In this document: piece by piece, positions 1 to 64,000 of the stretch | Layout: each line of letters starts with the position of its first letter | How positions within the stretch are numbered: the first letter of the stretch is position 1 | NCBI GenBank assembly: GCA_011911785.1 | Contig: GCA_011911785.1_4084.1 | Source: a phage | DNA length: 64,000 nt | Strand: one strand, 5' to 3' | Notes under the pieces: generated by a model | Seen by the model: the letters and a program-made list of their open reading frames with translations, nothing else | Databases searched by the model: none | What the model was told of the DNA's origin: nothing | Program-made: the position numbers and the translations under genes

Positions 1-2
1 TT

Positions 3-209
3 AATGAAGACCACATAAAATACTACGATAATAAAATGGCAGAAGATGATGATGTTATAATCCCAGTAGATATAGACGAAGCTTCATTTTTTCAGTTATC
101 ATTGATTTATGATCTATCTAACATTACTTATGATAATGTGAAAGACCTTTTTATATTGTACAATAAAATGTATAATTACTTTTTAAGACCTTTTTATATT
201 GTACAATAA
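3..209 (+). CDS. 3' end of a gene running off the window start (partial, 68 codons in window)
   Basis: Open frame 3 from window edge to TAA at 207-209; not in ORF track because no start codon of sufficient length lies inside the window. Confidence 0.3.
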   Translation, partial: NEDHIKYYDNKMAEDDDVIIPVDIDEASFFQLSLIYDLSNITYDNVKDLFILYNKMYNYFLRPFYIVQ

Positions 210-227
210 AATGTATAATTACTTTTT
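143..227. repeat. Tandem direct repeat, 2 copies of a 42-bp unit (period 43 bp), each with a TGTATAAT -10-like box
   Basis: agacctttttatattgtacaataaaatgtataattactttt occurs at 143-184 and again at 186-227; second copy ends ~18 bp before the ATG at 245. Confidence 0.8.
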
Positions 228-244
228 ATAACAGAGGTATAGTG

Positions 245-430
245 ATGGAATATACAATAGGTGCAGTTATATGTATCATAGCCTTACTCGGTGGCATTGG
301 TGTGATGATTTACTTTGATGCAGAACCCAGTACTGAAATGGGTACAACCCTGGAACTCAAACCTGGCATTAAGGTGAACGACTCTTACTGTTACGATCCA
401 CATAGTAATAAGTATGTGATTTGCTTATGA
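245..430 (+). CDS. Small single-pass membrane protein (hypothetical)
   Basis: ORF track 242..430; ATG at 245 preceded by GAGGTA; hydrophobic N-terminal segment IGAVICIIALLGGIGVMIYF. Confidence 0.5.
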   Translation: MEYTIGAVICIIALLGGIGVMIYFDAEPSTEMGTTLELKPGIKVNDSYCYDPHSNKYVICL

Positions 431-837
431 AAAAGTTTAATATTAAACCGATATTTGATGCTATCGAAATTAAATTGAAAGACCAACGAAAACCCGATGG
501 TACTGGTTTATTCTTTAGTTTAGATAGAACCTACGTTGAAACACATGTATCAAGTTTTGATAGAACTGGTAATCTTTTCATCCGTTCATATAACATGTTT
601 TATAGTGAAGATGTTTTTATGATAGATATCACTTTAGATGAAAGTATAGGTTTGATGTACATTGAAGATGTTCAATCAAACGATCAACGAAACGGCACAC
701 TTCCTATTGGTGCTACCGAGGAAGAGTTTATGCAATATCAGTTCATTGATGATACCTTTGGTATTGACTTTGTGACATATCAGAGTATAATGCGTGTATA
801 CGAACAGTATGAGGATTACGTAATTGGACGTTACTAA
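427..837 (+). CDS. Hypothetical protein, paralog of the following gene
   Basis: ORF track 421..837 (ATG at 427); C-terminal motif QYQFIDDTFGIDF...YEQYE shared with next ORF. Confidence 0.55.
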   Translation: MKKFNIKPIFDAIEIKLKDQRKPDGTGLFFSLDRTYVETHVSSFDRTGNLFIRSYNMFYSEDVFMIDITLDESIGLMYIEDVQSNDQRNGTLPIGATEEEFMQYQFIDDTFGIDFVTYQSIMRVYEQYEDYVIGRY

Positions 838-1246
838 AATACCCAAATTCAACGAAACGTTAAAGTACTTTTCTGAACAAGAGTTCAGTACTGAAAGACG
901 TGGTTTAGTCACATACAACCAATATCGCGTAATGTATACTAACCAGTTACAAGGAACAGTACGTATTAAAATCCGTAATGCATATGATGATGGTGATGAA
1001 TTATTAATTATACTAAGAAAAAGTAAGATAGAACTACAATACCATAGATTTGATACTTCCGATGAGTTTGCATGGAATGTGTTAGAAAAGAAAGTAGGTT
1101 CATTGCCTGTAGTTGATGATGGACCTGAAACACTTGATCAGTACATGTTCATTGATGATACATTTAGTATTGACTATTCTTCATTTCAGTATATACTATC
1201 TATACATAAACAATATGAATCCCGCTTGCGTGACAGATTAATTTAA
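824..1246 (+). CDS. Hypothetical protein, paralog of preceding gene
   Basis: C-terminal motif QYMFIDDTFSIDY...HKQYE matches preceding ORF; tandem duplication. Confidence 0.55.
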   Translation: MDVTKIPKFNETLKYFSEQEFSTERRGLVTYNQYRVMYTNQLQGTVRIKIRNAYDDGDELLIILRKSKIELQYHRFDTSDEFAWNVLEKKVGSLPVVDDGPETLDQYMFIDDTFSIDYSSFQYILSIHKQYESRLRDRLI

Positions 1247-1257
1247 TTGGAGGCTTT

Positions 1258-1380
1258 ATGATTGCAATGTTAGAAGAAGATTGGGGTGTTTCTGAACAAG
1301 GAACCGACGAATATCAAGTTCCAGAATACAAGCCAAAAGGCTTCTGGGAAAGTCTGCGTGATTGGTTGATGGGAGAATAA
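1258..1380 (+). CDS. Small ORF (40 aa), hypothetical
   Basis: ATG at 1258 directly after GGAGG; translation MIAMLEEDWGVSEQGTDEYQVPEYKPKGFWESLRDWLMGE; below the length cut-off of the ORF track. Confidence 0.3.
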   Translation: MIAMLEEDWGVSEQGTDEYQVPEYKPKGFWESLRDWLMGE

Positions 1381-1382
1381 GA

Positions 1383-2495
1383 ATGAAAAAATACCTTGTT
1401 GGTGGATACTGCCGCGACCGTCTAATGGGCATTCGTGCAAAGGACAAAGATTATGTCATTGTTGGTGCAACTGAATCTGATATAAAATACTTAGAAAGTA
1501 TTGGATATAAACAGGTTGGTAAAGATTTTCCAGTTTATCTAAGCCCAGAAGGTAACGAACACGCATTAGCCCGTACTGAACGAAAAACTGGTACTGGATA
1601 CGGTGGCTTCGAAGTGGATACAAAAGGTGTAACACTGGAACAAGATTTGTATCGTCGTGATCTTACAATTAATGCAATCGCGTATGATCCAGTACTGCAA
1701 ATTCACATCGACCCATACGGTGGTAAAGCTGATATCAAGAATAAAGTACTACGTCATGTATCCGAACACTTCAAAGAAGATCCATTGCGTGTATTACGTC
1801 TAGCTCGCTTTGCTACGCGTTATTCTGATTTCTCTATACACGAGACTACTGAAGCACTTGCAATCGATATGGTAGCGTCTGGTGAGCTAAATCACCTTGT
1901 TCCAGACCGTGTTTATGTTGAATTTGAAAAAGCACTGTCAGAAGAAAAGCCAGCTAAGTTCCTTAAAACACTAAGTAAGTTTGGTTACTATGAAAAAGCA
2001 TTTAATGCTACATTAACCAAAAAGTCATTGGAACTCATTGATCATATCTCTGATAATTGTACTGAAGCATATAAGCCATATTTCTTATGGTCTGTGCTTC
2101 TTGAGAAAGAAGAAGTTGGCGAGGATTCAGTACTGAATGGTGCTATTAAAATGCCCGTTAAGTACGTTAAATTCAGTAATTACATCAAACGTTTCCGTGA
2201 TGATATCAAGGCATTCCGTAAAAAGACCCCAAATGAAATGGGACAATTATTACTGGATATGAATATCAAGAATAACGGCGGTGAAGAATTCCTTTACAAA
2301 GTACTGGAATATTTTATTCTACGTAAAGAGATTGATTTAGACCTTGAAGATTTAATCATTAAGGTATATGATCGTTACACTGATGTAGTACTTCCAGATA
2401 TTCAACAACTGGTAAAAGACGGTGAGTTAGAAGCATCTGAAATCCGTGATTTTGTTTCAGTTTTACGTTGTGAAGCAATTCAACAAATGTTTTAA
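1383..2495 (+). CDS. cca: CCA-adding tRNA nucleotidyltransferase (class II)
   Basis: N-terminal signature VGGYCRDRLMGIRAKDKDYVIV (GGxxRDxLxG...DxD); ATG at 1383 after GGGAGA; ORF track 1362..2495. Confidence 0.9.
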   Translation: MKKYLVGGYCRDRLMGIRAKDKDYVIVGATESDIKYLESIGYKQVGKDFPVYLSPEGNEHALARTERKTGTGYGGFEVDTKGVTLEQDLYRRDLTINAIAYDPVLQIHIDPYGGKADIKNKVLRHVSEHFKEDPLRVLRLARFATRYSDFSIHETTEALAIDMVASGELNHLVPDRVYVEFEKALSEEKPAKFLKTLSKFGYYEKAFNATLTKKSLELIDHISDNCTEAYKPYFLWSVLLEKEEVGEDSVLNGAIKMPVKYVKFSNYIKRFRDDIKAFRKKTPNEMGQLLLDMNIKNNGGEEFLYKVLEYFILRKEIDLDLEDLIIKVYDRYTDVVLPDIQQLVKDGELEASEIRDFVSVLRCEAIQQMF

Positions 2496-2501
2496 AACTC
2501 T

Positions 2502-2529
2502 GGGACAAGAGAACGACTTCTGATATAAT
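2502..2529 (+). promoter_or_regulatory. Sigma70-like promoter (GGGACA - 16 nt - TATAAT with TGn)
   Basis: gggaca at 2502-2507, tataat at 2524-2529, 40 bp upstream of ATG 2569. Confidence 0.5.
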
Positions 2530-2568
2530 AATTGTATCTGGGCATCATTGCTATTAAGAGATAAGATT

Positions 2569-2998
2569 ATGCGTTATAGTTGTGGCATTATATTTTATCG
2601 TGATGGTCAGATACTTGTTGGACACACAACACGGACAGAAGCATTGGGATTTACCAAAAGGTAAAACCGAGGGCAATGAAACATTTGCTGAAGCTGCTGT
2701 TCGTGAGTGCTATGAAGAAACAGGATTTGAGATTGATGAAAAGGATCTTCTCTTATTAGGTGATGTATCATACAGGAAAGGGAAAAGATTAGTTTTATTT
2801 TTCTATACAGCTAAATACAAACCCGAACCGGATGAACTGAAGTGTAACAGTACTTATACCAATCGATATGGTAAAAGCCATCCAGAATTGGATAAATTCA
2901 TGTACATTGATGTTCAAGATTGTCAAAAGTATTTGACCGAACGAATGTGTAACAGTATAATTAAAGCTGTTAAATTGTTTCAAAAAAATAAAGGATAG
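2569..2998 (+). CDS. Nudix hydrolase, reading frame split by an apparent +1 frameshift near 2630-2660
   Basis: Frame 1 from ATG 2569 encodes MRYSCGIIFYRDGQILVGHTT... and stops at 2662; frame 2 (ORF track 2582..2998) continues with HWDLPKGKTEGNETFAEAAVRECYEETG = Nudix box Gx5Ex7REUxEExGU. Confidence 0.75.
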
Positions 2999-3002
2999 TT
3001 AT

Positions 3003-3251
3003 ATGAAAGTGAAAATTTATGGTCGCACGACTGGTTGTAATTTCTGTGATACAGCAAAAGCAATTTGTGAGAACAATTCATTTGAAATGGATTTTATCGA
3101 TGTGGTTTCTGAAGGTATTGATGGTGCTAAACTATCAGAAATTTGCGGTGAGCCAGTTCGTCAAGTTCCACAAATTTTCGTAAATGATGAGTATGTTCCT
3201 GGTGGATGTACTGGTTTTGTTAACGGGCTAAAAGAAGGTCGCTGGAACTAA
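3003..3251 (+). CDS. nrdC: Glutaredoxin/thioredoxin-like protein (T4 NrdC-like)
   Basis: 82 aa, N-terminal CxxC motif GCNFC and overall layout like T4 glutaredoxin (from memory). Confidence 0.75.
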   Translation: MKVKIYGRTTGCNFCDTAKAICENNSFEMDFIDVVSEGIDGAKLSEICGEPVRQVPQIFVNDEYVPGGCTGFVNGLKEGRWN

Positions 3252-3490
3252 TGAATATCGATAAGGTATCATCACGAGCACGTGCATTGGCTGACAGTTT
3301 GGGAGTTAAATTTGAAACTCCAGATATCAACCAATCAAAACAAAAAGCTCAAAAGAAAATTCATGAAATGAAAGAATACACATCAAGACGTGAAGAATAC
3401 GATGCTGCTATTTCTCACATTATTGAAGTGTTTAGTAAAGATGATATTTTAGCATTTATTGCTTCACATGAGGTTGTAAAAAACCCCTAA
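3251..3490 (+). CDS. Hypothetical protein (79 aa)
   Basis: ORF track; start overlaps stop of upstream gene. Confidence 0.5.
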   Translation: MNIDKVSSRARALADSLGVKFETPDINQSKQKAQKKIHEMKEYTSRREEYDAAISHIIEVFSKDDILAFIASHEVVKNP

Positions 3491-3540
3491 ATAATATTGA
3501 AGAACAACAAGTTCTTCTTAACAATTTGGGAGATACTATT

Positions 3541-3783
3541 ATGCTCAGTTTTCGTGAACAATTAGCAAAAGGTCAATTTCAGACTAAAGCTCAAACAAAT
3601 ATTCCTAAAAAATCTGCATTCTTAGGAACAATTACGGAAGATGGTTATTGTGACTTCAATCCACCAGAAGATAGCTGGTATATTGAAAAAGACACAAAAC
3701 GTAGTAATAGACTTCACAAAAGTACAATAGCAAGAAAGCATCGAAAAGAATTGAAGAAAATTCGTTTCGGTGAAGAAGAATAA
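3541..3783 (+). CDS. Hypothetical basic protein
   Basis: ORF track 3526..3783; ATG at 3541 after GGGAGA. Confidence 0.5.
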   Translation: MLSFREQLAKGQFQTKAQTNIPKKSAFLGTITEDGYCDFNPPEDSWYIEKDTKRSNRLHKSTIARKHRKELKKIRFGEEE

Positions 3784-3795
3784 CCTAATAATATA

Positions 3796-3827
3796 AAGGA
3801 CTTGAGATTATCGAGTCCTTTTCTTTT
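3796..3827 (+). terminator. Rho-independent terminator
   Basis: Hairpin aaggacttga/tcgagtcctt (one G-U) with 5-nt loop followed by ttcttttc. Confidence 0.6.
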
Positions 3828-3838
3828 CGGAGCACTAA

Positions 3839-4315
3839 ATGATACATGAACATAGCGGCAATCTGTTTGATTTATTCAGTACTGTAACTGATGATCATAC
3901 AGCATTACATATTATAGCTCATGGTTGTAACGCACAGGGTAAGATGGGTTCCGGTTTTGCAAAAGAACTCAGAATGCAGTACCCAAAGGCATATGATGAT
4001 TATAAAGAATATGAAAAGAGAATGGGTTTTCTAAGAACCGGACAAATTGCATATTCAGCAATTAATGATGATTTGATTATCGCAAACTGCATTACTCAAA
4101 AATGGTACGGAACTGATGGTGCAAAATACGTAAGCTATGATGCCATTGACGACGTTTTCATGCATTTGAATTTTTTCTGTAAAATTGAACGAAATGTTCA
4201 TGTACACTTTCCGAAAATTGGAGCCGATTTGGGCGGTGGTAACTGGAACGTTATCAAAGAAATCATTGACCACAGGCTGGTTAATGCTGAAAAACATTTA
4301 TATATTCTCAAATAA
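3839..4315 (+). CDS. Macro-domain (ADP-ribose binding/processing) protein
   Basis: Motif HIIAHGCNAQGKMGSGFAKEL resembles the macro-domain NxxGxMGxGxA signature. Confidence 0.55.
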   Translation: MIHEHSGNLFDLFSTVTDDHTALHIIAHGCNAQGKMGSGFAKELRMQYPKAYDDYKEYEKRMGFLRTGQIAYSAINDDLIIANCITQKWYGTDGAKYVSYDAIDDVFMHLNFFCKIERNVHVHFPKIGADLGGGNWNVIKEIIDHRLVNAEKHLYILK

Positions 4316-4334
4316 ACAAAAGGACTTGACAAAA

Positions 4335-4643
4335 ATGACTATTACCGTTAAACTACTAAACATCAACAACGTTGGCCCAGTACTAGCAGTTCTACAAACC
4401 GATGCTCCAGAAGCAGTAGTAGTTAACTACCCAGCACAGCTAGGTACTGACGAAAAAGGTGAAATCATTCTACGTGATTATCTAGAATTTATTAGTTCAG
4501 AAAAAGGTGTTATTTTCTTCAAATCTAACATCATCAGTATCAGTGATGCAAACCCTGCACTGGTTGATGCTTATGTTGAAGCAATTAAGACTCTAGAAGA
4601 TAAGCCAGCGTTGATTGTCCCTGACAACAAAATCATCCTATAA
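4335..4643 (+). CDS. Hypothetical protein (~102 aa)
   Basis: ORF track 4185..4643 overlaps the macro gene; first non-overlapping ATG at 4335 after AAAGGA. Confidence 0.5.
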   Translation: MTITVKLLNINNVGPVLAVLQTDAPEAVVVNYPAQLGTDEKGEIILRDYLEFISSEKGVIFFKSNIISISDANPALVDAYVEAIKTLEDKPALIVPDNKIIL

Positions 4644-4655
4644 TAGAGGTATAAA

Positions 4656-5033
4656 ATGGCTGCTAATGAAGTGAAAGCAAAAACTATTCAAGCTATCGTA
4701 GTACTGAAAGGTAAAACCCCATCACCAAAAGAATTGGTTATGGCTGGCATGACTATGCTACATCAGTACAACCCAGCATCCCCTAACTATGTTCAAGAAT
4801 ATGAAGCCAAACAGTTTAAAGCTCATTGGGATTCATGGATTAAAGACAATGAACTGGAACAAGTTGTCTATGAAGCAGATGACATGGATGAAATGATGCA
4901 GATTGAATATCTTGCGAATCAGCAGTCAGTACCACTAAGTATGTTTGGTAATGGGGAAGAGGTTCTAGTACTCGGCCCCTTCACTAAAAAAGATATTGAA
5001 CACATTGTCACTAACTGTACAAAGATAAGTTAA
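4656..5033 (+). CDS. Hypothetical protein (125 aa)
   Basis: ORF track; ATG after GAGGTA. Confidence 0.55.
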   Translation: MAANEVKAKTIQAIVVLKGKTPSPKELVMAGMTMLHQYNPASPNYVQEYEAKQFKAHWDSWIKDNELEQVVYEADDMDEMMQIEYLANQQSVPLSMFGNGEEVLVLGPFTKKDIEHIVTNCTKIS

Positions 5034-5245
5034 TGAGCGATCATCTTTTAACAGGTGTTTATAATCATAAATTAATAGTCGGGAATACTCATTACTGGAT
5101 TGAGCCAAATCAAGACTATATAATATACTATCATGATGGGAAACATATATATTCAGTTAGTATATTTGGTTTCCTTGATATGATAGATACTGAACACTTT
5201 GTTAACTTAGTTTATTTGCGTTGTTGGTACGATAGACTAAGCTAA
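5033..5245 (+). CDS. Hypothetical protein (70 aa)
   Basis: ORF track; start overlaps upstream stop. Confidence 0.5.
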   Translation: MSDHLLTGVYNHKLIVGNTHYWIEPNQDYIIYYHDGKHIYSVSIFGFLDMIDTEHFVNLVYLRCWYDRLS

Positions 5246-5296
5246 ATCAATAGCACCTCTAAATAATGTATATAAACATTAAAGAGGTGCTTTTTT

Positions 5297-6088
5297 ATGT
5301 CATATGACTATATGGGTGGAAATCCAGATGCCCCAAATTACGATCACCGTGAAAAATTAAAAGATGTGATTACACAAATGTTGGGTGCTGGTGCTGTTGA
5401 AGTTGAAATTACTGATGGACAATTAGAAATCGCAATCGATAATGCGGTATCAAACTACAGAGCATGGAGTTCTGCGTCAAAAGAAGAAGCTTTTTTAAGC
5501 ATGAAATTCTATGATTCTCAATCAGTTTACATGCTACCAACTGAAGTGGAAATTGTTAAGAAAATTTATCGTTATGGTAATGGTTATTTGAGTTCTGGTA
5601 GTGGTAACTCAGTTGATCCATTTTCAATTGCATTTACAAACACATATCTACTAACGTCTGCTCGCAACGCTGGTGGTTATGATTTAACAACCTATGACTT
5701 CAGCTTCCAGTTTCAGGAATTAGTAGGTCGTATGTTTGGACGTGAGATTATTTTCCAGTTTAACCCTATGACTAAGAAACTGGTTATTGACCGTGATATT
5801 CGCGGCACAGAAGAAGTACTGGTTCATGTGTATCATAACATCCCAGAACCACTACTATTCCAACGTCAAATGAGTTATCCGTGGCTTCGTGATTGGGCTT
5901 TATCGGAAGCGATGATTATGTTAGGTCGCAACCGTGCTAAGTTTGCTTCTTTGCCTGGACCACAAGGAACATTTTCAATGGATGGTGATACACTTCGTAA
6001 TGAAGGTATGCAACTCCAGGAACAACTTAAAGAACAGTTGAAGAGATACAAAGATGGTGGTGAACCACTTGGTATGATTATTGGTTAA
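5297..6088 (+). CDS. Neck protein, T4 gp13-like
   Basis: N-terminal KLKDVITQMLGAGAVEVEITDGQLEIAIDNAVSNY and C-terminal WLRDWA...LPGPQGTFSMDGDTL resemble T4 gp13 as recalled from memory. Confidence 0.55.
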   Translation: MSYDYMGGNPDAPNYDHREKLKDVITQMLGAGAVEVEITDGQLEIAIDNAVSNYRAWSSASKEEAFLSMKFYDSQSVYMLPTEVEIVKKIYRYGNGYLSSGSGNSVDPFSIAFTNTYLLTSARNAGGYDLTTYDFSFQFQELVGRMFGREIIFQFNPMTKKLVIDRDIRGTEEVLVHVYHNIPEPLLFQRQMSYPWLRDWALSEAMIMLGRNRAKFASLPGPQGTFSMDGDTLRNEGMQLQEQLKEQLKRYKDGGEPLGMIIG

Positions 6089-6096
6089 AATAAAAA

Positions 6097-6121
6097 AAGA
6101 CTCCATGTTGGGGTCTTTTTT
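6097..6121 (+). terminator. Rho-independent terminator
   Basis: Hairpin agactcc/ggggtct followed by T6. Confidence 0.55.
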
Positions 6122-6137
6122 CATATACGGTGATATA

Positions 6138-6395
6138 ATGACAATTGAATATGCAAAATTCAGATGTGGAAAATTAAGCGACAATTATTTCGAATCAGAA
6201 CAGTACTGGCGATTTATCAAAAATGCATTAGTAGATGTATTCACCAGGGATGTAATTAACGCATGGGCAAGTATATGCAGGGATGATAATGGAAAAACAT
6301 TTTATGTTGTATATGTGTCAGTATACAACGGTAATGAAACTATTATTGATATAGTTAGAAGCTTAGTTGGTGATGAATATATGAAGGAAGTGTAA
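6138..6395 (+). CDS. Hypothetical protein (~85 aa)
   Basis: ORF track 6081..6395 begins inside the upstream terminator; ATG 6138 is the first start after it. Confidence 0.45.
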   Translation: MTIEYAKFRCGKLSDNYFESEQYWRFIKNALVDVFTRDVINAWASICRDDNGKTFYVVYVSVYNGNETIIDIVRSLVGDEYMKEV

Positions 6396-6397
6396 CT

Positions 6398-7024
6398 ATG
6401 GAAAGAAAAATCGTAGCCATCAATGGCTCAATAGGAAGTGGTAAAGATACATACGCTAAAACATTCATCGATAATGGATATACCCGTATGTCGTTTGCAA
6501 AGAACCTGAAAGATTCAGTTGCAGCTATTTTTGGCTGGGACAGAGAAATGCTTGAAGGAACTACTAAAGAAGGTCGTGCTATTCGTGAACAACCGGATCA
6601 GTACTGGTGTAATAAATTAGGACGTGATGATGTTTCACCACGTTGGGTACTGCAAAATTACGGTACTAATGTAGTTCGTCGTTATTTGCATAATGACATT
6701 TGGGTATTCAGTTTAGAACGTTCTATGATGGAAATAGAAGGTAACATTATCATTACTGATTGTCGTTTTCCAAATGAATTGAAAATGATTCGTGAAAATA
6801 ACGGTATCATCATTGAAGTTCAACGTAATTTACCATTCTGGTATGGTCTAGCAGCATCATACAATAAAGGTGATATCCAAATGAAACCAGTTGAACTGGA
6901 ATCAGTACATGAATCTGAATGGGCATGGATTGGTATTAACAACCCACATTATATTATCAAGAATAATGGAACTATAAAAGACCTAGAAAACAAAGCACTG
7001 GATATTATTTATACGAAAAACTGA
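6398..7024 (+). CDS. Deoxynucleoside monophosphate kinase (T4 gene 1-like)
   Basis: P-loop AINGSIGSGKDT; size and layout like T4 dNMP kinase. Confidence 0.6.
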   Translation: MERKIVAINGSIGSGKDTYAKTFIDNGYTRMSFAKNLKDSVAAIFGWDREMLEGTTKEGRAIREQPDQYWCNKLGRDDVSPRWVLQNYGTNVVRRYLHNDIWVFSLERSMMEIEGNIIITDCRFPNELKMIRENNGIIIEVQRNLPFWYGLAASYNKGDIQMKPVELESVHESEWAWIGINNPHYIIKNNGTIKDLENKALDIIYTKN

Positions 7025-7118
7025 TAAAAAATCAATTAGCTCAAGTCAATTAAATCCACCAATAAATAAGACTATACGAAATATATTCGAATAACCAATT
7101 ATTTTTGGAGGATTTAAT

Positions 7119-9782
7119 ATGGCAGGAGAACTCCTATCGCCTGGCGTTTCCATTTCAGTTACTGATGAAAGTATGAGCACTGCTTCCGCACCTGGAACAG
7201 TACCACTATTCATCATTGCTACCGCAGAAGATAAATTAGTACCAGGTAGCAACACAATCGCTGCTGGAACCACAAAAGCAAATGCTGGTAAGTTGCAACT
7301 TCTAACTTCTCAGAAAAGTTCACTAGACACTTACGGCACACCGATTTTTCAATCAAGTAATGGTTCAGTTGTTCAAGGTGACGAACTAAACGAATACGGC
7401 CTACATGCTGCTTATTCTTACCTTGGTATTACTAACCGTGCTTATGTTGTACGTGCAGATATCGACTTAGCACAACTATCACCTTCTGCTACTGCTCCAA
7501 CTGGTCCAGTACCAAACGGTACATTGTGGCTAGATGTTGCTCAATCACAAGTTGAAGCATATGTTTCTAAAGTGGATTCACCAACCAGTTTCTATGACTG
7601 GCAACTAAAACCAGTAACTATTGTTAGTGCTGAAGAAGTTAGTGATGTTAGCCTAGTTGGTATTAACGTTGACGATCTAGTACTACGTTATAAGCCAAGC
7701 AATGGTCAAATGCTAATGTACAAACGTGCAGCATCTGGTCTAGTTCAAGTTGAAACTTACCTTTCACCAATCAACAAAGTACCAGTAGGTAATACAGTTG
7801 AGAAAGGTAATATCTGGATTCGTGATGGTTACACTCAAAATGGTGCTAATTACTTCGGTACTCGTTTTGTTATTAAACGTTATGCATCCCTAACTCAAGT
7901 TTGGAATCAAGTACAAGCATTCACTGGTAACAGTTTCCAAGAAATTGAATCCAAAAGTGGTGTTCTAAATAACAGCTTCATCGCTACTCGTTTTGACTGG
8001 GATAGTAAGAGTTTCTCTTTCTATATTCAAAGTGCAAAATTACCAGCACTAAGTGCTCCAGCGATTCCAGTTGGTGAAACTGTAGTTGTTCAAGCAGACC
8101 AAGATTCTTACTTGACTTTCTCTTATTTGACCAAAACTGTTAAAGTACTAGCAGTTGCACTAGGTGGTGTTATTAACACTCAAACTATTCTTGACAATCT
8201 AAATGCTTCATCTGAACTAATCAATGATGGCTTTAAATTTAAAAGAGAAAGTAATGGTGGCCTAGTAATTAATAGTTCTAAAGGTTATAGTTTCAAAACT
8301 GCACAAAGTGGTAGTGTACTATTTGATGAAGATGAATTTGCAAAACTAACTGTTGATAGTAATAACTATGCTTTGATTAACGTTAACAATTTCCGTGTTG
8401 ATAGTAACGTTCCACGTAGTATCGCTAAAGAAGGTACTCTATGGTATGATTTCAGTAATTCTGATAATCTAAATGTTACCATGTATCTAGCTGATGTTGC
8501 TAATGACAAATGGGTTGAAGTTGACGAAGCTAACAAATATGTGCAAGTTGACGAACCTGCTGCTGACCGTACAATCTGGGTTTCTCCTAAATCACAAGGT
8601 ATTGATGGCTACGATTTCTATCGTAATGTTAATGGTGAGTGGGTTAAACTTGACAGTACTGACCAAAGTACACTAAACGGTATGATCTTCAAGGACTTTA
8701 ACTTCCCTGAACAAGTTCCTGCGGCTGCTCTATACCAAAACGGTATGCTCGCAATCGACCTTGGAAATACTGAAGGTGTGGTTAAGAAAATGATCGATGG
8801 ATTTTGGCATGTTGTCAGTGGTGTTGGTCTTGATGGGAATGGCTTGTTTGGTCGTGCTGCTCAACGCCAATTGGTAGTAGAAGCACTAAATGCAGTTATC
8901 GTTGGAAACGATGATATCCGTTCTGAATTCATTGACTTTAACCTAATTTCTGTTCCTGGTTATGTTGAATGTTTAGATGAGTGTGTGACCCTAAACACCG
9001 ACCGTAAAGAAACTGCTTTCATCGTAACTGATGTTCCAGCACGTTTGAACCCAACTGGTAACGGTAATGCTGTTCAACAATGGGCAACTAACGCAAATAA
9101 CGCACCAAGTAATGGTGATGTTGGTCGTACTACTGCATATGATTATGCTGCTCAATATATGGGCTGGTGCTTAAGTACTAACGTTGATGGTGAAGAAGTT
9201 GCAGTTCCTGGCAGTACTATTGCAATGCGTACCTATGCATACAGCGACAGCGTAAGTTATGTATGGTATCCACCTGCTGGTACTACTCGTGGTGTTGTAA
9301 CAAACGCTGCATCTGTAGGCTTCATCAATGATGAAGGTGAATATCAGCCAGTGGTTTATAACCAAGGTCAACGTGATGTAATGTACACCAACAACATTAA
9401 CCCAATTGCAATGCGTCCAAATCGTGGTTTGCTAGTATATGGTGATAAAACACTATCTCCTAACCAAACTTCCGCATTAAGCCGTGTTAACGTTGCACGT
9501 TTAGTTGTTTATATTCGTCGTCAACTAGAAATTATTTCTGAACCATTCCTATTCCGTTTGAATACTCCAAGTACTCGTCAGGAATTCAGTGGTGTAGTTA
9601 ATAGCTTCCTAGCTGAAATCGTTCAACAACAAGGTCTATATAACTTCGCAGTTGTTTGTGATGAAAGTAACAACACCTCCGAGCGTATTGACCGTAACGA
9701 ACTTTGGATGGATATCGCAATCCAACCTACTAAGTCTATCAACTTCATTTACGTACCGATTCGTATTGAAAAGACTCAATAA
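7119..9782 (+). CDS. Tail sheath protein (gp18-like)
   Basis: N-terminal LLSPGV and C-terminal VVCDESNNTSERIDRNE...IQPTKSINFIYVP match conserved T4 gp18 termini; strong GGAGGA SD. Confidence 0.9.
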   Translation: MAGELLSPGVSISVTDESMSTASAPGTVPLFIIATAEDKLVPGSNTIAAGTTKANAGKLQLLTSQKSSLDTYGTPIFQSSNGSVVQGDELNEYGLHAAYSYLGITNRAYVVRADIDLAQLSPSATAPTGPVPNGTLWLDVAQSQVEAYVSKVDSPTSFYDWQLKPVTIVSAEEVSDVSLVGINVDDLVLRYKPSNGQMLMYKRAASGLVQVETYLSPINKVPVGNTVEKGNIWIRDGYTQNGANYFGTRFVIKRYASLTQVWNQVQAFTGNSFQEIESKSGVLNNSFIATRFDWDSKSFSFYIQSAKLPALSAPAIPVGETVVVQADQDSYLTFSYLTKTVKVLAVALGGVINTQTILDNLNASSELINDGFKFKRESNGGLVINSSKGYSFKTAQSGSVLFDEDEFAKLTVDSNNYALINVNNFRVDSNVPRSIAKEGTLWYDFSNSDNLNVTMYLADVANDKWVEVDEANKYVQVDEPAADRTIWVSPKSQGIDGYDFYRNVNGEWVKLDSTDQSTLNGMIFKDFNFPEQVPAAALYQNGMLAIDLGNTEGVVKKMIDGFWHVVSGVGLDGNGLFGRAAQRQLVVEALNAVIVGNDDIRSEFIDFNLISVPGYVECLDECVTLNTDRKETAFIVTDVPARLNPTGNGNAVQQWATNANNAPSNGDVGRTTAYDYAAQYMGWCLSTNVDGEEVAVPGSTIAMRTYAYSDSVSYVWYPPAGTTRGVVTNAASVGFINDEGEYQPVVYNQGQRDVMYTNNINPIAMRPNRGLLVYGDKTLSPNQTSALSRVNVARLVVYIRRQLEIISEPFLFRLNTPSTRQEFSGVVNSFLAEIVQQQGLYNFAVVCDESNNTSERIDRNELWMDIAIQPTKSINFIYVPIRIEKTQ

Positions 9783-9790
9783 CACACTAA

Positions 9791-9816
9791 GGGAACCATA
9801 TGGTTCCCTTTTTTAT
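9791..9816 (+). terminator. Rho-independent terminator
   Basis: Perfect hairpin gggaacca-ta-tggttccc followed by T-run. Confidence 0.75.
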
Positions 9817-9860
9817 TGTTTAAATTAAATACCATATATTCAGTAAGGTGAGAGGGATAT

Positions 9861-10031
9861 ATGGACGAAATAATTAAAAGTATCCTACAAGAATTGGCCT
9901 TTAATTCAGAATCACAAGAAGAAGCCCAAAATCTTATAGAAGCCTTAATGGAAGTATTAAAAGATGTGGGTATTGTGAGTGATTTTTCTGCTTATACAAA
10001 TGGCAGATGGTCAGTTCGGTGTAAGGTTTAA
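9861..10031 (+). CDS. Small acidic ORF (56 aa), hypothetical
   Basis: ATG at 9861 after GGTGAGAGGGA; below ORF-track length threshold. Confidence 0.3.
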   Translation: MDEIIKSILQELAFNSESQEEAQNLIEALMEVLKDVGIVSDFSAYTNGRWSVRCKV

Positions 10032-10132
10032 GCTATATACTGGTGAATTCCAGTACACATATTGTATTAATATGGATTGGTTCCCTATAGATAAAACATA
10101 TCATTAAGTACTACATAAAGTATGTTAATTTT

Positions 10133-10140
10133 TATAAATA
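10133..10140 (+). promoter_or_regulatory. Candidate T4-type late promoter box TATAAATA
   Basis: Only exact TATAAATA I found upstream of a structural gene, ~38 bp before tube gene ATG 10178. Confidence 0.3.
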
Positions 10141-10177
10141 ATATAAAGATCTCATTTCCTAATAGGAGAATTAATTA

Positions 10178-10861
10178 ATGGCTACTATGCTAGATCGATA
10201 TGGCGTTCCGCTTGCTGGTGGTGGTCGTATTTCAATGAAACAACCAAAAGCAAAATATAAATTCCGTGTAATTTTCTTTGGTTTTGGTGCCAATGATGAT
10301 GGCAACATGATTACACTAGATACAAACACTGTTGGTGCAGTATCTGTATCGCATGAAAACGTAACTGTTCATAGTTATAACAGTTCCGCACACTATAAAG
10401 GCAAATATACTTGGGATGCGATTGAAGTTGCTTTCCGTGATTCAGTTGGTAATGCTTCAGCAAAAGCACTTTACAACCAAATGCGTAAAGAATTCAACTA
10501 CTATAGTCAAGAATCTCGTATGACTGATTCCCAGTTTAAATTTGAAATGTGGATTCAAGAACTAGATGGTTCTAACAGCGAAAATGCAACAAACCTTTTT
10601 GAAGGTACTCTAAGTACTTGGGTTTGTCAGGGTTGCTTTATTGAATCCAGCAACTTTGGTGATTGGGATTATTCTTCAAGCGAAGCACAAGTTATTACTA
10701 TGACTGTTCAACCAGATGGTTGTGCTAAGTTGGGTCCAAACGGTGAAGCATTCGGTGATGAAGTTACTGGTTTCGGTAATCCAAGTACTGCATCTTCTAT
10801 TAGTGGTGCACAAACCAACATTAGTAGTACTACACTACCTGATACAAACTTCTTTGATTAA
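10178..10861 (+). CDS. Tail tube protein (gp19-like), paralog A
   Basis: N-terminus YGVPLAGGGRISMKQPKAKYKFRVIFFGFG and core YTWDAIEVAFRDSVGNASAKAL; position immediately after sheath. Confidence 0.6.
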   Translation: MATMLDRYGVPLAGGGRISMKQPKAKYKFRVIFFGFGANDDGNMITLDTNTVGAVSVSHENVTVHSYNSSAHYKGKYTWDAIEVAFRDSVGNASAKALYNQMRKEFNYYSQESRMTDSQFKFEMWIQELDGSNSENATNLFEGTLSTWVCQGCFIESSNFGDWDYSSSEAQVITMTVQPDGCAKLGPNGEAFGDEVTGFGNPSTASSISGAQTNISSTTLPDTNFFD

Positions 10862-10877
10862 TTAAAGATACTTCTAA

Positions 10878-10907
10878 AGCCTCGAAACTATTTCGGGGCT
10901 TTTTTTA
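10878..10907 (+). terminator. Rho-independent terminator between the tube paralogs
   Basis: Hairpin agcctcgaaa/tttcggggct followed by T6. Confidence 0.6.
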
Positions 10908-10948
10908 TGCTAAATAAAGTATAATACCTTAAATTAAAAGAGGTTGCT

Positions 10949-11725
10949 ATGGCAAAAAACATGATTAGTAAATATGGCGTTCCATTACCATCAGGAAGAA
11001 ATAAAACAATGCTACAACCTAAAGCGAAGTATAAATTTAGAGTTATTGTTTATAATTTCGGTACTGATATCGATGAGCGTGATCACATCGCATTAGATGT
11101 TGATAAAGTTGATAGACCAACAGTAACATTCAGCACTCATAAATTGAACCATTTTACTACCAATACTACATATATTGGTAATCATAACTGGGAACCCATC
11201 ACACTAACAATTCGTGATTCAATTGGCAATGAAAGTGCTAAAGCATTGTCTAGACAGTTACAAAAACAATTAGATTTTCAAAGACGTATTACCTCCAGAA
11301 GTGAACAAGACTATGGTTCGTATAAATTTGGTATGGTTATTCAAATGCTAAATGGACGTAACACAGATGATAGTATTGAAGATTTGGCAAGAAATACTGC
11401 TGTTTCTGCTGCTACCGCTGTGACAAATAATGGTGGGTTAGTTAATGCAGTAGATCAGTTCATTGGTGGCTCAAACTATAACAGTGCTGGTGTAATGGAA
11501 TACTTTGTTCTTACAGGGTGTATCATCACCAATATCAGTTACGATACATTGGAATATAGCTCTAGTGCACCAGTAACTATGGATATTACAATTAAGCCTG
11601 ATAATTGTATTCAATTTGATAATATTGAAGAAATGTATAGTACTCGCATTAATTCATTACTACCAGAAAAAGTTAATCAGGGACTAGATATCATTGACCG
11701 TGTATTCGGTAATATAGGTTTTTAA
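10949..11725 (+). CDS. Tail tube protein paralog B
   Basis: N-terminus YGVPLPSGRNKTMLQPKAKYKFRVIVYNFG and NWEPITLTIRDSIGNESAKAL parallel paralog A. Confidence 0.6.
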   Translation: MAKNMISKYGVPLPSGRNKTMLQPKAKYKFRVIVYNFGTDIDERDHIALDVDKVDRPTVTFSTHKLNHFTTNTTYIGNHNWEPITLTIRDSIGNESAKALSRQLQKQLDFQRRITSRSEQDYGSYKFGMVIQMLNGRNTDDSIEDLARNTAVSAATAVTNNGGLVNAVDQFIGGSNYNSAGVMEYFVLTGCIITNISYDTLEYSSSAPVTMDITIKPDNCIQFDNIEEMYSTRINSLLPEKVNQGLDIIDRVFGNIGF

Positions 11726-11735
11726 GGAGAGTACT

Positions 11736-13849
<2,114 letters not shown>

Positions 13850-13877
13850 CTTAAACGACCATTAATGGAGTTATTAA

Positions 13878-14408
13878 ATGAACAAACTACAACAAATTCT
13901 AACAGAAAATAAACCTGTATATGAATATCGTGTCAAATTTGCATTTGAACCTAGTACTGAACAATTGAGTAAAGTTACCCAACGTCTAGTAGATCGCTAT
14001 GATGCTTTCGAAGTTGGTGCTCTGAAGAAAACTATTTTCATGGAAAAACCACTAGACTTTTATGAACTAGATTGTGGTGAAATCTGGATGTTTGATTTCA
14101 AATGCAATCGTGGTGTACAGTCTAATGTACTAATGTATGAAATTGGAAACCTTCTATCTGTTACTGAAGCACTTATTCGTGTTCGCGGTAAAGATGAACC
14201 ACGTCAGATTGAAATGTCCATCAGTGAAGATGACGTTGATTTTGACGAAATTCGTGTTATCGGGAAAGATTTCGGTGATGCAGTAGATAGTACTGGTATT
14301 TCTGGTCAAGAACGTGCTGATAAAGCAGTTGAAGACGCAAAAGAAGAGATTAAACGTGATAATAAATACTCTCAATATATGAGTGCTGGTTTTGGTAAAA
14401 AGGAATAA
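13878..14408 (+). CDS. Hypothetical protein (176 aa)
   Basis: ORF track. Confidence 0.5.
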   Translation: MNKLQQILTENKPVYEYRVKFAFEPSTEQLSKVTQRLVDRYDAFEVGALKKTIFMEKPLDFYELDCGEIWMFDFKCNRGVQSNVLMYEIGNLLSVTEALIRVRGKDEPRQIEMSISEDDVDFDEIRVIGKDFGDAVDSTGISGQERADKAVEDAKEEIKRDNKYSQYMSAGFGKKE

Positions 14409-14411
14409 ACG

Positions 14412-14960
14412 ATGAGTATACTTAATGAAATGTTTGAGTATGAGGACAATGAACTGAATGAAGCTCGTCCTTATAGTCGTTCTCAAAGTGCTATTGATAG
14501 TGCTAAAGGGAAAGTAAAAGGTATGTTCGGTAGTGGGCAGATTGAGCAAGGTGCACAGGAAGTTGGTGCAGAAGCTAACCGCCTATGGGCTGAATTTAAA
14601 CGATATATTGGTAAAAAATATGGCAAAGCACAAAGCTCTGTTCCATATGCTGATGTTGCACAATTCTTCAAAGGTAATCAATTGGATGTGAAATTCCTCG
14701 GTAATAATCAACGCCGTTCTTTTACACCAAAAGATGTTGGTAACGCTCTATTACAGGCTGCTCGTGAATACATGAACACATATCGTGATCAAGAAGAGCC
14801 AGCACCAGCTAAACCACAAAGTGAACCAGCAGCACCACAAGCTTCAAATGAACCACCACAACCAGCGGCGAATCCATCTACCCAATCACAAGGTATTGCT
14901 GGTATTCTACAAGGTCTAAGTCCTGCTGAACGTGAGCAACTACTTCGAATGATTTCGTAA
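14412..14960 (+). CDS. Hypothetical protein with Pro/Ala/Gln-rich C-terminus
   Basis: ORF track. Confidence 0.5.
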   Translation: MSILNEMFEYEDNELNEARPYSRSQSAIDSAKGKVKGMFGSGQIEQGAQEVGAEANRLWAEFKRYIGKKYGKAQSSVPYADVAQFFKGNQLDVKFLGNNQRRSFTPKDVGNALLQAAREYMNTYRDQEEPAPAKPQSEPAAPQASNEPPQPAANPSTQSQGIAGILQGLSPAEREQLLRMIS

Positions 14961-14972
14961 GGGGATAATACA

Positions 14973-16445
14973 ATGCTTAAATTATTCAGTACTGAAAGTA
15001 CGGTAGTTCCTAATGGGTATATCTATACTTCCCATACTGGAGCAAAATATGTCTTCTTAGAAGGTATGTGGTTCAATGATAGTAATATGATGATGGTTGA
15101 TCCACAAAAATATCCAAATATGTATGCTTGTGCTCGACAACAAATTGTTGAGCACAACAATAAATCAAACACTGCATTTAAAATTGGCGAAAACTATCTT
15201 CACAATGGAAAAGAGTGTACGTTCATCGGTGAAAGCCGCTTCCATAGTGATGACGGTACTATTCTTTCTGAAAGTGAAGTTATTACAGAACTAATGGGTG
15301 ATGAACAACGTGTATATCAAGTTTCCAAAGAAACTCTACAAAAAGAGTGGAGTACTTTGAAATTTTATATTCTACCCCCACATGCACAAGATATTTCTAT
15401 CCCAGCAGGTATGGTAGTTCAAGGATATAAGTTTATTCCTAACAGTCATCGCTTTGTTGAACTAAAAAGCGGTCGCCCTGTAAGCCCAGAAATGACACGT
15501 AAGCTAAGTGAAGAAGGTCTTCGCATTGCTCGCCAATTATCTACAAACAATAAGCTAATCCCATTGAAATCTGTATTGATTCAAGGTAATGTTCGTTCTG
15601 AATGGAACGGTAAAGAATTTTGCGATAATGACGGTAATGTGGTAGTATCTGAACAAGGCTCGAAAGCTATTTTCCAAGCATATTCACAGTTCGTTAAGGC
15701 AAATCCTGAAGATTTTCCTTCTTTAACTGGTGCTAGTACTGGTGAAGAACAACGTTTTGGTTCTGTACCGAAGCCAGAAAAAGTTACCGAAGCTGAAGAT
15801 GAACCAGCAGTTGGTGTACCAGATGGATACCGTTTTACTTCTGGTAAAAACAAAACTTATGCTAAACAACGTGGTGCTTGGTTTGATGTTGAAACTAAAA
15901 AACAACTAAATTCAGGTGCTGCACAAAGTATTGAGCGTGCTGCACAACAAGCTATTCTTAAACATAACGAATCCGGTGCAATGAAAATCGGAACAAAAGT
16001 TACTTCTAAGAAAGGCAAAGAATATGTATACGTTGGTGGTGATCGATTCATTGGTCCAGATGGTAAAATGATTCCAAAAAGTGCTGCACAAGCTATTCTG
16101 GATCGTTTTGAATCTTCTAAATCAGAGAATGAACCTAAACCAAATGACGCACCACAAGAAGAACCAAAAGCACAAGAAGAACCTAAACCTGAAGCACAGG
16201 CTGAACCGAAAGAAGAACCAAAGGAAGAGCCTAAACCAGAACCGACCCCTGAACCAGAAGTTGAGCAAGGGAATGGTATGGAAGCACTTGCATCACAAAT
16301 TAAATCTTCTCCTTATGCGAAAAAGATTACAGTACTGCTAACCCGTGGTGATAAGGTTTCTTTACTAGCCGCTGACATTCTATTAGCTGGTAATAAAGAT
16401 GAAGTAGTGCAGATTTTAAAATCATTAAATAATAATGATGAATAA
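14973..16445 (+). CDS. Hypothetical protein with internal ~35-aa repeats and a PE/PK-rich linker
   Basis: Repeated pattern G-x-K-E/Y...RF...DG in four places; linker EPKPNDAPQEEPKAQEEPKPEAQAEPKEEPKEEPKPEPTPEPE. Confidence 0.55.
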   Translation: MLKLFSTESTVVPNGYIYTSHTGAKYVFLEGMWFNDSNMMMVDPQKYPNMYACARQQIVEHNNKSNTAFKIGENYLHNGKECTFIGESRFHSDDGTILSESEVITELMGDEQRVYQVSKETLQKEWSTLKFYILPPHAQDISIPAGMVVQGYKFIPNSHRFVELKSGRPVSPEMTRKLSEEGLRIARQLSTNNKLIPLKSVLIQGNVRSEWNGKEFCDNDGNVVVSEQGSKAIFQAYSQFVKANPEDFPSLTGASTGEEQRFGSVPKPEKVTEAEDEPAVGVPDGYRFTSGKNKTYAKQRGAWFDVETKKQLNSGAAQSIERAAQQAILKHNESGAMKIGTKVTSKKGKEYVYVGGDRFIGPDGKMIPKSAAQAILDRFESSKSENEPKPNDAPQEEPKAQEEPKPEAQAEPKEEPKEEPKPEPTPEPEVEQGNGMEALASQIKSSPYAKKITVLLTRGDKVSLLAADILLAGNKDEVVQILKSLNNNDE

Positions 16446-16458
16446 CTAAAAGGATTTA

Positions 16459-17409
16459 TTGAAAATGGCAAAAAAAATTAATGAAGCACAGGTTAAAATT
16501 GATATTGCTGGTCTAGAATCTGATGATCTAGAAGCACTATCCCGTATGCTTGCACTAGCTGGTCAAGCTGAAAAGCAATCATCCGTAGCACCTACTGTTT
16601 CTCCAATCGCTCCACTTGACTTCGGTTCTTTTGGTGGTTCAGCGGAAGAACCAGAAGTTGTTGCTCCAGAAATGGGTGCTGATGTAGCACCTGTTCCAGA
16701 AATTGGTGAAGAAGACCCACTAGCACAAGCTGTTGATGATCTATCTGGTTCAGTAACTGATTTCGGTGCTGATGCAGAAGGTGAAGCTGACATTCCAGTT
16801 ATCGATGTTGAAGCTCCTGGTGAAGAAGATGAACTTTCTCTTGACATGAGTGGTCAACCTAAGCTAGAATCTACTCTATCAGATGAAGACGATGAAGTTA
16901 TTGAAGAAGAATTCGATTTCGGTCGTATGATGTCTCTAGCTGGTCTTCCTGTTACTGAAGCAGTAGATGAAGATGAAGAAGAAATTGAAGAAGAAGTTAC
17001 TGAATCTCAAATCCTTCCTGACCTAAGTCTAGAAGAAGAGAGTCCAGCACTTGACACAACTGATTTTGGTCCTTTCCGTTCTGAATACGATGCTGTTCAA
17101 GATGGTCAAGCTAAAACCAATGGTGTTGAAGGTGATAACTTCATCGTAGTTCCTAAAGGAAACCAATTCTACTGGAGACGTGTTGTTCAAGAAGAACTTG
17201 ACAATGTTCCAAATCCAGAAGAATATGATAATGAAGGTAATGTACATCGTGTACATGAATTCAAGCCAAAAGCACCTGGTACTGCTCTAGGTGATAACCC
17301 ACTTAATGTTTACGAAGCTGAAGAAGAAGAGTCTGAAGAAGACGAATCTGTAGAAGACATTTTTGAAAGTCTCCAAAGTAAGTACAATAAGTTTCTAGGA
17401 GATAAGTAA
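16459..17409 (+). CDS. Highly acidic protein (316 aa)
   Basis: Very high Asp/Glu content with runs such as EEEESEEDESVED. Confidence 0.55.
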   Translation: MKMAKKINEAQVKIDIAGLESDDLEALSRMLALAGQAEKQSSVAPTVSPIAPLDFGSFGGSAEEPEVVAPEMGADVAPVPEIGEEDPLAQAVDDLSGSVTDFGADAEGEADIPVIDVEAPGEEDELSLDMSGQPKLESTLSDEDDEVIEEEFDFGRMMSLAGLPVTEAVDEDEEEIEEEVTESQILPDLSLEEESPALDTTDFGPFRSEYDAVQDGQAKTNGVEGDNFIVVPKGNQFYWRRVVQEELDNVPNPEEYDNEGNVHRVHEFKPKAPGTALGDNPLNVYEAEEEESEEDESVEDIFESLQSKYNKFLGDK

Positions 17410-17410
17410 T

Positions 17411-17812
17411 ATGTCATACAACTATCGTGAACTAGTGGAATCACTAGATGCGATTATGGCAGAAGAAGAAGTTCCTCAAGAAGAAAATGGTATCGTTGTC
17501 CAAGAAGATTCGGACAACGTTATCGTTGATTTACTAAAGGAAATCACTACATCTTTAGTTGCTTTAGTTGATAAAGCAAAAGAAGAAGGTTCTGACCATA
17601 AAGAAATCGCAGAAAAACTTAAAAAAGCATGTGACATTTTGGCAGATGTGGAATATAATGATGACTTAGAAGCAAAAGACAGTACTAAAGAAATTGAAGA
17701 AGATTTCGGTACTGAAGATATGGCTCCTAAAGTTGACAGTGAAGGTCATCGTAGCTATAAAGTTAAAGATGCTCCTTCTTATGCTGCCAGACAAGGTTTT
17801 GTGGGGATGTAA
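17411..17812 (+). CDS. Acidic protein (133 aa)
   Basis: ORF track; start coupled to upstream stop. Confidence 0.5.
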   Translation: MSYNYRELVESLDAIMAEEEVPQEENGIVVQEDSDNVIVDLLKEITTSLVALVDKAKEEGSDHKEIAEKLKKACDILADVEYNDDLEAKDSTKEIEEDFGTEDMAPKVDSEGHRSYKVKDAPSYAARQGFVGM

Positions 17813-17814
17813 TT

Positions 17815-18159
17815 ATGATACCACAACCCACTAACAGCACTGAATTTCAAAATGAAGTACTTATAAAAGTTAAAGAAGTACATGAATCGGACGCTGAAAT
17901 CACTGACAGAATGCTTCTGATGTCTATTTTTGAAAACTTCAGAACTGGTGGTGGTTTGAGGCTTAGTAAGTATGGATTTATGATTTGTGAAGAAAATAAT
18001 CTTTATGAATTTACAAAAATCCCCTTGCTAAGAGAGTTCAAAAGCTCTATAATATTTACATCGCTTGATAGAATATGTAGAAGTCCTTATTATGTTGATG
18101 GCTACTACATATATCTCTCCGATGCAATGGTAGTTACTGAATTAACATTGTGTCGGTGA
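17815..18159 (+). CDS. Hypothetical protein (114 aa)
   Basis: ORF track. Confidence 0.5.
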   Translation: MIPQPTNSTEFQNEVLIKVKEVHESDAEITDRMLLMSIFENFRTGGGLRLSKYGFMICEENNLYEFTKIPLLREFKSSIIFTSLDRICRSPYYVDGYYIYLSDAMVVTELTLCR

Positions 18160-18223
18160 TGATTTCAAGCAGTTATTTTCGATGCATATGTAGAACGCTT
18201 CGAAAATAAAAATGAAAAAGATG

Positions 18224-18251
18224 TTGACAGTACAGATTAACGTGATATAAT
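18224..18251 (+). promoter_or_regulatory. Sigma70-like promoter P1 (TTGACA - 16 nt - TGaTATAAT)
   Basis: ttgaca 18224-18229, extended -10 tgatataat ending 18251. Confidence 0.6.
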
Positions 18252-18316
18252 GAACGTCACGAAGCAAGATTTCAAAATCACAAGATGTGAGATTGAAAAA
18301 GAAAGAAAAAAAGTTG

Positions 18317-18344
18317 TTGACAAGCCTGAACGATGTGATATAAT
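18317..18344 (+). promoter_or_regulatory. Sigma70-like promoter P2 (TTGACA - 16 nt - TGaTATAAT)
   Basis: ttgaca 18317-18322, tataat 18339-18344; near duplicate of P1 93 bp downstream. Confidence 0.6.
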
Positions 18345-18511
18345 GACCACATCAAGACGGCAAACAAGATTGACCTTTTTAAACACACGGATGATTCACT
18401 GAAGATAAGGAACTGATAAGTTAAAATACTTTTAACACAGTTCCTTTACTTTTGCCAACGGATTGGTTATAATATAAACCTAGTTTTTTATCCAACAAAA
18501 GGAAAATACAC

Positions 18512-19837
18512 ATGAGCGAACAACAAGATATCCTGAACGTAAAACTGACTCCTAAGAAAGCAAAAATGGCTATGGCTCTGGCAGATAAAATTCAGGATAG
18601 TCTGATGATTTGGGGTAGCCCTGGTATCGGTAAGTCTGCGATTGCACGTCAATACGCTGACGAGAACTATCCTCTTCGTAAGGATAACTTGGCTAAAATC
18701 GAGTTCATGAAACAACAAATTGAAGTTGATACTGAAAATGCTGATGCACTTCGCCGCGAACTGGCAGCGTTTGAAGCAAAACTGATTGACCAAGACACTA
18801 ACTTCATCGACTTCCGTTTGTCACAGATTGAACCAAGTGACCTACGTGGTATCCCAGTCCCTGAAAAAGTGTTCCTGGATATGGATGGCAAACAACTGAT
18901 TGAATCTGAACTGGAAACAGCTAAAGATTACATTGCTGAAACAGCAGTTGTATGGGCAGCACCTAAAGTACTGAAACTGTCTCCAGATTGGAAAGGTGTT
19001 ATCCTGTTTGACGAAATTAACTCTGCTATGCCGATTGTACAGGCAGCGTCTTATCAGCTAATCCTCGACCGTTGTGTTGGTGAGATGAAGCTACCTAAGA
19101 CTGCACTGATTCTCGCAGCAGGTAACCGTGAAACTGATGGCGGCGTAACGTTCTCTCTGGCAACGCCACTACGTGACCGTATGACCCACATCGAAATGGT
19201 TCCTTACCATCAAGATTGGATTGACGATTACGCGATTGCTAAGCGTTTGAACCCAGGTACTGTTGCGTTCATCAACAACACTGGTGCTAAGTACTTCAAC
19301 ACCCTTAGCCCACAAGATCCTTCTCACAGTGGTGGTACTTCTCCACGTTCATGGGAAGCAGTAGCACGCTACGAAGACCTGAAGAAAGGCAACAACATTG
19401 ATAAAGAAGTGTTCCGTGCTCTAATCGCTGGTCGTGTTGGTGAAGGTGTAGCAACTGAATATATCGAATACGTAGAAAACGTATCTAAACTACCAGATAC
19501 TATGTCCATCCTACAGGGTGAGATTAAAGAGATTGATGCAACGCTGGATATTTCTGCGAACTACTTCATCTCTCTGAATCTGGTTTATAAAATTATCGAC
19601 CTGTACAATGAGAAGCAAGAACAACGTCTTCCAGTTGAAGAGTGGGGCAAGCTGTGCAACAACTTCATCACCTTCCTGGACCGTAACTTCTCCGAAACTC
19701 AGGCAGAACTGGCAGTACTAGCAATTCGTACCATCACTCAACATAAGGTAGCGATTGCGTACAAAGATGTTCCAGCGTTCAAAGACTTCGTTATGAAGTA
19801 CTCTGACCTAGTACGCAAAGCACGTTCTCTTGGTTAA
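18512..19837 (+). CDS. MoxR-like AAA+ ATPase
   Basis: Walker A GSPGIGKS, Walker B ILFDEIN, single AAA module, 441 aa. Confidence 0.85.
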   Translation: MSEQQDILNVKLTPKKAKMAMALADKIQDSLMIWGSPGIGKSAIARQYADENYPLRKDNLAKIEFMKQQIEVDTENADALRRELAAFEAKLIDQDTNFIDFRLSQIEPSDLRGIPVPEKVFLDMDGKQLIESELETAKDYIAETAVVWAAPKVLKLSPDWKGVILFDEINSAMPIVQAASYQLILDRCVGEMKLPKTALILAAGNRETDGGVTFSLATPLRDRMTHIEMVPYHQDWIDDYAIAKRLNPGTVAFINNTGAKYFNTLSPQDPSHSGGTSPRSWEAVARYEDLKKGNNIDKEVFRALIAGRVGEGVATEYIEYVENVSKLPDTMSILQGEIKEIDATLDISANYFISLNLVYKIIDLYNEKQEQRLPVEEWGKLCNNFITFLDRNFSETQAELAVLAIRTITQHKVAIAYKDVPAFKDFVMKYSDLVRKARSLG

Positions 19838-19911
19838 TAACTAAAAGAATGTTTGACAAGAAGGATGCCACATGGTATCCTTCTTTTATCTTAACTAAAC
19901 GAGGAAATATC

Positions 19912-21315
19912 ATGTCCGATAAGAAATTTAGCGACGTAACACCACAACTCCAGAAAGAATGCCAAGACCGTTTGATTCTTGCTCGTACTTCTCTGATGTT
20001 AACTGCTCCATTCTTTGGTGTACTGGCTTCACGTCTGCGTCCAGTTGCAAACAATACATGGTGTCGTACCTTAGCAGTAGATGGTAAACATTTATTCTAT
20101 AACGTAGAATTTATCATGGGTATTCAAGACCCAAGCAAGAAAGAAGCATACGAAGAAGCAATTCGTGAGAAGCATCCTGAAGTAACTGAAGAACAATTGA
20201 AAGAAATGACCGAAGGTTTGACTGATGAAAACCTGATTGCAGTTATCTGTCATGAAATTCTTCACTGTGCATACGATCACTTCCTTCGTCGTGGTATGCG
20301 TGACCCACAACGCTACAACCGTGCAGCAGACTACGCAATCAACCAAATTATTGTTCGTGAAAAAATTGGTAAGATTCAAAGTCAATGGTTGTATGATAAG
20401 AAGTATGATGGTATGACCGCCGAAGAGATTTATATTCTTCTAGAAGAAGAAGATAAACAAGATCAAGATGAAGGTGAAGGACAACCACAATCTGGTAGTG
20501 GTGAAGGTGAAGGTAAATCACGCGGTACTTTTGGTGATATCCAAAATGGTAAAGGCAAAGGCACTACCATTGACCAACACGATGTACCACAAGATGGTGA
20601 AGGTGGTGCATCTGAAGCACAAAAACGTGAATACATGGACGATTTCAAAACAGCAATGATGAATGCTGCTCGTGCAGGTGGTACTCCTGCTGAAATCGCT
20701 CGTATGATCAATAACTTTAAAGAACCAAAAATTGACTGGCGTTCTAAACTTCAACGTACTCTTCGTAGCTGGTTGAAGTCCGATGCGACCTATCAAAGCC
20801 CAAGCCGCCGTTCGTGGGGTGCTGGTTTTGGTTCTAACGGTTCATTCTACGGGAATCCAATCTTCCCAGGTATGAAACCAGATGACGATATTGATATTGC
20901 AATTGCACTCGATGCATCAGGCTCTATCAGTGAAGATATGCTTCGTGATTTCATCAGTGAAGTACTAGGCATCACTAAACAATTCAAGCAGTTTAAAATT
21001 CGTATCATGACATTTGATACTGAAGTTTATACTGTGATGGATTATAAAACTGGTGAAGAACGTAAGATTCTTGAATATCCAGTTAAAGGTGGTGGCGGTA
21101 CTGACTTTGAAGCAGTTTGGGTTCACATGAAGCATGACAATTATAAGCCTAAACAGCTTATCATGTTTACCGATGGTGAACCGTGGCAGTCATGGGGTGA
21201 TCCTAACTACTGTAAAACACTGTTTGTGATTCACAGTAACCCGAACAAAGTAGCACCATTTGGTGAAACTGTTCACTACGAATATGAAGCGGACAAAAAA
21301 CGCCAACGTTCGTAA
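19912..21315 (+). CDS. VWA-domain protein with N-terminal HExxH (DUF2201-type putative metallopeptidase) domain
   Basis: HEILHCAYDH motif; MIDAS motif DASGSIS; ORF track 19849..21315, ATG 19912 after GAGGA. Confidence 0.8.
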   Translation: MSDKKFSDVTPQLQKECQDRLILARTSLMLTAPFFGVLASRLRPVANNTWCRTLAVDGKHLFYNVEFIMGIQDPSKKEAYEEAIREKHPEVTEEQLKEMTEGLTDENLIAVICHEILHCAYDHFLRRGMRDPQRYNRAADYAINQIIVREKIGKIQSQWLYDKKYDGMTAEEIYILLEEEDKQDQDEGEGQPQSGSGEGEGKSRGTFGDIQNGKGKGTTIDQHDVPQDGEGGASEAQKREYMDDFKTAMMNAARAGGTPAEIARMINNFKEPKIDWRSKLQRTLRSWLKSDATYQSPSRRSWGAGFGSNGSFYGNPIFPGMKPDDDIDIAIALDASGSISEDMLRDFISEVLGITKQFKQFKIRIMTFDTEVYTVMDYKTGEERKILEYPVKGGGGTDFEAVWVHMKHDNYKPKQLIMFTDGEPWQSWGDPNYCKTLFVIHSNPNKVAPFGETVHYEYEADKKRQRS

Positions 21316-21325
21316 AAATAAATAT

Positions 21326-21355
21326 AGAGAACGATTCGTCGTTCTCTTTTATTTT
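21326..21355 (+). terminator. Rho-independent terminator
   Basis: Perfect 9-bp stem agagaacga/tcgttctct, loop ttcg, followed by tttatttt. Confidence 0.75.
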
Positions 21356-21361
21356 ATAATT

Positions 21362-21389
21362 GGGACAACCCAATTAACTATGATATAAT
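21362..21389 (+). promoter_or_regulatory. Sigma70-like promoter (GGGACA - 16 nt - TGaTATAAT)
   Basis: gggaca 21362-21367, tataat 21384-21389; -35 lies inside palindrome aattgggacaacccaatt (21358-21375). Confidence 0.5.
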
Positions 21390-21422
21390 GGAAATTGTAA
21401 TAACATACATGGAGAGTAATAT

Positions 21423-21665
21423 ATGAGTACTGAAAACAATGCACAAGACGAAGTAATCCTAGACCTAGTTGACCTAATCAACGCTGCTCGTATTATGGAA
21501 TCTGCGGTTGCACGTAATGCGTTTCAAGTTGATGAACTAGTGAACGTAGCACCAATTGTTTCCAAGTTCGTTAAATTTGCTGATAAAGCACTTGCTGATA
21601 TCAAAGAACGTGAAGAAGCTGCTGCTCAAGCACAAGATACCGCTGGTACAGAAGGGGAAGAATAA
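21423..21665 (+). CDS. Hypothetical protein (80 aa)
   Basis: ORF track; GGAGAG SD. Confidence 0.5.
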   Translation: MSTENNAQDEVILDLVDLINAARIMESAVARNAFQVDELVNVAPIVSKFVKFADKALADIKEREEAAAQAQDTAGTEGEE

Positions 21666-22321
21666 TGGCTGCTATTCGTCACACAGGTGTAATTCGTAAT
21701 ACTGGTTCTCGTGTTTTCGTTGTTTGGCGTTCACTTCCAGATGATCATGATCATTGTCTAGTTGTGTATCGTGACTCACTTCCAGAAGCATATGTATCTG
21801 CTGTAACCGATTTAGTTATGGGTCGTGGACAAGCTTCTGTTGAACTTTGGGAAGTTATGCATCAAGTAGGTTATCTCGATGGTCGTAAAATGCTAGATGT
21901 TCTTCACAATCTACAATATCTACGTAAAGTCCGTACTTGTGATATTGACATGCACACTGGCGGTAACAACAAGATTTCACTTGATGTACTGAATGATGCA
22001 ATCGACGGTAATGAAAGTAAAAAACATGAAGATGGTAAAGTAAAAGATTACAACCCATTCAATCCACAAGTTCAAGATACAAAAGTCGAAGATGAAACTA
22101 TTGTTGATGAACTACTAAAAACTGCTGCAAAATATGATCAACTAGCTAAAGAGCATTATGAGCGTGCTTATAACCTAGAACCTTCTCTTCGTCCCAACGA
22201 AACGATTGTGAAAACTGATTCTGATAAGAAAGTTTTTTACATTGAACTTCCAGAAGGTATTTCTCAAACCAAAGCAATTGAGAAACTAAAACTTGTTTTT
22301 GCAGAGCGTAAGAATGGCTAA
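21665..22321 (+). CDS. Hypothetical protein (218 aa)
   Basis: ORF track. Confidence 0.5.
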   Translation: MAAIRHTGVIRNTGSRVFVVWRSLPDDHDHCLVVYRDSLPEAYVSAVTDLVMGRGQASVELWEVMHQVGYLDGRKMLDVLHNLQYLRKVRTCDIDMHTGGNNKISLDVLNDAIDGNESKKHEDGKVKDYNPFNPQVQDTKVEDETIVDELLKTAAKYDQLAKEHYERAYNLEPSLRPNETIVKTDSDKKVFYIELPEGISQTKAIEKLKLVFAERKNG

Positions 22322-22619
22322 AGTTACTAGAGAAGATATCATTCTCAAAATAACTGAAGAAAGACAGAAACAAATAGATAATCCAAATACATTATCTGAT
22401 ACACTTAAAACAAAGAATGATTGGGCTTCCTTATGTGCCTATTATCTCTTCGAAGGGGCAACTCGCCCCGATAAGCATGTATCATTCGATGAATTTAGAG
22501 AGTCCTTAATCAAAGCTGGTGCTGTCATTTTGGCAGCCCTTGAAACCAGTTTCGCATTAGAGGATGAGAAATTACAAGAATTAATGTCTGCTTTGGAACA
22601 TAAGAATGACGATAAATGA
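22314..22619 (+). CDS. Hypothetical protein (~101 aa)
   Basis: ORF track 22293..22619; ATG 22314 overlaps upstream stop. Confidence 0.5.
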   Translation: MAKVTREDIILKITEERQKQIDNPNTLSDTLKTKNDWASLCAYYLFEGATRPDKHVSFDEFRESLIKAGAVILAALETSFALEDEKLQELMSALEHKNDDK

Positions 22620-23196
22620 ACTTGATGAAGCAATCAAGGGATTAACTAATACATTTTATAGCGGTGGTGCACAAGGTGCAGACCGCTTTTTCACTTTATA
22701 TGCTATGGAAAATGGTTTTAATGTAATTAACTTTTCATTCAAAAATCATAATCATAGTGTTGATGAAAGTACTATATTAGAAATCCCATCTTATATTTTG
22801 AATGATAGTTCTATTCTACATCAACTAAACATGGCATGTTATTCATTACAACGCCGTGTACCTAAACCTGGCTCGTATGTTTATAATCTATTAGCTCGTA
22901 ATAGATATCAAATTTTAAACACAGAGAGAGTTTATTGTATGGCTTCACTGGCTTCACCTACTCAAGTTAGTGGTGGTACTGCATGGGCTGTACAAATGTA
23001 TATTGACAGTACTGATAATCCTGAAATATACTGCTATGACATTAATGACAGAAAAGTATATTCATATAATCCAGTACTAAAAGAATTCGAAGAAACCGCA
23101 TCAGTACCTAAGCCGCATGGAAATTGGACGGGAATAGGCTCAAGAAATGCACAAGAAAAGCATATGATGCACTTTACAACATTTTTTCAAGGATGA
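22606..23196 (+). CDS. Hypothetical protein, possible Rossmann-like nucleotide-binding (SLOG/DprA-like) fold
   Basis: Motifs YSGGAQGADRFF and VSGGTAWAVQMY; assignment tentative. Confidence 0.4.
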   Translation: MTINELDEAIKGLTNTFYSGGAQGADRFFTLYAMENGFNVINFSFKNHNHSVDESTILEIPSYILNDSSILHQLNMACYSLQRRVPKPGSYVYNLLARNRYQILNTERVYCMASLASPTQVSGGTAWAVQMYIDSTDNPEIYCYDINDRKVYSYNPVLKEFEETASVPKPHGNWTGIGSRNAQEKHMMHFTTFFQG

Positions 23197-23199
23197 ACA

Positions 23200-24129
23200 A
23201 TGAAACAACTACAAGAACTATATCAAAAAATTCTGGATGAAGGCGTAGAAAGTACTGATCGTACAGGTGTAGGTACTATCAAACTAATCGGTCAACAAAT
23301 GCGTTTTGACCTTCAACAAGGCTTTCCAGCAGTGACAACCAAACGTTTAGCTTGGAAAGCAATGACTTCAGAATTATTATGGTTCATTGAAGGTTCTCAT
23401 GATGAGCGTCGCTTGTGTGAAATTCTACACGGCACTCGTGATTGGGAAAAGAAAACAATTTGGACAGACAACTACCTTAATCAAGGTGTAGCTCTTGGAT
23501 ATTCTAATGGTGAGCTTGGACCAGTTTATGGTAAGCAATGGCGTGAATGGGAAGATTATAAATTCAGTGCCAGTACTGTAGAAATTCAGGAATTGAAAGA
23601 TAAAGGTTATAAAGTAATTGATTATACTGGTTCACATGGTGTTGTTATGCGTCGTGTTACTGACCAACTAAAACAAGTCATTGAAGGTATCAAAGCAGAT
23701 CCATACGGTCGTCGTCACATTCTAAGTGCCTGGAACGTTGGTGAGCTTGATGATATGACTTTACCACCCTGTCATAGCTTCGTACAGTTTTGTGTCGTAC
23801 AGGGTAAGCTAAGCTGTATTCTGCATCAACGTTCAGCAGATCTATTTTTGGGCGTACCATTTAACATTAGTAGCTATTCACTACTAACACATATGATTGC
23901 TCAAATTACAGGTTTAGATGTTGGTGAGTTTATTTGGAATGGTGGTGATTGTCACATTTACAAAAACCACGTTGAACAAGTAAAAGAACAACTTCAACGT
24001 GAACCACGTGAATTACCAGAACTATGGCTAGATCCTTCAATTACCGATATTGAAGATTTTACAATGGATTCTTTCAAACTTTTGAATTACAATCCAATGC
24101 CAACAATTAAAGCACCAATGGCTGTATAA
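23200..24129 (+). CDS. thyA: Thymidylate synthase
   Basis: Signature ELLWFIEGS and active-site region PPCHSFVQFCV...SCILHQRSADLFLGVPFNISSYSLL. Confidence 0.95.
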   Translation: MKQLQELYQKILDEGVESTDRTGVGTIKLIGQQMRFDLQQGFPAVTTKRLAWKAMTSELLWFIEGSHDERRLCEILHGTRDWEKKTIWTDNYLNQGVALGYSNGELGPVYGKQWREWEDYKFSASTVEIQELKDKGYKVIDYTGSHGVVMRRVTDQLKQVIEGIKADPYGRRHILSAWNVGELDDMTLPPCHSFVQFCVVQGKLSCILHQRSADLFLGVPFNISSYSLLTHMIAQITGLDVGEFIWNGGDCHIYKNHVEQVKEQLQREPRELPELWLDPSITDIEDFTMDSFKLLNYNPMPTIKAPMAV

Positions 24130-24136
24130 TAGAAAA

Positions 24137-24162
24137 GGGAGACAAATGTCTCCCTTTTTTTT
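24137..24162. terminator. Bidirectional rho-independent terminator between convergent genes
   Basis: Hairpin gggagac-aaat-gtctccc flanked by A-run upstream and T8 downstream. Confidence 0.75.
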
Positions 24163-26134
24163 ATTTCACGGTTACTAATGTTCTTCCTGCAAAACGAACA
24201 TCAGGAGAAGAAGGAATACTATAAACTACACCAGTTAATGTAAACTTAACACTATCAACATCAACTTTAACAAATTCATCAGTTGCTACTTGTTCTTGAA
24301 TTTCAGCATTAACTATATCAGTTTCTGGAACTGTCAGTCTGTAATATGCACCATCAAGTACCCAATTATCAACAGTGAATAATGTAGTTCTTACTGTACC
24401 AGAACCAATCGGAACCCATTTACCATCAACTTTCTGCATTGATGTTCTATTCTGTTCAGAGTACGCAATCATACCATCAACACCTTCACTGTCATTAACA
24501 GTTGTTAGTACTGGTAATTGGATACCATAACGGTTAATACGTGTACGCAACACATTACTGTCATATATAGATAAATCCGCATAACCACGAACATCCATAC
24601 GCAATTCACCGTTTAGTAGTTTCATATTAATATCGTTGGTAACGTGTGCAAATCTAAATGAATTACCACTGGTTAGCAGGATTCCATTAAAATTATTATT
24701 AGCATTGTTAAAATTAGTTTCTTTATTAAACGTGGACACCGAGTTAACTGTTAATAAATTAGTTGAACTACCAGTTCCTAATATAGTATTCCCTTTAACG
24801 TTCAAATTACCATTAGTTGTAACATTTGAAACCGCCGTAACATCACCCGTTAAAGTACTAATACCATCAACTTCTAAGTTTCCATGTAATTTGGTTACAC
24901 CATTTTGCATTTCAACTTGTACTTTGTTCATAGAACTAAATGACAAAATATTATTTTCCCCACTAATACCAACATTTGTATTAGAATTATTAGCAAAACG
25001 TAATGTTGGTGCGGTTGCGGGTGCAGTGGTGCTTTGATATAAATTCAAAGAACCGTTTGTTACTCGCACACGTTCAACACCTGCTGTGGTTAAACCAATA
25101 GCGGCATCTGCTGGGTGGAAAATACCAGTTTTTGTGTCAGTCCATTTACTTGGATCGTTTCCTGGGTTAGTATTTGGGTCATATGGAGCGTTATTAAAGC
25201 CTATAGCTGGCTCTGTAGCACTACCATAAGTTACCCCTAGTCTTCCTTTGCCTATCAGTCCATCATCAACCATAGAGTCACCAGTGCGGCGTAAGCCCTC
25301 TAATACGAGGTTATCTAAGGTAGTTTGAACTGTACCTGCGTTGGTACTGAATTGACGTTGACTACCAACCATGATAGTGTTATCATACAGTACTGAAGAA
25401 GCTGAAATACTAGCTCTTGACTGACGTAGGCGAATGTTTTTAGTTTCAGTGATGATAATCCAGTCACTATCAGCTAATGCAGTTTGGCCTTGTGGTGTCA
25501 AAGATGTATCAAAAGGTGTAGTGATTGATTCGTCTTGTGCCAAATTCACAAGACCTTCATGACCACTTGCTGGGATTGCAGTTGTTACAATACGAGCAAA
25601 CGCATAACTTACCAATTTTTTAGTTGGTTCAATTGGGTTTTGATCTATATAATATAGAATTTCAATCCAATCACCTTGACCAGTTGGGTTCACTGGTGTG
25701 AATTTAACTGGGCTGGTTGTAGGGGTATTTTGTGTATAGTGCTCTTGTGCGGCATCCATAATACCACGAACTACATAATAATCACCATTCAAAGAAACTG
25801 ATGGTGCAGGTAATGCAGCATAGGATGCTGGTGGGTTTGTATCATCTTCAATTGCATCATATGTACCAAGGAATTGCAATCCACTTGTTACAGAATCTGG
25901 TAATTGAGATGACAATAGTTTACCATTTGCATCTAGGTTTGCAAAACGTCTATACGCAACTGAACCATCTTCAAATTCGAGAACACCTTCGAATGCTTTC
26001 CATTCAGTGTTGTATCGAATCATACCTGTACGCATTTGGTCTGCTGTTACTATCGTTGGGGCTTTTGGTAGTTCAAGGAATGCTTTGCTATCTATGATAA
26101 CACCACCATCACCACGAATTCTATTAATTGACAT
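24161..26134 (-). CDS. Tail fibre protein (657 aa)
   Basis: ORF track; Thr/Asn/Gly-rich repetitive C-terminal half typical of fibre shafts; first gene of the fibre block. Confidence 0.5.
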   Translation of the reverse strand: MSINRIRGDGGVIIDSKAFLELPKAPTIVTADQMRTGMIRYNTEWKAFEGVLEFEDGSVAYRRFANLDANGKLLSSQLPDSVTSGLQFLGTYDAIEDDTNPPASYAALPAPSVSLNGDYYVVRGIMDAAQEHYTQNTPTTSPVKFTPVNPTGQGDWIEILYYIDQNPIEPTKKLVSYAFARIVTTAIPASGHEGLVNLAQDESITTPFDTSLTPQGQTALADSDWIIITETKNIRLRQSRASISASSVLYDNTIMVGSQRQFSTNAGTVQTTLDNLVLEGLRRTGDSMVDDGLIGKGRLGVTYGSATEPAIGFNNAPYDPNTNPGNDPSKWTDTKTGIFHPADAAIGLTTAGVERVRVTNGSLNLYQSTTAPATAPTLRFANNSNTNVGISGENNILSFSSMNKVQVEMQNGVTKLHGNLEVDGISTLTGDVTAVSNVTTNGNLNVKGNTILGTGSSTNLLTVNSVSTFNKETNFNNANNNFNGILLTSGNSFRFAHVTNDINMKLLNGELRMDVRGYADLSIYDSNVLRTRINRYGIQLPVLTTVNDSEGVDGMIAYSEQNRTSMQKVDGKWVPIGSGTVRTTLFTVDNWVLDGAYYRLTVPETDIVNAEIQEQVATDEFVKVDVDSVKFTLTGVVYSIPSSPDVRFAGRTLVTVK

Positions 26135-26215
26135 TATTGACTATCCTCATACAATTATATCAAGTATTTATTTTAAGAAAAAGAAAAGGCCAACCATAGT
26201 TGACCTTAGTGTTTA

Positions 26216-27004
26216 TTAATTACGTACTGGGATCTTAGATTGATCTGGATATACAAAAGTTGCTGCTTTTTGTGCATCAAAAATAGTAGTTGCTGCATCA
26301 ATTGCAGTTTGTTGTGCAGTTGCTGCATCAAAGTAACCGTCGATTTGTGCCAATAGACCATTGAAAATTTCAACCATCTCATCACCATCAACTGTTACAA
26401 TCTCACCACTATCTAGATAGATATTAATAGTTTGGGAGCCATTAATCGCTTGTGTATAATAGTTGTTTAACATCTGACGACCATTAACATCACTAGGGAA
26501 TGTTACATCAACTGTTCCGTCAGCATTTTTATAATGATAACCACTATTAATTAAATTATCTCGTTCATATGCGGTTCTTTGCTTCAAATCAGCTTTAACA
26601 TCAGCCAAATCCATATCAATGTAGGTTTGTGTTTTTACTGCTGTTAATGCTGCATATGGTGCTACTTCGGTTTCGTTAAATGTAACTACTGCATCACCTT
26701 CAATTTTGCGATATTCAAGGTATTCACCCTTTGAATTTCTATCACCAACAGATACATATTCTAACCACCAAAATCCTTCTTTCTTGCGAACTTCATCAGC
26801 ATTTTGTGGGATTACTGCATTTGGGGTTATTTTTATTCCATACAATGGTCTAATATCACTATATGTGTAATGATATTTACCATTAGGATCATTGGGTGGT
26901 TGTGGACTAAATGAAAGACCTTTTACATTTTTTGGATTTGAAATAATGCTTCCTAGTTTATAATCTGCTGTTGAACTACCACTTACATATGTAAATTGAG
27001 CCAT
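26216..27004 (-). CDS. Hypothetical tail-fibre-associated protein (262 aa)
   Basis: ORF track; embedded between fibre genes. Confidence 0.4.
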   Translation of the reverse strand: MAQFTYVSGSSTADYKLGSIISNPKNVKGLSFSPQPPNDPNGKYHYTYSDIRPLYGIKITPNAVIPQNADEVRKKEGFWWLEYVSVGDRNSKGEYLEYRKIEGDAVVTFNETEVAPYAALTAVKTQTYIDMDLADVKADLKQRTAYERDNLINSGYHYKNADGTVDVTFPSDVNGRQMLNNYYTQAINGSQTINIYLDSGEIVTVDGDEMVEIFNGLLAQIDGYFDAATAQQTAIDAATTIFDAQKAATFVYPDQSKIPVRN

Positions 27005-27075
27005 AATATTACCTCATTAAAAATTAAATTATTTACAAAGAGGTACAGGAAAAATCCTGTACCAATTATTTTATA

Positions 27076-30000
27076 TTAAGCAGTACGTTGAGCAATAAAC
27101 ATATCTACTACTGGACTGTATCCATCATAAATCAACTGAACGATACTCACTCCACCTGGATTTGTGTTAATTTCACCACCAACGTTTGCATAAGTTCCGT
27201 CCCAATCAAAACTATGTCCACCAGTTGTATCTTGTGCGACATAGATATAATAAGAACCAGCTTTACCACTACCAATTAAACCAGTTATTGGTGTCATCAT
27301 TACGTTTTGATCTAGTGTTATATAATACACATTTGATAGACCATCTGGTGTCCAATTACCACCAACAGCAGCAGTACTTGCAGTAACTTTAGGTGATGGA
27401 GTAACAGCATACTTTTTAGTAGTTACACTTTCAGTTACTAAATCAGCAATATCTGTATGTAGTGTACCTTCAATAGTTACATCTTTAGCAAATGTTGCAT
27501 TTTCAGCAAATGAAGATGTACCAGTAACTGTGATTGCATCAGCAGACGCAGAACCTAGTGTTACAGCACCTTTAAGGTTAGTAGCACCAGTAATTGCTGC
27601 ACCACCCGCAACTACATTGAAGCCACCCGCAGTGATTTCGATACCACCAGTACTAACAGTTAGTTTCTTACCGATAGTAACAACATCAGATAGTGTAGTT
27701 GCACCAGTAACTGCTAGAGTTGTGTTAATCTTAGCACTTGCCATAGTTGCTAGGCCAGAAGTTGTAATAGTTGCAGTAGTTACTGCACCAGACGCACTAA
27801 CGTTTGCACCAGACACATCACCAGTTGTAGTGATTGCACCATCACCAGCGTTGATTGTAGCACCATTAGTTGCAATACCACCTTTCAAAGTACTCAAACC
27901 TTCAGCAGTGATTGTTGAACCAACTGTTAGGGTTGTACCAGCAGCGATAAAGGTTGTAGAAGTTAGAGATTTAACTTCGACTGCACTTGCAGATTGGTCC
28001 AGTGTACCAATAATCTTACCACTAACAGTAAAGTCGCCAGTAGTTACTGCGTTACCATTAACAGTTAGGCTGTTAGCTGTTGAACCTTGTGCACCGAATG
28101 TTGCAGCACGTGCGTGCATATCTTCATCAGTAGTAATATTCTCAACTGCGTGAATTGTGGTATTAGAAGTTAATGAGTTCAGGGAAATATCCTGACCACC
28201 CAAATCTACTGCACCGTTAATATTACCAGCAACAAATAGGTTACTACCAATATAAGTATCACCAACAAATTGGATAGTTTCCGGTCTTGAACTAACTTTA
28301 GGACCGATGATAATACCTTTCGCAGAAATATCAGCTTTAGGCATAGTCACAGTAGAAGCATCAGAGATGTTCACGGATGCACCATTAACAACCAAAGCAC
28401 CACCAACAGTCAAACCAGTAGTTACCGCTGCACTACCAAATGTACCTTTACCAGTTGTGGTAATTGAAGTACCAGTAATGTCACCAGCAGCAGTGATTGC
28501 GGTATTTGCACTAACAGCCAAACCACCAGTTAGAGTGCTTAGACCAGTAACTTCTAGTGTTTCTCTGGATTTCAAGCTTTTCGCATCAACTGGAGTAGTA
28601 GATAGATCCAATGTTCCAGGGTTTAGTGTTCCATTAATGGTAACATCACCAGAAACTGTTAGTGAACTGAGAGCAGCTTCACCAGCGGTTAGTTTTCCAG
28701 TTAGATTTGTAGTACCAGTAACAGCCAAAGCACCACCAGCACTTAGAGCACCAGTAACTTCCGCACTACTTAATGTAGCTTTACCACTTGTTGAAAGAGT
28801 AGTAGTGTTAGTACCACCATTTAGAGTTGAAACACCAGTAACAGTTAGTGTAGTACCAGCAGTTACAGAACCGAGTGCAGTTAAGTTAGCACTTGCATCA
28901 ACACCTTCAACGTTTAGAACAGCAGAACCTAAGTTTAGGCTACCTTCAGGTGTAAATGCACCTTTAACAGTTAGGTCACCAGTAACAACTGCATCACCTG
29001 AAACATCAACACTTGCTAGTGTTGCTTTACCAGAAGTTTGAAGAGTTGCGGATTGAACTTCACCAGTAGTTTTGATTAATGCAGAACCTGCATCAACACC
29101 ACCAGATAGAGTACTTAGTCCAGTAACACCTAATGTTTCACCAATTGTCAAATAACCACCAACAGTTGCATCATTATCAACAGCTACACCAACACCAGTA
29201 GCACTTACTTGGATTGATTTAGAAGTAATTTTACCACCAACATCAACAGTACCATCAAAAGTTGCAGCACCTACAGTATGTAGGGTTGAACTTAGTGTAG
29301 TTGCACCAGAAATTGTTGGAGCACCAGTAATTGTACCAGTAGTTAGAATTAGGTCAGTACCAACAGTAGTACTTGTAGTACTTGCTAATGAGTTAGTTTC
29401 CAAATCAGCATTTGTGATAGTCAAGTTACCATCGATAGTAACGTCATTATCAACTTGTAGTGATTTAACAGTCAAATCAGTTGTACTAAAATCAACGGAA
29501 GTTGCAGTGAAAGCACCTTCAACGTGCAAATCACCAGTAACATCTGTTGGTTTAGCTAGTGTTATTTTATCTCCAGCACTTGTGTATGAACCAGCACTTA
29601 CTGAACCATCAACCACTGCCGCAGCAGCAACTTTCAAGTTTCCAGAAGCAACAGTCAAGCCACCTTTAGCAGTAATACCACCGACGTTTACAGTTACTGC
29701 GTTACCAAATGTTGAAGCACCAGTAACTTCAAGTGCACCAGAAACGGTCGCTTTACCACCGACTGTTGCATCACCAGTAACATTCAATTTACCAGCGGTT
29801 GCTTCAGTACTTGTTAGTTTTGGTAGAATACTTGGTTCAGTATTTTCAGTAACAGTAATAACACCAGAAGAAGTTAGTGATTTAACAGTTAGATCTGCCG
29901 CAGCAGCATTAATTGCACCATCAACAGTTAAGCTTCCACCAATGGTTGCACCTTCAGTTGTTGTTAATGATTTAGAACTGATATCAACTGGGCTTAAATC

Positions 30001-32613
30001 TAATCCACCTTCAGGTGTAAATGTACCTTTAACAGTTAGGTCACCATGTGCAACTGTATCATTTTCTAAATTAATACCATCGGTATTAACAATAGAAGGA
30101 GTAGTTACAGAAACAGCAGAAACAGCAGCCAATGTACTTTCACCAGTAACATTTAATGTAGAAATGTTTGCTGTAGTTACTGTTGCTGTACCAGTTGTAC
30201 TGTTAGTTGTAGTAATATCAGTACTTTGTAATTTTGGTAGAATGTTAGTTCCAGTAGCATCATTACTAATCACAGGACCAGCACTAGTTAAAGATTTAAC
30301 ACTTACATCTGCTGCACTTAAATCTACAGTACCATCAACAGTTAGGTTTCCACCTACATGTGCACTTTCAGATACATCAAGTGTTTTAACAGTTACATCA
30401 GCCGCACTTAGGTCAATAACACCAGCCGTTAAAGTTCCAGTAACATTCAAATCACCACCAACTGATGCATTATGATCTACACTTAGACCAGTTCCGGTTC
30501 CGGTAATTTGTGCGGAAGCTGCGGTCACTTTAGTAGTTGCTGTGATATTTGGGGCAGTGATAGTACCGTCAGATTCAATTGAACCAGTTTCTAATGCATC
30601 AGAACCAACACCAGTAACTTTACCAGTAACTTCAACTTTCAAGCCACTAAAGAGTGCGTTTCCACCAACACTTAGATCAGTCCCCACTGCAACTTCTTCA
30701 GTTGTGGTTACAGAATTAGGTAGAATGTCTAGACCATCAACGTTTGCTTTAATTGCAGCACCAGATAGTGTACCAGTAACGTTTAAATCTTTAACAGTGG
30801 TTGTTTGACCAACAACTTCAAATAAACCATCAACTACCGTGTTACCAACCAATGTGGTAGTACCGTCAACGGTTAGGTTTCCAGATGCAGTTACGTCAAC
30901 ACCTTTAACATTACCAGATGCAGTTACATCTTTAGGAGTAATGTCTTGACCAGCTAGTGTAATACCAGTTGTAGTTCCAGTAACAGTCAAATCAGTTATA
31001 GTTGTGCCTTTTAGAACGGAATCCCCATCAACTGTTAGTGTACCAGAAGCATCTAGATTAACACCACTAATATTACCAGAAGCAGTTACATCTTTAGGTG
31101 TAATATCTTGACCAGAAATGTCAGGAACAAAACCAGTAACTGTACCAGTGAAATTAACGTCTTTGAATTGAGCCTTACCATCCACATCTAGAGTTAATGT
31201 ATTTGGATCTTGTACCGCATTACCAGTTATTTTCAAATAATCAAATAGGTTCAAACCTTTTGCTGTAATACCGTAGGTAGATGCAGATACATCACCAAAT
31301 GTAGCAGTTTTCAGTACTGTTAGATTTGCTGGGGTCATTAATTCGGACTGTACTTCGTTTTGTAGAATTACAGTTGGACGTAAACCAGGAGCAGTATATG
31401 TAAAGTTAACTTTAGCATTCGTGTCTGCTACGTTTCCACCTAAAGTGACAGATTTTAAATTAGCATTCGCAGTTGAACCAACAATATTAGATTCTAGGTT
31501 TAATGCACCTTTTAGTGTAGTTAGTTTTTCAACAACTAAATTATCCGCAGTAATATCACTTAGTACAAAGTTACCTGATAGTGTTCCAGTAATATCCAAA
31601 TCACCAACAGTAGTTTTACCAGTAATATTAGTAGTTCCATCAACTTGTAGGTCAGTTAATTGTGTTTTACCTTTAGTTACACGTAGAATTGGTGTGGTTG
31701 GATCTTGTATTGAGTTACCAGAAAGTGTTAGGTAATCAAATAGGTTCAAACCTTTTGCGGTAATACCATTGGTTGCTGCTGATACATCACCAAATGTAGC
31801 AGTTTTAAGTACTGTTAGATTTGCTGGAGTCATTAGCTCTGACTGTACTTCGTTTTGCAGAATTACAGTTGGGCGTAATCCTGGAGCAGTGTATGCAAAG
31901 CCTAGGCGTGCAGTCGAGTCCGCTGCATTAGAACCCAAAGATACAGCTTTTAGGTTTGCTACAGTATTAGTACCAATGATGTTTGATTCTAGGGTTACAG
32001 CACCTTTTAATGTAGATAGTTTTTCAACAACTAAATTATCGGTATTAACATCCCCTAATGTGAAATCACCATCTAATTTACCAGTTACAGTTAGATTCTC
32101 AACGGTTGCACCAGTTGCAGTAATATCAGTTGCTGATACAGTTGCAATGGTTGCTTCATTAGCAGTTAATTTATCAAAGCTTGCAGTGGTTGCTGCCGCA
32201 GCAGTGAGGTTACCATTTAATGTTGTTGTACCATTAACTTCTAATGCAGAAGTGGTGGTATCTTGAAAAATTGCTTTTCCTGATGTTTGTGTAATATCTT
32301 TGGCAAAAGTAGAAGTGCCATTAAAAGTAGCATTGGAATTAATAGTTGCTGTATCGGAACCAGCAGTAGTATTACCAATAACTGTATTGCCAAGTACATC
32401 CATTCCACCCTTAAGTGACGCTTTGCCTGTAACATCGAGTGTTGTGTTGATTGTTGCTTGATCTACTGTAATTGCAGTGAAGGTAGCATCAGCGAAACTA
32501 ACGGTCCCCTTAATGGTTACGTTTTTATCGAAGACCGCATTACCTTTAACTGATAATTCTTTACCAACATTAGTATTACCAGTTACTGCTAGATCTGTTT
32601 TTATCGAGTACAT
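27076..32613 (-). CDS. Giant repetitive tail fibre/adhesin-like protein (1845 aa)
   Basis: ORF track; T/G/S/V/A-rich beta-strand repeats, internal tandem duplications. Confidence 0.6.
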   Translation of the reverse strand: MYSIKTDLAVTGNTNVGKELSVKGNAVFDKNVTIKGTVSFADATFTAITVDQATINTTLDVTGKASLKGGMDVLGNTVIGNTTAGSDTATINSNATFNGTSTFAKDITQTSGKAIFQDTTTSALEVNGTTTLNGNLTAAAATTASFDKLTANEATIATVSATDITATGATVENLTVTGKLDGDFTLGDVNTDNLVVEKLSTLKGAVTLESNIIGTNTVANLKAVSLGSNAADSTARLGFAYTAPGLRPTVILQNEVQSELMTPANLTVLKTATFGDVSAATNGITAKGLNLFDYLTLSGNSIQDPTTPILRVTKGKTQLTDLQVDGTTNITGKTTVGDLDITGTLSGNFVLSDITADNLVVEKLTTLKGALNLESNIVGSTANANLKSVTLGGNVADTNAKVNFTYTAPGLRPTVILQNEVQSELMTPANLTVLKTATFGDVSASTYGITAKGLNLFDYLKITGNAVQDPNTLTLDVDGKAQFKDVNFTGTVTGFVPDISGQDITPKDVTASGNISGVNLDASGTLTVDGDSVLKGTTITDLTVTGTTTGITLAGQDITPKDVTASGNVKGVDVTASGNLTVDGTTTLVGNTVVDGLFEVVGQTTTVKDLNVTGTLSGAAIKANVDGLDILPNSVTTTEEVAVGTDLSVGGNALFSGLKVEVTGKVTGVGSDALETGSIESDGTITAPNITATTKVTAASAQITGTGTGLSVDHNASVGGDLNVTGTLTAGVIDLSAADVTVKTLDVSESAHVGGNLTVDGTVDLSAADVSVKSLTSAGPVISNDATGTNILPKLQSTDITTTNSTTGTATVTTANISTLNVTGESTLAAVSAVSVTTPSIVNTDGINLENDTVAHGDLTVKGTFTPEGGLDLSPVDISSKSLTTTEGATIGGSLTVDGAINAAAADLTVKSLTSSGVITVTENTEPSILPKLTSTEATAGKLNVTGDATVGGKATVSGALEVTGASTFGNAVTVNVGGITAKGGLTVASGNLKVAAAAVVDGSVSAGSYTSAGDKITLAKPTDVTGDLHVEGAFTATSVDFSTTDLTVKSLQVDNDVTIDGNLTITNADLETNSLASTTSTTVGTDLILTTGTITGAPTISGATTLSSTLHTVGAATFDGTVDVGGKITSKSIQVSATGVGVAVDNDATVGGYLTIGETLGVTGLSTLSGGVDAGSALIKTTGEVQSATLQTSGKATLASVDVSGDAVVTGDLTVKGAFTPEGSLNLGSAVLNVEGVDASANLTALGSVTAGTTLTVTGVSTLNGGTNTTTLSTSGKATLSSAEVTGALSAGGALAVTGTTNLTGKLTAGEAALSSLTVSGDVTINGTLNPGTLDLSTTPVDAKSLKSRETLEVTGLSTLTGGLAVSANTAITAAGDITGTSITTTGKGTFGSAAVTTGLTVGGALVVNGASVNISDASTVTMPKADISAKGIIIGPKVSSRPETIQFVGDTYIGSNLFVAGNINGAVDLGGQDISLNSLTSNTTIHAVENITTDEDMHARAATFGAQGSTANSLTVNGNAVTTGDFTVSGKIIGTLDQSASAVEVKSLTSTTFIAAGTTLTVGSTITAEGLSTLKGGIATNGATINAGDGAITTTGDVSGANVSASGAVTTATITTSGLATMASAKINTTLAVTGATTLSDVVTIGKKLTVSTGGIEITAGGFNVVAGGAAITGATNLKGAVTLGSASADAITVTGTSSFAENATFAKDVTIEGTLHTDIADLVTESVTTKKYAVTPSPKVTASTAAVGGNWTPDGLSNVYYITLDQNVMMTPITGLIGSGKAGSYYIYVAQDTTGGHSFDWDGTYANVGGEINTNPGGVSIVQLIYDGYSPVVDMFIAQRTA
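31205..32060. repeat. Internal tandem duplication (~494-bp period, 2 copies) inside the 1845-aa fibre gene
   Basis: tcaaataggttcaaaccttttgc...gtactgttagatttgctgg...cttcgttttg recurs at ~31241 and ~31735 with high identity; protein segments TAPGLRPTVILQNEVQSELMTPANLTVLKTATFGDVSA duplicated. Confidence 0.7.
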
Positions 32614-32687
32614 TCATTTCCCTCCATTTGGGTAAAATTAAAATACTTATTAACTGTGTTAATATGTAATTATTTATTTGTATATAT

Positions 32688-32720
32688 GAAAAAGCCAGGC
32701 ACTAAGACATCATACCTGGC
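32688..32720 (-). terminator. Candidate terminator on minus strand
   Basis: Stem gccagg/cctggc at 32695-32720 with long loop, U-run on minus strand. Confidence 0.4.
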
Positions 32721-32727
32721 ATAAATC

Positions 32728-33630
32728 TTATTTCCCAGCGATAACAATCTTACCACTGAATTGTTCATCAGATACAAAAGTAACATTACCATCTGTATCA
32801 ATTTGTGTATCCACGAATACCAAATCAAACGGTGCAGATGCTGTTGAACCAGGTACATCATTACCATAGATTGCCACGTACAAAGAATCAGGACTTTGTT
32901 TATGTGTATCAGCAGTGACAGTGTAAGTGAATTTATCAGCAGCAGCAATCCAGTCTGCTTTGTTAATCAATTTTCCGTATGGGGTAGTCATAGCGGTTGC
33001 TCCTATAATATTAACTTTAACCTCAGTAATACCATCTGGGAGGCCAAGCATTTTAATTGTAATATCCCCAAATCCAGACACTGTAATTTCGGAATTAACC
33101 ACACTACGAATATTTGGATTACCGTCTGTTGGTGTATCTTCCATTTGAACTAAAATGTCACGACCACGGTCATGTTGTGATTCAGGAATGGTATATGTAT
33201 ATTCATCGACTGTTCCAGGAATAAGAACAAATGCTGCAACTGGGACAGAGAATGAAGTTACATAAGGACTATCGGTTACTGGACCACCACCATTAAATGG
33301 TTTCCAAATCCCAAGGTCTTTAATATATATTTGAACGATGTTGGTTGCATCAACCATAAAATAAACATCACCATCAGTTCCTAGTGTATCAGCAGGAGCG
33401 ATATCACCACGCAAAATACCACTTGCACCACTACCACCATGAGCATTAAAATATGCTAAGGTTACTAGGTGTGTGTTTGCGGTTGGGTCACCAGCAGAAA
33501 CCGGAAGAAGTCTTGTTCCAGAATAATCTTGGATTTGCACAATATCACCATTTGTTGTGAATTGTGCACCATTTTTACCTAGAATAAATTTCTTCTTCAA
33601 AGTTCCTTCTAAATTAGAAAAAACTGCCAT
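32728..33630 (-). CDS. Receptor-binding tail fibre/spike protein (300 aa) sharing N-terminal adaptor with next gene
   Basis: N-terminus MAVFSNLEGTLKKKFILGKNGA nearly identical to that of 33648..35819. Confidence 0.5.
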   Translation of the reverse strand: MAVFSNLEGTLKKKFILGKNGAQFTTNGDIVQIQDYSGTRLLPVSAGDPTANTHLVTLAYFNAHGGSGASGILRGDIAPADTLGTDGDVYFMVDATNIVQIYIKDLGIWKPFNGGGPVTDSPYVTSFSVPVAAFVLIPGTVDEYTYTIPESQHDRGRDILVQMEDTPTDGNPNIRSVVNSEITVSGFGDITIKMLGLPDGITEVKVNIIGATAMTTPYGKLINKADWIAAADKFTYTVTADTHKQSPDSLYVAIYGNDVPGSTASAPFDLVFVDTQIDTDGNVTFVSDEQFSGKIVIAGK

Positions 33631-33647
33631 TTTGAAATATCTCCTTA

Positions 33648-35819
33648 TTATGGAAGTGTAATGTATGTAATTGGGGATTCGGCTAACAATGGAGTCCCAT
33701 CAGGGAAAGCAGTTTTTATTTCGTCTGCTATATCAATGCAAAATACCGAGTTGACCACGTATGTAGCTCGTGTTATATGAGTGTGGAGATCAGTCCCATT
33801 TTCACCAGCACCAGGAATTACAATTCTTGTACCTGCTGCTTTAGCATATTGGTTTGTACCCCATGCAGTGTTATGTGTTCTAATAGTTTTAGCACCAACT
33901 ACTGCTGCTTTAAGCTGTTCATATTTTCCTACGAATGCACCAGCTACTGTTACTACATATTTACCCCCAGATTGTTTGTGTAAAATTGTTCCTTTGGGGA
34001 AATATCTACCACCTGGGAATTCATCATAAGGTAGATAATATTGCTCCGTGACTGGTATCAGTACTGGGCCACGGTGACCAGTTCCATCTATTTCAGTTGT
34101 TACCGTGAAGTTATTACCAGATTGATCTATTCTATCAACATACATTCGTGAGAATGAATAATTTGATATATTAGCGTCATCTTGAACTATATTACCAATC
34201 CAACTGGTATATGTATAATTAGTTCTGGTATAAACGCCACCACCTTCACCATCTTGATATTGACCAATTACATCTAAATTTTTTGTATAAATTTTACTGA
34301 ATTTTGATGATGATGGTAATCCACGCCAATATAATTTTTCACAAGTTATATTGTGCATATCAGTTTCGTTAGTCCATGCGTTTGCACCGGATGTGTATAT
34401 TTCTATACTAGATTCAGGAATGAAAACGTTTTGAACTTTAAAATCTTTTGGTGGACCTGCATACCATGCATATTGGTGTGTTGCATCAGCAGGGTTAACA
34501 CCCCATGTAAATTTAATCATTCTGTTTGTTGGTGCAGTTGCTGGATCATCCAAATAGCGACCAGTTAATCCGTCAACAACAAAATCTTGACATCCATAAG
34601 TGATGATACCTGCGGCAGTTAAGCCAGTTCCAGTTGATATTGTGGTTGATGGAAATGTCTCATTATCTATTATATTAAAATTCTTACCGACTTCAACGTG
34701 TATACATTGACGACAGTTATATACTCTATTTCGAGCAATAGTGAAGTTTTTAACATATTGACTATCTGGAATATCAACTCCATATGGACCTTTACCAGCA
34801 ACACCGATACCGATACCCCAGTTTGATAATGGGATTGGAGCGTTAGTACCATCAACGTTTTCAATATGGTTTCCTTCAATGATTAGACCATCAGTGAAGT
34901 GTCTTGAAACTACGTTTAATTCAATACCATCACCATAGATATCGTGAATATGGTTATATGCATAGCGAGCATATTTTACTATCTCACCACTACCACCTTG
35001 CTGTAGAACACCAAAGTTAACATCGTACATTTCATTGAAACAAAAGTCGAGAATACCTTCTGAAGTTAAATCACGCATAAAGAATGCACAGGTGAATGTT
35101 GTACCATAGAAGCGGTTGAAATAGAACTTACCATTACCACCAGAAAACTGAATATAACTACGAGCAATGTTTGCCCCTTGTATTTTACAGTTGGTTGCTG
35201 ATATCATTGTTTTACCAGTGCCAGTTAATGTGCCACCATACCATTCAATATTTTCAAAATATATTGCTTTGGATAAACGATAAACACCTTTACCTTGTAT
35301 TTGGATATCATGAGCTTTAGCGTAATCAGCACAAGCTTGAACTGCGTCAGTATCATCAGCAATACCATCACCGATAGCACCAAATTCTTCAGGTGTTATA
35401 TAATACAAAGCTTGTTGTAGTGTTCCACCAGAAACCAAACCAATATAATCAGAACCATTAGTACTGGATAATACTTTAGTATTAACATACATTGATTTTA
35501 TCCATGCACCATTCTTCTTAGCGAAAATATCTAGGATACCACCACTTTCTTGGTCTAATTGCAAATAAGTATAATTATTCTTACCAAGACTATTATCTGG
35601 GATTTCATTCCCAAATAATACGGTTGGGTGGTCAGCGAGATACTTTGCAGTAATCGCTGAATTATCATTAATCGGTTCACCAACTTGTACGGGCAATAAG
35701 ATGCTTCCGAAACTATCTGTAATAGACAGGGAATTGTTAGCATAATTAATTAATGCCCCATTTTTACCAAGTATAAACTTGGTTTTCATTGTCCCTTCAA
35801 AGTTAGAAAAAACTGCCAT
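33648..35819 (-). CDS. Tailspike with parallel beta-helix, depolymerase-like (723 aa)
   Basis: N-terminus MAVFSNFEGTMKTKFILGKNGA; central repeats with NHIHDIYGDGIEL, IIEGNHIENVDG, RNRVYNCRQCIHVE typical of pectate-lyase-fold spikes. Confidence 0.6.
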   Translation of the reverse strand: MAVFSNFEGTMKTKFILGKNGALINYANNSLSITDSFGSILLPVQVGEPINDNSAITAKYLADHPTVLFGNEIPDNSLGKNNYTYLQLDQESGGILDIFAKKNGAWIKSMYVNTKVLSSTNGSDYIGLVSGGTLQQALYYITPEEFGAIGDGIADDTDAVQACADYAKAHDIQIQGKGVYRLSKAIYFENIEWYGGTLTGTGKTMISATNCKIQGANIARSYIQFSGGNGKFYFNRFYGTTFTCAFFMRDLTSEGILDFCFNEMYDVNFGVLQQGGSGEIVKYARYAYNHIHDIYGDGIELNVVSRHFTDGLIIEGNHIENVDGTNAPIPLSNWGIGIGVAGKGPYGVDIPDSQYVKNFTIARNRVYNCRQCIHVEVGKNFNIIDNETFPSTTISTGTGLTAAGIITYGCQDFVVDGLTGRYLDDPATAPTNRMIKFTWGVNPADATHQYAWYAGPPKDFKVQNVFIPESSIEIYTSGANAWTNETDMHNITCEKLYWRGLPSSSKFSKIYTKNLDVIGQYQDGEGGGVYTRTNYTYTSWIGNIVQDDANISNYSFSRMYVDRIDQSGNNFTVTTEIDGTGHRGPVLIPVTEQYYLPYDEFPGGRYFPKGTILHKQSGGKYVVTVAGAFVGKYEQLKAAVVGAKTIRTHNTAWGTNQYAKAAGTRIVIPGAGENGTDLHTHITRATYVVNSVFCIDIADEIKTAFPDGTPLLAESPITYITLP

Positions 35820-35832
35820 TAATCAATCCCCC

Positions 35833-36960
35833 TTAGATGTTGTTTTCAATTGGTTGGATTGGTGCTTGCCATGCTAGAGTACAAATTACTTTCATTTGAC
35901 CATAATTACTGTTATTAACTGATTCATTAAAAACACAAGCAATGATTTCATCTTCTGCTGACGGTTCATGGTTTGTTTCATTAACGATAAAGCGTAGTGC
36001 ACGGTTGATATCAAAATAATCAACTGGTGCAATAATAGTACCACCGATATCTTCTTGTGCTTCCCCACCTACACGAATGTGCATTTCAGTTACAGGGTCA
36101 ATATAAGCTTGGGTGATATCAACTTCAATATTAGTTACTACATAACCTGCTGGGCATGTACCGATTACCAATACTGCGTTGGTCCATGAATGATCAATCG
36201 TGTTTACAACGATAATTGAATCTTTACCATTCTGACCCGGATCACCTTGCTTACCTTCTGGACCAGGTTCACCATCTTTACCACGGAACTCAATACCTTC
36301 ACTCCATTCTTTTGTTGGAGGGGTGGTTTGCTTATTAATATCTACGTAATATAGTTTTCCATCAGTCGTGTTATAGAAGCAATAATCTTCTGGTAAGTTA
36401 TCAATACTTGGGAAAGCAGGACCATCACTGTCAATATGGAAACGACCACGTGGACCTTGTTCACCACGGAAATCAATACCATTACTCCATGAACCAGCTT
36501 TTTGATTATAAAAATACACTTTACCATCGGAAGTATTATAGAAAGTGTATTGGTCAAATAGACCAGTGGTTGGGAAAACAGGACCAGAAGAATCAATTTT
36601 AAATGATTTACCTGGTGCACCAGTATCACCTTTACCAAATTCTACTGTGTTCCAAGTACTTGGTGCTACACCAGCATCATTTGTTTTAAAATATAGTTTT
36701 GCAGTTCCATTTGCTAGACTTAAATAACACCAACCTTCTGGTTTATCAACTGCAAATGTACCGTCTGGTATTTCCATACCAACATCATCAGGATAGAAAT
36801 TTTTACCATTAGTACCGTCATGTCCAACGACTAGACCCAAATCTTGTATTGTATTATCAGCGAATGTTACAATCAAATGACCAGCAGAGTTAATTACTAA
36901 ACTCTTAATACCAGAATTGTTACATGAACCGCCAGACCCATTGTTGAATGAAATTGTCAT
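35833..36960 (-). CDS. Tail fibre protein with short collagen-like Gly-X-Y segments (375 aa)
   Basis: GEQGPRGRF, GKDGEPGPEGKQGDPGQNGKD. Confidence 0.5.
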   Translation of the reverse strand: MTISFNNGSGGSCNNSGIKSLVINSAGHLIVTFADNTIQDLGLVVGHDGTNGKNFYPDDVGMEIPDGTFAVDKPEGWCYLSLANGTAKLYFKTNDAGVAPSTWNTVEFGKGDTGAPGKSFKIDSSGPVFPTTGLFDQYTFYNTSDGKVYFYNQKAGSWSNGIDFRGEQGPRGRFHIDSDGPAFPSIDNLPEDYCFYNTTDGKLYYVDINKQTTPPTKEWSEGIEFRGKDGEPGPEGKQGDPGQNGKDSIIVVNTIDHSWTNAVLVIGTCPAGYVVTNIEVDITQAYIDPVTEMHIRVGGEAQEDIGGTIIAPVDYFDINRALRFIVNETNHEPSAEDEIIACVFNESVNNSNYGQMKVICTLAWQAPIQPIENNI

Positions 36961-37069
36961 AATTATTCCCTTTATGAATTGTTATCATATAGGAATATTT
37001 ATCTGTTCAATGCAGCAACGAAGACCAATAATAAATAAATGAAAGTTCACTACACAAAAGGGCTTAACA

Positions 37070-37567
37070 ATGGCTTTAAGATCAAAGAATTTTCTTTTCA
37101 AACGCAAAGGAAAAGATGGAGCTATTCAGGATTTTCCAGATTCTGATAGTTGGTATCCATCAAATGACGATTATCACTGGAACGAAGTGACATTACCAAT
37201 GGCAAGCGGTGGCTACTATGGTAGTACAACTGGTCTACATACAATTTCCTTCACATTACGTGAATTTATTGGAAGAATTTATGTGTTAGCAACATTAGCT
37301 AGTAACCCAACTGATGATGATTGGTTCCCGATTAAATTTACCGAATCATGTAATTATTATCTGGAATTTACTGATACCAGAATTTACAACCCAAATAATG
37401 GCGATAGTATGCTTGAGCATGGTACAACTGGCACATTTGCAGAAACACTAACTGGTAATTTTACATATTTGAAAGTTGGTATCGACCGTAATTACATTAG
37501 TCAGAATCCAACTGATATTCAAAAGAGTATGGCTGGAAAAATTGAAGAAATTTTAATAAACTTTTAA
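37070..37567 (+). CDS. Hypothetical protein (165 aa)
   Basis: ORF track. Confidence 0.5.
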   Translation: MALRSKNFLFKRKGKDGAIQDFPDSDSWYPSNDDYHWNEVTLPMASGGYYGSTTGLHTISFTLREFIGRIYVLATLASNPTDDDWFPIKFTESCNYYLEFTDTRIYNPNNGDSMLEHGTTGTFAETLTGNFTYLKVGIDRNYISQNPTDIQKSMAGKIEEILINF

Positions 37568-37576
37568 GGATTGGAA

Positions 37577-38185
37577 ATGAAATTAGAAACAGAACAACCA
37601 AAACTGTTCGTTAAGGGTCATGTACTAATTACTGACGTTACTGATCCTGCGAATGAAAAAATTGTGCTCGATAAATCGAACGCAATTCACCCAGAAAACA
37701 TGAGTACTGCAATCGCTAACGCACTAGCATATAACCAAGATAGTTCTGGTATCCCAGTTGGTTCAATATCAGAAATGCGTTTTGGTAACGGTGGTACTGT
37801 AGTATTGAGTACTGGACGTGTAACATACAAAAAACCACGTGTAACTTCATTTGGTGGTCTATATTCACAAACATATTTGAAGAAAATAAACCCACGAATC
37901 TCAAGTAGCATTGATTCACAATATAATAACATCACAACTGTTCATATTCCAGGTCAAGCATACACCGATATCGTTTGTATTTGTACTTTGGGACTAGGTG
38001 AACCAGTAGACCAGAATACAAGTTCAAGTACTAACATGGACGGTACTTACGTATTTGATGAATTGGGTTTATATACTGATGGTGATAATGGTATGCCGTT
38101 ATCTCATATTATTTTCCACCCAGTAGAGAAAAGTGCGAACCGTGTTTTACAAATAAAATATACTGTTCGTGTACAACTACAGTAA
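37577..38185 (+). CDS. Hypothetical protein (~202 aa)
   Basis: ORF track 37571..38185; ATG 37577 after AAGGA. Confidence 0.5.
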   Translation: MKLETEQPKLFVKGHVLITDVTDPANEKIVLDKSNAIHPENMSTAIANALAYNQDSSGIPVGSISEMRFGNGGTVVLSTGRVTYKKPRVTSFGGLYSQTYLKKINPRISSSIDSQYNNITTVHIPGQAYTDIVCICTLGLGEPVDQNTSSSTNMDGTYVFDELGLYTDGDNGMPLSHIIFHPVEKSANRVLQIKYTVRVQLQ

Positions 38186-38195
38186 GGAGTGGTAA

Positions 38196-39293
38196 ATGAA
38201 TAATTATACTATATATCGCAGTGATGGAAGCGTTTATGCTTCCATTCCAAACAACGTTATCCTTGGTCCTAACCAACCAGGTACTAACCCAGTTCCTATT
38301 AACTTAGTTGGGCGTAATAAGGTTGGTTATGGTCAAGCATGGAACGAAAACTTTCTACACTTAGTTGAGCATTTTAGTGGTCCATCTGCACCACGTGGTA
38401 GTGTTAAAGGACAAATTTGGTATAAAAACACTGGTAACATTGGTGAACTACTTATTTCTCTAGTAGATAACGCTCGTCAACCAATAGATACTGCTTCTGA
38501 AGCAGATTGGGCATCAATCCCAATGATCACAATTTTCAATACCATCCCAGATGGCGAAAGTAGTGTTATGGGTCGTATGGTTTTGACAAATAACGGTGAT
38601 TCACTCCGTGTTTTGATGAAAAACAAAGAATGGCGTGAAATTCAAACATCTCGTCCTGAAAACAAAGAATATTCATCACTATTGGATATAAACTATGATT
38701 TAGGTAAAAAATATATTGAATTTACCCAAACTGAAAGTACTAAGACACTTGCATATTTCAACTTAGGTGGTGGTTCTAAGGTAGATCCAGACAACTGGAC
38801 ATCATTTAGTAATGGTAATGGTGTTTTCCAATTCGGAAGTAACTATTTCTATGATTTGAAGATTATGATTCGTGAAGTACAGGATAGTACTGGTGAAGTT
38901 GTTTCTTTACCATTCAACTCCAAGACATTTATCATTAAAGGTCAATTCTATATTGACAATGAAGGTGCTTTTGTGCCAGGTTCTATACCATGTAGTGAGA
39001 TTCCAGACCCACGTCGAATTACAAGTCTGGAAGTTATTAAAGATGTTATTACCAGTTCACAACCAACTTGGGATGTTAATATGGTAGTTAATGGTGTGGA
39101 CCCAACAATTCCAAATCCAGGTGGAATGACGAAGACTGATTATGAAGCATGGGTTATCAACTCACTCAATACTAATAAACATTTAGGTTTCCGTGTTGAT
39201 GGTTCAATTTCCGGTTTAGGAACTGGTCAAAGTGTTAAGCTTCAGGCTTCAGTACTGCTTAATATAACTGGTATTCCTATTATTGGTGTGTAA
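38196..39293 (+). CDS. Hypothetical structural/fibre-associated protein (365 aa)
   Basis: ORF track; AGGAG SD. Confidence 0.45.
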   Translation: MNNYTIYRSDGSVYASIPNNVILGPNQPGTNPVPINLVGRNKVGYGQAWNENFLHLVEHFSGPSAPRGSVKGQIWYKNTGNIGELLISLVDNARQPIDTASEADWASIPMITIFNTIPDGESSVMGRMVLTNNGDSLRVLMKNKEWREIQTSRPENKEYSSLLDINYDLGKKYIEFTQTESTKTLAYFNLGGGSKVDPDNWTSFSNGNGVFQFGSNYFYDLKIMIREVQDSTGEVVSLPFNSKTFIIKGQFYIDNEGAFVPGSIPCSEIPDPRRITSLEVIKDVITSSQPTWDVNMVVNGVDPTIPNPGGMTKTDYEAWVINSLNTNKHLGFRVDGSISGLGTGQSVKLQASVLLNITGIPIIGV

Positions 39294-39305
39294 TACAAAA
39301 GAAAA

Positions 39306-39329
39306 AGGAGCCATTGGCTCCTTTTTTTT
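39306..39329. terminator. Bidirectional rho-independent terminator
   Basis: Hairpin ggagcc-att-ggctcc with A-run upstream and T8 downstream, between convergent genes. Confidence 0.75.
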
Positions 39330-39792
39330 AATATCTATATGGTAGACTATTGACAAATTGTGTACCAGCGTTTATACTTTCCCATAAAGAATAAAAATCT
39401 TTCATCAAATTAACATTTAATAATGTATTTTTAGCTCCAGGGTGAAGAGGTTTAGGCCATGAGCCAATTTTAACCCAAGCATATCCAGAGCTTTCCTTAT
39501 TGAGAATAGGAACAAACTCATTTTCAACAACAACAACGAAAGAATAATATTTGAACTTACCATTCTTAGTACAAAATACATCAAAGGGTATAATATCAAT
39601 TATATCAGGTAACGAATCTCCCAATTCTTCTCGTATTTCACGATGCAAAGCTTGCAAAGGGGATTCGTTGTATTCGAGTTTTCCACCAACAAAAGCCCAG
39701 TTGTTTGAATAGGTACTGCTTTCAGATCTAAGATTGAGCATCATATGACCAGTACTTTTAGATAAAAATATTGCTCCTACTGCCTCATTCAT
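39328..39792 (-). CDS. Nudix hydrolase (second copy, 154 aa)
   Basis: Nudix box GGKLEYNESPLQALHREIREELG. Confidence 0.8.
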   Translation of the reverse strand: MNEAVGAIFLSKSTGHMMLNLRSESSTYSNNWAFVGGKLEYNESPLQALHREIREELGDSLPDIIDIIPFDVFCTKNGKFKYYSFVVVVENEFVPILNKESSGYAWVKIGSWPKPLHPGAKNTLLNVNLMKDFYSLWESINAGTQFVNSLPYRY

Positions 39793-39801
39793 ACATCCTC
39801 C

Positions 39802-41145
39802 TTATTTGTCAGTGAATGATATCTTCCAATATCCCTGACGGTATTGCGACATAATACTCTTATGCCATTTGAATTTTTCATTGTATCTATAATAGTGACT
39901 ATCTTGACGATTGTAAACATAATTAAGTACTGAAGACGGTTCAATTAGTTCAGCACCTTCATTTGTTATTTTGAACAAATAATTTGGTGGAATAACTGTG
40001 TCTTTGTAAATTAAATCTCTTGCACTATTATTTACATAATATTGTTCAGGTATAGCTGAATACAATTCTGAATCTTTGGATATCAACGCTATGATAGAGT
40101 AATCGACAACATAATTACTACTATCCAATTGAACAACAATCTTGTTTGCCTTATCTTCGTGTCCCATTGATATTATAGTTCCACGCAAAGGATTACTTTC
40201 TTCGATTGCTTGTTGGAATTTAATACCGAGTTTCTTATCTTTGTATTCAGGCTCTAAGTACTGAATATATTTCTCCCAAGAATATATACCACCGTTGGAT
40301 GTTCTCTCACTCATACTTTGACTTACCAATGTAAGGACATAAGTATCTGCGTTTTTATCCGATGCTTCTGTTATTTCTTCAACTTTGATGCATAAATTTT
40401 TAGGAGTGAATACATCAGTAATTATATCCTGATAGTTTCCTATTTCAAAATCCAATTCATCACGACCACTTTCTATATTAGTTGTTATCTGTTGTATAAG
40501 CTTTGGCTTTTCAACGATAGCAGGTAATGATAACCATATAGTTGTTTCAAATGTAAGAACCATAATATCAAGTTCAGTATCAGTTCCTTGTGGAAATCCA
40601 CGAGTACTGAATTGACAGTCAATTAATTCCACATCACTTTGTGCCGTCCAGTCTAATGGGTTATCAGATAGTTGCAATTGAACACTTGGAGCAAACAATG
40701 TACTGATTTGCTCATATAATTCCATTTTTGTTTGCAGTTGTGTAACCCATATGTTTAAATCAAATGTAAATGTCCAAGGTACAGGGTTATGTCTTGTTAT
40801 TTTATACTGCTTATCCAACTCAGGAGTGAATTCATTTGGTGCAGGGGACTTATTTGTCCCCATAATAATAGTTTCGTTCGCATTTGAACGAATACTTTTA
40901 CGATCCAATTTCAATTGATTCACACTAATAGTCATGATCGGTGCAGTAGGCATTACGTTCTCACTGTTACCATTGATAACAGCAGCAGCCAAACGTGAAA
41001 TATCTGCATATCTACATGGAACTTGCTTGTATCTTGGTTTACCTTCGTCATCAACTCCATTTTGTACTTGAAACCCACCAAAAATCCTGATAAGATGTTT
41101 CAGTACTCGACGAAATTGACCATCATAGTAGTATTCTACTTTCAT
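39802..41145 (-). CDS. Tail sheath stabiliser/tail completion protein, T4 gp15-like
   Basis: N-terminus YYYDGQFRRVLKHLIRIF...KQVPCRYA resembles T4 gp15 N-terminus as recalled from memory. Confidence 0.55.
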   Translation of the reverse strand: MKVEYYYDGQFRRVLKHLIRIFGGFQVQNGVDDEGKPRYKQVPCRYADISRLAAAVINGNSENVMPTAPIMTISVNQLKLDRKSIRSNANETIIMGTNKSPAPNEFTPELDKQYKITRHNPVPWTFTFDLNIWVTQLQTKMELYEQISTLFAPSVQLQLSDNPLDWTAQSDVELIDCQFSTRGFPQGTDTELDIMVLTFETTIWLSLPAIVEKPKLIQQITTNIESGRDELDFEIGNYQDIITDVFTPKNLCIKVEEITEASDKNADTYVLTLVSQSMSERTSNGGIYSWEKYIQYLEPEYKDKKLGIKFQQAIEESNPLRGTIISMGHEDKANKIVVQLDSSNYVVDYSIIALISKDSELYSAIPEQYYVNNSARDLIYKDTVIPPNYLFKITNEGAELIEPSSVLNYVYNRQDSHYYRYNEKFKWHKSIMSQYRQGYWKISFTDK

Positions 41146-42650
41146 TCTTTATCCCCTTTTGCACGGTATAGAGTGTTTGGTTTTGCCGCGTCGTGTAATG
41201 GGACACGATTAGGACTGTTAACGAACTCGGTTAGGGCTAAATCTGCACCTTCCCACGGTTTACGTCCACCATAATCAAAGATTACCCAAGACTTTTTAAC
41301 TTCACTGTATTCCCAAAGAGTTACAGGGTTGTAATCAGTGCGATAGAAGTATTCACCATCAGTTGGATCAGATGGGAACGTGTCCCCTTCTTGCACAGTA
41401 CCGCGAGCAGGTGGAATTTTAGGTCTTGAATCTTGTTGCGAGTCTATGTTACCATATACACTGTTAGAACTGAAAGGTAAGTTAACATGTGTATCTGGTG
41501 GAACTTGCCATGTACCATCTAAGTACTGGTACATTGTTGGTTTTTCATATTGAATGTAAAAATCCTCAGCATTTTTCGGTGGAACGTCACCAGTTGAGTA
41601 TTCAACGTCACAATTAAGCCACTTTTTGAGAGATTTGTCATATTGATACAGGGAATATCCAGTAACATCTGAATCATTCTCTTTATAGAAGAAATCACCG
41701 TCAGATGGTTTACGTGGAAACGTTGTTCCATACGGAACTGAAACATTTTCCCAAGAATTGTTGACTTTCTCTTTCAGTACTGGTAAAGTTTTCTTCAAGA
41801 AGTACATTTTGTTAGCTGGTTCTTCTGGGAAGTCATATCCATTAAGAACAAACTTTGACAAATCGGTTGTATCTGGTCTATCATCGTATATATGTTCATT
41901 TGTGAAGTGGATGTAAGGGACTTCATCATCAGCTTGCATTATAATACGGTTCATGATATCCATTTCGTTATCATAACTGCTGTTTGGTGAAGAACCATTG
42001 GAACCACTGTTACCATTACCATTATTTGGGTCATCTGGGTTGTCTGGATAATCATTATTAGTAAGTAAGTCCGCGTACTCAGGTGAATCGGTAATAGGTT
42101 TGACACGAATTTTGTAAATGTGATGTTGCCATGTTGCAGAGTAACCTTCAGATGTTCTAAAGCCGTCCTGAACTACGTAAAAACGGTTTAAACCTGAATC
42201 TTTACCAACAACATCGAAATCACGAAGGTTTGGAAGTTCAATTACATCACCAGGCATAATTTTTCTTCCCAATCGCTGCATCATTGTGTTATAATGAACT
42301 GTAATGTCCATTGTGTTGAAGTTAAAGAACAACCCAGGAATTTTTAAATCAGGTGTTGCTTCTTGTACTTGATAAACACAACTAAGTGTGATAGCCTCTA
42401 GATTGTAACTACGATTTGAGGTTTCACCAAAAATTAGGTCACCAATACTTGACGCAGCGGAACCATCAGTGATATAATCACCACCGTAAGAATAGTCGTT
42501 AGGAGTTGATGATGGTTTAGCACCGACAAAGGCATAAAGCCACATGTCTACGCCACCAATATTGTATTGTTCAGCAATGGCAGAATCTATGAATTTATAA
42601 TCATTGGTTCTACCTTTTTTCCACATTCTGTATGCCATTTTGTTCTCCAA
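41142..42650 (-). CDS. Hypothetical neck/tail-associated structural protein (502 aa)
   Basis: ORF track; translationally coupled upstream of gp15-like gene. Confidence 0.4.
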   Translation of the reverse strand: MENKMAYRMWKKGRTNDYKFIDSAIAEQYNIGGVDMWLYAFVGAKPSSTPNDYSYGGDYITDGSAASSIGDLIFGETSNRSYNLEAITLSCVYQVQEATPDLKIPGLFFNFNTMDITVHYNTMMQRLGRKIMPGDVIELPNLRDFDVVGKDSGLNRFYVVQDGFRTSEGYSATWQHHIYKIRVKPITDSPEYADLLTNNDYPDNPDDPNNGNGNSGSNGSSPNSSYDNEMDIMNRIIMQADDEVPYIHFTNEHIYDDRPDTTDLSKFVLNGYDFPEEPANKMYFLKKTLPVLKEKVNNSWENVSVPYGTTFPRKPSDGDFFYKENDSDVTGYSLYQYDKSLKKWLNCDVEYSTGDVPPKNAEDFYIQYEKPTMYQYLDGTWQVPPDTHVNLPFSSNSVYGNIDSQQDSRPKIPPARGTVQEGDTFPSDPTDGEYFYRTDYNPVTLWEYSEVKKSWVIFDYGGRKPWEGADLALTEFVNSPNRVPLHDAAKPNTLYRAKGDKE

Positions 42651-42679
42651 AATAAATCGGTATATCTGTATTTACTAGG

Positions 42680-42707
42680 TAGACAAACTGAAAGAATGTG
42701 ATATAAT
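42680..42707 (+). promoter_or_regulatory. Sigma70-like promoter (TAGACA - 16 nt - TGaTATAAT)
   Basis: tagaca 42680-42685, tataat 42702-42707, 40 bp upstream of ClpA-like ATG; flanked by inverted repeat atgtgat/atcacat. Confidence 0.55.
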
Positions 42708-42746
42708 GATTTTAATGACAGTGAGAAGAATCACATAGGAGAGAAC

Positions 42747-45032
42747 ATGAATTTAACACAGCTATTCAAAAGCAGCGACGACCTTGCAACCTCTATGGGT
42801 CATACTTTCTTGACAATCGATCACATCAGTGCTACAGTGCTGACAGTGGATAGCATTATTGATGTATTTGGGACAATGAACGTTGACGCAACGAAAGTGC
42901 GTGATCGCTTGATTGAATATCTGAAAAATACCAATGTTCCACACGCACCACGCAGCACTATGGGGGAAGAAGTTAATCGCACTACACTAATCGTCAATCG
43001 TGTAATGCAAGAACTATCTAAGAAATCTGTCATCGAACAACTCAAACGTGACGATTTCTCAATTGATGCATTCTTTGTACTGTTTGAATGTTTGTCATTC
43101 CCAAACACTGCATTAGAAGCAGCATTGTTGGAAGAGGGTGTAACTCGTACTGAAGCGGCCCGTACTCTTCAGAAATATGTAGAATCTCTTGATTCTGAAA
43201 TTAACCTACAAAGCATCGCTGATGAACCTACTGGGGAGAAAAAGGTGGCTCAACAACAACCTGCATCAAAACAGAAATCAATCGAAGATTACACGACCAA
43301 CCTAACACAGTTGGCTAAAGATGGTAAACTGGACCCAATGATTGGTCGTCAAAAAGAACTGGACGCACTAATTGAAACTCTGGCTCGTAAAACTAAGAAA
43401 AATGCTATTCTGACTGGTGAAGCTGGTGTTGGTAAAACTCAGATTGTTGACGGTCTAGCACAAGCCATTGTTGATGGTAATGTACCAGAACATCTACAAA
43501 ACATTGAGATTTTATCTCTTAACGTTGGTGCACTAACTGCTGGTACTAAGTATCGTGGTGAATTCGAAGAACGTATTGATAATCTTCTCAAAGAACTGAA
43601 GAAACGTGAAAATACAATCGTGTTCATTGACGAAATCCATATCATGGTAGGTGCAGGTTCTGCAAGCAACGGTTCAATGGATATGAGTAACATGTTGAAA
43701 CCAGCACTATCTCGTGGTGAGATTCGTGTAATCGGTGCAACTACTTATGATGAATATCGTAAAAACATCGAGAAAGATAGTGCATTGACTCGTCGTTTCA
43801 TGAAAATTGACGTAGTTGAGCCAACTATTGAAGAAACTCGTGCGATTGTAAATGGTCTGCAAGGTACATATGAGAAATTCCATAACGTAACTTTCAGTAC
43901 TGAAGCAATGGATGCGATTGTGTCTTTGAGTGATAAGTTCCTGAAGAACAAACACTTCCCAGACAAAGCAATCGACCTTATGGATGCAGCAGCAGCTAAG
44001 AAACGTTCACGCGATGAATCTGATAATGTGATTTCACTACGCACAATTCAAGAAGTTGTTGCGGGAATTGCAAACTTGGATATCAACGTAGTAGCTTGTA
44101 CTGAAACTGAACGTATGAAGTCACTACCAGCAGCACTTCGTAGTCGTGTATTCGGTCAAGAAGAAGCAGTGGAGAAATTGGTTGATAACGTAATGGTTGC
44201 ACGTGCAGGACTTCGTGAGAAAGCAAGTGTTCAGGGTGCATTCATGTTTGTCGGTCCGTCTGGTACTGGTAAAACTGAAATCACTAAAGCACTAGCCGAT
44301 GCAATGGGTTCTGAACTGATTCGCTTCGATATGTCTGAATTTTCACAAGAACATACCGTTGCAAAACTAATTGGTTCACCTCCTGGCTATGTTGGTCACG
44401 ATACTGGTAATGGTCTGCTACTCGACAAAATTGAGCAATTCCCGAATGCAGTTCTACTGCTGGACGAAATTGAAAAAGCACACCCTAAAGTACTGCTAAC
44501 CTTCCTACAGGTTCTGGATGAAGGTCACCTAACTGGTTCACAGGGTAAAACTGTATACTTTAACAACGTAACAGTTATTATGACAACCAACTTGGGTGCA
44601 GCAGATGCAAATAAACGTAGTCTGGGTTTGAGTGGTGGTGAAACAGCACAGGAGAAGGCAGTGAAAGCTTTCCTACCACCTGAATTCCTAAACCGTATCG
44701 ATAGCATCGTGAAGTTTAATGAGCTATCCAGTGAAGCTATCCAGAGCGTTATTGATAAGTTCATGGCTGGTCTAAATGAGCAAATCAAAGAGCGTGGCGT
44801 GAAAGTAACACTGACTAAAGCGGCTCGTGAATGGTTAGAAGCAAATGGTGTTCAGCCTGGAATGGGTGCACGTCCAATGAAACGTACAATCGAGCAGAAC
44901 ATCCGTGTTCCTCTGGCTAAAGAAATGCTATGCGGTTCACTGGTAAATGGTGGTAACGTAACATTTGATGTGATTAACGGAAAGTTGGGTATCAAACCAA
45001 AACGTCAAGTTAAAACCCCATCTGTAGTGTAA
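42747..45032 (+). CDS. ClpA/Hsp100-family double AAA+ ATPase (761 aa)
   Basis: Clp N-domain-like repeats, D1 Walker A GEAGVGKT, D2 Walker A GPSGTGKT, sensor GARPMKRTIE, and LGL tripeptide where ClpA has the ClpP-docking IGL. Confidence 0.85.
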   Translation: MNLTQLFKSSDDLATSMGHTFLTIDHISATVLTVDSIIDVFGTMNVDATKVRDRLIEYLKNTNVPHAPRSTMGEEVNRTTLIVNRVMQELSKKSVIEQLKRDDFSIDAFFVLFECLSFPNTALEAALLEEGVTRTEAARTLQKYVESLDSEINLQSIADEPTGEKKVAQQQPASKQKSIEDYTTNLTQLAKDGKLDPMIGRQKELDALIETLARKTKKNAILTGEAGVGKTQIVDGLAQAIVDGNVPEHLQNIEILSLNVGALTAGTKYRGEFEERIDNLLKELKKRENTIVFIDEIHIMVGAGSASNGSMDMSNMLKPALSRGEIRVIGATTYDEYRKNIEKDSALTRRFMKIDVVEPTIEETRAIVNGLQGTYEKFHNVTFSTEAMDAIVSLSDKFLKNKHFPDKAIDLMDAAAAKKRSRDESDNVISLRTIQEVVAGIANLDINVVACTETERMKSLPAALRSRVFGQEEAVEKLVDNVMVARAGLREKASVQGAFMFVGPSGTGKTEITKALADAMGSELIRFDMSEFSQEHTVAKLIGSPPGYVGHDTGNGLLLDKIEQFPNAVLLLDEIEKAHPKVLLTFLQVLDEGHLTGSQGKTVYFNNVTVIMTTNLGAADANKRSLGLSGGETAQEKAVKAFLPPEFLNRIDSIVKFNELSSEAIQSVIDKFMAGLNEQIKERGVKVTLTKAAREWLEANGVQPGMGARPMKRTIEQNIRVPLAKEMLCGSLVNGGNVTFDVINGKLGIKPKRQVKTPSVV

Positions 45033-45041
45033 AAAAGAAAA

Positions 45042-45066
45042 GGAGAGCCAATGGCTCTCCTTTTTT
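45042..45066. terminator. Bidirectional rho-independent terminator
   Basis: Hairpin ggagagcc-aat-ggctctcc with A-run upstream and T6 downstream. Confidence 0.75.
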
Positions 45067-45067
45067 G

Positions 45068-48000
45068 TTATTGAATATTCAATAGATTTTCGATATCAGT
45101 TCCAGTAATTGACAATCCATTTCTGAATGTATCTAATGGAATTGGTGGATAGAAGTTTTGATATTGAGTAAACTTATCAATGCTCCCCAAGTTCAATCCA
45201 TTAAAGCTATAAGACGTTCCTTTAGTAAAATTATGTTCCGCACTATACATGACACCACGTAATAGACGGTCAGTGTTTCTTACCTGAACCTTCTCATATC
45301 CAACCACAATAATATCATCATTCTGTGCCGCAGCACCTGACAGTACTGAATCAGTAATGATATATGGGCTTATTGAACGAGGTTTAGCAACATAAGTGAT
45401 TGCCTCATCTTCAACGGTTGTAATGTTAATTACACTACATCCTACTTCTTTGATGAACGTGTTATTGACCACAGGTTGTGCATACTGCCACACGCGATCA
45501 TAACTTAGTACTGGTTGAATAACATCAACATCGTATTCAAATACAGTGATTTCAATACCATCAGTCATTTTAGCTCGTACTAGTTCACCCAGGACACCTT
45601 TACCAGAGATTGGCTGATTGTAACCATTATCAATTGTAATACCATCAACTTCAAAAATCTCATTGGAAACTAACCACAAATCAATTTCATCAGGTGTGAT
45701 ACCATCATTGAATTTACCACCATATAATGTTTCGTCATAGAATACTTCATAGTTCAATGCATGTATACTGTAATGACGATTATTTTCATATAGTTTAAGT
45801 CCATTGTCATCAAACTCAGGGTCTTGGAAAGTGCGGATTCTAACTAAGTTCATTGATAATGTATAAAAACGCTCATTACTTTCACGCTTAGTTATACTAT
45901 CAAACATTAACACTACACCATTACTATCAACCAACTCTACGTTACCATTACCCAATACACGTACTGTGTATAGTTTTGGTTTTTTAGAGGATTGGATTTT
46001 ACTAGCACTTAATATAGTTACCCAGTTACCGTCTTGGAATCGTACATAATCTTCACCATCTGGCGTGAAAATCATAACCTTATCACCATCTTTCAAACCT
46101 TCATCGTGAACTTTGATTTCAGTAATTGTTTTAATTTCTGAAATTGGGAAGAAGTATTTTTCAGATTCTTTGAACACATCTTTACCCATATTCTCAATGA
46201 CAATATCATATGATGGAATACTTACAACTGCTTCTGACATATTGTAAGGGTTTTGTACGATCATACCCTCAATCTGGAATCTACTTGTGTCTTTTAATTG
46301 CTCTTGAGCAACTTCATCGAAACCGTAACCATCAACAGTGAAACGTAATTGTGCCATTGTTCTTCCTGATGGGTTTAGTTCAGAAATGTCGATGATATAA
46401 GGATCAATCTCACTATCTTTAACTTCCCATTTAATGGATTTGGTTTGTGATTCCAATGCCAAGTTATCGAATGCATTCATATCATTGAAATATTTTGCAG
46501 TATTGATACTTTCCAGTACTTCAACATATGCAGAATACATTGGATTATTCTGGTCTTGTGGTAAATCATTTAAATCAATTTCAGCCAATACAACTGATTC
46601 TCCGGTTGTTATGAATAAGTCTTCCATGAAATCAGATATGCTGTAACTTTCAGGAATCGGTAGATATTCACCTGCCGCATTCACAACATACACATATTTC
46701 CTTGGCATCATAACAAAAGCATACTTATCAACTGCACGATTACTTAAGATTTCTCTAGCAACATAATAATGATCTAGAATATTCTTATTAAATGTTTGTC
46801 GCATTGCAGATAACACATGAACGGTATCAGAATAATAACGGTCATTTAATGTGGTATCATACTTGTAGCAATAAACACCATATTCTATCTCTAGTATATT
46901 ACGAACTTGGTCTTCATTAGTAAACTCAGGGTGATTTTTCTTGATCATATCGACATATTTTTCATATAGTTCAATACTAATCTCAAAATAACCATAGTTG
47001 TAATCACTACTTGCACTGAACCCAAAAGGTAGGCGAGTATTAGGATTATCATTATAGTTCGTACCCTTAAATGGACAACCAATCTCATTAGAAACCATGT
47101 CATCAGATATATTCTTAAACATTTTCACACGAGTTGCTAATGTATTGTATTGAATATATTTCTTAACGTCTTCTAAAATGTTACTGTTGTTTGTATCAGT
47201 AGTTACCTGCTCCAAATCAGCAGTAAATTGGTCAGTCATTGCAATATCAGTTGAATGGGCTTTATACCATGCATCAATTCCTTTAATGACACCATTACTA
47301 ATATCCAAATCTGAATATTTGGTAGTCATTTCAATACCAATCTGTGAAATTAAGGTATTATTATCATATTCAGGGAATGTATAAACATATCTCTGTAATT
47401 CATAATCATTTCCTATATCCGAAGCATTAGATTGATACTTACTATTGGTTGATTTCAACTCATCAATTGTATAATTACTATCATACGGGTCACATTGAAT
47501 ATTATCATAATGCATAATAACGTCGATTTCTTGGAATCGTCTGTTAGGTGTGATAAAGTCACTTGGTAGTGAACCAATCTTTTCCCAACGTTGGGTTACG
47601 TCATTAAATTGTGCATATTCTAAATCCCAAATGTCTTTTTCAGTCTTAACCCACACACCATCAACTAAAATATAGCCATCTGGGTCAAGGTCATTACTGA
47701 TACCATTAATCAAATCATCATCAGAAGTTTTCTGTTCTATTTGAGAACGGATTTTGGTTCTGTATGGTTTAACTTCTTCGAAGTACTCAACAATTTGATT
47801 AATCAAGTTGTCATTTGAGTAGTTTTGTACGAGAGATTGTTCTAAACCTACAATATAGATATATGAGGTTTTGAATACCCAGTCAACAACACTTTGTTCA
47901 GTGTGTACGTACTTAACCATATCAAAAACAATATTACTTTGATATAAGTTGAATGAATTTTTCAACAACGCTAACGCATTACGAACGTTAACCTCATGAG

Positions 48001-51000
48001 AATTCAAAGAACCATCATCATTGTAAACATTGTACCCAGAATATAACATTGAATTCAATTCAACTGTACTATTCTCACGTCCAATAGCTTTCCAGTATAT
48101 ATTATTACGAGATGCAGTCTTGATGTATAATGTCCAAACACCATCACTATCAGTTACACGGATAATATCACCAATTTGGTAATTTTTAGTGTTTGCGTCA
48201 TCTAAACTAACTTCTTGTGTATATTCAGTGTTGCTATCGTATCCAGTATCGTACCAATCAGCCAGATTCCAGTACTGGGTCATATCCAAAGATGTACCAA
48301 GTGATTCTATGAAGTCAGCTTGTTTAATCATCTTGTGTTGACCTTCACCTCTATTTTCTAGAGTGATTGTAACAGTACTTCCAACTGTACTTGGACTGTT
48401 CATCAATTGAATGTATCCATTTGGATCAATGTGAACAAAATATACTGAACTAGAAGATAATGGTGCTGGCAGAGTTCCGATGGAACTTACAAATACTGCA
48501 TCATTCTCTTTAAAGCGGTTATCTTCTGGTGCAATTACCAATTCATTGTTAAATGATAGAACACGGAATGTAATATCATTTGGGTTCATTTTTAATGTTT
48601 TCACATTAAACACATCATTCATAACAACACTGTTAGTTGTGATGTTCTGTGAACGGTAAAAGTTATTTGCACTCTCAACAAACGCACGACGAGCTTCAAT
48701 GACATTCTGGAACCAAGTTTTATTAGAACCTAAACCAGTTTCAACTTTAGGATAAATTATTTCATTTACAACACCAGTTGAAGTAGTTTCTTGACCAATT
48801 AGTGAGTTCCATAGTGAATTCCAAATATCTGGGTTAAAGTCATAACTATCACCTTCTTTACAGAGTTGATATTGATCATGCTTCAGTACTTCGATATTGT
48901 CATTTCTATATGAAATTGTCAAAATGCTTGTATCATCATTAACTTCAAATTGCATATTACTTAGAATGAAACTATTTTCATTAATAGGTGCAAACCAAGG
49001 AACATTCAATTGTGTTGGATCTTGAATAATACGTGCAATATCAGTACAAGACTTACTACGAGTAGTCATTGGTGGAACATAAATGGTATTACGAACCCAG
49101 AAATAATAACGAACTACATATGTATCAGTGATTGGATCATATTCCATAGATGAACTGTAGTTCTCATCCATTGCAATCCCACTTGGGAGATACATAGTAT
49201 TGTTTTTATTTTTATTGGCTTGTTCTGCACAATATTTTTCCCAGTTGTATGGTTCTACTGGTGAACTAACCCATTCTAGAACATCAATAACACTGTGTGG
49301 TAATAATTTACCCCAATTATAACGCTTATATTCATTAGTTGCTTTTACATCAACGTTACCATCCTCATCAAAGATTGGACGGGTATAATCCAGATAGAAT
49401 GCAGTGCTAGTGTTCCACCACACTTTACCTACCTTTTCAGCACCCCATGCTTGTAATAGTTCACCGTTACTGCTATACTGTGCTGGGTCCACTGGAGAGA
49501 TGAAATCAACATCTTGCATTGCAACCCCAGGAATAACACCGTTAATTGGGTCAAACACATTCAAATACAATGCAGTAATGTTTGTTCTTTCATCATACGT
49601 AGTAGGACGGTCAAACAAAGTGCTTTCAGGTGCACTGTAACTATATTTTTTAGCAATATATTCATCGCGTTCTTGTTGAGTACTAAATCTACTAACATAA
49701 CGATACAAACGTGGTGCTGATTCTACTGTTGAAAAGTCAATAGTAATGGAAGTGTCAAATGGCACTACCATAACTTTTGGATCTAGTCCAGAAGTGTAGT
49801 ATTGGCATTCATCACGTAGGGCATCAGGCATAAAGTTTGTTTCATCAACAAAATAATAATAATCACCATCATTGAGTGGGATATCATCAGACAATAGTAC
49901 TTTACAATATTGCTCAGCATATGGATCTTCACTTTCAATTGGTGTAATAGAAACCATTGTAATACCAGTATCTACTAAATCATACACATTCCATTCGTTA
50001 TTGATATCTTGGAACATCCAAACAGATGTTGGGATTTTACCAGAATTATTCATATAACTAATGCGGTCTTGATTTGCAGTTTCGTAATTTAATGTGGTAT
50101 AATCAATTTCATCTAGGGTTACTGGTCCAATATTAGGTAATTGGATATTCTCACTTCTCCCATTACGCATAGGGAATGAGAATTTACCTTTTGGACGACT
50201 AATCCAGCGTGAATCTTCACCAATTTCACCATAATATACAATTTCATTCTCAGATTCAACCTTATCGGAATAACGGTCAAACGTAATCATTTGTGGTTGT
50301 TGTTTAAACTCATTATTAATTAGTTTAAATTGAAGATTTTTAACACCATCAATGTTACCATAAGAACCAACACGGAATGCCCATTCTTGTAATGCTTTAT
50401 ACTCATCAGTATTATATGATTTAGATACACGTAATACTTTTTCTAGTACTTGGTTAGTGCCTTTATCATGAATAAAACCTTTATAGAAATCAATTCGACC
50501 AGGCTCATTAGTGATCATACGTTGTAAGTAATCACGAGACTGATAGCCAATTAAGTGGTTTGAAAGTTCATTTAATTGAACATCACTAACTGGGGTTTCA
50601 TTATCATAATACTGTTGGAAATTAGACACCAAAGTTTCAAATGATGGTAATGTACCAGCTTCTAGGATGATAAATCCAGGAGCTTGTAAACGTCCAGACC
50701 ATGAACCAGTGATATATCCATACAATTTAATCAATTCTTGAACTGCACCATAGGTTGGTTCATAGATATAATCACCGAAAATCGTCTGATCATCAAAAAT
50801 AACAGCATGTTCATAAGAACTGATACTTAAACGAATAAGTGCCATGCGTTTATTTGATTCTTCAGTTGTTCTTACCGTGAATATGTTACCAATACGAGAT
50901 GTTTCAATCTCAAATTGACGTATACCCTGGTTTGAATCATCTAACAATGACCAAACACCACCACTATTTTGTGCAATTGACTGTACTGAACCAAAATCTG

Positions 51001-54000
51001 TACCAAATTTAGCATTAATTGCTGATGGGGTACAAGAAATGAATTCACCAGTACTCAATTGTTGTTGACTCCAGATTAAAAAGTCTTTTGCAATTGTATT
51101 CCAGTCCTGTTGGATACCAGATTCATCAACTTCTTCAAAAATCCAACCATGTTGCTTGAGATACTCACCATAACCACAAATAAATGTGTAAACTTCCTGG
51201 AAGGTATTCATCAAAGTTCCGTAAGGAATGGATGCATCATTTTTCCACTCATTATAATGAACAACATTACGATTATCAACTTTCAAAGATACTTTATGAC
51301 CGTTTTTAACAGGCAATTTATAATTGAATGTTGCAGAAACTAAATCATAACCATCAATTTGGTAAGCACTACCAGTCCAAGTAATTTTAATTGCACTCAT
51401 TTGCTCATTTCTAATATTATTAGAACGAACTAAACCGATAGATTGGTTTTCTTGTGAAATTAGACCAGTTGCTTCTGATGTAAATGTTAATTGATCAGCT
51501 TTAGTGAATCCACCTAGTTTATGACCCACATTAATATGAGAAGAACGAACAATTTCACCGTACTTAGTTGTAATATTTTTGTTTTGATACATCAAATAAT
51601 CACTAACAATCATTTGATAACCAATAACGCGAGTACTATTCTCACCATGTACGATTGTATCACTATTAAAGTTCAAACGTAAACGAGTATCACCATATAA
51701 AAACTGTGGTTCATTACCAGATACAGTTTTTAATGTATTATTTCGGGTATCCCAGAAATAGTTTGTGAACTGTGCAGGTTTAGCTTTGAATAACATCAAT
51801 AATTCATCATATGCAAACATTGCTGTATTCATATAAGTGAATTCCATATCACCCATATCACCATAAGTCCACGGTTCAGCACGATGATTTAGACTACCAT
51901 ATACAAGACCTAAAACTTCAGGAGCAATGTACTCAATGACACAAATATCAACACCAGATGCTGTCTGCTTGCCTGTTTTAGTGATCTTAAATGGTTGTGT
52001 ACCAAAACGTTTGTACTTGTCATATTGACCTTTACGTGCACCAAACAAGATAGTACCAGTTGAGCTATCACCTTTCTCGTTACCAACGTCCCATAACCCA
52101 CTAGGAACCATGTTACCTTGTTCGTTGATAACTAATGCCTCATATACATAAACAACATCACCATCACGTTCGCCAACTTGAACTGCGGTAGGTTCATATT
52201 CCTGGTTCCACCAAACTGGACGTTGGGAGAAACCAAACATTTCCCACGGATGGGTTGCTGGGCGATATGTACCAAATTGGTCAGTGTAGATTGCTCGCCA
52301 TGAACCACGGGCTGCTATTTGTGTTTGTTGACCATTAACCATGTAATGTGTTCCAGTATAGTTCCAAGTCATCCAGTTATTTGGATCATAATCATGTGAA
52401 CTATTACTGATACCATTGGTTGCGATGAAGTTAATATAACCACGTAGTAGTAAGTTCTTTTTCTCTTCGTCATTATACTCTGTATCTCTGTAATACGGAG
52501 TTGGGAAAAGATCAGAAGCATCTAGCTTAGGTTGGTAATCTTCATCTTTGAAAATAACATCAATACTATTGAAAATTCTATTTTCTAACTCATATATAAC
52601 GTCATCCATTTTATCAACACCGTTTATTACACGGTATGCTTTAGTGATTGCACCTGTATGACTGATGTTATAACAGCTTTGCTTACTACCAGCATTCAAA
52701 AATGTTGCTTTTTCTGGAACGTGTGCTTTCAAAATACCCAAAAACTGTGGAGTTGGTGGTACAAACGCACGAATGAAGCCAGAAGTACTTGCTACGTTAT
52801 CATAATAGAATGGGAAAGTATTATCATGACCCATATTAATAATTGTTAGAATTTCATCAACAATATTAGAAGCATTATTAGCTAAGAAGTTTGCTGGGTT
52901 CTCATTGTACAAACGGATCATTTGTGTATTGAACTTGTTTACGAAACGGAAATATTCGGATTGCATAAACAATACAGATTCAAATAGGTCAATATCTTCA
53001 TTTGCAGAATGTGCCATTAACGGTAGCATTGATGCTTCGTTTTGAATAATCTTAGTACCAACGGAGTTATCCACTAATCCTTTAGACAAACGATCTTCGT
53101 AGTCGTTGAAATCATCAACGGAACCACTGGTGATATTCTTTTGAATGATATCTTTAAAATGTAATGTAAAATTACTTTGGTTGATATAAAGAATATTATC
53201 GTTGTATGGGTTATTTTGTAAGTTGATTGGGATTTCATATGCACCCAACTCTTTATTTGGTACTTCAGTACTGCTGTATGTTCTAATTTGAATCACTGAT
53301 TCATCTTTAAGAGCTACATCTTCACCTAAAGTGATGCTTTGAACCTTGTTATTATATACATGACGTGTATAATCGGTTACATCCACACCATCAACTTGAA
53401 TTTCAATGATTTCAGTACTCTTACCATCAATAATTTTCTGGGCCAATTCAAATGTGCGATTGAAACGTTCACTTTGAATACCTTCACCACTAATTACATG
53501 CCAATCCATATAGGTTTGACGTTCTTCTTTGTAATATTGATAGGTACGATCCACTTCAGTAACATATGCATACATACCTTCTAATGGATTTTTAAAGTTT
53601 TCCATTTCGAATACAGTATTGAATACACGATACATATCAGTGTGTTCTATTTGTGGCGTTTGTTTAACGAATTGCTTTGAATCTTCCTTAGAACGAACCC
53701 AATCGGTCTTAAGGTGTAGTTCATTATCTTTACCAACTACATTATAGTAGTACAATCCAGAAATTTCAGTTTCAACACCCAAATGATCATATGTATAACG
53801 AACACTTTGTAGGAAGTTTTCGTACATATAGTAATTATAATTACCTAGTTCGATATTATAACCATATACTTTATCAGTGCCGTAATTATAGTTGATTTTA
53901 AAACCAAATAGGGATGAACCAACAAAGTTACTTGATGGATAAATTGTAGAATCATTTAATTTAACACCATCACGGTCATATAATTGGAATTGTGGGAATA

Positions 54001-55075
54001 CGTTTACACCAGATTTTGTTTGTGCTCTAATCCAGTTAACACCATTCCAGTACATGGATGTATTTTTATATACATTACCATCACGCACCAAAATAACATC
54101 ACCATTATGTGGCTCACCACTTGGGCGGTCATCAGTTTCTTCATCTGGGTCCAATGCTAGACCATATGTGCGAGAACCATCTTGCATTTTCTTAATAAAA
54201 ACTTTATAAATGCGGTTGTTTTCACCAACGTTACCTATACTAGTGAAAAGAATACGCATACCATCTTGTGGAATAATCCCGTCAATACGAATACCATCAT
54301 TTACGTCTTTTTGGACGATATCTTCTGGTTTAATTGTATCAGAGAAAAGATCCACAACACCACGGAAATGTGTCCCGTAGTTAATTAATTCGATATTTTT
54401 ATTGTACTCGATGATTGGTGCTTGTGCACGAATAAAACGAGTATCTTGTGTCATGTCAGCAGTTAGTACTGTTCCATCTTCTAGTGTTTGACCAATAGTA
54501 TACCAAAAGTTCTGTAGGGACCATGTGTTTCCGTTATCAGCACCACGTTCCATAACAATAAAGTCAGGAGTTGTGATACCATAACTATTTTTACTATCCC
54601 ACAAATAGGAACTGTAGTTGGTCATTTTGTTTGGGTTAATTGGTGGTGTCCAAGAATAGAACTTACCAGAAAATAGACGGCTCTCGTTTGAAGTTAACGT
54701 GCCGTAGTGTTCCATGTAGCCAACCAAATCATCATAAAATTGAAGCGAACGAATGCTTGTGTCATCATTACGAGACACATATGCTGTTGATAATTGATAT
54801 AGCTGACGTTCAACGGTTGCTTCGTCAAGGAAAATCTTAGCAGATGCAGCAGGAGAACCCATATCACCAATATATCCATCAACGATTTCATTATCCGCTG
54901 GATTGAACCATTGTTGAATTACATCATCACTAACCTTTTGAATGTCTTCTAAGCCTTGCATCCATTCAGGTAATCTTTTAATGAAAAGCTTCTGTTGTAC
55001 TGCTTCTGCCGTTTTAGTTGGTAGAAACTTAAAATTATTAGTCATGTATAGGACTCCATAAATTCGTTCATTCAT
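45068..55075 (-). CDS. Giant protein (3335 aa), putative baseplate wedge/fibre-network component
   Basis: Single uninterrupted 10-kb ORF; follows gp25-like and 1154-aa genes in the baseplate operon order. Confidence 0.6.
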   Translation of the reverse strand: MNERIYGVLYMTNNFKFLPTKTAEAVQQKLFIKRLPEWMQGLEDIQKVSDDVIQQWFNPADNEIVDGYIGDMGSPAASAKIFLDEATVERQLYQLSTAYVSRNDDTSIRSLQFYDDLVGYMEHYGTLTSNESRLFSGKFYSWTPPINPNKMTNYSSYLWDSKNSYGITTPDFIVMERGADNGNTWSLQNFWYTIGQTLEDGTVLTADMTQDTRFIRAQAPIIEYNKNIELINYGTHFRGVVDLFSDTIKPEDIVQKDVNDGIRIDGIIPQDGMRILFTSIGNVGENNRIYKVFIKKMQDGSRTYGLALDPDEETDDRPSGEPHNGDVILVRDGNVYKNTSMYWNGVNWIRAQTKSGVNVFPQFQLYDRDGVKLNDSTIYPSSNFVGSSLFGFKINYNYGTDKVYGYNIELGNYNYYMYENFLQSVRYTYDHLGVETEISGLYYYNVVGKDNELHLKTDWVRSKEDSKQFVKQTPQIEHTDMYRVFNTVFEMENFKNPLEGMYAYVTEVDRTYQYYKEERQTYMDWHVISGEGIQSERFNRTFELAQKIIDGKSTEIIEIQVDGVDVTDYTRHVYNNKVQSITLGEDVALKDESVIQIRTYSSTEVPNKELGAYEIPINLQNNPYNDNILYINQSNFTLHFKDIIQKNITSGSVDDFNDYEDRLSKGLVDNSVGTKIIQNEASMLPLMAHSANEDIDLFESVLFMQSEYFRFVNKFNTQMIRLYNENPANFLANNASNIVDEILTIINMGHDNTFPFYYDNVASTSGFIRAFVPPTPQFLGILKAHVPEKATFLNAGSKQSCYNISHTGAITKAYRVINGVDKMDDVIYELENRIFNSIDVIFKDEDYQPKLDASDLFPTPYYRDTEYNDEEKKNLLLRGYINFIATNGISNSSHDYDPNNWMTWNYTGTHYMVNGQQTQIAARGSWRAIYTDQFGTYRPATHPWEMFGFSQRPVWWNQEYEPTAVQVGERDGDVVYVYEALVINEQGNMVPSGLWDVGNEKGDSSTGTILFGARKGQYDKYKRFGTQPFKITKTGKQTASGVDICVIEYIAPEVLGLVYGSLNHRAEPWTYGDMGDMEFTYMNTAMFAYDELLMLFKAKPAQFTNYFWDTRNNTLKTVSGNEPQFLYGDTRLRLNFNSDTIVHGENSTRVIGYQMIVSDYLMYQNKNITTKYGEIVRSSHINVGHKLGGFTKADQLTFTSEATGLISQENQSIGLVRSNNIRNEQMSAIKITWTGSAYQIDGYDLVSATFNYKLPVKNGHKVSLKVDNRNVVHYNEWKNDASIPYGTLMNTFQEVYTFICGYGEYLKQHGWIFEEVDESGIQQDWNTIAKDFLIWSQQQLSTGEFISCTPSAINAKFGTDFGSVQSIAQNSGGVWSLLDDSNQGIRQFEIETSRIGNIFTVRTTEESNKRMALIRLSISSYEHAVIFDDQTIFGDYIYEPTYGAVQELIKLYGYITGSWSGRLQAPGFIILEAGTLPSFETLVSNFQQYYDNETPVSDVQLNELSNHLIGYQSRDYLQRMITNEPGRIDFYKGFIHDKGTNQVLEKVLRVSKSYNTDEYKALQEWAFRVGSYGNIDGVKNLQFKLINNEFKQQPQMITFDRYSDKVESENEIVYYGEIGEDSRWISRPKGKFSFPMRNGRSENIQLPNIGPVTLDEIDYTTLNYETANQDRISYMNNSGKIPTSVWMFQDINNEWNVYDLVDTGITMVSITPIESEDPYAEQYCKVLLSDDIPLNDGDYYYFVDETNFMPDALRDECQYYTSGLDPKVMVVPFDTSITIDFSTVESAPRLYRYVSRFSTQQERDEYIAKKYSYSAPESTLFDRPTTYDERTNITALYLNVFDPINGVIPGVAMQDVDFISPVDPAQYSSNGELLQAWGAEKVGKVWWNTSTAFYLDYTRPIFDEDGNVDVKATNEYKRYNWGKLLPHSVIDVLEWVSSPVEPYNWEKYCAEQANKNKNNTMYLPSGIAMDENYSSSMEYDPITDTYVVRYYFWVRNTIYVPPMTTRSKSCTDIARIIQDPTQLNVPWFAPINENSFILSNMQFEVNDDTSILTISYRNDNIEVLKHDQYQLCKEGDSYDFNPDIWNSLWNSLIGQETTSTGVVNEIIYPKVETGLGSNKTWFQNVIEARRAFVESANNFYRSQNITTNSVVMNDVFNVKTLKMNPNDITFRVLSFNNELVIAPEDNRFKENDAVFVSSIGTLPAPLSSSSVYFVHIDPNGYIQLMNSPSTVGSTVTITLENRGEGQHKMIKQADFIESLGTSLDMTQYWNLADWYDTGYDSNTEYTQEVSLDDANTKNYQIGDIIRVTDSDGVWTLYIKTASRNNIYWKAIGRENSTVELNSMLYSGYNVYNDDGSLNSHEVNVRNALALLKNSFNLYQSNIVFDMVKYVHTEQSVVDWVFKTSYIYIVGLEQSLVQNYSNDNLINQIVEYFEEVKPYRTKIRSQIEQKTSDDDLINGISNDLDPDGYILVDGVWVKTEKDIWDLEYAQFNDVTQRWEKIGSLPSDFITPNRRFQEIDVIMHYDNIQCDPYDSNYTIDELKSTNSKYQSNASDIGNDYELQRYVYTFPEYDNNTLISQIGIEMTTKYSDLDISNGVIKGIDAWYKAHSTDIAMTDQFTADLEQVTTDTNNSNILEDVKKYIQYNTLATRVKMFKNISDDMVSNEIGCPFKGTNYNDNPNTRLPFGFSASSDYNYGYFEISIELYEKYVDMIKKNHPEFTNEDQVRNILEIEYGVYCYKYDTTLNDRYYSDTVHVLSAMRQTFNKNILDHYYVAREILSNRAVDKYAFVMMPRKYVYVVNAAGEYLPIPESYSISDFMEDLFITTGESVVLAEIDLNDLPQDQNNPMYSAYVEVLESINTAKYFNDMNAFDNLALESQTKSIKWEVKDSEIDPYIIDISELNPSGRTMAQLRFTVDGYGFDEVAQEQLKDTSRFQIEGMIVQNPYNMSEAVVSIPSYDIVIENMGKDVFKESEKYFFPISEIKTITEIKVHDEGLKDGDKVMIFTPDGEDYVRFQDGNWVTILSASKIQSSKKPKLYTVRVLGNGNVELVDSNGVVLMFDSITKRESNERFYTLSMNLVRIRTFQDPEFDDNGLKLYENNRHYSIHALNYEVFYDETLYGGKFNDGITPDEIDLWLVSNEIFEVDGITIDNGYNQPISGKGVLGELVRAKMTDGIEITVFEYDVDVIQPVLSYDRVWQYAQPVVNNTFIKEVGCSVINITTVEDEAITYVAKPRSISPYIITDSVLSGAAAQNDDIIVVGYEKVQVRNTDRLLRGVMYSAEHNFTKGTSYSFNGLNLGSIDKFTQYQNFYPPIPLDTFRNGLSITGTDIENLLNIQ

Positions 55076-55091
55076 TTGATTTATTTATGCT

Positions 55092-55117
55092 ATAAAAAAG
55101 GCGACCCGAAGGCCGCC
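55092..55117 (-). terminator. Minus-strand terminator with UUCG tetraloop
   Basis: On minus strand ggcggcc-uucg-ggucgcc followed by UUUUUUA. Confidence 0.6.
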
Positions 55118-55126
55118 ACGATTTTA

Positions 55127-58100
55127 TTAAAAACCAATATTAATATTACTTTTAGCTAGAGAGTTAACGATTTGTACGTTATCAACGGTAGCAGTACTAA
55201 TGAATATTTGGTCAGGTCTTGAAGGTATCTCAAACAATGAACCAAACTTAGAATTAGGGTTTTGAGCTACAATTACAACAGTACTAATGTGTCTACCAAG
55301 TTGGGTATGAAGGTACGTACACAAGTCAGTATAATAGAAACTTTCACCAAAATCCCAGTTCTCAACTGCAAAGTACTGGTTAGTTAATGAAACAATATTT
55401 TGACGAATTTCATCATCACTCATTGTACTATTAGGTAATTTCACTACTTTGAAATCAGCTTTATAATCCGGTGCTGCACTATTACCAAATAAAGGCAAAT
55501 ATTCAGCACTATGCCATATCAAACTATCACTAATTACAGTTTTCTTCTCAACATCCTTGAAGATATCTTGTAATTCAACCGATGTTGGTGGTTTAGGCAT
55601 ATCACCTTTAGCACCATTCTTCAACCAAATATCAACTTCTGTCTTATATGAGTTTGTTAAAACATACATATCAATTAAGTTGGTTCTGCTTGGGTCGATT
55701 CGATTATCATCTGGTGCATAATGCTTCCAGTGGAAGTTAATAGACGTTCTAGCATTAGTTTTTATAGTAAGTTCAGATGTAATATCCTTATAACCATAAT
55801 AATTAAGCTTTTTATTAGCGTCAACACTTGTACCCATGTTTTTAATACAACGATAGAAAGCAGTTTCTGGAGTAGCCGCACTTGGGTCTGTAACTTCAGT
55901 CATGTTCTGAATTAGAACACCCAAACGGTCATTGTTATTACCAACTGTTTGTTCGATGAAGTAATATTGCCCTTCGTATTGGAATGCAATAATAAAACCA
56001 GTACCTTTACTATATAGTTCACTCAGTGTAGTTGAGCGAATTTCATTATTACGAATGAATTCTTGTCTCTTGTACGCATTAGTTTCAGCTAATGCCTGAT
56101 CCATTGTGTAATTCCATGTTGAATCCATGATAGTGAATGATGAATTTGGTAATGTCAATGAAGAAATAGTAAAATCTTCATTTTGTTGAAATACCAATAT
56201 ACCACCATATTTTCTAGAATCTTCACCTGTCCAATCAGGAACAATAGATTGGAATTGGTTAGGATTTAATGGAATACCATTACTATCCATACTTTCTGAT
56301 GTAATTACAACTCTTGAACCATCCAAATAACCATTTTCTTGTTTTATTGTATCCAGAATCTGGAAATCAATGTTATTGGTTAGACCCACGTTACTAGTAC
56401 TGGTAGAGTTTGATGAAAGAATCTCAATTTTATCACTTTGCACTGAACCAGAACTAATATCAGTGATTTTCTTAGAGCTTACAAAGTAAAAACGAACTTT
56501 TTCTCCACCAACAAATACATACTCAACACCATTGGAATCAAATTCCCATGTTTCAGCAGTGTATTGGATGTTAACCATCACCTGTACTAACGAACCATTG
56601 TATGTTATAGTATCACTAGTGGTTGTCATTTCCAAAGGAACCCATGTAGTGGATACAATATCATAAATTAGAATAAAGTTAGTTTTCTTATCTAACATTG
56701 CAGCAATATTTTGTACTTCAACTGTATTGAAACGAGTTCTATATGGGCTAATGTACTCCTGAATCTGCATAGAGGAAGAAATCGGCGTACTTAGAACATA
56801 AAAACCGTTAGGTAACACGCTAACAATACTAGCCCATACGATATTATTTGAACTACTACCGAATTTAATTAATGTACCAACTTTATAATCACCATAAATT
56901 GTACCAGTTGCCCCAATAATACGACCATATGTATTAGTTGCATAGCTTGAACTATATGATGGAACCCAGTTTTGTTGTAATTCAACACGTACTGTATTCT
57001 GCGGATATGCTTGATACTTCTGAATAACAGCATTTTCACCAATTAATGGTTGTATATCATCGATAACAATACTAGAATTAGATTTAGTACTTGGTAAATT
57101 AACAGATTTATTGTATTTGGTGACATTTTTGTACATTGCACCATCATCACTAAACACATCAGTGTTTTGATACTTACCAGTTGGGTCATTTATGTCAATA
57201 AATCGTGATTGTCCACTGTAAATTCGGTTAATCGCTTTAGATTTCAGTACTGCATTACCTTGACTCAACGGAGCAATGTTATAATCTTCACCATTCACAA
57301 AACGGTTTTGAGTATAATACATTTGTGGTGCACGAGCTTTAATTTGTTCAAGGGTTTCTGCACTTTGTGCACGGTCTGATTCAAATTGTAAACTAAATTT
57401 AATATCTAATGTACTATTCTCATAGTTAGATTGTGATTTAGTTCTGTAAATGTACTTAACACTTTTGTTTTGAATGTCAGCAGTTTTGATGTTGTATGTT
57501 TCGCCATTACTAACACGATACCAAACGCGATATGTACCACGTGGAACAACACCACTACGTGAATCAGGGAACTTAATACTGATTTGGTCACGATCACGAG
57601 TAGTTACCGCATAAATTGTTTTAAGTTGGCGTGTTACAGTGTTATATGCGATACTTTCCATCGATGGAACCTTAGTCCATTTAGTACGAACTATACCATC
57701 TTCAGTGATTTCCTGTACCCATACGTCAGTTTCGTTAATATTGTCTACGTTTATATCCTGAATACGGTTTTCTTGTCTTACATCGTATTGGAAATCTTGA
57801 TATTGTAATGTTCCTTGAATAAAATAAACAAAGAATCCAGTATTAGGTGAACTAAAACCATTACCATCATTCTGATACACAATATATTTCTGTTCTTGTG
57901 GCTCAGGGTGTCTTTCATCAACACCAATAACGTTAATATCTGGGTTTACGACTTCAAATGTCATCGATTCACCATTTACTGTTGCGGTGAATGGTAAATT
58001 AGGTGCAGACATAGGTAAAGTGTTCATTCTATACAAATGACGAGACACACCATTAATATCTAAACGTTTTACTGGATTACCAAACTGGTTAGTACTGACA

Positions 58101-58591
58101 AATGCACTATTCATCACCAGAATAAAGTTTTCATACCAGTTAGAGTCCATTGGGTCATTCCAACGGATAATTTTATCTTTAAGAGATTCGTTATAGCTGT
58201 TGCGAACGTCTTGGTTAGTTTTAATTTCAGTTAGTTTTGCTGTTGCTCGCCCTGGATATGCACGACGAGGTGAATATGAGATCATTTTAGCTAATTTAAG
58301 TACAGATGCACGACGACTAGCAGTATCTAGGAAGTTTTCACGCGTGTTTAAATCCATACGAAATGCTAAGTTTTGTCCAAGCATCGCAATGGTATCTAAA
58401 ATGAAGATAAACTGGTCATTCTCAATCCAGTCATTGAATGAATCAGGATATGTTTGACGCAAATAATCAATCATACTTTGACGTATTGTATCGAAGTCAT
58501 AAGCCGTCAGATTTATTTTATAGAAACTTTCATATACCTGGGTCCAGTCTTCCCCCGCGTATAAATTAGATTGTCTTTTTTGTTGTGACAT
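55127..58591 (-). CDS. Large baseplate protein (1154 aa), possibly gp6/baseplate-J-like
   Basis: ORF track; assignment from synteny directly downstream of gp25-like gene, no motif confirmed. Confidence 0.45.
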   Translation of the reverse strand: MSQQKRQSNLYAGEDWTQVYESFYKINLTAYDFDTIRQSMIDYLRQTYPDSFNDWIENDQFIFILDTIAMLGQNLAFRMDLNTRENFLDTASRRASVLKLAKMISYSPRRAYPGRATAKLTEIKTNQDVRNSYNESLKDKIIRWNDPMDSNWYENFILVMNSAFVSTNQFGNPVKRLDINGVSRHLYRMNTLPMSAPNLPFTATVNGESMTFEVVNPDINVIGVDERHPEPQEQKYIVYQNDGNGFSSPNTGFFVYFIQGTLQYQDFQYDVRQENRIQDINVDNINETDVWVQEITEDGIVRTKWTKVPSMESIAYNTVTRQLKTIYAVTTRDRDQISIKFPDSRSGVVPRGTYRVWYRVSNGETYNIKTADIQNKSVKYIYRTKSQSNYENSTLDIKFSLQFESDRAQSAETLEQIKARAPQMYYTQNRFVNGEDYNIAPLSQGNAVLKSKAINRIYSGQSRFIDINDPTGKYQNTDVFSDDGAMYKNVTKYNKSVNLPSTKSNSSIVIDDIQPLIGENAVIQKYQAYPQNTVRVELQQNWVPSYSSSYATNTYGRIIGATGTIYGDYKVGTLIKFGSSSNNIVWASIVSVLPNGFYVLSTPISSSMQIQEYISPYRTRFNTVEVQNIAAMLDKKTNFILIYDIVSTTWVPLEMTTTSDTITYNGSLVQVMVNIQYTAETWEFDSNGVEYVFVGGEKVRFYFVSSKKITDISSGSVQSDKIEILSSNSTSTSNVGLTNNIDFQILDTIKQENGYLDGSRVVITSESMDSNGIPLNPNQFQSIVPDWTGEDSRKYGGILVFQQNEDFTISSLTLPNSSFTIMDSTWNYTMDQALAETNAYKRQEFIRNNEIRSTTLSELYSKGTGFIIAFQYEGQYYFIEQTVGNNNDRLGVLIQNMTEVTDPSAATPETAFYRCIKNMGTSVDANKKLNYYGYKDITSELTIKTNARTSINFHWKHYAPDDNRIDPSRTNLIDMYVLTNSYKTEVDIWLKNGAKGDMPKPPTSVELQDIFKDVEKKTVISDSLIWHSAEYLPLFGNSAAPDYKADFKVVKLPNSTMSDDEIRQNIVSLTNQYFAVENWDFGESFYYTDLCTYLHTQLGRHISTVVIVAQNPNSKFGSLFEIPSRPDQIFISTATVDNVQIVNSLAKSNINIGF

Positions 58592-58655
58592 TTATTAATC
58601 CTTTAAGCCAATAAAGTACTGGGTCAGTACTGAAATTTTATATAGAAATATTTAT

Positions 58656-58684
58656 CCAAAAGAAAAGCACTCCGAAGAGTGCTT
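58656..58684 (-). terminator. Minus-strand terminator with UUCG tetraloop
   Basis: On minus strand aagcacuc-uucg-gagugcuu followed by UUCUUUUGG. Confidence 0.6.
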
Positions 58685-58690
58685 AGTAAA

Positions 58691-59086
58691 TTATAATTTA
58701 GATGTTGTGAATGTCGCCATTCTATTATTACTTCTGGCATCAAACACTATAGTTAGTTGTTCTAATTTATCAAGCATTACATACTCTAAAATTATATCCA
58801 AACGATAACCATATTCAACATTACTAACTGTTAGATTTTTTAAATTCAAACGTGGGTCTAATGAAATAATTCTACGAGCGTCAGCTTCTAAAAGATTTTT
58901 TGTATTATAACCATCAAGTTCAAAAATCAAATCCCAAGCAATGAAACCATAATCAGCATCAAATGCTCTTTCACCTTTCTTTGTATTGAAGTGGTTCATC
59001 AAATCCTGTCTCACCAACTCAGCATCATACAGAGTTTGTGTTTTACCCACAACAGGAGTAGAGAAACCTTTAAAAACTATTGCCAT
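58691..59086 (-). CDS. Baseplate wedge protein, gp25/GPW-like
   Basis: 131 aa; motif KKGERAFDADYGFIAWDLIFE matches the gp25-family GER...FG...L.FE signature. Confidence 0.65.
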   Translation of the reverse strand: MAIVFKGFSTPVVGKTQTLYDAELVRQDLMNHFNTKKGERAFDADYGFIAWDLIFELDGYNTKNLLEADARRIISLDPRLNLKNLTVSNVEYGYRLDIILEYVMLDKLEQLTIVFDARSNNRMATFTTSKL

Positions 59087-59099
59087 AGACTTTCCTCAT

Positions 59100-59588
59100 T
59101 TATACGGATTCAACAATCCTTGCCATTTTTTCAGCACGAGAAGTTGTTTGACGATACCAAGCGGAATCACGCATTTCTTTGCCAGCGGTTTTATAATCAC
59201 CACGACCCAATGCTGCCATTGCTTTCTTAAAGTTCAATACACGAGATTTACCCATTTGGAATACCATCATCCAAAGTACACGTTGTACTTGAATAGGTGC
59301 AGTCATTCCGAATTGATCGTAAATCTCTTTTGCTTCTCTGTATGCATTTAGGGAATCTTTTTGAAGTAATGCTTCAGCTTCAGCTTCCGTTAGCCCTGCA
59401 CTGAAATTTTCACCTTTTAGTACTAAGTGACCATATCCAATGGTATCTAGTCCTAGGCTATCTTTATAAACTCTGAATTTACCATTCTTGAAATAACCTA
59501 ATTTAGTTTGGAAAGCAATAGTACCTTCAAACTCTTTAATTTCTTTCAAATACTGTGCATCATCAGGTTTAATTTCCCATTTACTCAT
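59100..59588 (-). CDS. Lysozyme, GH24 (T4 e-like)
   Basis: EFEG...YKDSLGLDTIGYGHL...MVFQMG...SAWYRQT matches T4 lysozyme catalytic region. Confidence 0.9.
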   Translation of the reverse strand: MSKWEIKPDDAQYLKEIKEFEGTIAFQTKLGYFKNGKFRVYKDSLGLDTIGYGHLVLKGENFSAGLTEAEAEALLQKDSLNAYREAKEIYDQFGMTAPIQVQRVLWMMVFQMGKSRVLNFKKAMAALGRGDYKTAGKEMRDSAWYRQTTSRAEKMARIVESV

Positions 59589-59622
59589 ATACTTCTCCTA
59601 TAATATTTATTGGATAAAATAT

Positions 59623-62286
59623 TTATTGACATGCCTCAATTCTACGTGCCATTAACTCTGCACGACGAGTTGTTTGACGATACCAAGCGGAACTACGTAT
59701 ATGAGCAGCAGCACCACGATAATCACCTTTAGCTAAACATCCAAGCATACCCTTGAATTTTTGAACTTTGTATTTGCCCATTTGGAATACCATTTGACAT
59801 AGTACTTGTTGAGCAATAACAGGTGTTTTTAAATCCCAGGCCGCATATATTGATTTGGCATCATTAATTGCTTGCGTACTGTCTCGTACTAATATTGCTT
59901 CAGCTTCTGCTTCAGTTATGCCACCAGAAAAATCTTCACCTCCGGCAATAAGGTGTCCATATCCAATTGTAGGGAATCCACGGCTATCAATATAACGCCA
60001 GAATTTTCCATTTCTGAAATATCCAAGTGCTGTTTGATATTGGATAGTACCTTCGTGTTCTTTAAGTTCGGATATAAATTGGGAATCACCCGGAGCAACT
60101 TTCCATCCAACGGCAGTTTTATCAACATTACCTACATTATAATTTTGTTCAACTTTTGGAGCGGTTCCTGCATTTCGAGGCTTACGTTCTCTACGACGAG
60201 GAACATGACGAGAACCACGTTGTGAATAACCAGTTCCAATAGTTCGTATGCGAGTTGATATTACCAATTCATCACTATCAGCAGATGGTCTGACCACATC
60301 TTTAGGGTTATTTTGTGTTGATGGTTGACCACCAATTAATGTTTTATTCGCCGCAGCAGAACCCTGACCAGTTACAGTTGTGTAGAATAATCCAGGATCA
60401 ACTGAACCACTAAAACCATAGATATTAGATGAGCGAACTCTTATTTCAAATCGTAATATACCATTAGCAGTTCCTATTACTTGTCCTTTTTCAACAACAT
60501 CTTTATTGAATAGGTCAGAAGTTAAACCATAGAAAACAGATTTATAACCAGATTTATGCTCAACAATAAGAGCATCACCACTGATACCAACAATCCCACC
60601 ATCTGGTGCAACCACACTTCCACGGGCTTGAATTTCCCATCCACTACTATCACGCTTGGTTCCATTCTCGGTCGTTACACCCTTACCCCAATAACCATTC
60701 TGGCGAATAGTACCGCTACATGGCATAAGCATATGCAAACCTTCAAACGTCTGCGAATAACCAGTCATTCCTGGTTCAGCCGCCATTAAATCTTGTGTTT
60801 GAACTTCACTAGTCTCTGGGGCATAATTTACAAATTGAATTGCTTCTGTTTCTTGTTGCTCTGCAAGTGTAGGTTGAACATCATTTGCTGGTTGTGGCTC
60901 AACTGGAGATGTTGTACTACCTTGACCACCACCACTTATACCAGGATCAACCCTATCACCGTGGTTTTCTGCATCTTTCCAGTTAGCAATCATATGAATG
61001 TGGTCATTAAGACCCACTGATGGAGTTTTGAAGTCAGGAGCCATGAATGCAGCACTACCACTATTACCTGCACTATCAACCGTTAGGTTTTGACCACCAC
61101 CACTAATGTTAACGGATGAACCACCAATAACGTTTGCAGAGGATGAACCTTTAATAGATGCAGTTGACCCAGCCGTAATATCAGTACTGCTACCACTTTG
61201 AAGACGTAATGAAGCACCAGTAACCAAACGAAGATCAGCACCAGAATTAATTACAACCTGACCATTGACCTTAGCATCCAAATTACCGACCAATTCCAGT
61301 TTGGTATTTCCACCAACACGAGTATTGAAGTCTTGCCCACTTTCAATATTATAAGAACGACCTGCAACCATGTTAATATCTTGACCTGCACGAATGTTTA
61401 TGTTTTTATCACAGTGCATTTCAATATCACCATCGCCAGTGAATTTAATACGAGCCGTACCATCACGGTTAATTAATAAAACATTACCAGTGGCTTCAGA
61501 AATAAGAAGTTGTGCACCACTACGTGTTTTAATAACAATACCTTCATTCTTTCTGGAACCAACACGAGTGTCATTAACTGGGTTGTTAAATTGTGTGTCT
61601 TGGTATCCATCAGGGTCTTGATCCCATGTTGGCTTGGTCAATTCTTCTTCTGTATATCCATCATCAAGAATAAAACTATTACCACGAGGTGTACTCATAC
61701 CATATACAGTACTGGTTGTTTGACGAGTACTGCTGCGGTTTGCAACACCTGCTTCATCATCGTATAATAAGTTTTGTTTTTTCAATCCTTCAACAGCAGG
61801 AACGTTAATATATTTGTCTTGCATGTCAGTTGTGATTGTGTTACGATCATAATCAGTTACTGGTAATGGCATATCAGTACCATTGTAATTGGTATCCGCA
61901 GTTGCCATTCCAGGAACCATTGTATTCATACGTTGGTCATAAACACATCCAATCCAGTAAGCTTGGAATGTACGTGCTTGTGCAAAAATAACAACAACAG
62001 TACATCCCACATCTGGTGGAACGGCCCAAAAACCATAACCCTTTGGATATTGTCCATAACTATCTGCACTCGGTATTCCTGGAGTTTTGCCAGCAAACGG
62101 AGCCATATAAGAAGCTTCAATCCATGAATCTTTAGAGTTTTTATCACTTTGTGAACCTTGTATCCATACTTTTAGCTTACCAGATTTCGTAGGATCACGG
62201 TTATCCATAACGGTTGCTAATTGTGGATAAGATGGGTCAAAACGACCCAACTGTTCCTTTGCATACTTTTTACTTGTATCTGCCAT
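59623..62286 (-). CDS. Baseplate central spike, gp5-like, with C-terminal GH24 lysozyme domain
   Basis: N-terminal DPTKSGKLKVWIQG like gp5/VgrG OB-fold motif; beta-helix-like repeats; M23-like segment; C-terminal ~150 aa colinear with the adjacent lysozyme. Confidence 0.75.
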   Translation of the reverse strand: MADTSKKYAKEQLGRFDPSYPQLATVMDNRDPTKSGKLKVWIQGSQSDKNSKDSWIEASYMAPFAGKTPGIPSADSYGQYPKGYGFWAVPPDVGCTVVVIFAQARTFQAYWIGCVYDQRMNTMVPGMATADTNYNGTDMPLPVTDYDRNTITTDMQDKYINVPAVEGLKKQNLLYDDEAGVANRSSTRQTTSTVYGMSTPRGNSFILDDGYTEEELTKPTWDQDPDGYQDTQFNNPVNDTRVGSRKNEGIVIKTRSGAQLLISEATGNVLLINRDGTARIKFTGDGDIEMHCDKNINIRAGQDINMVAGRSYNIESGQDFNTRVGGNTKLELVGNLDAKVNGQVVINSGADLRLVTGASLRLQSGSSTDITAGSTASIKGSSSANVIGGSSVNISGGGQNLTVDSAGNSGSAAFMAPDFKTPSVGLNDHIHMIANWKDAENHGDRVDPGISGGGQGSTTSPVEPQPANDVQPTLAEQQETEAIQFVNYAPETSEVQTQDLMAAEPGMTGYSQTFEGLHMLMPCSGTIRQNGYWGKGVTTENGTKRDSSGWEIQARGSVVAPDGGIVGISGDALIVEHKSGYKSVFYGLTSDLFNKDVVEKGQVIGTANGILRFEIRVRSSNIYGFSGSVDPGLFYTTVTGQGSAAANKTLIGGQPSTQNNPKDVVRPSADSDELVISTRIRTIGTGYSQRGSRHVPRRRERKPRNAGTAPKVEQNYNVGNVDKTAVGWKVAPGDSQFISELKEHEGTIQYQTALGYFRNGKFWRYIDSRGFPTIGYGHLIAGGEDFSGGITEAEAEAILVRDSTQAINDAKSIYAAWDLKTPVIAQQVLCQMVFQMGKYKVQKFKGMLGCLAKGDYRGAAAHIRSSAWYRQTTRRAELMARRIEACQ

Positions 62287-63983
62287 TACTCACCACCTGG
62301 GTTTATTATACTATCTTTACGTTTAAGTGCACGAGCGACAATAGCACCTTGAATTTGTTGCGTGAAAGTACCGTTTGTACCAAAATCATGAATTATTTTG
62401 TTTACGCGATAGATTGTTTCGTTGAATGTGGTTGGCGTGGTTATGTCCAAAATACCAGTATTATCATTAATTGAAACTACTGGTTGTAATTTCAATAACA
62501 AATATGCTTCAGTTGAAATATAATTTGCATATTTGAAATCCTCTGGATTTATATATAATGCTTCACCATTTACCAACATATCCAAATATTGAAGATATGC
62601 ATGATCACCCCACCCCAACCAATATGGGTCACCAATTACACGCATATCCAACTTACACATAAATGGACGGTTATAATAGTTGTCGCGTATTTTACGTCTG
62701 TCCATTTCATACGTACTACTATTATCGTTATCAGATGCCGATAAAGTTGTATGGTTGTTTGTAGCTTCAGTTGGTATAGTGAATATTTCACCCCTACGAT
62801 CACCAATTCCATCAGCACCCATGTCATTTTCTTCATATACACTACGATAATCTTCAATGTATTCAGGAAGGACATGAACTTTGTAATTCATATAAGCATC
62901 TTGTTCTTCTTGATTACCCACACCCATCGCATTTTTTAATTGCTCATCTACTTCATTTAGTAATGCAGTTTGAGCTTGTGTTATAATTTCCCCTTTACTT
63001 CGTGCTTTTCTTATATCACTAGTCTTATTCCACGCATCTAATGGGTTACTATATTGAACCCCTTGTATGGTTAATTCCTGTGATGCATGTGTACCACTTC
63101 TGTTACCTTGGTCTTGTATTGGACCTGGGTTACGTGTTGTAGCTACATAAAATTGCTGATCGAAATTCATATCCAAATCTAATATTTCATTATTCAATCC
63201 ACTGAATTGATAATTGTATATTTTCATTCTTAACTTTTCTTCATTATCTCTAGGGTCAAGATAACGTTCAGAGTTTTCTAGGAACGTTTCGAAGTTAAAG
63301 TTTTCTGGTTGTAAATCCGATTCATGAACAACATCACCAATTCGAAAACGAACAATATTAAAAATAACTTTATATACTGATGTATTACGTAAATTATCAA
63401 AACCAACATATTGTTTAAGTGGGATTATATTAACAAATTGGCGAACGCTAGTACTATCACCTTCACGAACAGTACATGCATCAATAACATCATCAATTAT
63501 TCTTGATATTGGTGTACTTGGATTCCATGAAAAGTTTTTAGAACCCTGTGAACCATTTTTTGTTGAAGTTACTTCAGTCATTTGTTTAGAATCATAGTTT
63601 ATGAACATATCAGCAAGTTCAGGTGCAACTTTAAATTCAAAAAATTTACCTTCTGCCAGTTCTGGAAATTTCATACACAAATAACCATACTGTTGTTCTG
63701 ACATTTCATTTAACTTATCTTCCAAATCATAACAAAATGCTCCAAATTGTGCAGCAGTACATGAGAATGTTTCTTTTAATGTCCATTCTACGTTATCAAC
63801 CAATGCAGCACGATTGTGTACTAAGTTAATGGTATATAACATTGTACTACCAGTTGCACTGGCACTTGCTTTAACGTTGTTAATCTTCACTGACCAACGT
63901 TTTGTAGTGTTTGGTATGACTTGAGGAACACCATCTTCATTATAACCAATGAACTTTAGTTCAAGGATTAATGGTAAATCCAT
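62286..63983 (-). CDS. Putative baseplate hub protein (gp27-like by position)
   Basis: 565 aa; stop overlaps spike start (TAATG); assignment from synteny only. Confidence 0.35.
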   Translation of the reverse strand: MDLPLILELKFIGYNEDGVPQVIPNTTKRWSVKINNVKASASATGSTMLYTINLVHNRAALVDNVEWTLKETFSCTAAQFGAFCYDLEDKLNEMSEQQYGYLCMKFPELAEGKFFEFKVAPELADMFINYDSKQMTEVTSTKNGSQGSKNFSWNPSTPISRIIDDVIDACTVREGDSTSVRQFVNIIPLKQYVGFDNLRNTSVYKVIFNIVRFRIGDVVHESDLQPENFNFETFLENSERYLDPRDNEEKLRMKIYNYQFSGLNNEILDLDMNFDQQFYVATTRNPGPIQDQGNRSGTHASQELTIQGVQYSNPLDAWNKTSDIRKARSKGEIITQAQTALLNEVDEQLKNAMGVGNQEEQDAYMNYKVHVLPEYIEDYRSVYEENDMGADGIGDRRGEIFTIPTEATNNHTTLSASDNDNSSTYEMDRRKIRDNYYNRPFMCKLDMRVIGDPYWLGWGDHAYLQYLDMLVNGEALYINPEDFKYANYISTEAYLLLKLQPVVSINDNTGILDITTPTTFNETIYRVNKIIHDFGTNGTFTQQIQGAIVARALKRKDSIINPGGE

Positions 63984-64000
63984 AAATTTATGATAACGAA

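What the first reader, a model, noticed from the sequence alone, without database searches (positions are those of the whole stretch)
18160..21355. Autonomous MoxR-AAA+/VWA-HExxH cassette inside a phage structural region
ORF 18512-19837 is a MoxR-type AAA+ ATPase (GSPGIGKS, ILFDEIN). The next ORF has an N-terminal HEILHCAYDH (HExxH, DUF2201-type putative metallopeptidase) domain and a C-terminal VWA domain with MIDAS motif DASGSIS. This is the cellular MoxR-VWA chaperone-like pair, not a T4 core module. It has its own 350-bp ORF-free leader with two tandem near-consensus promoters and its own strong terminator, so it looks like an independently expressed early cassette. Its role in infection is unknown; activation or remodelling of a host or phage complex, or counter-defence, are possibilities.
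Basis: partly seen in the sequence, partly recalled or inferred. Interest (0 to 1): 0.8.

Follow-up and report, generated by a model that had tools for sequence, protein, structure and literature searches.

The report
Jumbo-phage MoxR ATPase plus VWA-peptidase operon
This is the already described, widely conserved phage gene pair (N4 gp24/gp25 type) that encodes a MoxR-like motor ATPase and a metal-peptidase/VWA adaptor, here in the E. coli jumbo phage A4; its function is still untested, and what is new here is its stepwise-attenuated early operon structure.

Summary
The window is Escherichia phage A4, a 355-kb RaK2-like jumbo phage. ORF 18512-19837 is an AAA+ ATPase whose nearest solved folds are the MoxR proteins NorQ and CbbQ. 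The next gene most likely starts at 19912, not 19849. It encodes a DUF2201_N domain (invariant HExxHxxxxH) plus a VWA domain with a complete MIDAS site.

This is not an odd cellular import. It is the N4 gp24/gp25-type pair, found in more than 700 phage genomes. It is a core gene pair of N4-like phages and was already reported for this jumbo-phage group (Iyer et al. 2021). phAPEC6 annotates it as "MoxR ATPase / N4 gp25-like".

New here:
- The two perfect sigma-70 promoters belong to the phage's early promoter class.
- They feed a conserved leader that ends in a terminator hairpin with compensatory changes across at least four named genera.
- A second terminator-like hairpin sits between the two genes. 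It recurs in 18 of 35 distinct gaps, against 4% of shuffles.
- Three uncharacterised neighbour genes are co-conserved with the pair.
- The ATPase, but not its partner, was found in virion proteomes of two relatives.

Most likely function: an ATP-driven remodelling and processing machine expressed before late genes, probably acting on virion components. The client is unknown.

The parts
17815..18159 (+). 114-aa gene (A4_559, phrog_15638, unknown function). It lies directly upstream of the ATPase and is co-conserved with it. In A4 a 1-nt insertion truncates the C-terminus.
   Evidence: Homologues lie directly upstream of the ATPase, on the same strand, in 63 of 80 related loci. No Pfam or PDB match.
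18202..18253 (+). Promoter unit P1: A-rich UP-like tract, -35 TTGACA (18224-18229), 16-nt spacer with TG, -10 TATAAT (18246-18251).
   Evidence: 12 of 12 match. It is one copy of a 52-nt direct repeat spaced 93 nt apart. It is conserved in Asteriusvirus and in RaK2.
18295..18346 (+). Promoter unit P2: A-rich tract, -35 (18317-18322), -10 (18339-18344), followed by CACATCAAGAC.
   Evidence: 12 of 12 match. It shares the ACATCAAG motif after the -10 with the perfect promoters of the A4 early region. Phage SP27 carries the unit twice.
18351..18453 (+). Leader RNA, about 100 nt from the inferred P2 start. It contains a conserved ACGGAU box (18387-18392) and ends in the terminator hairpin and U-tract.
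   Evidence: The leader is conserved at about 80% across Asteriusvirus. It has no Rfam match and no conserved ORF.
18407..18446 (+). Leader terminator/attenuator hairpin (arms AAGGAACUG / CAGUUCCUU), followed by UUUACUUUUG.
   Evidence: Free energy -15.8 kcal/mol, z -5.0. All nine stem pairs are kept in 12 phages, apart from one terminal U-U mismatch in RaK2. There are two compensatory double changes and one paired deletion. The distance to the ATG is fixed at 56-71 nt. The G17 record annotates a terminator at this position.
18445..18473 (+). Weak proximal promoter P3 (TTTACT-17-TATAAT). A second ACGGAU box at 18458-18463 lies within it.
   Evidence: 10 of 12 match. The -10 is conserved in the Escherichia and Klebsiella phages but not in the Salmonella, Erwinia or Cronobacter relatives.
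18512..19837 (+). MoxR-like AAA+ ATPase (A4_560, 441 aa; N4 gp24 type).
- Walker A: residues 35-42.
- Walker B: D167/E168.
- Candidate sensor 1: N205.
- Candidate arginine finger: R223.
- Candidate sensor 2: R279.
- Two clade-specific insertions: about residues 53-92 and 117-140.
   Evidence: phrog_1297, E 6.5e-106. The AF2 model has pLDDT 84. The Foldseek top 10 are all NorQ chains, with CbbQ2 at rank 20. Distant homologues carry Pfam AAA_3, AAA_5 and PF20030.
19858..19885 (+). Intercistronic terminator-like hairpin (12-bp stem) with a U-run, between the ATPase and VWA genes.
   Evidence: Free energy about -18 kcal/mol, z -4.1. It is conserved in RaK2 with a compensatory change. Non-homologous hairpins with T-runs sit at the same position in the Salmonella, Erwinia and Cronobacter relatives. 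It is present in 18 of 35 distinct gaps, against 4% of shuffles.
19912..21315 (+). Zincin-like DUF2201_N + VWA protein (A4_561, 467 aa; N4 gp25 type).
- Metal motif: H114-E115-x-x-H118, plus H123.
- Acidic, Gly-rich disordered linker containing an invariant D221-x-H223.
- MIDAS site: D334-x-S336-x-S338, T397, D421.
21326..21355 (+). Strong intrinsic terminator ending the unit.
   Evidence: 9-bp stem, UUCG loop, U-rich tail, z -4.2. The G17 record annotates a terminator at this position.
21362..21389 (+). Promoter of the next operon (GGGACA-16-TGATATAAT).
   Evidence: The same type of promoter occurs at 2502-2529 and in front of the Salmonella phage 7t3 leader.
21423..21665 (+). 80-aa acidic helical protein (A4_562, phrog_13789), co-conserved downstream of the VWA gene.
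   Evidence: Homologues lie downstream in 39 of 80 loci.
21665..22321 (+). 218-aa protein (A4_563, phrog_15894), co-conserved downstream.
   Evidence: Homologues occur in at least 18 loci, a count limited by the ends of the loci. No Pfam or PDB match. The phAPEC6 homologue gp262c gave 1 peptide in virion mass spectrometry.

Best explanation
The region is the gp24/gp25-type MoxR-VWA operon of a RaK2-like jumbo phage.

Shown:
- The ATPase has all the AAA+ catalytic motifs, and its closest solved folds are MoxR proteins (NorQ, CbbQ).
- Its partner has an invariant HExxHxxxxH zincin-type motif, a disordered acidic linker, and a VWA domain with a complete MIDAS site.
- The two genes are an obligate adjacent pair in hundreds of phages.

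Inferred regulation:
- Two tandem early-class sigma-70 promoters fire on host RNA polymerase at the start of infection.
- Most transcripts end at the conserved leader terminator, giving RNAs of about 100 and 195 nt.
- Read-through transcripts, plus those from the weak P3 promoter, express the ATPase.
- A second, partial terminator lowers expression of the VWA-peptidase. This fits a hexamer-to-one-adaptor stoichiometry.
- A strong terminator closes the unit.

Inferred mechanism, by analogy with NorQ-NorD and CbbQ-CbbO:
- One VWA adaptor docks on the ATPase hexamer.
- Its MIDAS site grips an acidic residue of a client protein.
- ATP hydrolysis pulls on the linker or the client.
- The zincin domain then cuts the client.

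Most likely clients are phage proteins destined for the virion, so the pair would act as a maturation chaperone-protease made before the late genes.

Likelihoods: identity of the proteins about 0.95; attenuated operon about 0.6; MoxR-VWA remodelling with proteolysis about 0.55; virion-protein client about 0.35.
For: Identity:
- Pfam and PHROG hits and invariant catalytic and MIDAS residues.
- The top structural matches of the ATPase are NorQ and CbbQ.
- 58 of 80 related loci carry the VWA gene directly downstream. Most of the rest are truncated contigs.

Expression before late genes:
- P1 and P2 match the A4 early-promoter family.
- In the relatives GAP32, L017 and Erwinia the leader promoter instead has the TGAAAC(G/A) -35. 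The CBB paper associates that class with DNA-synthesis genes.
- N4 gp24 and gp25 are middle transcripts.
- Related pairs sit among thymidylate synthase, DHFR, dUTPase, ribonucleotide reductase, DNA polymerase and RNase H genes.

Attenuation:
- The leader hairpin covaries. In relatives that lack P3 the promoter lies upstream of the hairpin.
- Intercistronic terminators recur with unrelated sequences.

Mechanistic template:
- In NorQD, a finger of the VWA domain enters the pore of the hexamer and the ATPase remodels the adaptor's linker.

Link to the virion:
- Mass-spectrometry-verified virion proteins are encoded directly upstream in RaK2-like phages.
- The ATPase was detected in virion proteomes of phAPEC6 (6 peptides, 19% coverage) and of PA5oct.
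- N4-like roseophages have a mid-phase 'second structural module' next to gp24/gp25.
- Iyer et al. proposed virion assembly with peptidolytic processing.
Against: - No experiment on any member of the family was found.
- Virion detection may be carry-over of abundant proteins. Thymidylate synthase was detected in the same phAPEC6 preparation, and the CBB virion proteome lists neither protein of the pair.
- Expression before late genes, and the neighbourhood of nucleotide-metabolism genes, fit a non-structural role at least as well.
- The zincin fold of the N-terminal domain was not confirmed by fold search. VWA matches filled every listed rank in both searches of the full-length model, and no solved relative was found by sequence.
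- Termination efficiency is unknown, so the hairpins could instead stabilise RNA or bind a protein.
- The leader hairpin is absent from PA5oct-like relatives.
- The 6:1 stoichiometry is borrowed from other MoxR systems.
Confidence: 0.45

Rival explanations
1. Host take-over or counter-defence protease. The complex is made early in order to seize and cut a host protein, such as a defence, nucleoid or transcription factor, rather than phage proteins.
For: - The promoters are early-class and are used by unmodified host polymerase.
- The pair sits among early and middle genes in N4, rV5-like and other phages.
- It is widely distributed in unrelated virulent phages.
Against: - PADLOC gave only a marginal hit for the ATPase (IetA, E 0.02) and none for the VWA protein.
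- A host-directed weapon would be expected to vary with the host. Instead this is a conserved core pair with fixed phage-encoded neighbours across hosts ranging from E. coli to roseobacters.
- Detection of the ATPase in virions is not explained, unless the protein is injected.
Confidence: 0.22
2. Cofactor-insertion or enzyme-activation chaperone, as in NorQD, CbbQO and the CobST/BchID chelatases, serving a phage nucleotide-metabolism or replication enzyme. The His-rich motif would bind or deliver a metal rather than cut peptides.
For: - The closest solved systems are metal-insertion or activase machines.
- The pair is repeatedly linked to thymidylate synthase, dCTP/dCMP deaminase, DHFR, dUTPase and ribonucleotide reductase genes.
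- An acidic linker precedes the VWA domain, as in the chelatase D subunits. This comparison is from memory.
Against: - Pfam places the N-terminal domain in a putative metallopeptidase family.
- The invariant glutamate of HExxH is the catalytic base of zincins, a point from general knowledge.
- No single metallo-enzyme neighbour is common to all lineages.
Confidence: 0.1
3. The leader is an independent small-RNA gene. P1 and P2 exist mainly to make abundant RNAs of about 100 and 195 nt that end at the hairpin, while the protein genes are driven by P3 or by read-through from upstream.
For: - The only two perfect promoters in 64 kb sit here, and a conserved terminator follows them.
- The sequence between P2 and the hairpin is conserved.
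- The promoter unit has been duplicated again in SP27.
- Invariant GGA boxes flank the hairpin.
Against: - In the Salmonella, Erwinia and Cronobacter relatives no promoter is evident downstream of the hairpin. There the same promoter must also serve the ATPase gene.
- The fixed 56-71 nt distance from hairpin to ATG points to a cis-acting leader.
- There is no Rfam family match.
Confidence: 0.2
4. One reading: a recently acquired cellular MoxR-VWA cassette (a moron) that is foreign to the phage core.
For: - Cellular homologues exist. UniRef names the relatives after the Synechocystis plasmid genes sll7028/sll7029, and the N4 record notes similarity to Streptomyces proteins.
- The unit has its own promoters and its own terminator.
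Against: - Synteny is conserved across Asteriusvirus, Alcyoneusvirus, Eneladusvirus, GAP32 and the Salmonella phages.
- Three co-conserved neighbours accompany the pair in PA5oct-like jumbo phages.
- The pair has core status in N4-like phages.
- There is no match in 5,426 E. coli genomes.
Confidence: 0.03

Closest known systems
Phage N4 gp24 (AAA ATPase) / gp25 (vWFA protein), PHROGs 1297 / 1314
   Same: - Same two families, in the same order and on the same strand.
- They are core genes of N4-like phages and middle transcripts in N4.
- Their function is unknown.
   Different: - The A4 ATPase is about 80 aa longer, with two insertions.
- Identity of the VWA protein to its homologues in N4-like phages is only about 23-26%.
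- The sigma-70 promoter and attenuator leader of A4 has no counterpart in N4, which uses its own RNA polymerases.
- The three co-conserved neighbour genes were not found in N4.
MoxR-vWA(+metallopeptidase) pair of 'group 2.2' jumbo phages (Iyer, Anantharaman, Krishnan, Burroughs, Aravind 2021, Viruses 13:63)
   Same: This is that system. The paper describes a MoxR AAA+ ATPase and a vWA partner with an N-terminal metallopeptidase in the jumbo-phage group it.2, and predicts a role in virion assembly with peptidolytic processing.
   Different: The passages retrieved from the paper cover only the protein pair. The promoter, leader and intercistronic terminator architecture, the co-conserved neighbour genes, and the collation of virion-proteome data were worked out here.
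NorQ-NorD and CbbQ-CbbO (bacterial MoxR-VWA remodelling machines)
   Same: - They are the best structural matches for the ATPase.
- The NorD VWA domain matches the C-terminal domain.
- They provide the hexamer-plus-one-adaptor logic, in which the adaptor's linker is remodelled.
   Different: - Their adaptors have no zincin domain.
- Their clients are a respiratory enzyme and Rubisco.
- Sequence identity is about 12-14%.
- The phage ATPase has extra insertions and a larger C-terminal helical region.
Acidianus two-tailed virus p618 (MoxR) / p892 (VWA)
   Same: A viral MoxR-VWA pair tied to virion (tail) development, cited as a precedent by Iyer et al..
   Different: It is an archaeal virus, it has no peptidase domain, and no sequence comparison was run here.
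AAA+ metalloproteases (FtsH type) and CLCA-type zincin+VWA proteins
   Same: - Functional analogy: an AAA+ motor coupled to an HExxH protease, and a zincin fused to a VWA domain.
- The CLCA1 VWA domain is among the top fold matches.
   Different: - There is no homology beyond the shared domains.
- Here the motor and the protease are separate polypeptides joined through the VWA domain.
- The comparison with FtsH and with CLCA self-cleavage rests on general knowledge and was not tested.

Membership tests
MoxR-type AAA+ ATPase | Walker A, Walker B, sensor 1, arginine finger and sensor 2 are present and conserved. | tested here: met
   G35, G38, K41, S42, D167, E168, N205, R223 and R279 are invariant in 24 homologues. 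The roles assigned to N205, R223 and R279 are by position only.
MoxR-type AAA+ ATPase | The protein matches the MoxR Pfam profiles (AAA_3 PF07726 / AAA_5 PF07728) above threshold. | tested here: inconclusive
   The query itself scores only 17.7 bits on AAA_3 against a cut-off of 27, and AAA_5 does not hit. Homologues at E of about 1e-47 carry precomputed PF07726, PF07728 and PF20030 hits.
MoxR-type AAA+ ATPase | The closest solved structures are MoxR proteins. | tested here: met
   The Foldseek top 10 are all NorQ chains (E 6e-7 to 2e-6; TM-score normalised to the target 0.54-0.61). CbbQ2 is at rank 20. Generic AAA+ proteins follow closely.
MoxR-type AAA+ ATPase | A helix-2 insert and a pre-sensor-1 beta-hairpin are present (this criterion is from general knowledge of the AAA+ clade). 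| tested here: inconclusive
   The model has a long beta-hairpin (115-123 / 140-148) after helix 108-112, and short strands before strand 199-205. No residue-level superposition was inspected.
MoxR-type AAA+ ATPase | A VWA-domain partner is encoded next to the ATPase. | tested here: met
   The partner is adjacent in the window. 58 of 80 related loci have it directly downstream, and most of the rest are truncated contigs.
MoxR-type AAA+ ATPase | Hexamer formation and ATPase activity. | not testable with these tools
   Needs purified protein.
DUF2201-type zincin + VWA protein (PF13203 + PF09967) | Both Pfam domains score above their gathering scores. | tested here: met
   123.8 bits against a cut-off of 23.2, and 73.9 bits against 26.4. 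All 120 listed homologues carry PF13203, and all but one truncated protein also carry PF09967.
DUF2201-type zincin + VWA protein (PF13203 + PF09967) | The HExxH metal and catalytic motif is conserved. | tested here: met
   H114, E115, H118 and H123 are invariant in 22 homologues that are 41-82% identical to the query.
DUF2201-type zincin + VWA protein (PF13203 + PF09967) | VWA fold with a complete MIDAS site (DxSxS ... T ... D). | tested here: met
DUF2201-type zincin + VWA protein (PF13203 + PF09967) | The N-terminal domain has a zincin fold and peptidase activity. | tested here: inconclusive
   No solved relative was found by sequence. In both fold searches of the full-length model, VWA matches filled every listed rank, so the N-terminal domain was not resolved. 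Activity cannot be tested here.
N4 gp24/gp25 pair (PHROG 1297 / 1314) | Both proteins match the phage families, and the gene order is ATPase then VWA. | tested here: met
   E 6.5e-106 and 1.6e-125. tblastn reaches N4-like phages over about 95% of the length. RaK2 and phAPEC6 annotate the genes as gp24-like and gp25-like.
Intrinsic terminator / transcription attenuator (leader and intercistronic hairpins) | A stable stem-loop is followed by a U-run, and the structure is conserved through compensatory change. | tested here: met
   z -5.0 and -4.1. Leader stem: two compensatory pair changes, one paired deletion, and no broken pair apart from one terminal U-U mismatch in RaK2. Intercistronic hairpin: a compensatory change in RaK2 and non-homologous equivalents in other genera.
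Intrinsic terminator / transcription attenuator (leader and intercistronic hairpins) | Measured partial termination. | not testable with these tools
   No RNA-seq data for an Asteriusvirus were found. The text of the PA5oct paper does not cover this gene.
Early (RpoD-like + UP element) promoter class of RaK2-like phages | Consensus hexamers, an A-rich upstream tract, and the same sequence after the -10 as the promoters of the early region. | tested here: met
   The first 50 kb of A4 hold 12 perfect promoters. Most have a 16-nt spacer and ACATCAAGG after the -10, as P2 does. The class is described for phage CBB.
Known anti-phage defence or counter-defence systems (PADLOC) | A match to a defence-system protein model. 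| tested here: not met
   Only a marginal IetA hit (E 0.02) over the Walker A region, and nothing for the VWA protein.

The most novel reading that the evidence does not exclude
Two readings go beyond a plain operon.

First, the leader may be a conserved immediate-early regulatory RNA of enterobacterial jumbo phages. It would be made from the strongest promoter type the phage has. It ends in a covarying terminator flanked by invariant A(C/U)GGAU boxes. From memory, these boxes resemble CsrA-type GGA binding sites, and a third GGA lies at the ATPase ribosome-binding site. Such an RNA could gate the MoxR operon according to host state, or titrate a host RNA-binding protein.

Second, the MoxR hexamer plus the VWA-zincin may form a split ATP-dependent protease whose motor subunit is carried in the virion.
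Probability: 0.15. Interest if true: 0.6.

Novelty: already known. Interest (0 to 1): 0.33.

Why it matters
The pair is one of the few genes shared by N4-like podophages, rV5-like myophages and RaK2/PA5oct-like jumbo phages, and it is a core gene pair in N4-like phages. No function has been shown for it. Many records still label the VWA protein 'HNH endonuclease' or 'anti-sigma factor'.

Knowing what a MoxR motor coupled to a VWA-peptidase does in infection would fill a long-standing gap in phage core-gene annotation. It would also add a proteolytic variant to MoxR-VWA biology.

The regulatory layout found here gives concrete, cheap experiments: map transcript ends, mutate the hairpins, and trap substrates. 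As a discovery, however, the cassette itself is not new.

Tried and rejected
- **Rfam.** A permissive scan of 17000-22500 gave only a chance snoRNA hit, so the leader belongs to no known RNA family.
- **Sequence searches.** Direct searches of PDB, NCBIfam and PADLOC gave nothing useful for either protein. A profile search of PDB with the ATPase alignment matched only the Walker A region. The VWA-protein profile found no solved relative of the N-terminal domain.
- **Small ORFs in the leader.** The 50-aa ORF at 18250-18402 and a 3-codon mini-ORF were considered. The first starts inside the -10 of P1, the reading frames differ between relatives, and no peptide is conserved. Both were rejected.
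- **Hairpin as terminator of the upstream operon.** Rejected as the main role, because in every genus examined the promoter lies upstream of the hairpin.
- **N4 gp24-gp25 gap.** This 167-nt gap was inspected for an equivalent hairpin. It looks coding, and N4 uses different polymerases, so it is not comparable.
- **PA5oct RNA-seq paper.** It was read for the timing of the homologue gp335. The gene is not mentioned in the text and no supplement is held.
- **MAFFT alignment of the leader.** It misaligned the short-loop hairpins across genera, so the stem pairs were counted by script instead.
- **Prophage or cellular origin in E. coli.** There is no match in 5,426 genomes.
- **Co-conserved neighbours.** Pfam and PDB profile searches of the 114-aa and 218-aa families found nothing.

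Full report
**What the window is.** The stretch 18100-21400 is 99.9% identical to Escherichia phage A4 (ON286972.1), a 355.5-kb Asteriusvirus of the RaK2/121Q/PBECO4 jumbo-phage group. It is 85-89% identical to about 35 other Asteriusvirus genomes. A4 annotates the two genes as A4_560 'ATPase' and A4_561 'VWA domain-containing protein'.

**Checking the observation.**
- The second protein hits Pfam DUF2201_N (E 1.3e-35) and DUF2201 VWA-like (E 1.6e-20), both above the curated cut-offs.
- The ATPase is weak on Pfam. AAA scores 21.0 bits against a cut-off of 21.2, AAA_3 scores 17.7 against 27, and AAA_5 does not hit.
- Both proteins match phage families strongly: phrog_1297 (E 6.5e-106) and phrog_1314 (E 1.6e-125). 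The latter carries the label 'HNH endonuclease', although Pfam finds no HNH domain in this protein.
- The two promoters match 12 of 12 positions with TG extensions. They are the only exact TTGACA-N15-19-TATAAT sites in the 64 kb, where 0.29 are expected.
- The terminal terminator at 21326-21347 is a clean 9-bp stem with a UUCG loop and a U-run.
- The second gene most likely begins at 19912. That start has a GAGGA site at 19901-19905, is the GenBank start, and is where the N-termini of homologues align.

**Is the ATPase MoxR-type?**
- Single-sequence searches of PDB, NCBIfam and PADLOC gave nothing.
- A database search found 571 homologues. The jumbo-phage forms (about 440 aa) grade into forms of about 360 aa (E about 1e-47) that carry precomputed AAA_3, AAA_5 and bpMoxR (PF20030) hits.
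- In an alignment of 24 sequences, Walker A (G35, G38, K41, S42), Walker B (D167, E168), N205, R223 and R279 are invariant. The jumbo-phage forms have two insertions, at about residues 53-92 and 117-140.
- An AlphaFold2 model (pLDDT 84.4) finds NorQ chains as its ten best PDB matches, including the 2026 NorQ-NorD VWA complexes. CbbQ2 appears at rank 20, and generic AAA+ proteins follow closely.
- I accept 'MoxR-like' on fold, transitive homology and the obligatory VWA partner. The direct profile criterion is not met.

**The partner protein.**
- All 120 listed homologues carry PF13203, and all but one truncated protein also carry PF09967.
- Across 22 sequences that are 41-82% identical to the query, the following are invariant: H114, E115, H118, H123 (HExxHxxxxH); D221 and H223, in an otherwise disordered acidic and Gly-rich linker; and the MIDAS residues D334, S336, S338, T397 and D421.
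- The fold of the N-terminal domain was not resolved. No solved relative was found by sequence, and VWA matches filled every listed rank in both fold searches. 'Zincin peptidase' therefore rests on the Pfam family and the invariant motif.

**It is already known.**
- RaK2 annotates the homologues as 'N4 gp24-like ATPase' and 'gp25-like'.
- phAPEC6 annotates them as 'MoxR ATPase' and 'N4 gp25-like protein'.
- N4 gp24 and gp25 are two of the 14 core genes of N4-like phages. They are middle transcripts and have no known function.
- Iyer et al. 2021 reported for 'group 2.2' jumbo phages a MoxR AAA+ ATPase and a vWA partner with an N-terminal metallopeptidase. They proposed a role in virion assembly with peptidolytic processing, by analogy with the ATV p618/p892 pair.
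- tblastn finds the VWA protein in 708 phage records and an ATPase relative in 858. These include RaK2-like, PA5oct-like, Atu_ph07-like, rV5-like and N4-like phages.
- I found no experimental study of function.

**The leader is more than a leader.**
- P1 and P2 are copies of a 52-nt direct repeat spaced 93 nt apart. Each has an A-rich tract upstream. Phage SP27 carries the P2 unit twice, giving three promoters.
- The first 50 kb of A4, a run of small genes typical of an early region, hold 12 perfect promoters. Most have a 16-nt spacer and the motif ACATCAAGG after the -10. P2 has CACATCAAGAC in the same place. P1 and P2 are thus members of the phage's early promoter class. That class corresponds to the 'RpoD-like with UP element' promoters described for phage CBB.
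- A hairpin lies downstream of P2 at 18407-18446 (-15.8 kcal/mol, z -5.0), followed by UUUACUUUUG.
- Across 12 phages the stem keeps all nine pairs, apart from one terminal U-U mismatch in RaK2. The phages are from Asteriusvirus, Alcyoneusvirus, Salmonella phage 7t3, Eneladusvirus, GAP32 and a related uncultured contig. There are two compensatory double changes (A:U to C:G, and G:C to A:U) and one paired deletion.
- The U-tract is invariant, and the hairpin lies 56-71 nt from the ATG.
- In the Salmonella, Erwinia and Cronobacter relatives there is a single promoter upstream of the hairpin and no evident promoter after it. In three of these the -35 is TGAAAC(G/A), which the CBB paper associates with DNA-synthesis genes.
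- The hairpin therefore sits inside the transcript that must also express the ATPase. It is best read as an attenuator. In A4, 121Q and RaK2 a weak proximal promoter (18445-18473) is superimposed on it.
- PA5oct-like relatives lack this hairpin.
- An independent small RNA remains possible.

**A second attenuator lies between the genes.**
- The hairpin at 19858-19885 (12 bp, z -4.1) with a U-run is conserved in 121Q-type phages. In RaK2 it carries a compensatory change.
- The Salmonella, Erwinia and Cronobacter relatives have different GC-rich hairpins with T-runs at the same position.
- Over all related loci, 18 of 35 distinct ATPase-VWA gaps of 25-200 nt contain such a site, against 4% of shuffled gaps.
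- Positional conservation without sequence conservation argues for selection on the function. The likely effect is less VWA-peptidase than ATPase, which suits a hexamer with a single adaptor. That stoichiometry is inferred from NorQD and CbbQO, not shown here.

**The conserved module is larger than two genes.**
- An IMG/VR scan found 591 loci encoding relatives, and the best 80 were kept.
- In 58 of them the VWA gene follows directly on the same strand. Most of the others are cut by contig ends.
- The 114-aa gene upstream (17815-18159) has homologues directly upstream of the ATPase in 63 loci.
- The 80-aa and 218-aa genes downstream (21423-21665, 21665-22321) have homologues downstream in 39 and at least 18 loci.
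- These loci are PA5oct/Atu_ph07-like jumbo phages in which the ATPase is only about 30% identical.
- None of the three families has a Pfam or PDB match, and none was found in the N4 or rV5-like loci examined.
- In PA5oct and in a Vibrio jumbo phage, extra genes split the pair. In PA5oct one of them is a homing endonuclease.

**What it does.** No experiment exists, so this is inference. The template is the MoxR-VWA paradigm. In NorQD, a finger of the VWA domain enters the pore of the hexamer and ATP hydrolysis remodels the adaptor's linker. Here the adaptor carries an invariant zincin motif, so the simplest model is ATP-driven remodelling coupled to cleavage of a client held through the MIDAS site.

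Evidence that the client is a virion protein:
- Virion proteins verified by mass spectrometry are encoded directly upstream.
- The ATPase was detected in virion proteomes of phAPEC6 (6 peptides, 19% coverage) and of PA5oct (GenBank note 'ESI-MS/MS').
- N4-like roseophages have a mid-phase 'second structural module' beside gp24/gp25.

Evidence against a virion-protein client:
- Thymidylate synthase was also detected in the phAPEC6 preparation.
- The CBB virion proteome lacks both proteins.
- The most constant neighbourhood across lineages is nucleotide metabolism and replication, expressed before late genes.

I therefore put the assembly/maturation reading at about 0.35, a host-directed protease at about 0.22, and an enzyme-activation chaperone at about 0.10.

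**Verdict.** However, the cassette is a known, widespread phage module and not a cellular oddity. What the analysis adds is its regulatory anatomy and its extended conserved neighbourhood: early-class tandem promoters, a covarying leader attenuator, a recurrent intercistronic terminator, and three co-conserved neighbour genes. Interest is moderate. This is an unsolved core-gene function with clear experiments, not a surprise.

Noticed in passing
window 18387-18392 and 18458-18463 (also 18499-18502): Invariant A(C/U)GGAU boxes flank the leader hairpin in every genus examined, and a further GGA lies in the ATPase ribosome-binding site. The RaK2 and A4 5' boxes (CAAGGAUGA, ACACGGAUGA) resemble, from memory, the CsrA binding consensus. 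No test was run.
   Followed up: partly
window 18150-18200: The 114-aa gene ends early in A4 (...ELTLCR*). Relatives continue ...CCDDFKQLFSIHM*. One extra G (CGG in place of CG) shifts the frame. This is either a real frameshift or a sequencing error.
   Followed up: partly
window 18240-18262 and 18330-18357: Short dyad symmetries straddle the -10 of each promoter: CGTGA...TCACG at P1, GATGTG-N10-CACATC at P2, and TGTGA-N8-TCACA in 121Q. They may be operator sites. The right halves lie at about +1, so an RNA hairpin is unlikely.
   Followed up: no
L099 (A4 record 15.8-23.6 kb): The early region carries about ten perfect sigma-70 promoters, one in front of almost every small gene. They share AGTACT palindromes in and around the spacer and the motif ACATCAAGG(G/A)GA after the -10.
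   Followed up: partly
window 2502-2529 and 21362-21389; L011 1046-1075: A second promoter type, TGGGACA-N16-TGATATAAT, precedes the operon that contains thymidylate synthase and the Salmonella 7t3 leader. It may be the Asteriusvirus counterpart of the 'TGAAACG -35' class reported for CBB and GAP32.
   Followed up: partly
window 14973-17812: The three upstream genes encode extremely acidic, low-complexity proteins (PEEPK-type repeats and D/E runs). They are annotated as virion structural proteins, and their phAPEC6 homologues gp267c and gp268c were detected by mass spectrometry. They are candidate MIDAS clients, but this was not tested.
   Followed up: no
phrog_1314; many GenBank records: The VWA-peptidase is widely mislabelled 'HNH endonuclease', and in rV5-like phages 'anti-sigma factor'. 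Pfam finds no HNH domain in this protein. In one related contig a true HNH gene lies next to it (L095 12592-13140).
   Followed up: partly
L094 (PA5oct) 5168-7929; L013 (Vibrio phage) 1026-2537: In some jumbo phages inserted genes separate the ATPase and VWA genes. In PA5oct these include a putative homing endonuclease.
   Followed up: no
window 24161-26134 (- strand) and beyond: The block on the opposite strand, downstream of thymidylate synthase, encodes structural and tail-fibre proteins. The cassette therefore lies in a short non-structural island between two structural blocks.
   Followed up: no

What the first reader, a model, noticed from the sequence alone, without database searches (positions are those of the whole stretch)
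18345..18511. Structured leader between the twin promoters and the MoxR start
The region between P2 and the MoxR ATG has no plausible coding ORF and contains a 9-bp-stem hairpin (aaggaactg at 18407-18415 pairing cagttcctt at 18438-18446, 22-nt loop) followed by a T-rich tract. A second hairpin (tattttcga/tcgaaaata, 18174-18208) sits just after the upstream gene. This could be an attenuator, an RNase processing site, or a small regulatory RNA transcribed from P1/P2.
Basis: seen in the sequence. Interest (0 to 1): 0.4.

Follow-up and report, generated by a model that had tools for sequence, protein, structure and literature searches.

The report
Conserved leaky terminator in phage leader
The hairpin is real and is the core of a non-coding leader, kept in every RaK2-like jumbo phage examined, that places a terminator-type stem-loop and a small GGA-loop hairpin between strong promoters and an ATPase gene; it is most likely an ordinary kind of transcription attenuator or short-RNA unit and not a new kind of system.

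Summary
The window is an Escherichia phage A4-like Asteriusvirus (RaK2-like jumbo phage). The reported 9-bp hairpin (18407-18415 / 18438-18446), its T-rich tail and the two perfect sigma70 promoters are all present as described. One such hairpin is not beyond chance, but 20 distinct leaders from six or more genera keep it with compensatory changes (92% of cells paired, 7 pairs changed on both sides). A covariance model built without any Asteriusvirus sequence finds it at 44 bits. Its tail matches the phage's gene-end terminators, and two published annotations already call it a terminator. In this clade it is a long two-tier hairpin with an interrupted U tract and scores as weak. A second, unreported hairpin follows directly (18454-18467). 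Its arms covary and its GGA loop never varies. An A(N)GGA motif sits just upstream of the main hairpin. The order promoter, terminator, gene is conserved here, whereas elsewhere the order is terminator, promoter, gene. Best reading: a promoter-proximal leaky terminator producing RNAs of about 103 and 195 nt plus read-through mRNA, possibly modulated by a GGA-binding protein such as CsrA. The upstream hairpin (18173-18209) is not conserved beyond the neutral level. No transcript data exist. Interest is modest.

The parts
18173..18209 (+). Upstream 10-bp A/T-rich hairpin (TTATTTTCGA / TCGAAAATAA, 17-nt loop). Present, but probably incidental.
   Evidence: Only 0.33 of columns in 18160-18223 are invariant among six Asteriusvirus lineages, against 0.41-0.42 for third codon positions. 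The 5' arm is codons L-F-S-M of the ancestral ORF, whose stop lies at 18190-18192 once the extra C at 18154 is removed. There is no U tail.
18224..18251 (+). Promoter P1: TTGACA, 16-nt spacer, TATAAT, with TGn extended -10 and an A-rich UP-like tract. Predicted start about 18258-18259.
   Evidence: 12/12 match. Conserved in Asteriusvirus and RaK2.
18317..18344 (+). Promoter P2, a diverged tandem copy of the P1 unit. Predicted start about 18351. The transcript begins (A)UCAAGAC, the generic 5' motif of this phage's early transcripts.
   Evidence: 12/12 match. 0.79 of columns invariant in Asteriusvirus. The ACATCAAGG motif follows most early promoters at the left end of the A4 genome. SP27 carries a third copy through a 95-nt duplication.
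18385..18394 (+). Site 1: ACACGGATGA, an A(N)GGA motif 15 nt upstream of the base of HP1.
   Evidence: An A(N)GGA lies 6-17 nt upstream of HP1 in 20 of 21 distinct leaders. 0.93 invariant in Asteriusvirus. 9 of 12 positions match the CsrA SELEX consensus RUACARGGAUGU, including ACA and GGA (consensus from PMC7652899).
18407..18446 (+). HP1: two-tier stem-loop. Lower stem AAGGAACUG/CAGUUCCUU, internal loop, upper stem GUUAAAA/UUUUAAC, loop UAC. This is the hairpin of the finding.
   Evidence: Compensatory variants are GGAACUG/CAGUUCC, GGACUG/CAGUCC, GGCACUG/CAGUGCC, GACACUG/CAGUGUC, GCACUGA/UCAGUGC and GCACUGG/CCAGUGC. 94.5% of cells are paired and 4 pairs change on both sides. Annotated as a terminator in G17 and as Torf215 in CBB.
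18447..18453 (+). U-rich tail (UACUUUU; with the last stem bases it reads CCUUUACUUUUG). Expected 3' ends lie at about 18452-18455.
   Evidence: Invariant in Asteriusvirus. It belongs to the same tail family as the window's gene-end terminators, CCTTTTCTTTTG. The interrupted tract and long hairpin give a d-score of -30, against +4 to +39 for 11 gene-end terminators.
18454..18467 (+). HP2: GCCAA-CGGA-UUGGU, a 4-6 bp hairpin with an invariant GGA in the loop. New relative to the finding.
   Evidence: The GGA lies 12-14 nt after the base of HP1 in 21 of 21 leaders. The arms covary: GCCAA/TTGGT, GCTTA/TGAGC, TGCTTA/TAAGCG, GCAAA/TTTGT, TCAGA/TCTGA, GCTT/AAGC. 3 of 5 pairs change on both sides. G-U wobbles fit only the + strand RNA.
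18445..18473 (+). Candidate weak promoter P3 (TTTACT, 17-nt spacer, TATAAT). It would start about 18480 and give a leader of about 30 nt without HP1 or HP2.
   Evidence: 10/12 match. The -10 is invariant in six Asteriusvirus lineages. It is TGGTATAAT in JNE01 and Hallingskeid, and TTGACT-N17-TAAACT in EJP2. No comparable -10 is seen in the CBB and Eneladusvirus clades.
18499..18514 (+). Shine-Dalgarno AAGGAA (18499-18504) and the ATG (18512-18514) of the AAA+ ATPase gene (18512-19837, N4 gp24 / MoxR-like).
   Evidence: Pfam gives only weak AAA and AAA_3 hits.
19858..19885 (+). T2: terminator-type hairpin between the ATPase gene and the VWA/DUF2201 gene (19912-21315).
   Evidence: A hairpin with a T tract sits at the same place in all ten genomes compared. 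In CBB and pEa50 there is no room for a promoter before the VWA Shine-Dalgarno. Annotated as a terminator in Munch and Muenster and as Torf216 in CBB.
21326..21347 (+). T3: terminator that closes the ATPase-VWA unit. It is followed by a GGGACA-N17-TATAAT promoter, which is the usual order terminator then promoter.

Best explanation
The hairpin (HP1) is the centre of a conserved non-coding leader cassette. The cassette precedes the AAA+ ATPase (N4 gp24 / MoxR-like) and VWA/DUF2201 (gp25-like) gene pair in every RaK2-like jumbo phage examined.

The order of parts is: host-sigma70-type promoter(s), a short 5' segment with an A(N)GGA motif, a stem-loop of intrinsic-terminator type with a U-rich tail (HP1), a 4-6 bp hairpin with an invariant GGA loop (HP2), then the Shine-Dalgarno sequence and ATG.

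Proposed mechanism, which is inferred and not shown. HP1 acts as a promoter-proximal, leaky Rho-independent terminator, that is, an attenuator. It stops late transcripts arriving from the upstream structural genes. It also cuts most P1 and P2 transcripts to RNAs of about 195 and about 103 nt ending near 18452-18455. Polymerases that read through make the ATPase-VWA mRNA, which then carries HP2. In Asteriusvirus a weak third promoter (P3) may add to this. A second leaky terminator (T2) sets the level of VWA in the same way.

The two GGA motifs that flank the base of HP1 probably bind a protein that tunes mRNA fate. Host CsrA is the obvious candidate.
For: What is shown:

- HP1 and HP2 are conserved RNA structures. 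In 20 distinct leaders 92.0% of cells are paired, against 81.4% in shuffles (0 of 500 reach it) and 18-50% when partners are slid. Seven pairs change on both sides (for the 14 non-Asteriusvirus sequences).
- A covariance model built only from other genera finds window 18401-18472 at 44.1 bits, E about 1e-7. The next-best hits in the window score 21 bits or less and are ordinary gene-end terminators.
- The tail of HP1 belongs to the phage's own terminator-tail family.
- ARNOLD-based annotations call the same hairpin a terminator in G17 and in CBB (Torf215; PMC5259590 supplement).
- An extended -10 promoter lies between the upstream stop codon and HP1 in all genera. The fHe-Yen9-03 record annotates it independently.
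- Elsewhere in the window the order is terminator, promoter, gene.
- Of 46 strong promoter matches in 114 kb of this phage, only P2 has a stable hairpin with a T tract within 170 nt.
- Within Asteriusvirus, the stretch from site 1 to the P3 -10 is 0.71-1.00 invariant, against 0.41-0.42 for third codon positions.

Reasons to infer read-through:

- HP2 covaries as + strand RNA although it lies 3' of the terminator.
- The CBB and Eneladusvirus clades have no P3-like -10.
- VWA sits directly behind T2 with no room for a promoter in those clades.
- In this clade HP1 scores as weak, d = -30 against +4 to +39 for 11 gene-end terminators.

Precedent. 5'-UTR premature-termination RNAs are reported in giant phages (PMC11512511). 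The PR'-tR' unit of Stx phages yields the short RNA StxS (PMC7547250).
Against: - There are no transcript data for any RaK2-like phage: no TSS, 3'-end or Northern data were found.
- No alternative antiterminator pairing was found, and no antitermination factor is known, so 'regulated' read-through is conjecture.
- The d-score is my own re-implementation of the d'Aubenton-Carafa formula from memory. It says HP1 of this very phage is below the terminator threshold, so HP1 may terminate little.
- In EJP2 the terminator and the rest of the leader are separated by about 190 nt and a second promoter. The parts can therefore work apart.
- The simplest reading remains possible: HP1 only ends the upstream operon.
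Confidence: 0.55

Rival explanations
1. Plain gene-end terminator. HP1 only terminates the upstream late structural operon, as the CBB authors labelled it. The position of the promoter upstream of it is incidental, and the ATPase gene is transcribed from P3.
For: The CBB supplement lists it as Torf215, the terminator of the upstream ORF. There is no other terminator between the upstream gene and the ATPase gene. The P3 -10 TATAAT is invariant in Asteriusvirus. EJP2 has a full promoter after the terminator.
Against: A promoter sits between the stop codon and HP1 in every genus, including EJP2. Site 1 lies between that promoter and HP1 and is conserved in 20 of 21 leaders. HP2 covaries as RNA but would lie outside a P3 transcript. 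The CBB and Eneladusvirus clades lack a P3-like -10. Other loci in the window use the order terminator then promoter.
Confidence: 0.2
2. Stand-alone small regulatory RNA gene. P1/P2 plus HP1 make an abundant trans-acting sRNA of about 103 or 195 nt in this phage and about 55-70 nt in other genera. It would have a single-stranded 5' part and a terminator hairpin. Control of the ATPase gene would be secondary.
For: The anatomy is a strong promoter plus a terminator, which is what an sRNA gene looks like. The segment between the start site and HP1 is conserved around site 1. In EJP2, P1-HP1 forms a separate short unit. Premature-termination sRNAs are reported in other giant phages and in Stx phages.
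Against: Apart from A(N)GGA, the 5' segment is poorly conserved between genera and varies from about 25 to about 100 nt. Its 5' motif is the generic early-transcript motif of the phage. The EJP2 short unit lacks site 1. The U tail is interrupted, which is poor for Hfq (inference from general knowledge of Hfq-dependent sRNAs). No target was sought or found. There is no Rfam match.
Confidence: 0.15
3. Leader controlled by a GGA-binding protein, with host CsrA/RsmA as the candidate. A dimer would bind the A(N)GGA upstream of HP1, the GGA loop of HP2 and, in some clades, the GGA-containing Shine-Dalgarno. This would set translation or stability of the ATPase mRNA according to host Csr status. This reading is compatible with the best explanation.
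For: HP2 has the architecture of a CsrA site: GGA in the loop of a short hairpin of up to 4-6 bp (criteria from PMC7652899). The GGA is invariant in 21 of 21 leaders and in EJP2 at a fixed 12-14 nt from HP1. Site 1 in this phage, ACACGGAUGA, contains ACA, GGA and UG of the SELEX consensus. The two sites flank the base of HP1 at 6-17 nt and 12-14 nt, so they would be close together once HP1 folds (the proximity is inference). The named hosts of these phages (Enterobacterales and Xanthomonas) have CsrA/RsmA, from general knowledge.
Against: HP2 lacks the ACA and GU flanks of the consensus. Site 1 is A(N)GGA only and is absent in one lineage. The Shine-Dalgarno has no GGA in the CBB and Eneladusvirus clades. 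There are only 2-4 GGA per leader. No binding data exist. GGA could equally be read by a phage protein.
Confidence: 0.2
4. RNA processing and stabiliser module. An RNase (E/G in the U-rich linker, or RNase III in the two-tier stem) cuts at or next to HP1. That would leave HP1 as a 3' protective hairpin for upstream RNA and HP2 as a 5' protective hairpin for the ATPase mRNA.
For: An A/U-rich single-stranded linker lies between two hairpins. In this clade HP1 is a 16-bp interrupted helix resembling T7 RNase III sites (resemblance from memory). Early mRNAs of this phage carry 5'-proximal hairpins.
Against: In half of the clades HP1 is an 8-12 bp tetraloop hairpin, which is too short for RNase III. 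The model does not explain the invariant GGA loop. It is not testable in silico.
Confidence: 0.1
5. Chance inverted repeat with no function.
For: About ten 9-bp hairpin hits are expected by chance in a window of this composition.
Against: Conservation with compensatory changes across six or more genera, detection by an independent model, and near-invariance within Asteriusvirus.
Confidence: 0.01

Closest known systems
Lambdoid PR'-tR' unit (lambda 6S RNA; StxS of Stx phages; PMC7547250)
   Same: An active promoter is followed within about 100-200 nt by an intrinsic terminator, upstream of the genes it serves. This produces a short RNA as a by-product, and read-through is needed for downstream expression.
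   Different: No Q-type antiterminator, Q-binding element or promoter-proximal pause signal was identified, and none was searched for at the protein level. The downstream genes are an ATPase-VWA pair, not the late operon. HP1 also serves as the end of an upstream operon. There is an additional GGA-loop hairpin.
5'-UTR premature-termination small RNAs of giant phages (201phi2-1, phiKZ; PMC11512511)
   Same: In those jumbo phages a transcription termination site lies immediately downstream of a start site in a 5' UTR. At least one such element is conserved by position and structure among related phages.
   Different: Those were found experimentally in Pseudomonas phages that use their own RNA polymerases. 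This one is only predicted, uses host sigma70-type promoters, and has no sequence relation to them.
CsrA/RsmA-regulated mRNA leaders (glgC, pgaA, flhDC; review PMC7652899)
   Same: There are two or more A(N)GGA motifs, one in the loop of a short hairpin, spaced within reach of one dimer. In Asteriusvirus a further GGA lies in the Shine-Dalgarno sequence.
   Different: Binding is untested. HP2 lacks the ACA...GU flanks. The sites flank a terminator hairpin instead of mainly covering the ribosome-binding site. No phage leader of this kind is known to me as a CsrA target.
Ordinary Rho-independent terminators of the same phage (for example window 3807+, 39300-, 45040-, 58660-)
   Same: A stem that begins AA(A)GG or AAAGC and a tail CC-TTTTCTTTTG. 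The published CBB and G17 annotations treat HP1 as one of these.
   Different: HP1 lies downstream of a promoter, not upstream. In this clade it has a 22-nt structured loop and an A/C-interrupted U tract and scores far lower. It is followed by HP2.

Membership tests
Intrinsic (Rho-independent) terminator | Stable G+C-containing stem-loop | tested here: met
   9-bp lower stem with 4 G-C pairs plus a 7-bp upper stem. The G+C core hairpin (18409-18444) folds at -10.4 kcal/mol. Covariation supports the stem.
Intrinsic (Rho-independent) terminator | Uninterrupted U-rich tract immediately 3' of the stem | tested here: inconclusive
   The tail after the G+C core is UUUACUUUU (7 of 9 are U, interrupted by A and C). 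The CBB clade has UUUUCUUUUU.
Intrinsic (Rho-independent) terminator | Combined hairpin and tail score above the terminator threshold | tested here: not met
   The d-score (my re-implementation) is -30 for this phage, against +4 to +39 for 11 gene-end terminators of the window. It is met (+4 to +17) in the CBB clade. ARNOLD nevertheless calls it a terminator in G17 and CBB.
Intrinsic (Rho-independent) terminator | RNA 3' ends at the tract in vivo or in vitro | not testable with these tools
   No transcript data were found.
Promoter-proximal attenuator / 5'-UTR premature-termination RNA | Promoter within about 200 nt upstream of the terminator, both upstream of the ORF and on the same strand | tested here: met
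   From the end of the -10 to HP1 is 62 nt (P2) and 155 nt (P1) here, and 29-36 nt in other genera. This holds in all genera.
Promoter-proximal attenuator / 5'-UTR premature-termination RNA | Alternative (antiterminator) structure, leader peptide, ligand aptamer or antiterminator protein that makes read-through conditional | tested here: not met
   There is no conserved leader ORF. No conserved competing helix was seen in the leader folds inspected. Pairing of the 5' end with the tail does not co-evolve (p = 0.09). There is no Rfam riboswitch or leader hit. Protein factors were not searched for.
CsrA/RsmA binding leader | Two or more GGA motifs, at least one in the loop of a short hairpin | tested here: met
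   The HP2 loop is (C/U)GGA in 21 of 21 leaders. Site 1 A(N)GGA is present in 20 of 21.
CsrA/RsmA binding leader | Match to the high-affinity consensus RUACARGGAUGU | tested here: inconclusive
   Site 1 of this phage matches 9 of 12 positions, with ACA and GGA present. HP2 and the site 1 of other genera match only GGA and the preceding A(N).
CsrA/RsmA binding leader | A site overlapping the Shine-Dalgarno sequence or start codon | tested here: inconclusive
   The Shine-Dalgarno is AAGGAA or GAGGAA in the Asteriusvirus, RaK2, Munch and Hallingskeid clades. It is AGGU or GAAGA in the CBB and Eneladusvirus clades.
CsrA/RsmA binding leader | Specific binding and CsrA-dependent expression | not testable with these tools
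   Needs EMSA, CLIP or reporter assays.
RNase III processing hairpin (T7 R1.1 type) | Interrupted double helix of about 20 bp, conserved in the family | tested here: not met
   16 bp in two tiers here, but only an 8-12 bp tetraloop hairpin in the CBB and Eneladusvirus clades.
Lambda-type nut site (boxA + boxB) | boxA CGCUCUUUA followed by a hairpin with a GNRA-like pentaloop | tested here: not met
   The tail is UACUUUUGCC here. CUCUUUU in some genera is simply the phage's general terminator tail. The HP2 loop is YGGA. The nut consensus is from memory.
Any Rfam family | Covariance-model match | tested here: not met
   Best hits in 17900-18800 are 23 bits or less, all far below the gathering scores.

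The most novel reading that the evidence does not exclude
The cassette would be a phage riboregulator wired to the host Csr/Rsm system. A CsrA dimer would clamp the two GGA motifs at the base of a leaky terminator hairpin and so couple expression of the conserved ATPase-VWA module to host physiological state. Alternatively, the abundant P1/P2 short RNA would act as a CsrA decoy. Either way it would have been kept across jumbo phages of Escherichia, Klebsiella, Salmonella, Erwinia, Pectobacterium, Yersinia and Xanthomonas.
Probability: 0.12. Interest if true: 0.65.

Novelty: new member of a known kind. Interest (0 to 1): 0.35.

Why it matters
If confirmed, this would be a deeply conserved cis-regulatory RNA in RaK2-like jumbo phages, a group with no published transcriptome that I could find. 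It would show that the N4 gp24/gp25-like ATPase-VWA pair, whose function is unknown, is expressed through successive leaky terminators from promoters of the host-sigma70 type.

It also gives three practical things: a defined 72-nt element to mutate, two very strong natural promoters, and a testable link to a host RNA-binding protein.

For annotation, it corrects spurious 'hypothetical protein' calls and one over-extended ATPase start across this leader in several GenBank records.

Tried and rejected
- Rfam scan of 17900-18800 at E up to 10: only noise.
- Leader peptide or small ORF: the 50-aa ORF starts in the P1 -10 and is not conserved. The mini-ORFs at ATGGAT are not conserved, because the motif is ACGGA or AAGGA elsewhere.
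- Long-range helix between the transcript 5' end (AAGAGA / GGCAAA) and the U-rich tail: cognate duplexes are no better than non-cognate ones (-4.6 against -4.1 kcal/mol, permutation p = 0.09). Rejected as generic purine/pyrimidine complementarity.
- Pairing of site 1 GGAUGA with UAUCC before the Shine-Dalgarno: seen in Asteriusvirus folds only, not in other genera.
- The 5' motif CAUCAAGAC as a specific signal: it is the generic initial transcribed motif of the phage's early promoters.
- nut-like boxA/boxB reading: the tail is the general terminator tail of the phage and the loop is not boxB-like.
- Replication origin with twin promoters: the cumulative GC skew turns at about 24 kb, where the gene strand switches, not at 18.3 kb.
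- T4-type late promoter in the leader: TATAAATA is not enriched (2 matches against 8.2 expected). The late-type motif AATAAATA lies upstream of structural genes, not here.
- Extra copies of the cassette: one place per genome in 46 phage records, no match in E. coli genomes, and none in 114 kb of phage A4. A degenerate HP2-plus-tail pattern scan of viral contigs gave chance hits.
- Transcriptome literature for Asteriusvirus, RaK2-like phages, fHe-Yen9-04 and fEgEco12: nothing found.
- MAFFT alignment of whole leaders misaligned the 5' arm between clades. I replaced it with a core alignment and a model-based alignment.
Full report
**Where the window comes from.** Bases 17800-19000 are 99.8% identical to Escherichia phage A4 (ON286972, Asteriusvirus). 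They are 81-87% identical to 34 other jumbo coliphage and Salmonella phage genomes of the 121Q/PBECO4 type. The finding lies in the 352-nt spacer between a small gene at the end of a block of virion structural genes (17815-18159) and an AAA+ ATPase gene (18512-19837). The ATPase gene is followed by a DUF2201/VWA gene (19912-21315). All are on the + strand. Pfam gives only weak AAA and AAA_3 hits for the ATPase, and DUF2201_N plus DUF2201 for its partner. GenBank records liken the pair to N4 gp24 and gp25. 'MoxR' is therefore a loose label.

**Checking the observation.**
- The 9-bp stem is AAGGAACTG 18407-18415 with CAGTTCCTT 18438-18446, across a 22-nt loop.
- The loop forms an inner 7-bp stem (GTTAAAA / TTTTAAC).
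- The tail is TACTTTTG.
- The upstream hairpin is in fact 10 bp (18173-18182 / 18200-18209).
- P1 and P2 are the only two 12/12 matches to TTGACA-N16-TATAAT in the 64 kb. Both have a TGn extended -10 and an A-rich upstream tract.

The 167-nt leader folds better than all 200 shuffles (z = -2.73). However, perfect 9-bp hairpins with loops up to 25 nt are common in this A+T-rich DNA: 26 k-mer hits against 10.3 +/- 4.3 in shuffles. The hairpin alone would not be convincing, so the case rests on comparative data.

**Comparative data.** I collected the region upstream of the ATPase gene from GenBank phages and IMG/VR contigs.
- GenBank phages: Turkey3, JNE01, 121Q, ph0011, UE-S1, G17, SP27, TH47, CMSTMSU, EJP2, RaK2, Muenster, Munch, fENko-Kae01, Hallingskeid, pEa_SNUABM_50, CBB, fHe-Yen9-03 and XbC2.
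- ATPase identity to the window protein falls as low as 54% among these relatives.
- This gave 21 distinct leaders plus the rearranged EJP2 locus.

All of them share one plan:
- The stop codon of the upstream gene is followed by a promoter with an extended -10 (TGTGATATAAT, or TGTGGTATAAT / CTGGTATAAT).
- From the end of the -10 hexamer to the hairpin is 29-36 nt in most genera, 62-64 nt in Asteriusvirus and 110 nt in RaK2.
- The hairpin has a 7-12 bp stem and a loop of 4-23 nt.
- It is followed by CTCTTTT, CTTTTTT or TACTTTT.

The stem changes in a compensatory way: GGAACTG/CAGTTCC (Asteriusvirus), GGACTG/CAGTCC (RaK2, one base pair deleted), GGCACTG/CAGTGCC (Munch, Eneladusvirus), GACACTG/CAGTGTC (one IMG/VR contig), GCACTGA/TCAGTGC (CBB clade) and GCACTGG/CCAGTGC.

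Directly after the T tract there is a 4-6 bp stem with a loop (C/T)GGA(N). In the window it is GCCAA-CGGA-TTGGT, 18454-18467.
- Its arms differ between lineages but stay complementary: GCTTA/TGAGC, TGCTTA/TAAGCG, GCAAA/TTTGT, TCAGA/TCTGA, GCTT/AAGC and others.
- The GGA never changes.
- Some pairs are G-T, which fits pairing in + strand RNA and not in the opposite strand.

**Pair counts and independent detection.**
- On the 14 non-Asteriusvirus sequences, 94.6% of cells are paired against 86.2% in column shuffles (0 of 500 reach it) and 17-46% when partners are slid. Six pairs change on both sides.
- A covariance model built from those 14 sequences only finds the window element at 18401-18472 with 44.1 bits, E about 1e-7.
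- On the model-based alignment of 20 distinct sequences, 92.0% of cells are paired and 7 pairs change on both sides: 4 of 10 pairs in HP1 and 3 of 5 in HP2. That alignment is fitted to the model, so it leans towards the structure. The MAFFT-based count does not have this bias.

**Is HP1 a terminator?** The next-best model hits in the window (21 bits or less) are ordinary gene-end terminators. They share the same stem start and tail, AAAGG...CCTTTTCTTTTG. HP1 is therefore built like the phage's own terminators. Two published annotations already call it one: an ARNOLD 'putative transcriptional terminator' in G17, and 'Torf215, 124,614-124,647' in the supplement of the CBB paper (PMC5259590).

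With my re-implementation of the d'Aubenton-Carafa score, HP1 scores as follows:
- +4 to +17 in the CBB clade;
- about 0 in Eneladusvirus;
- -3 to -30 in the Munch, Hallingskeid, RaK2 and Asteriusvirus clades (-30 in this window);
- for comparison, +4 to +39 for 11 gene-end terminators of the window.

In the low-scoring clades the hairpin has gained a covarying upper stem (GUUA/UAAC, GUUAAAA/UUUUAAC, AAGUU/AACUU, GAUU/AAUC, and UGAUUU/AAAUCA in EJP2) and the U tract is interrupted. In this phage HP1 is therefore at best a weak, leaky terminator.

**Why the arrangement is not just a gene end.**
- Elsewhere in the window the order is terminator, promoter, gene. Examples are 21326 followed by GGGACA-N17-TATAAT, and the spacers at 26135-26215 (minus strand) and 10862-10948. 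At this locus the promoter comes first in every genus, including EJP2.
- The first 50 kb of the A4 genome is the early region. It holds many perfect promoters of one family: an A-rich tract, TTGACA, a spacer ending AGTACTG, TATAAT, then ACATCAAGG, a G+C-rich hairpin, the Shine-Dalgarno sequence and a small ORF.
- That family explains the CATCAAGAC after P2 as a generic feature of early transcripts.
- Of 46 strong promoter matches in the 114 kb examined, only P2 has a stable hairpin with a T tract within 170 nt.
- In the CBB clade the promoter fits the 'TGAAACG-N15-TATAAT' class that the CBB authors found near DNA-synthesis genes. The fHe-Yen9-03 record annotates its -35 and -10 independently.

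**Why read-through must matter.**
- HP2 lies 3' of the terminator yet evolves as an RNA helix.
- The CBB and Eneladusvirus clades have no credible promoter between HP2 and the ATG.
- A second terminator-type hairpin sits between the ATPase and VWA genes in all ten genomes compared (window 19858-19885). In CBB and pEa50 it leaves no room for a promoter, so VWA can only be transcribed through it.
- The unit closes with a third terminator at 21326.

The most economical model is a chain of leaky terminators: promoter(s), HP1, ATPase, T2, VWA, T3. In Asteriusvirus a third promoter-like element may add transcripts that lack HP1 and HP2. It is TTTACT-N17-TATAAT at 18445-18473. Its -10 is invariant in six lineages, it reads TGGTATAAT in JNE01 and Hallingskeid, and TTGACT-N17-TAAACT in EJP2.

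**Constraint within Asteriusvirus** (fraction of invariant columns among six lineages):
- third codon positions of the flanking genes: 0.41-0.42;
- site 1: 0.93;
- HP1 arms: 1.00;
- HP1 loop: 0.82;
- T tract: 1.00;
- HP2: 0.71;
- P3 -10: 1.00;
- the stretch holding the upstream hairpin (18160-18223): 0.33.

The upstream hairpin's 5' arm is ancestral coding sequence. Removing C18154 restores the conserved C-terminus ...LTLCGDDFKQLFSMHM, with a stop at 18190-18192. That hairpin is therefore real in the sequence, but there is no sign that it is selected as a structure.

**The GGA motifs.**
- An A(N)GGA lies 6-17 nt upstream of the base of HP1 in 20 of 21 leaders.
- The HP2 GGA lies 12-14 nt downstream of the base in all 21, and 40-63 nt before the ATG.
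- In the window, site 1 reads ACACGGAUGA (18385-18394).

The review PMC7652899 gives the CsrA SELEX consensus RUACARGGAUGU. It describes the GGA as sitting in the loop of short hairpins and describes dual-site binding by one dimer. HP2 has that architecture, and site 1 of this phage matches 9 of 12 positions including ACA and GGA. This is a resemblance, not a demonstration:
- HP2 lacks the ACA and GU flanks.
- The Shine-Dalgarno sequence contains GGA only in some clades.
- Nothing can be said about binding from sequence alone.

I keep it as a non-exclusive rival and as the most novel reading that the evidence does not exclude.

**EJP2 as a natural rearrangement**. Its order is: P1, the HP1 terminator, about 190 nt, a perfect P2, CATCAAGACG, AAAGGAC, HP2 (ACCAA-CGGATT-TTGGT), the Shine-Dalgarno sequence, then the ATPase gene. 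The terminator and the GGA-bearing leader can thus be separated. That argues that site 1 and HP2 act on the mRNA (translation or stability) and not on the termination decision itself. It also shows that a promoter directly upstream of the terminator is retained even in this rearranged locus.

**What it is not.**
- There is no Rfam match and no conserved leader ORF.
- No co-evolving helix links the 5' end and the tail.
- There is no nut-like boxA/boxB and no T4-type late promoter.
- There is no GC-skew turn here.
- No second copy exists in any of 46 phage genomes or in E. coli genomes.
- No full cassette was found elsewhere in a sampled, incomplete pattern scan of viral contigs.

**Comparison with what is known.** The kind is known. 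Promoter-proximal terminators that give short RNAs and require read-through are classical in lambdoid phages (PR'-tR', StxS; PMC7547250). Termination sites immediately downstream of start sites in 5' UTRs were recently mapped in the giant phages 201phi2-1 and phiKZ (PMC11512511). The hairpin itself has already been annotated as a terminator in two relatives. Three things are new here:
- the promoter-terminator-gene order is conserved across the whole RaK2-like group;
- the terminator has been weakened and elaborated in the Escherichia/Klebsiella/Salmonella clade;
- it is flanked at fixed distances by an A(N)GGA motif and a covarying GGA-loop hairpin.

I file it as a new member of a known kind, with modest interest. 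No transcript data for any RaK2-like phage were found, so every functional step above is inference.

Noticed in passing
window 19858-19885: A terminator-type hairpin (AAGAAGGATGCCACATGGTATCCTTCTT + TTATC) lies between the ATPase and VWA genes. A hairpin with a T tract is at the same place in all ten genomes compared, with different sequences, and in CBB and pEa50 it leaves no room for a promoter. The mechanical ORF list starts VWA at 19849, inside this hairpin. The A4 record starts it at 19912.
   Followed up: partly
window 18154 (gene 17815-18159): Compared with relatives, the upstream gene has one extra C. This truncates it by 12 residues. Deleting the C restores the conserved C-terminus ...LTLCGDDFKQLFSMHM with a stop at 18190-18192. 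It is either a true frameshift or a sequencing error shared with ON286972.
   Followed up: yes
L036 (ON286972 1-50000), e.g. 15829, 16428, 16764, 17337, 18091, 18430, 18700, 22082, 23609: The early region carries a family of perfect sigma70 promoters with a stereotyped design: an A-rich tract, TTGACA, a spacer ending AGTACTG (AGTACT boxes recur nearby), TATAAT, a conserved initial transcribed ACATCAAGG, then a G+C-rich 5' hairpin before the Shine-Dalgarno sequence of a small ORF. The AGTACT box and the 5' hairpins look like shared regulatory or stability signals.
   Followed up: partly
L007 (SP27) about 1460-1560, aligned to window 18296-18390: SP27 has a tandem duplication of about 95 nt of the P2 unit, which gives three consecutive promoters upstream of the hairpin.
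   Followed up: no
L015 (EJP2) 573-900: The locus is rearranged: P1, the HP1 terminator, about 190 nt with another hairpin (CATCTC...GAGATG), a perfect P2, and a leader with HP2 embedded in TTGACT-N17-TAAACT. The terminator is separated from the GGA-bearing leader.
   Followed up: partly
window intergenic regions, e.g. 7025-7118, 32614-32727(-), 36961-37069, 55076-55126(-): The motif AATAAATA / ATAAATA recurs upstream of structural genes. This matches the putative late-promoter motif ATAAATA reported for CBB and GAP32. Exact TATAAATA is not enriched.
   Followed up: partly
window 3807, 39300(-), 45040(-), 58660(-), 26200(-): Gene-end terminators share a stereotyped tail, CC-TTTTCTTTT(G), and an A-rich 5' flank. 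Several lie between convergent genes, where they could act in both directions.
   Followed up: no
GenBank records of relatives (e.g. SHEFM2K, JP4, SD-2_S15; L037 fHe-Yen9-03 g212): Several records call a 'hypothetical protein' across this non-coding leader. fHe-Yen9-03 starts the ATPase CDS 69 nt too early, at a GTG inside the 3' arm of the hairpin.
   Followed up: partly
window about 24000: The cumulative GC skew turns at about 24 kb, where the gene orientation switches from + to -. This reflects coding strand and gives no evidence for an origin at the finding.
   Followed up: no
window 18277-18289: A small inverted repeat, TCACA-AGA-TGTGA, lies in the P1 transcript between P1 and the A-rich tract of P2. 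It is conserved in Asteriusvirus (CACAAGATGTG in 121Q). Its role is unknown.
   Followed up: no
L067 2855-2924 (IMGVR_UViG_3300045988_075054): An unrelated viral contig has a terminator followed about 20 nt later by TTTTTGCCAAACGGATTTGAC, the same GGA-loop hairpin sequence. It scores 26 bits with the model and was picked up through a pattern that imposed the motif, so it may be chance.
   Followed up: no

What the first reader, a model, noticed from the sequence alone, without database searches (positions are those of the whole stretch)
24161..36960. Multi-receptor-binding-protein locus with shared N-terminal adaptor and a depolymerase-like spike
Six consecutive - strand genes encode fibre/spike-like proteins. 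Two of them (32728-33630 and 33648-35819) begin with almost the same ~20 residues (MAVFSN[L/F]EGT[L/M]K[K/T]KFILGKNGA) but have different C-termini, a hallmark of modular receptor-binding proteins attaching to the same docking site. The 723-aa one contains parallel beta-helix repeats typical of polysaccharide depolymerase tailspikes. This suggests a branched, multi-specificity adsorption apparatus.
Basis: partly seen in the sequence, partly recalled or inferred. Interest (0 to 1): 0.6.

Follow-up and report, generated by a model that had tools for sequence, protein, structure and literature searches.

The report
Jumbo-phage tail-fibre locus with colanidase spike
This is the tail-fibre gene cluster of a known giant E. 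coli phage, in which a sugar-degrading spike has been grafted onto a copy of its neighbour's anchoring domain; this is a familiar way for phages to add a host-recognition tool, so the finding is real but largely ordinary.

Summary
The window is 99.6% identical to Escherichia phage A4, an Asteriusvirus (RaK2-like jumbo myophage). The six minus-strand genes exist as described.

**Confirmed:** The 300-aa and 723-aa proteins share a homologous N-terminal module of about 110 aa, not just 20 (39% identity, E 2e-18). Residues 1-22 match at 19 of 22 positions. Eight of those conserved codons differ only synonymously, which points to selection rather than recent gene conversion.

**The spike:** Residues 104-722 of the 723-aa protein are 54% identical to Phi92 gp150. 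That protein is a solved tailspike (PDB 6E0V) reported to degrade colanic acid.

**Where the interpretation falls short:** The other five genes are a cassette conserved across RaK2-like genera infecting different hosts:
- a collagen/jelly-roll tail protein;
- the 300-aa anchor plus Ig-like protein;
- a long fibre of about 1,800 aa with a phiTE-type C-terminus;
- a DUF4376 fibre chaperone;
- a 657-aa fibre-like protein.

Only Asteriusviruses carry the extra colanidase. RaK2 keeps the bare 115-aa anchor.

**Wider support for the adaptor idea:** The first ~65 residues of the module also head beta-helix, S74-chaperone and sialidase-like proteins in uncultured phages.

**Verdict:** The adaptor reading is supported. 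[quoted passage not shown] is not shown. This is a new member of a known kind, of modest interest.

The parts
35833..36960 (-). 375-aa conserved 'tail protein' (A4_572). N-terminal beta region, two ~55-aa repeat units, a collagen-like G-X-Y stretch (residues ~227-246) and a C-terminal jelly-roll domain (248-375).
33648..35819 (-). 723-aa colanic-acid-degrading tailspike (A4_571). It is a chimera of the N-terminal anchor module (residues 1-~107) and a Phi92 gp150-type body (residues 104-722).
   Evidence: PDB 6E0V_A, E 6e-216, query 104-722 against chain 17-623; 54% identity over 605 aligned residues. PHROG 6117 'colanic acid degradation', E 5.8e-229. Precomputed Pfam PF27800 WcaM. gp150 is described as a colanidase in PMC13450770 and PMC11126041.
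35499..35819 (-). N-terminal anchor module of the 723-aa protein (residues 1-107).
   Evidence: BLASTP against the 300-aa protein, E 2e-18. Only two copies in the window. 59% identical to the 121Q gp573 N-terminus, 33-40% to all p300 orthologues.
32728..33630 (-). 300-aa conserved virion protein (A4_570): anchor module (residues 1-~112) plus two Ig-like beta-sandwich domains (~123-300).
33301..33630 (-). N-terminal anchor module of the 300-aa protein (residues 1-110).
   Evidence: Columns invariant across 44 orthologues are concentrated in residues 1-21: M1 A2 F4 S5 N6 G9 T10 F15 G18 K19 G21.
33565..33631 (-). First copy of the 67-nt direct DNA repeat covering the start codon and the first 22 codons (second copy at 35754-35820).
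   Evidence: 82% identity. Of the first 22 codons, 11 are identical, 8 differ only synonymously and 3 change the residue.
35754..35820 (-). Second copy of the 67-nt direct repeat, at the 5' end of the colanidase gene.
27076..32613 (-). 1845-aa long tail fibre (A4_569), rich in T/G/A/V, with internal repeats including a 495-nt x2 tandem duplication at 31238-32215.
   Evidence: PHROG 4549 'tail fiber protein', E 1.3e-179, 8 stretches. TRF and repeat families. Composition T 18%, G 12%, A 11%, V 10%. Homologues in 80 phage records.
27088..27609 (-). C-terminal domain of the long fibre (residues ~1669-1842), phiTE_241-type.
   Evidence: PDB 9CUY_g 'putative tail fiber protein' of the flagellotropic phage phiTE, E 1.3e-26, chain residues 631-792. 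Precomputed Pfam PF26209 Phage_phiTE_241_C.
26216..27004 (-). 262-aa DUF4376 protein (A4_568), the probable chaperone or cap of the long fibre.
   Evidence: Pfam DUF4376, E 2e-7, 31.9 bits against a cut-off of 25, residues 136-241. Lies directly downstream of the fibre gene. DUF4376 proteins are fibre or RBP chaperones in Alteromonas phages V22/A5 and Campylobacter phage F341. It is the most divergent gene of the locus together with the fibre: 49% and 50% against 121Q.
24161..26134 (-). 657-aa conserved fibre-like structural protein (A4_567).
   Evidence: PHROG 14293, function unknown, E 6.8e-279. No PDB hit by sequence or profile. Orthologues in all genera examined, including RaK2 ORF060w, which lacks roughly residues 351-450. 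Residues 221-361 align to the neck region of adaptor-bearing ~1200-aa BNR proteins: hhalign probability 90%, E 1.5e-6.
27042..27063 (-). Terminator-like hairpin between the fibre gene and the DUF4376 gene.
   Evidence: This is a consensus scan only (10 sites found against 7.1 expected by chance).
26186..26207 (-). Terminator-like hairpin between the DUF4376 gene and the 657-aa gene.
24131..24160 (.). 13-bp-stem hairpin between the convergent thymidylate synthase and 657-aa genes; probable bidirectional terminator closing the locus.

Best explanation
The locus is the conserved peripheral-tail (long-fibre) module of RaK2-like jumbo myophages. It sits inside the tail/baseplate gene block.

**Ancestral form (five genes):**
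- a trimeric collagen/jelly-roll tail protein (375 aa);
- a small virion protein made of an N-terminal anchor module plus two Ig-like domains (300 aa);
- a very long beta-structured fibre with a phiTE-type tip (1845 aa);
- the fibre's DUF4376 chaperone (262 aa);
- a second fibre-like protein (657 aa).

**What Asteriusviruses added:** a sixth gene between the first two. A diverged paralogous copy of the anchor module was fused to a Phi92 gp150-type colanidase body.

**Inferred mechanism:**
1. The anchor module plugs its carrier into a conserved socket on the baseplate periphery. Its invariant first ~22 residues are probably the key contact.
2. The virion therefore carries an enzyme that strips colanic acid from mucoid E. 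coli.
3. The conserved long fibre, and possibly the 657-aa fibre, do the actual receptor binding. By analogy with relatives, that receptor may be the flagellum.

**Shown:** the homologies, the chimeric architecture, the synteny and its lineage distribution, and selection on the N-terminus.

**Inferred:** docking at the baseplate, enzymatic activity, and the receptor of the long fibre.
For: **Identity and context**
- 99.6% identical to phage A4, genus Asteriusvirus.
- Neighbouring genes include tail sheath, three tube paralogues, a gp15-like sheath stabiliser, a gp6-like wedge and a gp5-like hub.
- The orthologue of 37571-38185 is annotated 'baseplate protein' in fEgEco12.

**Chimera**
- N-module homology, E 2e-18.
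- The body matches 6E0V at E 6e-216 from residue 104 onward, with 54% identity.
- gp150 is reported to hydrolyse colanic acid.

**Lineage distribution**
- All Asteriusvirus records have two N-module copies. GAP32, CBB, Munch, fENko-Kae01, XaC1, BF and the Erwinia and Yersinia phages have one, always the ~290-aa protein, at the same syntenic place.
- RaK2-type Klebsiella phages have one copy, a 115-aa module-only gene annotated as a virion structural protein.

**Age and selection**
- The colanidase modules of the A4-like phage and 121Q are 59% identical to each other. They are only 33-40% identical to every p300 orthologue.
- Residues 1-22 stay 19/22 identical despite 8 synonymous-only codon differences.
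- Eleven of the first 21 positions are invariant in 44 orthologues.

**Generality of the adaptor**
- A profile search of 1.84 billion representative proteins gave 212 hits.
- Residues 1-~65 occur only at the N-terminus of proteins with Beta_helix, Peptidase_S74, or BNR plus CBM5_12 bodies.
- Two such proteins lie in one locus of an unrelated contig and share only their first ~175 aa.

**Other parts**
- Fibre and chaperone.
- Virion presence of the orthologues of four of the genes, from LC-MS/MS notes in the fENko-Kae01 record.
- Faster evolution of the locus than its flanks.
Against: - No structural or interaction evidence places the module on the baseplate. The AF2 monomer model of the module is only moderately confident (pLDDT 48-85, with 50-63 in residues 41-70) and matches no known anchor domain.
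- No conserved neighbour that could be the socket was found next to adaptor-bearing genes in unrelated contigs.
- Outside residues 1-22 the two modules are only ~30% identical. They may therefore bind different sites or partners rather than one shared site.
- Colanidase activity is inferred from 54% identity to gp150; it was not tested, and catalytic residues were not compared.
- The flagellum link rests on relatives and on a shared C-terminal fibre domain, not on A4 itself.
- The placement of gp150 on the Phi92 virion is itself unresolved.
Confidence: 0.7

Rival explanations
1. The six genes are all receptor-binding proteins of different specificity. The 300-aa and 723-aa proteins are alternative RBPs that compete for, or share, one docking site, giving a branched multi-specificity adsorption apparatus like CBA120 TSP1-4 or RaK2 gp526-534.
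For: - Shared N-module with unrelated C-termini.
- The locus diverges faster than its flanks.
- A related genus has an experimentally documented branched multi-depolymerase fibre (PMC10253068).
- Some Asteriusviruses and XaC1 carry a second long-fibre gene here.
Against: - The 300-aa protein is conserved over its whole length in phages of at least eight host genera, so it is not a specificity-swapping RBP.
- It models as Ig-like domains.
- The 262-aa protein is a chaperone type.
- Only one enzyme-bearing spike is present in the locus.
Confidence: 0.15
2. The 300-aa protein is the connector that hangs the long fibre, and/or the 657-aa fibre, on the baseplate. The anchor module inserts into the baseplate and the Ig-like domains hold the fibre. 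The colanidase merely copies this connector's plug. In this version the module-bearing proteins are adaptors rather than RBPs. This refines the best explanation rather than contradicting it.
For: - The 300-aa gene always lies directly upstream of the long-fibre gene.
- RaK2-type phages of Klebsiella pneumoniae lack the long fibre and the DUF4376 gene. They have also lost exactly the Ig-like C-terminal half of the 300-aa protein, while keeping the module-only gene directly upstream of the 657-aa homologue.
- In uncultured phages the adaptor is fused to ~1200-aa proteins whose neck region is homologous to the 657-aa protein (hhalign probability 90%, E 1.5e-6).
Against: - Co-loss and gene order are circumstantial.
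- The hhalign-matched region contains a motif common to many tail fibres, so the fusion argument is weak.
- No interaction was modelled or measured.
Confidence: 0.35
3. The near-identical first ~20 residues are a by-product of recent gene conversion or duplication between adjacent genes, or a shared translation-initiation or chaperone-recognition signal, with no docking role.
For: - A 67-nt direct repeat at 82% identity lies at both 5' ends.
- The two genes are separated by only one gene length, which would favour recombination.
Against: - Eight of the 19 conserved residues are encoded by different synonymous codons.
- Homology continues for ~110 aa at ~30% identity.
- The same N-terminus is conserved across genera and in unrelated metagenomic tailspikes.
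- Upstream sequences are unrelated apart from a Shine-Dalgarno-like motif.
- A shared assembly-chaperone tag cannot be excluded.
Confidence: 0.07

Closest known systems
Phi92 gp150 tailspike colanidase (PDB 6E0V/6E0W); PHROG 6117 'colanic acid degradation'; Pfam PF27800 WcaM
   Same: Residues 104-722 of the 723-aa protein align end to end with the crystallised gp150 fragment (E 6e-216, 54% identity). The same family annotation is given in A4, 121Q and PBECO4.
   Different: The first ~103 residues are not Phi92-like. They are a paralogue of the neighbouring 300-aa protein's N-terminus. Phi92 is an unrelated, much smaller myophage, so the body has been moved between attachment systems.
Branched multi-tailspike systems with conserved N-terminal head or anchor domains: CBA120 TSP1-4 and Alcyoneusvirus RaK2 gp526-534 / phiK64-1 S2 proteins (PMC10253068)
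   Same: Several tail proteins in one phage carry related N-terminal modules followed by different bodies. A depolymerase is mounted through such a module. The phage clade (RaK2-like jumbo myophages) is the same.
   Different: - Only two module-bearing proteins are present here, and only one is an enzyme.
- The module has no detectable sequence or fold similarity to the CBA120 D1/D2 or T4 gp10-like XD domains.
- The locus is at a different genomic place from RaK2 gp526-534. RaK2 keeps only a 115-aa module-only gene at the syntenic site.
Long tail fibre of flagellotropic Certrevirus phiTE (phiTE_241; PDB 9CUY chain g; Pfam PF26209) and the long fibre of flagellotropic jumbo phage fENko-Kae01
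   Same: The C-terminal ~170 aa of the 1845-aa fibre match the phiTE fibre C-terminus (E 1.3e-26). fENko-Kae01 has the same five-gene cassette and needs flagella to adsorb (PMC11218385).
   Different: The fibre here is more than twice as long as phiTE's (1845 against 793 aa). No receptor data exist for A4. Identity to the fENko-Kae01 fibre is only ~31% by tblastn.
DUF4376 tail-fibre chaperones (Alteromonas phages V22 gp27 / A5 gp9; Campylobacter F341_034)
   Same: A C-terminal DUF4376 domain in a gene immediately downstream of a fibre gene.
   Different: In fENko-Kae01 the orthologue is detected in virions. It may therefore stay attached, as the Alteromonas 'transient cap' does, rather than acting only during folding.

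Membership tests
Phi92 gp150-type colanidase tailspike (PHROG 6117 / Pfam WcaM PF27800) | End-to-end sequence homology of the catalytic body to gp150 | tested here: met
   phmmer against PDB: 6E0V_A, E 6e-216, query 104-722 against chain 17-623. 54% identity over 605 residues. PHROG 6117, E 5.8e-229. Precomputed PF27800 hit.
Phi92 gp150-type colanidase tailspike (PHROG 6117 / Pfam WcaM PF27800) | Trimeric right-handed beta-helix fold | not tested
   No model of the 723-aa protein was built; the two structure jobs went to the 300-aa and 375-aa proteins. The fold is inferred from homology to a solved tailspike, and from short matches of the helix-cap motif to CBA120 TSP1 (4OJ5) and a GH55 beta-helix enzyme (5M5Z).
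Phi92 gp150-type colanidase tailspike (PHROG 6117 / Pfam WcaM PF27800) | Hydrolysis of colanic acid | not testable with these tools
   Activity is reported for gp150 itself (Xu et al. 2025, as cited in PMC13450770). A4's protein has not been tested.
E. coli WcaM (colanic acid biosynthesis protein, NCBIfam TIGR04004) | Score above the equivalog cut-off | tested here: not met
   84.5 bits against a cut-off of 794.6; only residues 263-418 match. The protein is related to WcaM but is not WcaM. GenBank labels of 'colanic acid biosynthesis protein' on orthologues are misnomers.
CBA120 / RaK2-type branched multi-tailspike complex | Two or more tail proteins of one phage share a homologous N-terminal module with different C-terminal bodies | tested here: met
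CBA120 / RaK2-type branched multi-tailspike complex | N-terminal modules have the CBA120 TSP head-domain (D1/D2) or T4 gp10-like XD fold | tested here: not met
CBA120 / RaK2-type branched multi-tailspike complex | An organiser protein with several branching (XD) domains onto which the others dock | tested here: inconclusive
   None of the six proteins hit such a domain in Pfam, PHROGs or NCBIfam. The rest of the genome, and structure-level searches of the 657-aa and 1845-aa proteins, were not examined.
CBA120 / RaK2-type branched multi-tailspike complex | Physical co-assembly on the virion | not testable with these tools
   Needs cryo-EM, immunogold labelling or pull-downs.
DUF4376 tail-fibre chaperone | DUF4376 domain above Pfam's gathering score, C-terminal, gene directly downstream of a fibre gene | tested here: met
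   31.9 bits against a cut-off of 25, residues 136-241 of 262. The gene starts 71 nt after the fibre gene's stop. Precedents.
phiTE_241-type long tail fibre (Pfam PF26209) | C-terminal domain homologous to phiTE_241 | tested here: met
   9CUY_g, E 1.3e-26, query 1669-1842. Precomputed PF26209 hit.
Pfam PF27114 Phage_tail_beta (reported on two metagenomic proteins that share the adaptor) | Recorded Pfam hit on the protein | tested here: not met
   The precomputed table lists PF27114 for P0098 and P0106. It lists none for the window's 300-aa protein and only WcaM for the 723-aa protein. The model is absent from the local Pfam copy, so where it maps within the first ~175 residues is unknown.

The most novel reading that the evidence does not exclude
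The ~65-110-residue N-module is a general-purpose plug for one conserved socket on the baseplate of RaK2-like jumbo phages, and of a wider set of uncultured phages. Evolution then loads it with different cargo:
- bare, in RaK2 (the 115-aa ORF061w);
- Ig-like domains that hold a flagellum-binding long fibre, in most genera;
- a horizontally acquired colanidase, in Asteriusvirus;
- sialidase-like, beta-helix or S74-chaperone fibres elsewhere.

On this reading, the loss of the fibre, its chaperone and the Ig domains in phages of non-motile Klebsiella pneumoniae tracks the loss of the flagellar receptor. The module would then be a ready-made handle for mounting new depolymerases on jumbo phages.
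Probability: 0.3. Interest if true: 0.5.

Novelty: new member of a known kind. Interest (0 to 1): 0.3.

Why it matters
Asteriusviruses such as 121Q, PBECO4 and A4 are being characterised as therapeutic candidates, yet their adsorption apparatus is essentially undescribed. Papers on Sharanji, JP4 and fEgEco12 list these genes only as structural or hypothetical.

Three results are practically useful:
- The colanidase is mounted through a copy of a conserved neighbour's anchor module.
- That module heads many unrelated spikes in metagenomes.
- The rest of the locus is a conserved, possibly flagellum-directed, fibre cassette.

Together they give a concrete module boundary (about residue 104-110) for engineering spikes onto jumbo phages. 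They also give testable predictions about receptors: colanic acid as a barrier to be removed, and flagella as the primary receptor.

Conceptually this adds another example to the well-established principle of modular RBP exchange. It does not add a new principle.

Tried and rejected
1. **Word-indexed protein search** with the 113-aa module alone returned nothing and cost one of three searches.
2. **PDB sequence and profile searches** for the 300-, 657-, 375- and 262-aa proteins found no meaningful homologue.
4. **Recent gene conversion** as the cause of the identical N-termini was rejected on codon evidence.
5. **Search for a common neighbour (candidate socket)** next to adaptor-bearing genes in unrelated contigs L007 and L009: BLAST found no homology to any window protein beyond the adaptor itself.
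6. **Promoter scan** was uninformative: 36 sites found against 50 expected by chance. No claim is made about transcription units beyond the hairpins.
7. **Similarity between the module's second half and the repeats of the 375-aa protein** was marginal by BLAST (E 0.01-0.1). It is left as a lead, although the profile search shows that residues ~66-112 belong to a widespread repeat often found with collagen repeats.
8. **Which phiTE fibre is chain g of 9CUY** could not be established from the paper text.


Full report
**What the window is.** Megablast of 24161-36960 finds Escherichia phage A4 (ON286972.1, 355.5 kb, genus Asteriusvirus, host E. coli LF82) at 99.6% identity over the whole stretch. 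Other Asteriusviruses (121Q, PBECO4, G17, Sharanji and others) match only in pieces, at about 72%.

The six minus-strand ORFs listed are CDS A4_567 to A4_572. They are annotated as structural protein, structural protein, long tail fiber proximal subunit, structural protein, colanic acid-degrading protein and structural protein.

The surrounding genes are tail genes:
- tail sheath (7119-9782);
- three tube-protein paralogues (10178-12830);
- a T4 gp15-like sheath stabiliser (39802-41145);
- a gp6-like wedge (55127-58591);
- a gp5-like hub/lysozyme (59623-62286).

The locus is therefore part of the tail/baseplate morphogenesis block of a RaK2-like jumbo myophage.

**Checking the observation.** The N-terminal similarity is genuine.
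- BLASTP aligns residues 1-109 of the 300-aa protein with residues 1-106 of the 723-aa protein (43/111 identities, E 2e-18). Nothing else in the two proteins aligns significantly.
- tblastn finds only these two copies in the 64-kb window.
- Identity is very uneven: 19/22 in residues 1-22, 29% in 23-65 and 30% in 66-116.
- At DNA level the first 22 codons form a 67-nt direct repeat at 82% identity.
- Among those 22 codons, 11 are identical, 8 differ only synonymously and 3 change the residue.

The near-identity is thus maintained at the protein level over a long time and is not a recent gene-conversion tract. In an alignment of 44 orthologues of the 300-aa protein, invariant columns cluster in the same place: M1 A2 F4 S5 N6 G9 T10 F15 G18 K19 G21.

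**The 723-aa protein.** Residues 104-722 align end to end with chain A of PDB 6E0V, 'Bacteriophage Phi92 gp150' (E 6e-216), at 54% identity over 605 residues.

The literature describes gp150 as a tailspike colanidase. PMC13450770 cites work showing that it hydrolyses the beta-1,4 glucose-fucose linkage of colanic acid. PMC11126041 calls it 'tailspike colanidase gp150 (PDB 6E0V)'.

PHROG 6117 'colanic acid degradation' matches residues 88-721 (E 5.8e-229), and a precomputed Pfam WcaM hit is on record. The NCBIfam WcaM equivalog is matched only partially and far below its cut-off. The protein is therefore a relative of WcaM, not a biosynthesis protein.

The depolymerase-spike reading is correct, and this part is already annotated in public records. 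The new point is that the protein is a chimera. Its first ~103 residues are a paralogue of the neighbouring gene's N-terminus, and the junction lies at about residue 104-110.

**The 300-aa protein.** A search of 5.8 billion proteins gave 71 clusters. All but one (a 203-aa cluster covering 72% of the query) are 284-309 aa long and cover 100% of the query, at 41-100% identity.

The AF2 model (pLDDT 80.8) shows:
- a moderately confident N-module, with small beta-sheets at residues ~14-34 and ~72-111 joined by a low-confidence linker;
- two confident beta-sandwich domains at ~123-300.

This is a conserved small virion protein. It is not a fibre, a spike, or an RBP with a swappable tip.

**Comparative anatomy of the locus.**

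| Phage group | Genes between the '375-aa tail protein' and thymidylate synthase |
|---|---|
| GAP32, CBB (Mimasvirus); Munch; fENko-Kae01 | ~290-aa module protein; ~1,560-aa long fibre; ~210-aa DUF4376 protein; ~645-aa protein (no colanidase) |
| 121Q and all other Asteriusvirus records; a few Salmonella relatives | The same, plus the colanidase: two N-module copies per genome |
| RaK2, K64-1 and related Klebsiella pneumoniae phages | One copy only, as a 115-aa module-only 'virion structural protein' (ORF061w). It lies between the tail-protein orthologue and a shortened 657-aa homologue. No long fibre or DUF4376 gene |

Xanthomonas phage XaC1 also keeps the module protein and the tail-protein orthologue. 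It has an extra reverse-strand gene between them and a second large gene before its long-fibre gene; its record was cut before the end of the locus.

tblastn with the long fibre finds 80 phage records, and none is a K. pneumoniae alcyoneusvirus. Some Asteriusviruses, such as fEgEco12, have a second long-fibre gene.

In an identity matrix, the colanidase modules of the A4-like phage and 121Q are 59% identical to each other but only 33-40% identical to every p300 orthologue. The p300 modules are 52-82% identical among themselves. The colanidase's module is therefore an old, diverged paralogue and not a recent copy.

**How general the adaptor is.** A two-sequence profile of the module was searched with HMMER against 1.84 billion representative proteins and gave 212 hits. 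The module splits into two parts.

- *Residues 1-~65.* These match only at the extreme N-terminus of proteins with very different bodies:
  - a 705-aa protein with Pfam Beta_helix;
  - a 780-aa protein with the Peptidase_S74 intramolecular chaperone;
  - several 1,200-1,370-aa proteins with BNR/sialidase-like propellers and CBM5_12;
  - short forms of 113-205 aa.
- *Residues ~66-112.* These match 4-12 times per protein in many large proteins, often interleaved with collagen repeats. This part is a widespread repeat unit. The 375-aa neighbour has the same flavour (collagen stretch plus repeats), but direct similarity is marginal.

The 705-aa and 780-aa proteins lie 6 kb apart on one 120-kb contig and share only their first ~175 residues. 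This repeats independently the pattern seen here: two spikes with one N-terminus.

The precomputed Pfam table names PF27114 'Phage_tail_beta' on those two proteins but not on the window's proteins. I could not inspect that model.

**The other genes.**

*The 1845-aa protein* is a T/G/A/V-rich repeat fibre.
- PHROG 'tail fiber protein', E 1.3e-179.
- A 495-nt x2 internal duplication and several repeat families.
- Its last ~170 residues match the 'putative tail fiber protein' of the flagellotropic myophage phiTE (9CUY_g, E 1.3e-26; Pfam PF26209).

*The 262-aa protein* has a C-terminal DUF4376 domain above Pfam's cut-off. It lies directly downstream of the fibre gene. This is the arrangement described for fibre or RBP chaperones in Alteromonas phages V22/A5 and Campylobacter phage F341.

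*The 657-aa protein* has no PDB relative. Residues 221-361 align with the neck region of the adaptor-bearing ~1200-aa BNR proteins (hhalign probability 90%, E 1.5e-6), and its C-terminal part gives a BLAST match (E 2.7e-6). It is therefore fibre-like.

GenBank notes for fENko-Kae01 flag the orthologues of the 375-, 300-, 1845- and 262-aa proteins as detected in virions by LC-MS/MS.

Against phage 121Q, flanking genes are 78-92% identical. The six genes are 73, 63, 64, 50, 49 and 65% identical, with the fibre and its chaperone the most divergent. This is the signature of host-interaction genes.

**Mechanism proposed.**

*Shown:* the colanidase is a fusion of a diverged copy of the neighbour's N-module with a Phi92-type body. 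The fusion is specific to Asteriusvirus and a few close relatives. The module's first ~22 residues are under strong purifying selection. The same N-terminus heads unrelated spikes elsewhere.

*Inferred:*
1. The module anchors its carrier to a conserved site on the baseplate periphery.
2. The colanidase degrades colanic acid so that the phage can reach the surface of mucoid E. coli.
3. The long fibre, folded with or capped by the DUF4376 protein, provides primary receptor binding.

*A further inference* (rival 2 in the report, about 0.35) is that the 300-aa protein is the connector for the fibres. RaK2-type phages lost the long fibre, its chaperone and exactly the Ig-like half of the 300-aa protein together. 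They kept the bare module next to the 657-aa homologue.

*The receptor of the long fibre may be the flagellum.* Three lines point that way:
- fENko-Kae01, which has the same cassette, fails to adsorb to non-flagellated mutants (PMC11218385).
- The Asteriusvirus SHEFM2K is reported, second-hand, to use flagellar structures.
- The fibre tip is of the phiTE type.

That K. pneumoniae is non-motile is established knowledge, and it fits the loss of the cassette in RaK2. All of this is analogy; no data exist for A4.

**Comparison with known systems and novelty.** The principle that several tail proteins share an N-terminal anchor while carrying different bodies is well established for CBA120 TSP1-4 and for RaK2/phiK64-1. 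The colanidase itself is already annotated.

The locus fails the structural membership tests for the CBA120/RaK2 type: no D1/D2 or XD folds and no organiser protein were detected. It therefore works like those systems without demonstrably belonging to the same domain families.

I found no paper describing the shared module in Asteriusviruses. Genome papers treat these genes as structural or hypothetical.

My verdict is a new member of a known kind. Its picture of 'six RBPs in a branched multi-specificity apparatus' is not supported. Interest is modest (0.3). The most novel reading still open is the 'universal plug' with lineage-specific cargo that tracks host motility (probability about 0.3).

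Noticed in passing
window 10178-12830 (+): Three consecutive genes (227, 258 and 364 aa) all match tail tube protein PHROGs (4542, 4542, and 13438 plus 4542). That is three tube-protein paralogues in tandem, which is unusual for a myophage.
   Followed up: no
window 59100-59588 (-) and 59623-62286 (-): A free-standing 162-aa ORF matches positions 727-885 of the baseplate hub / tail lysozyme PHROG 13211. The adjacent 887-aa hub protein covers that same profile in full. This looks like a duplicated stand-alone lysozyme domain next to the hub gene.
   Followed up: no
window 45068-55075 (-): A 3335-aa virion structural protein (PHROG 10938, no functional annotation) lies next to the gp6-like wedge gene. 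It is a candidate giant fibre or tape-like component.
   Followed up: no
window 31238-32215 (inside the long-fibre gene): A 495-nt unit repeated twice (72% matches), i.e. a ~165-aa tandem duplication near the N-terminus of the 1845-aa fibre. Several shorter repeat families occur further along the gene.
   Followed up: partly
L007 1431-3773 and 10001-12118 (Logan contig SRR18476386_53, 120 kb): An unrelated uncultured phage carries two tail proteins: 780 aa with Peptidase_S74 and 705 aa with Beta_helix. Both start with the same adaptor as the window's proteins and share only their first ~175 aa. Both carry the precomputed Pfam hit PF27114 'Phage_tail_beta'.
   Followed up: partly
L002 9001-9348 (RaK2 ORF061w) and 9513-11045 (ORF060w): RaK2 encodes the anchor module alone, as a 115-aa virion structural protein. 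The next gene is a 510-aa homologue of the 657-aa protein that lacks roughly residues 351-450 (the repeat-rich fibre segment). The long fibre and DUF4376 genes are absent.
   Followed up: partly
window 24161-26134, protein residues ~20-55; P0108/P0121/P0165/P0218 residues ~1100-1135: The N-terminus of the 657-aa protein carries the motif 'LELPKAPT...GMIRYN...FEG'. Near their C-termini, the adaptor-bearing ~1200-aa BNR proteins carry 'IPVGTTAQRP...GM(I/M)R(Y/F)N...YEV'. This is the same short motif in opposite positions of the protein. Its meaning is unknown.
   Followed up: no
L014 5163-15967 (Escherichia phage fEgEco12) and L013 9888-18333 (Xanthomonas phage XaC1): Some relatives have two large fibre-sized genes in tandem at this locus where the window has one. 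fEgEco12 has two annotated 'long tail fiber proximal subunit' genes. XaC1 has a 1574-aa hypothetical protein followed by a gene annotated 'putative long tail fiber proximal subunit'.
   Followed up: no
window 18512-21315 (+) and 22606-23196 (+): An ATPase plus VWA-domain gene pair and a DprA-like/DUF2493 gene sit between the tail genes and thymidylate synthase. These are non-structural genes embedded in the structural block.
   Followed up: no
GenBank records of Asteriusviruses: Orthologues of the 723-aa spike are variously labelled 'colanic acid biosynthesis protein', 'colanic acid degradation', 'tailspike protein' or 'hypothetical protein'. The 'biosynthesis' label is a propagated misannotation: the NCBIfam WcaM score is far below its cut-off.
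   Followed up: yes
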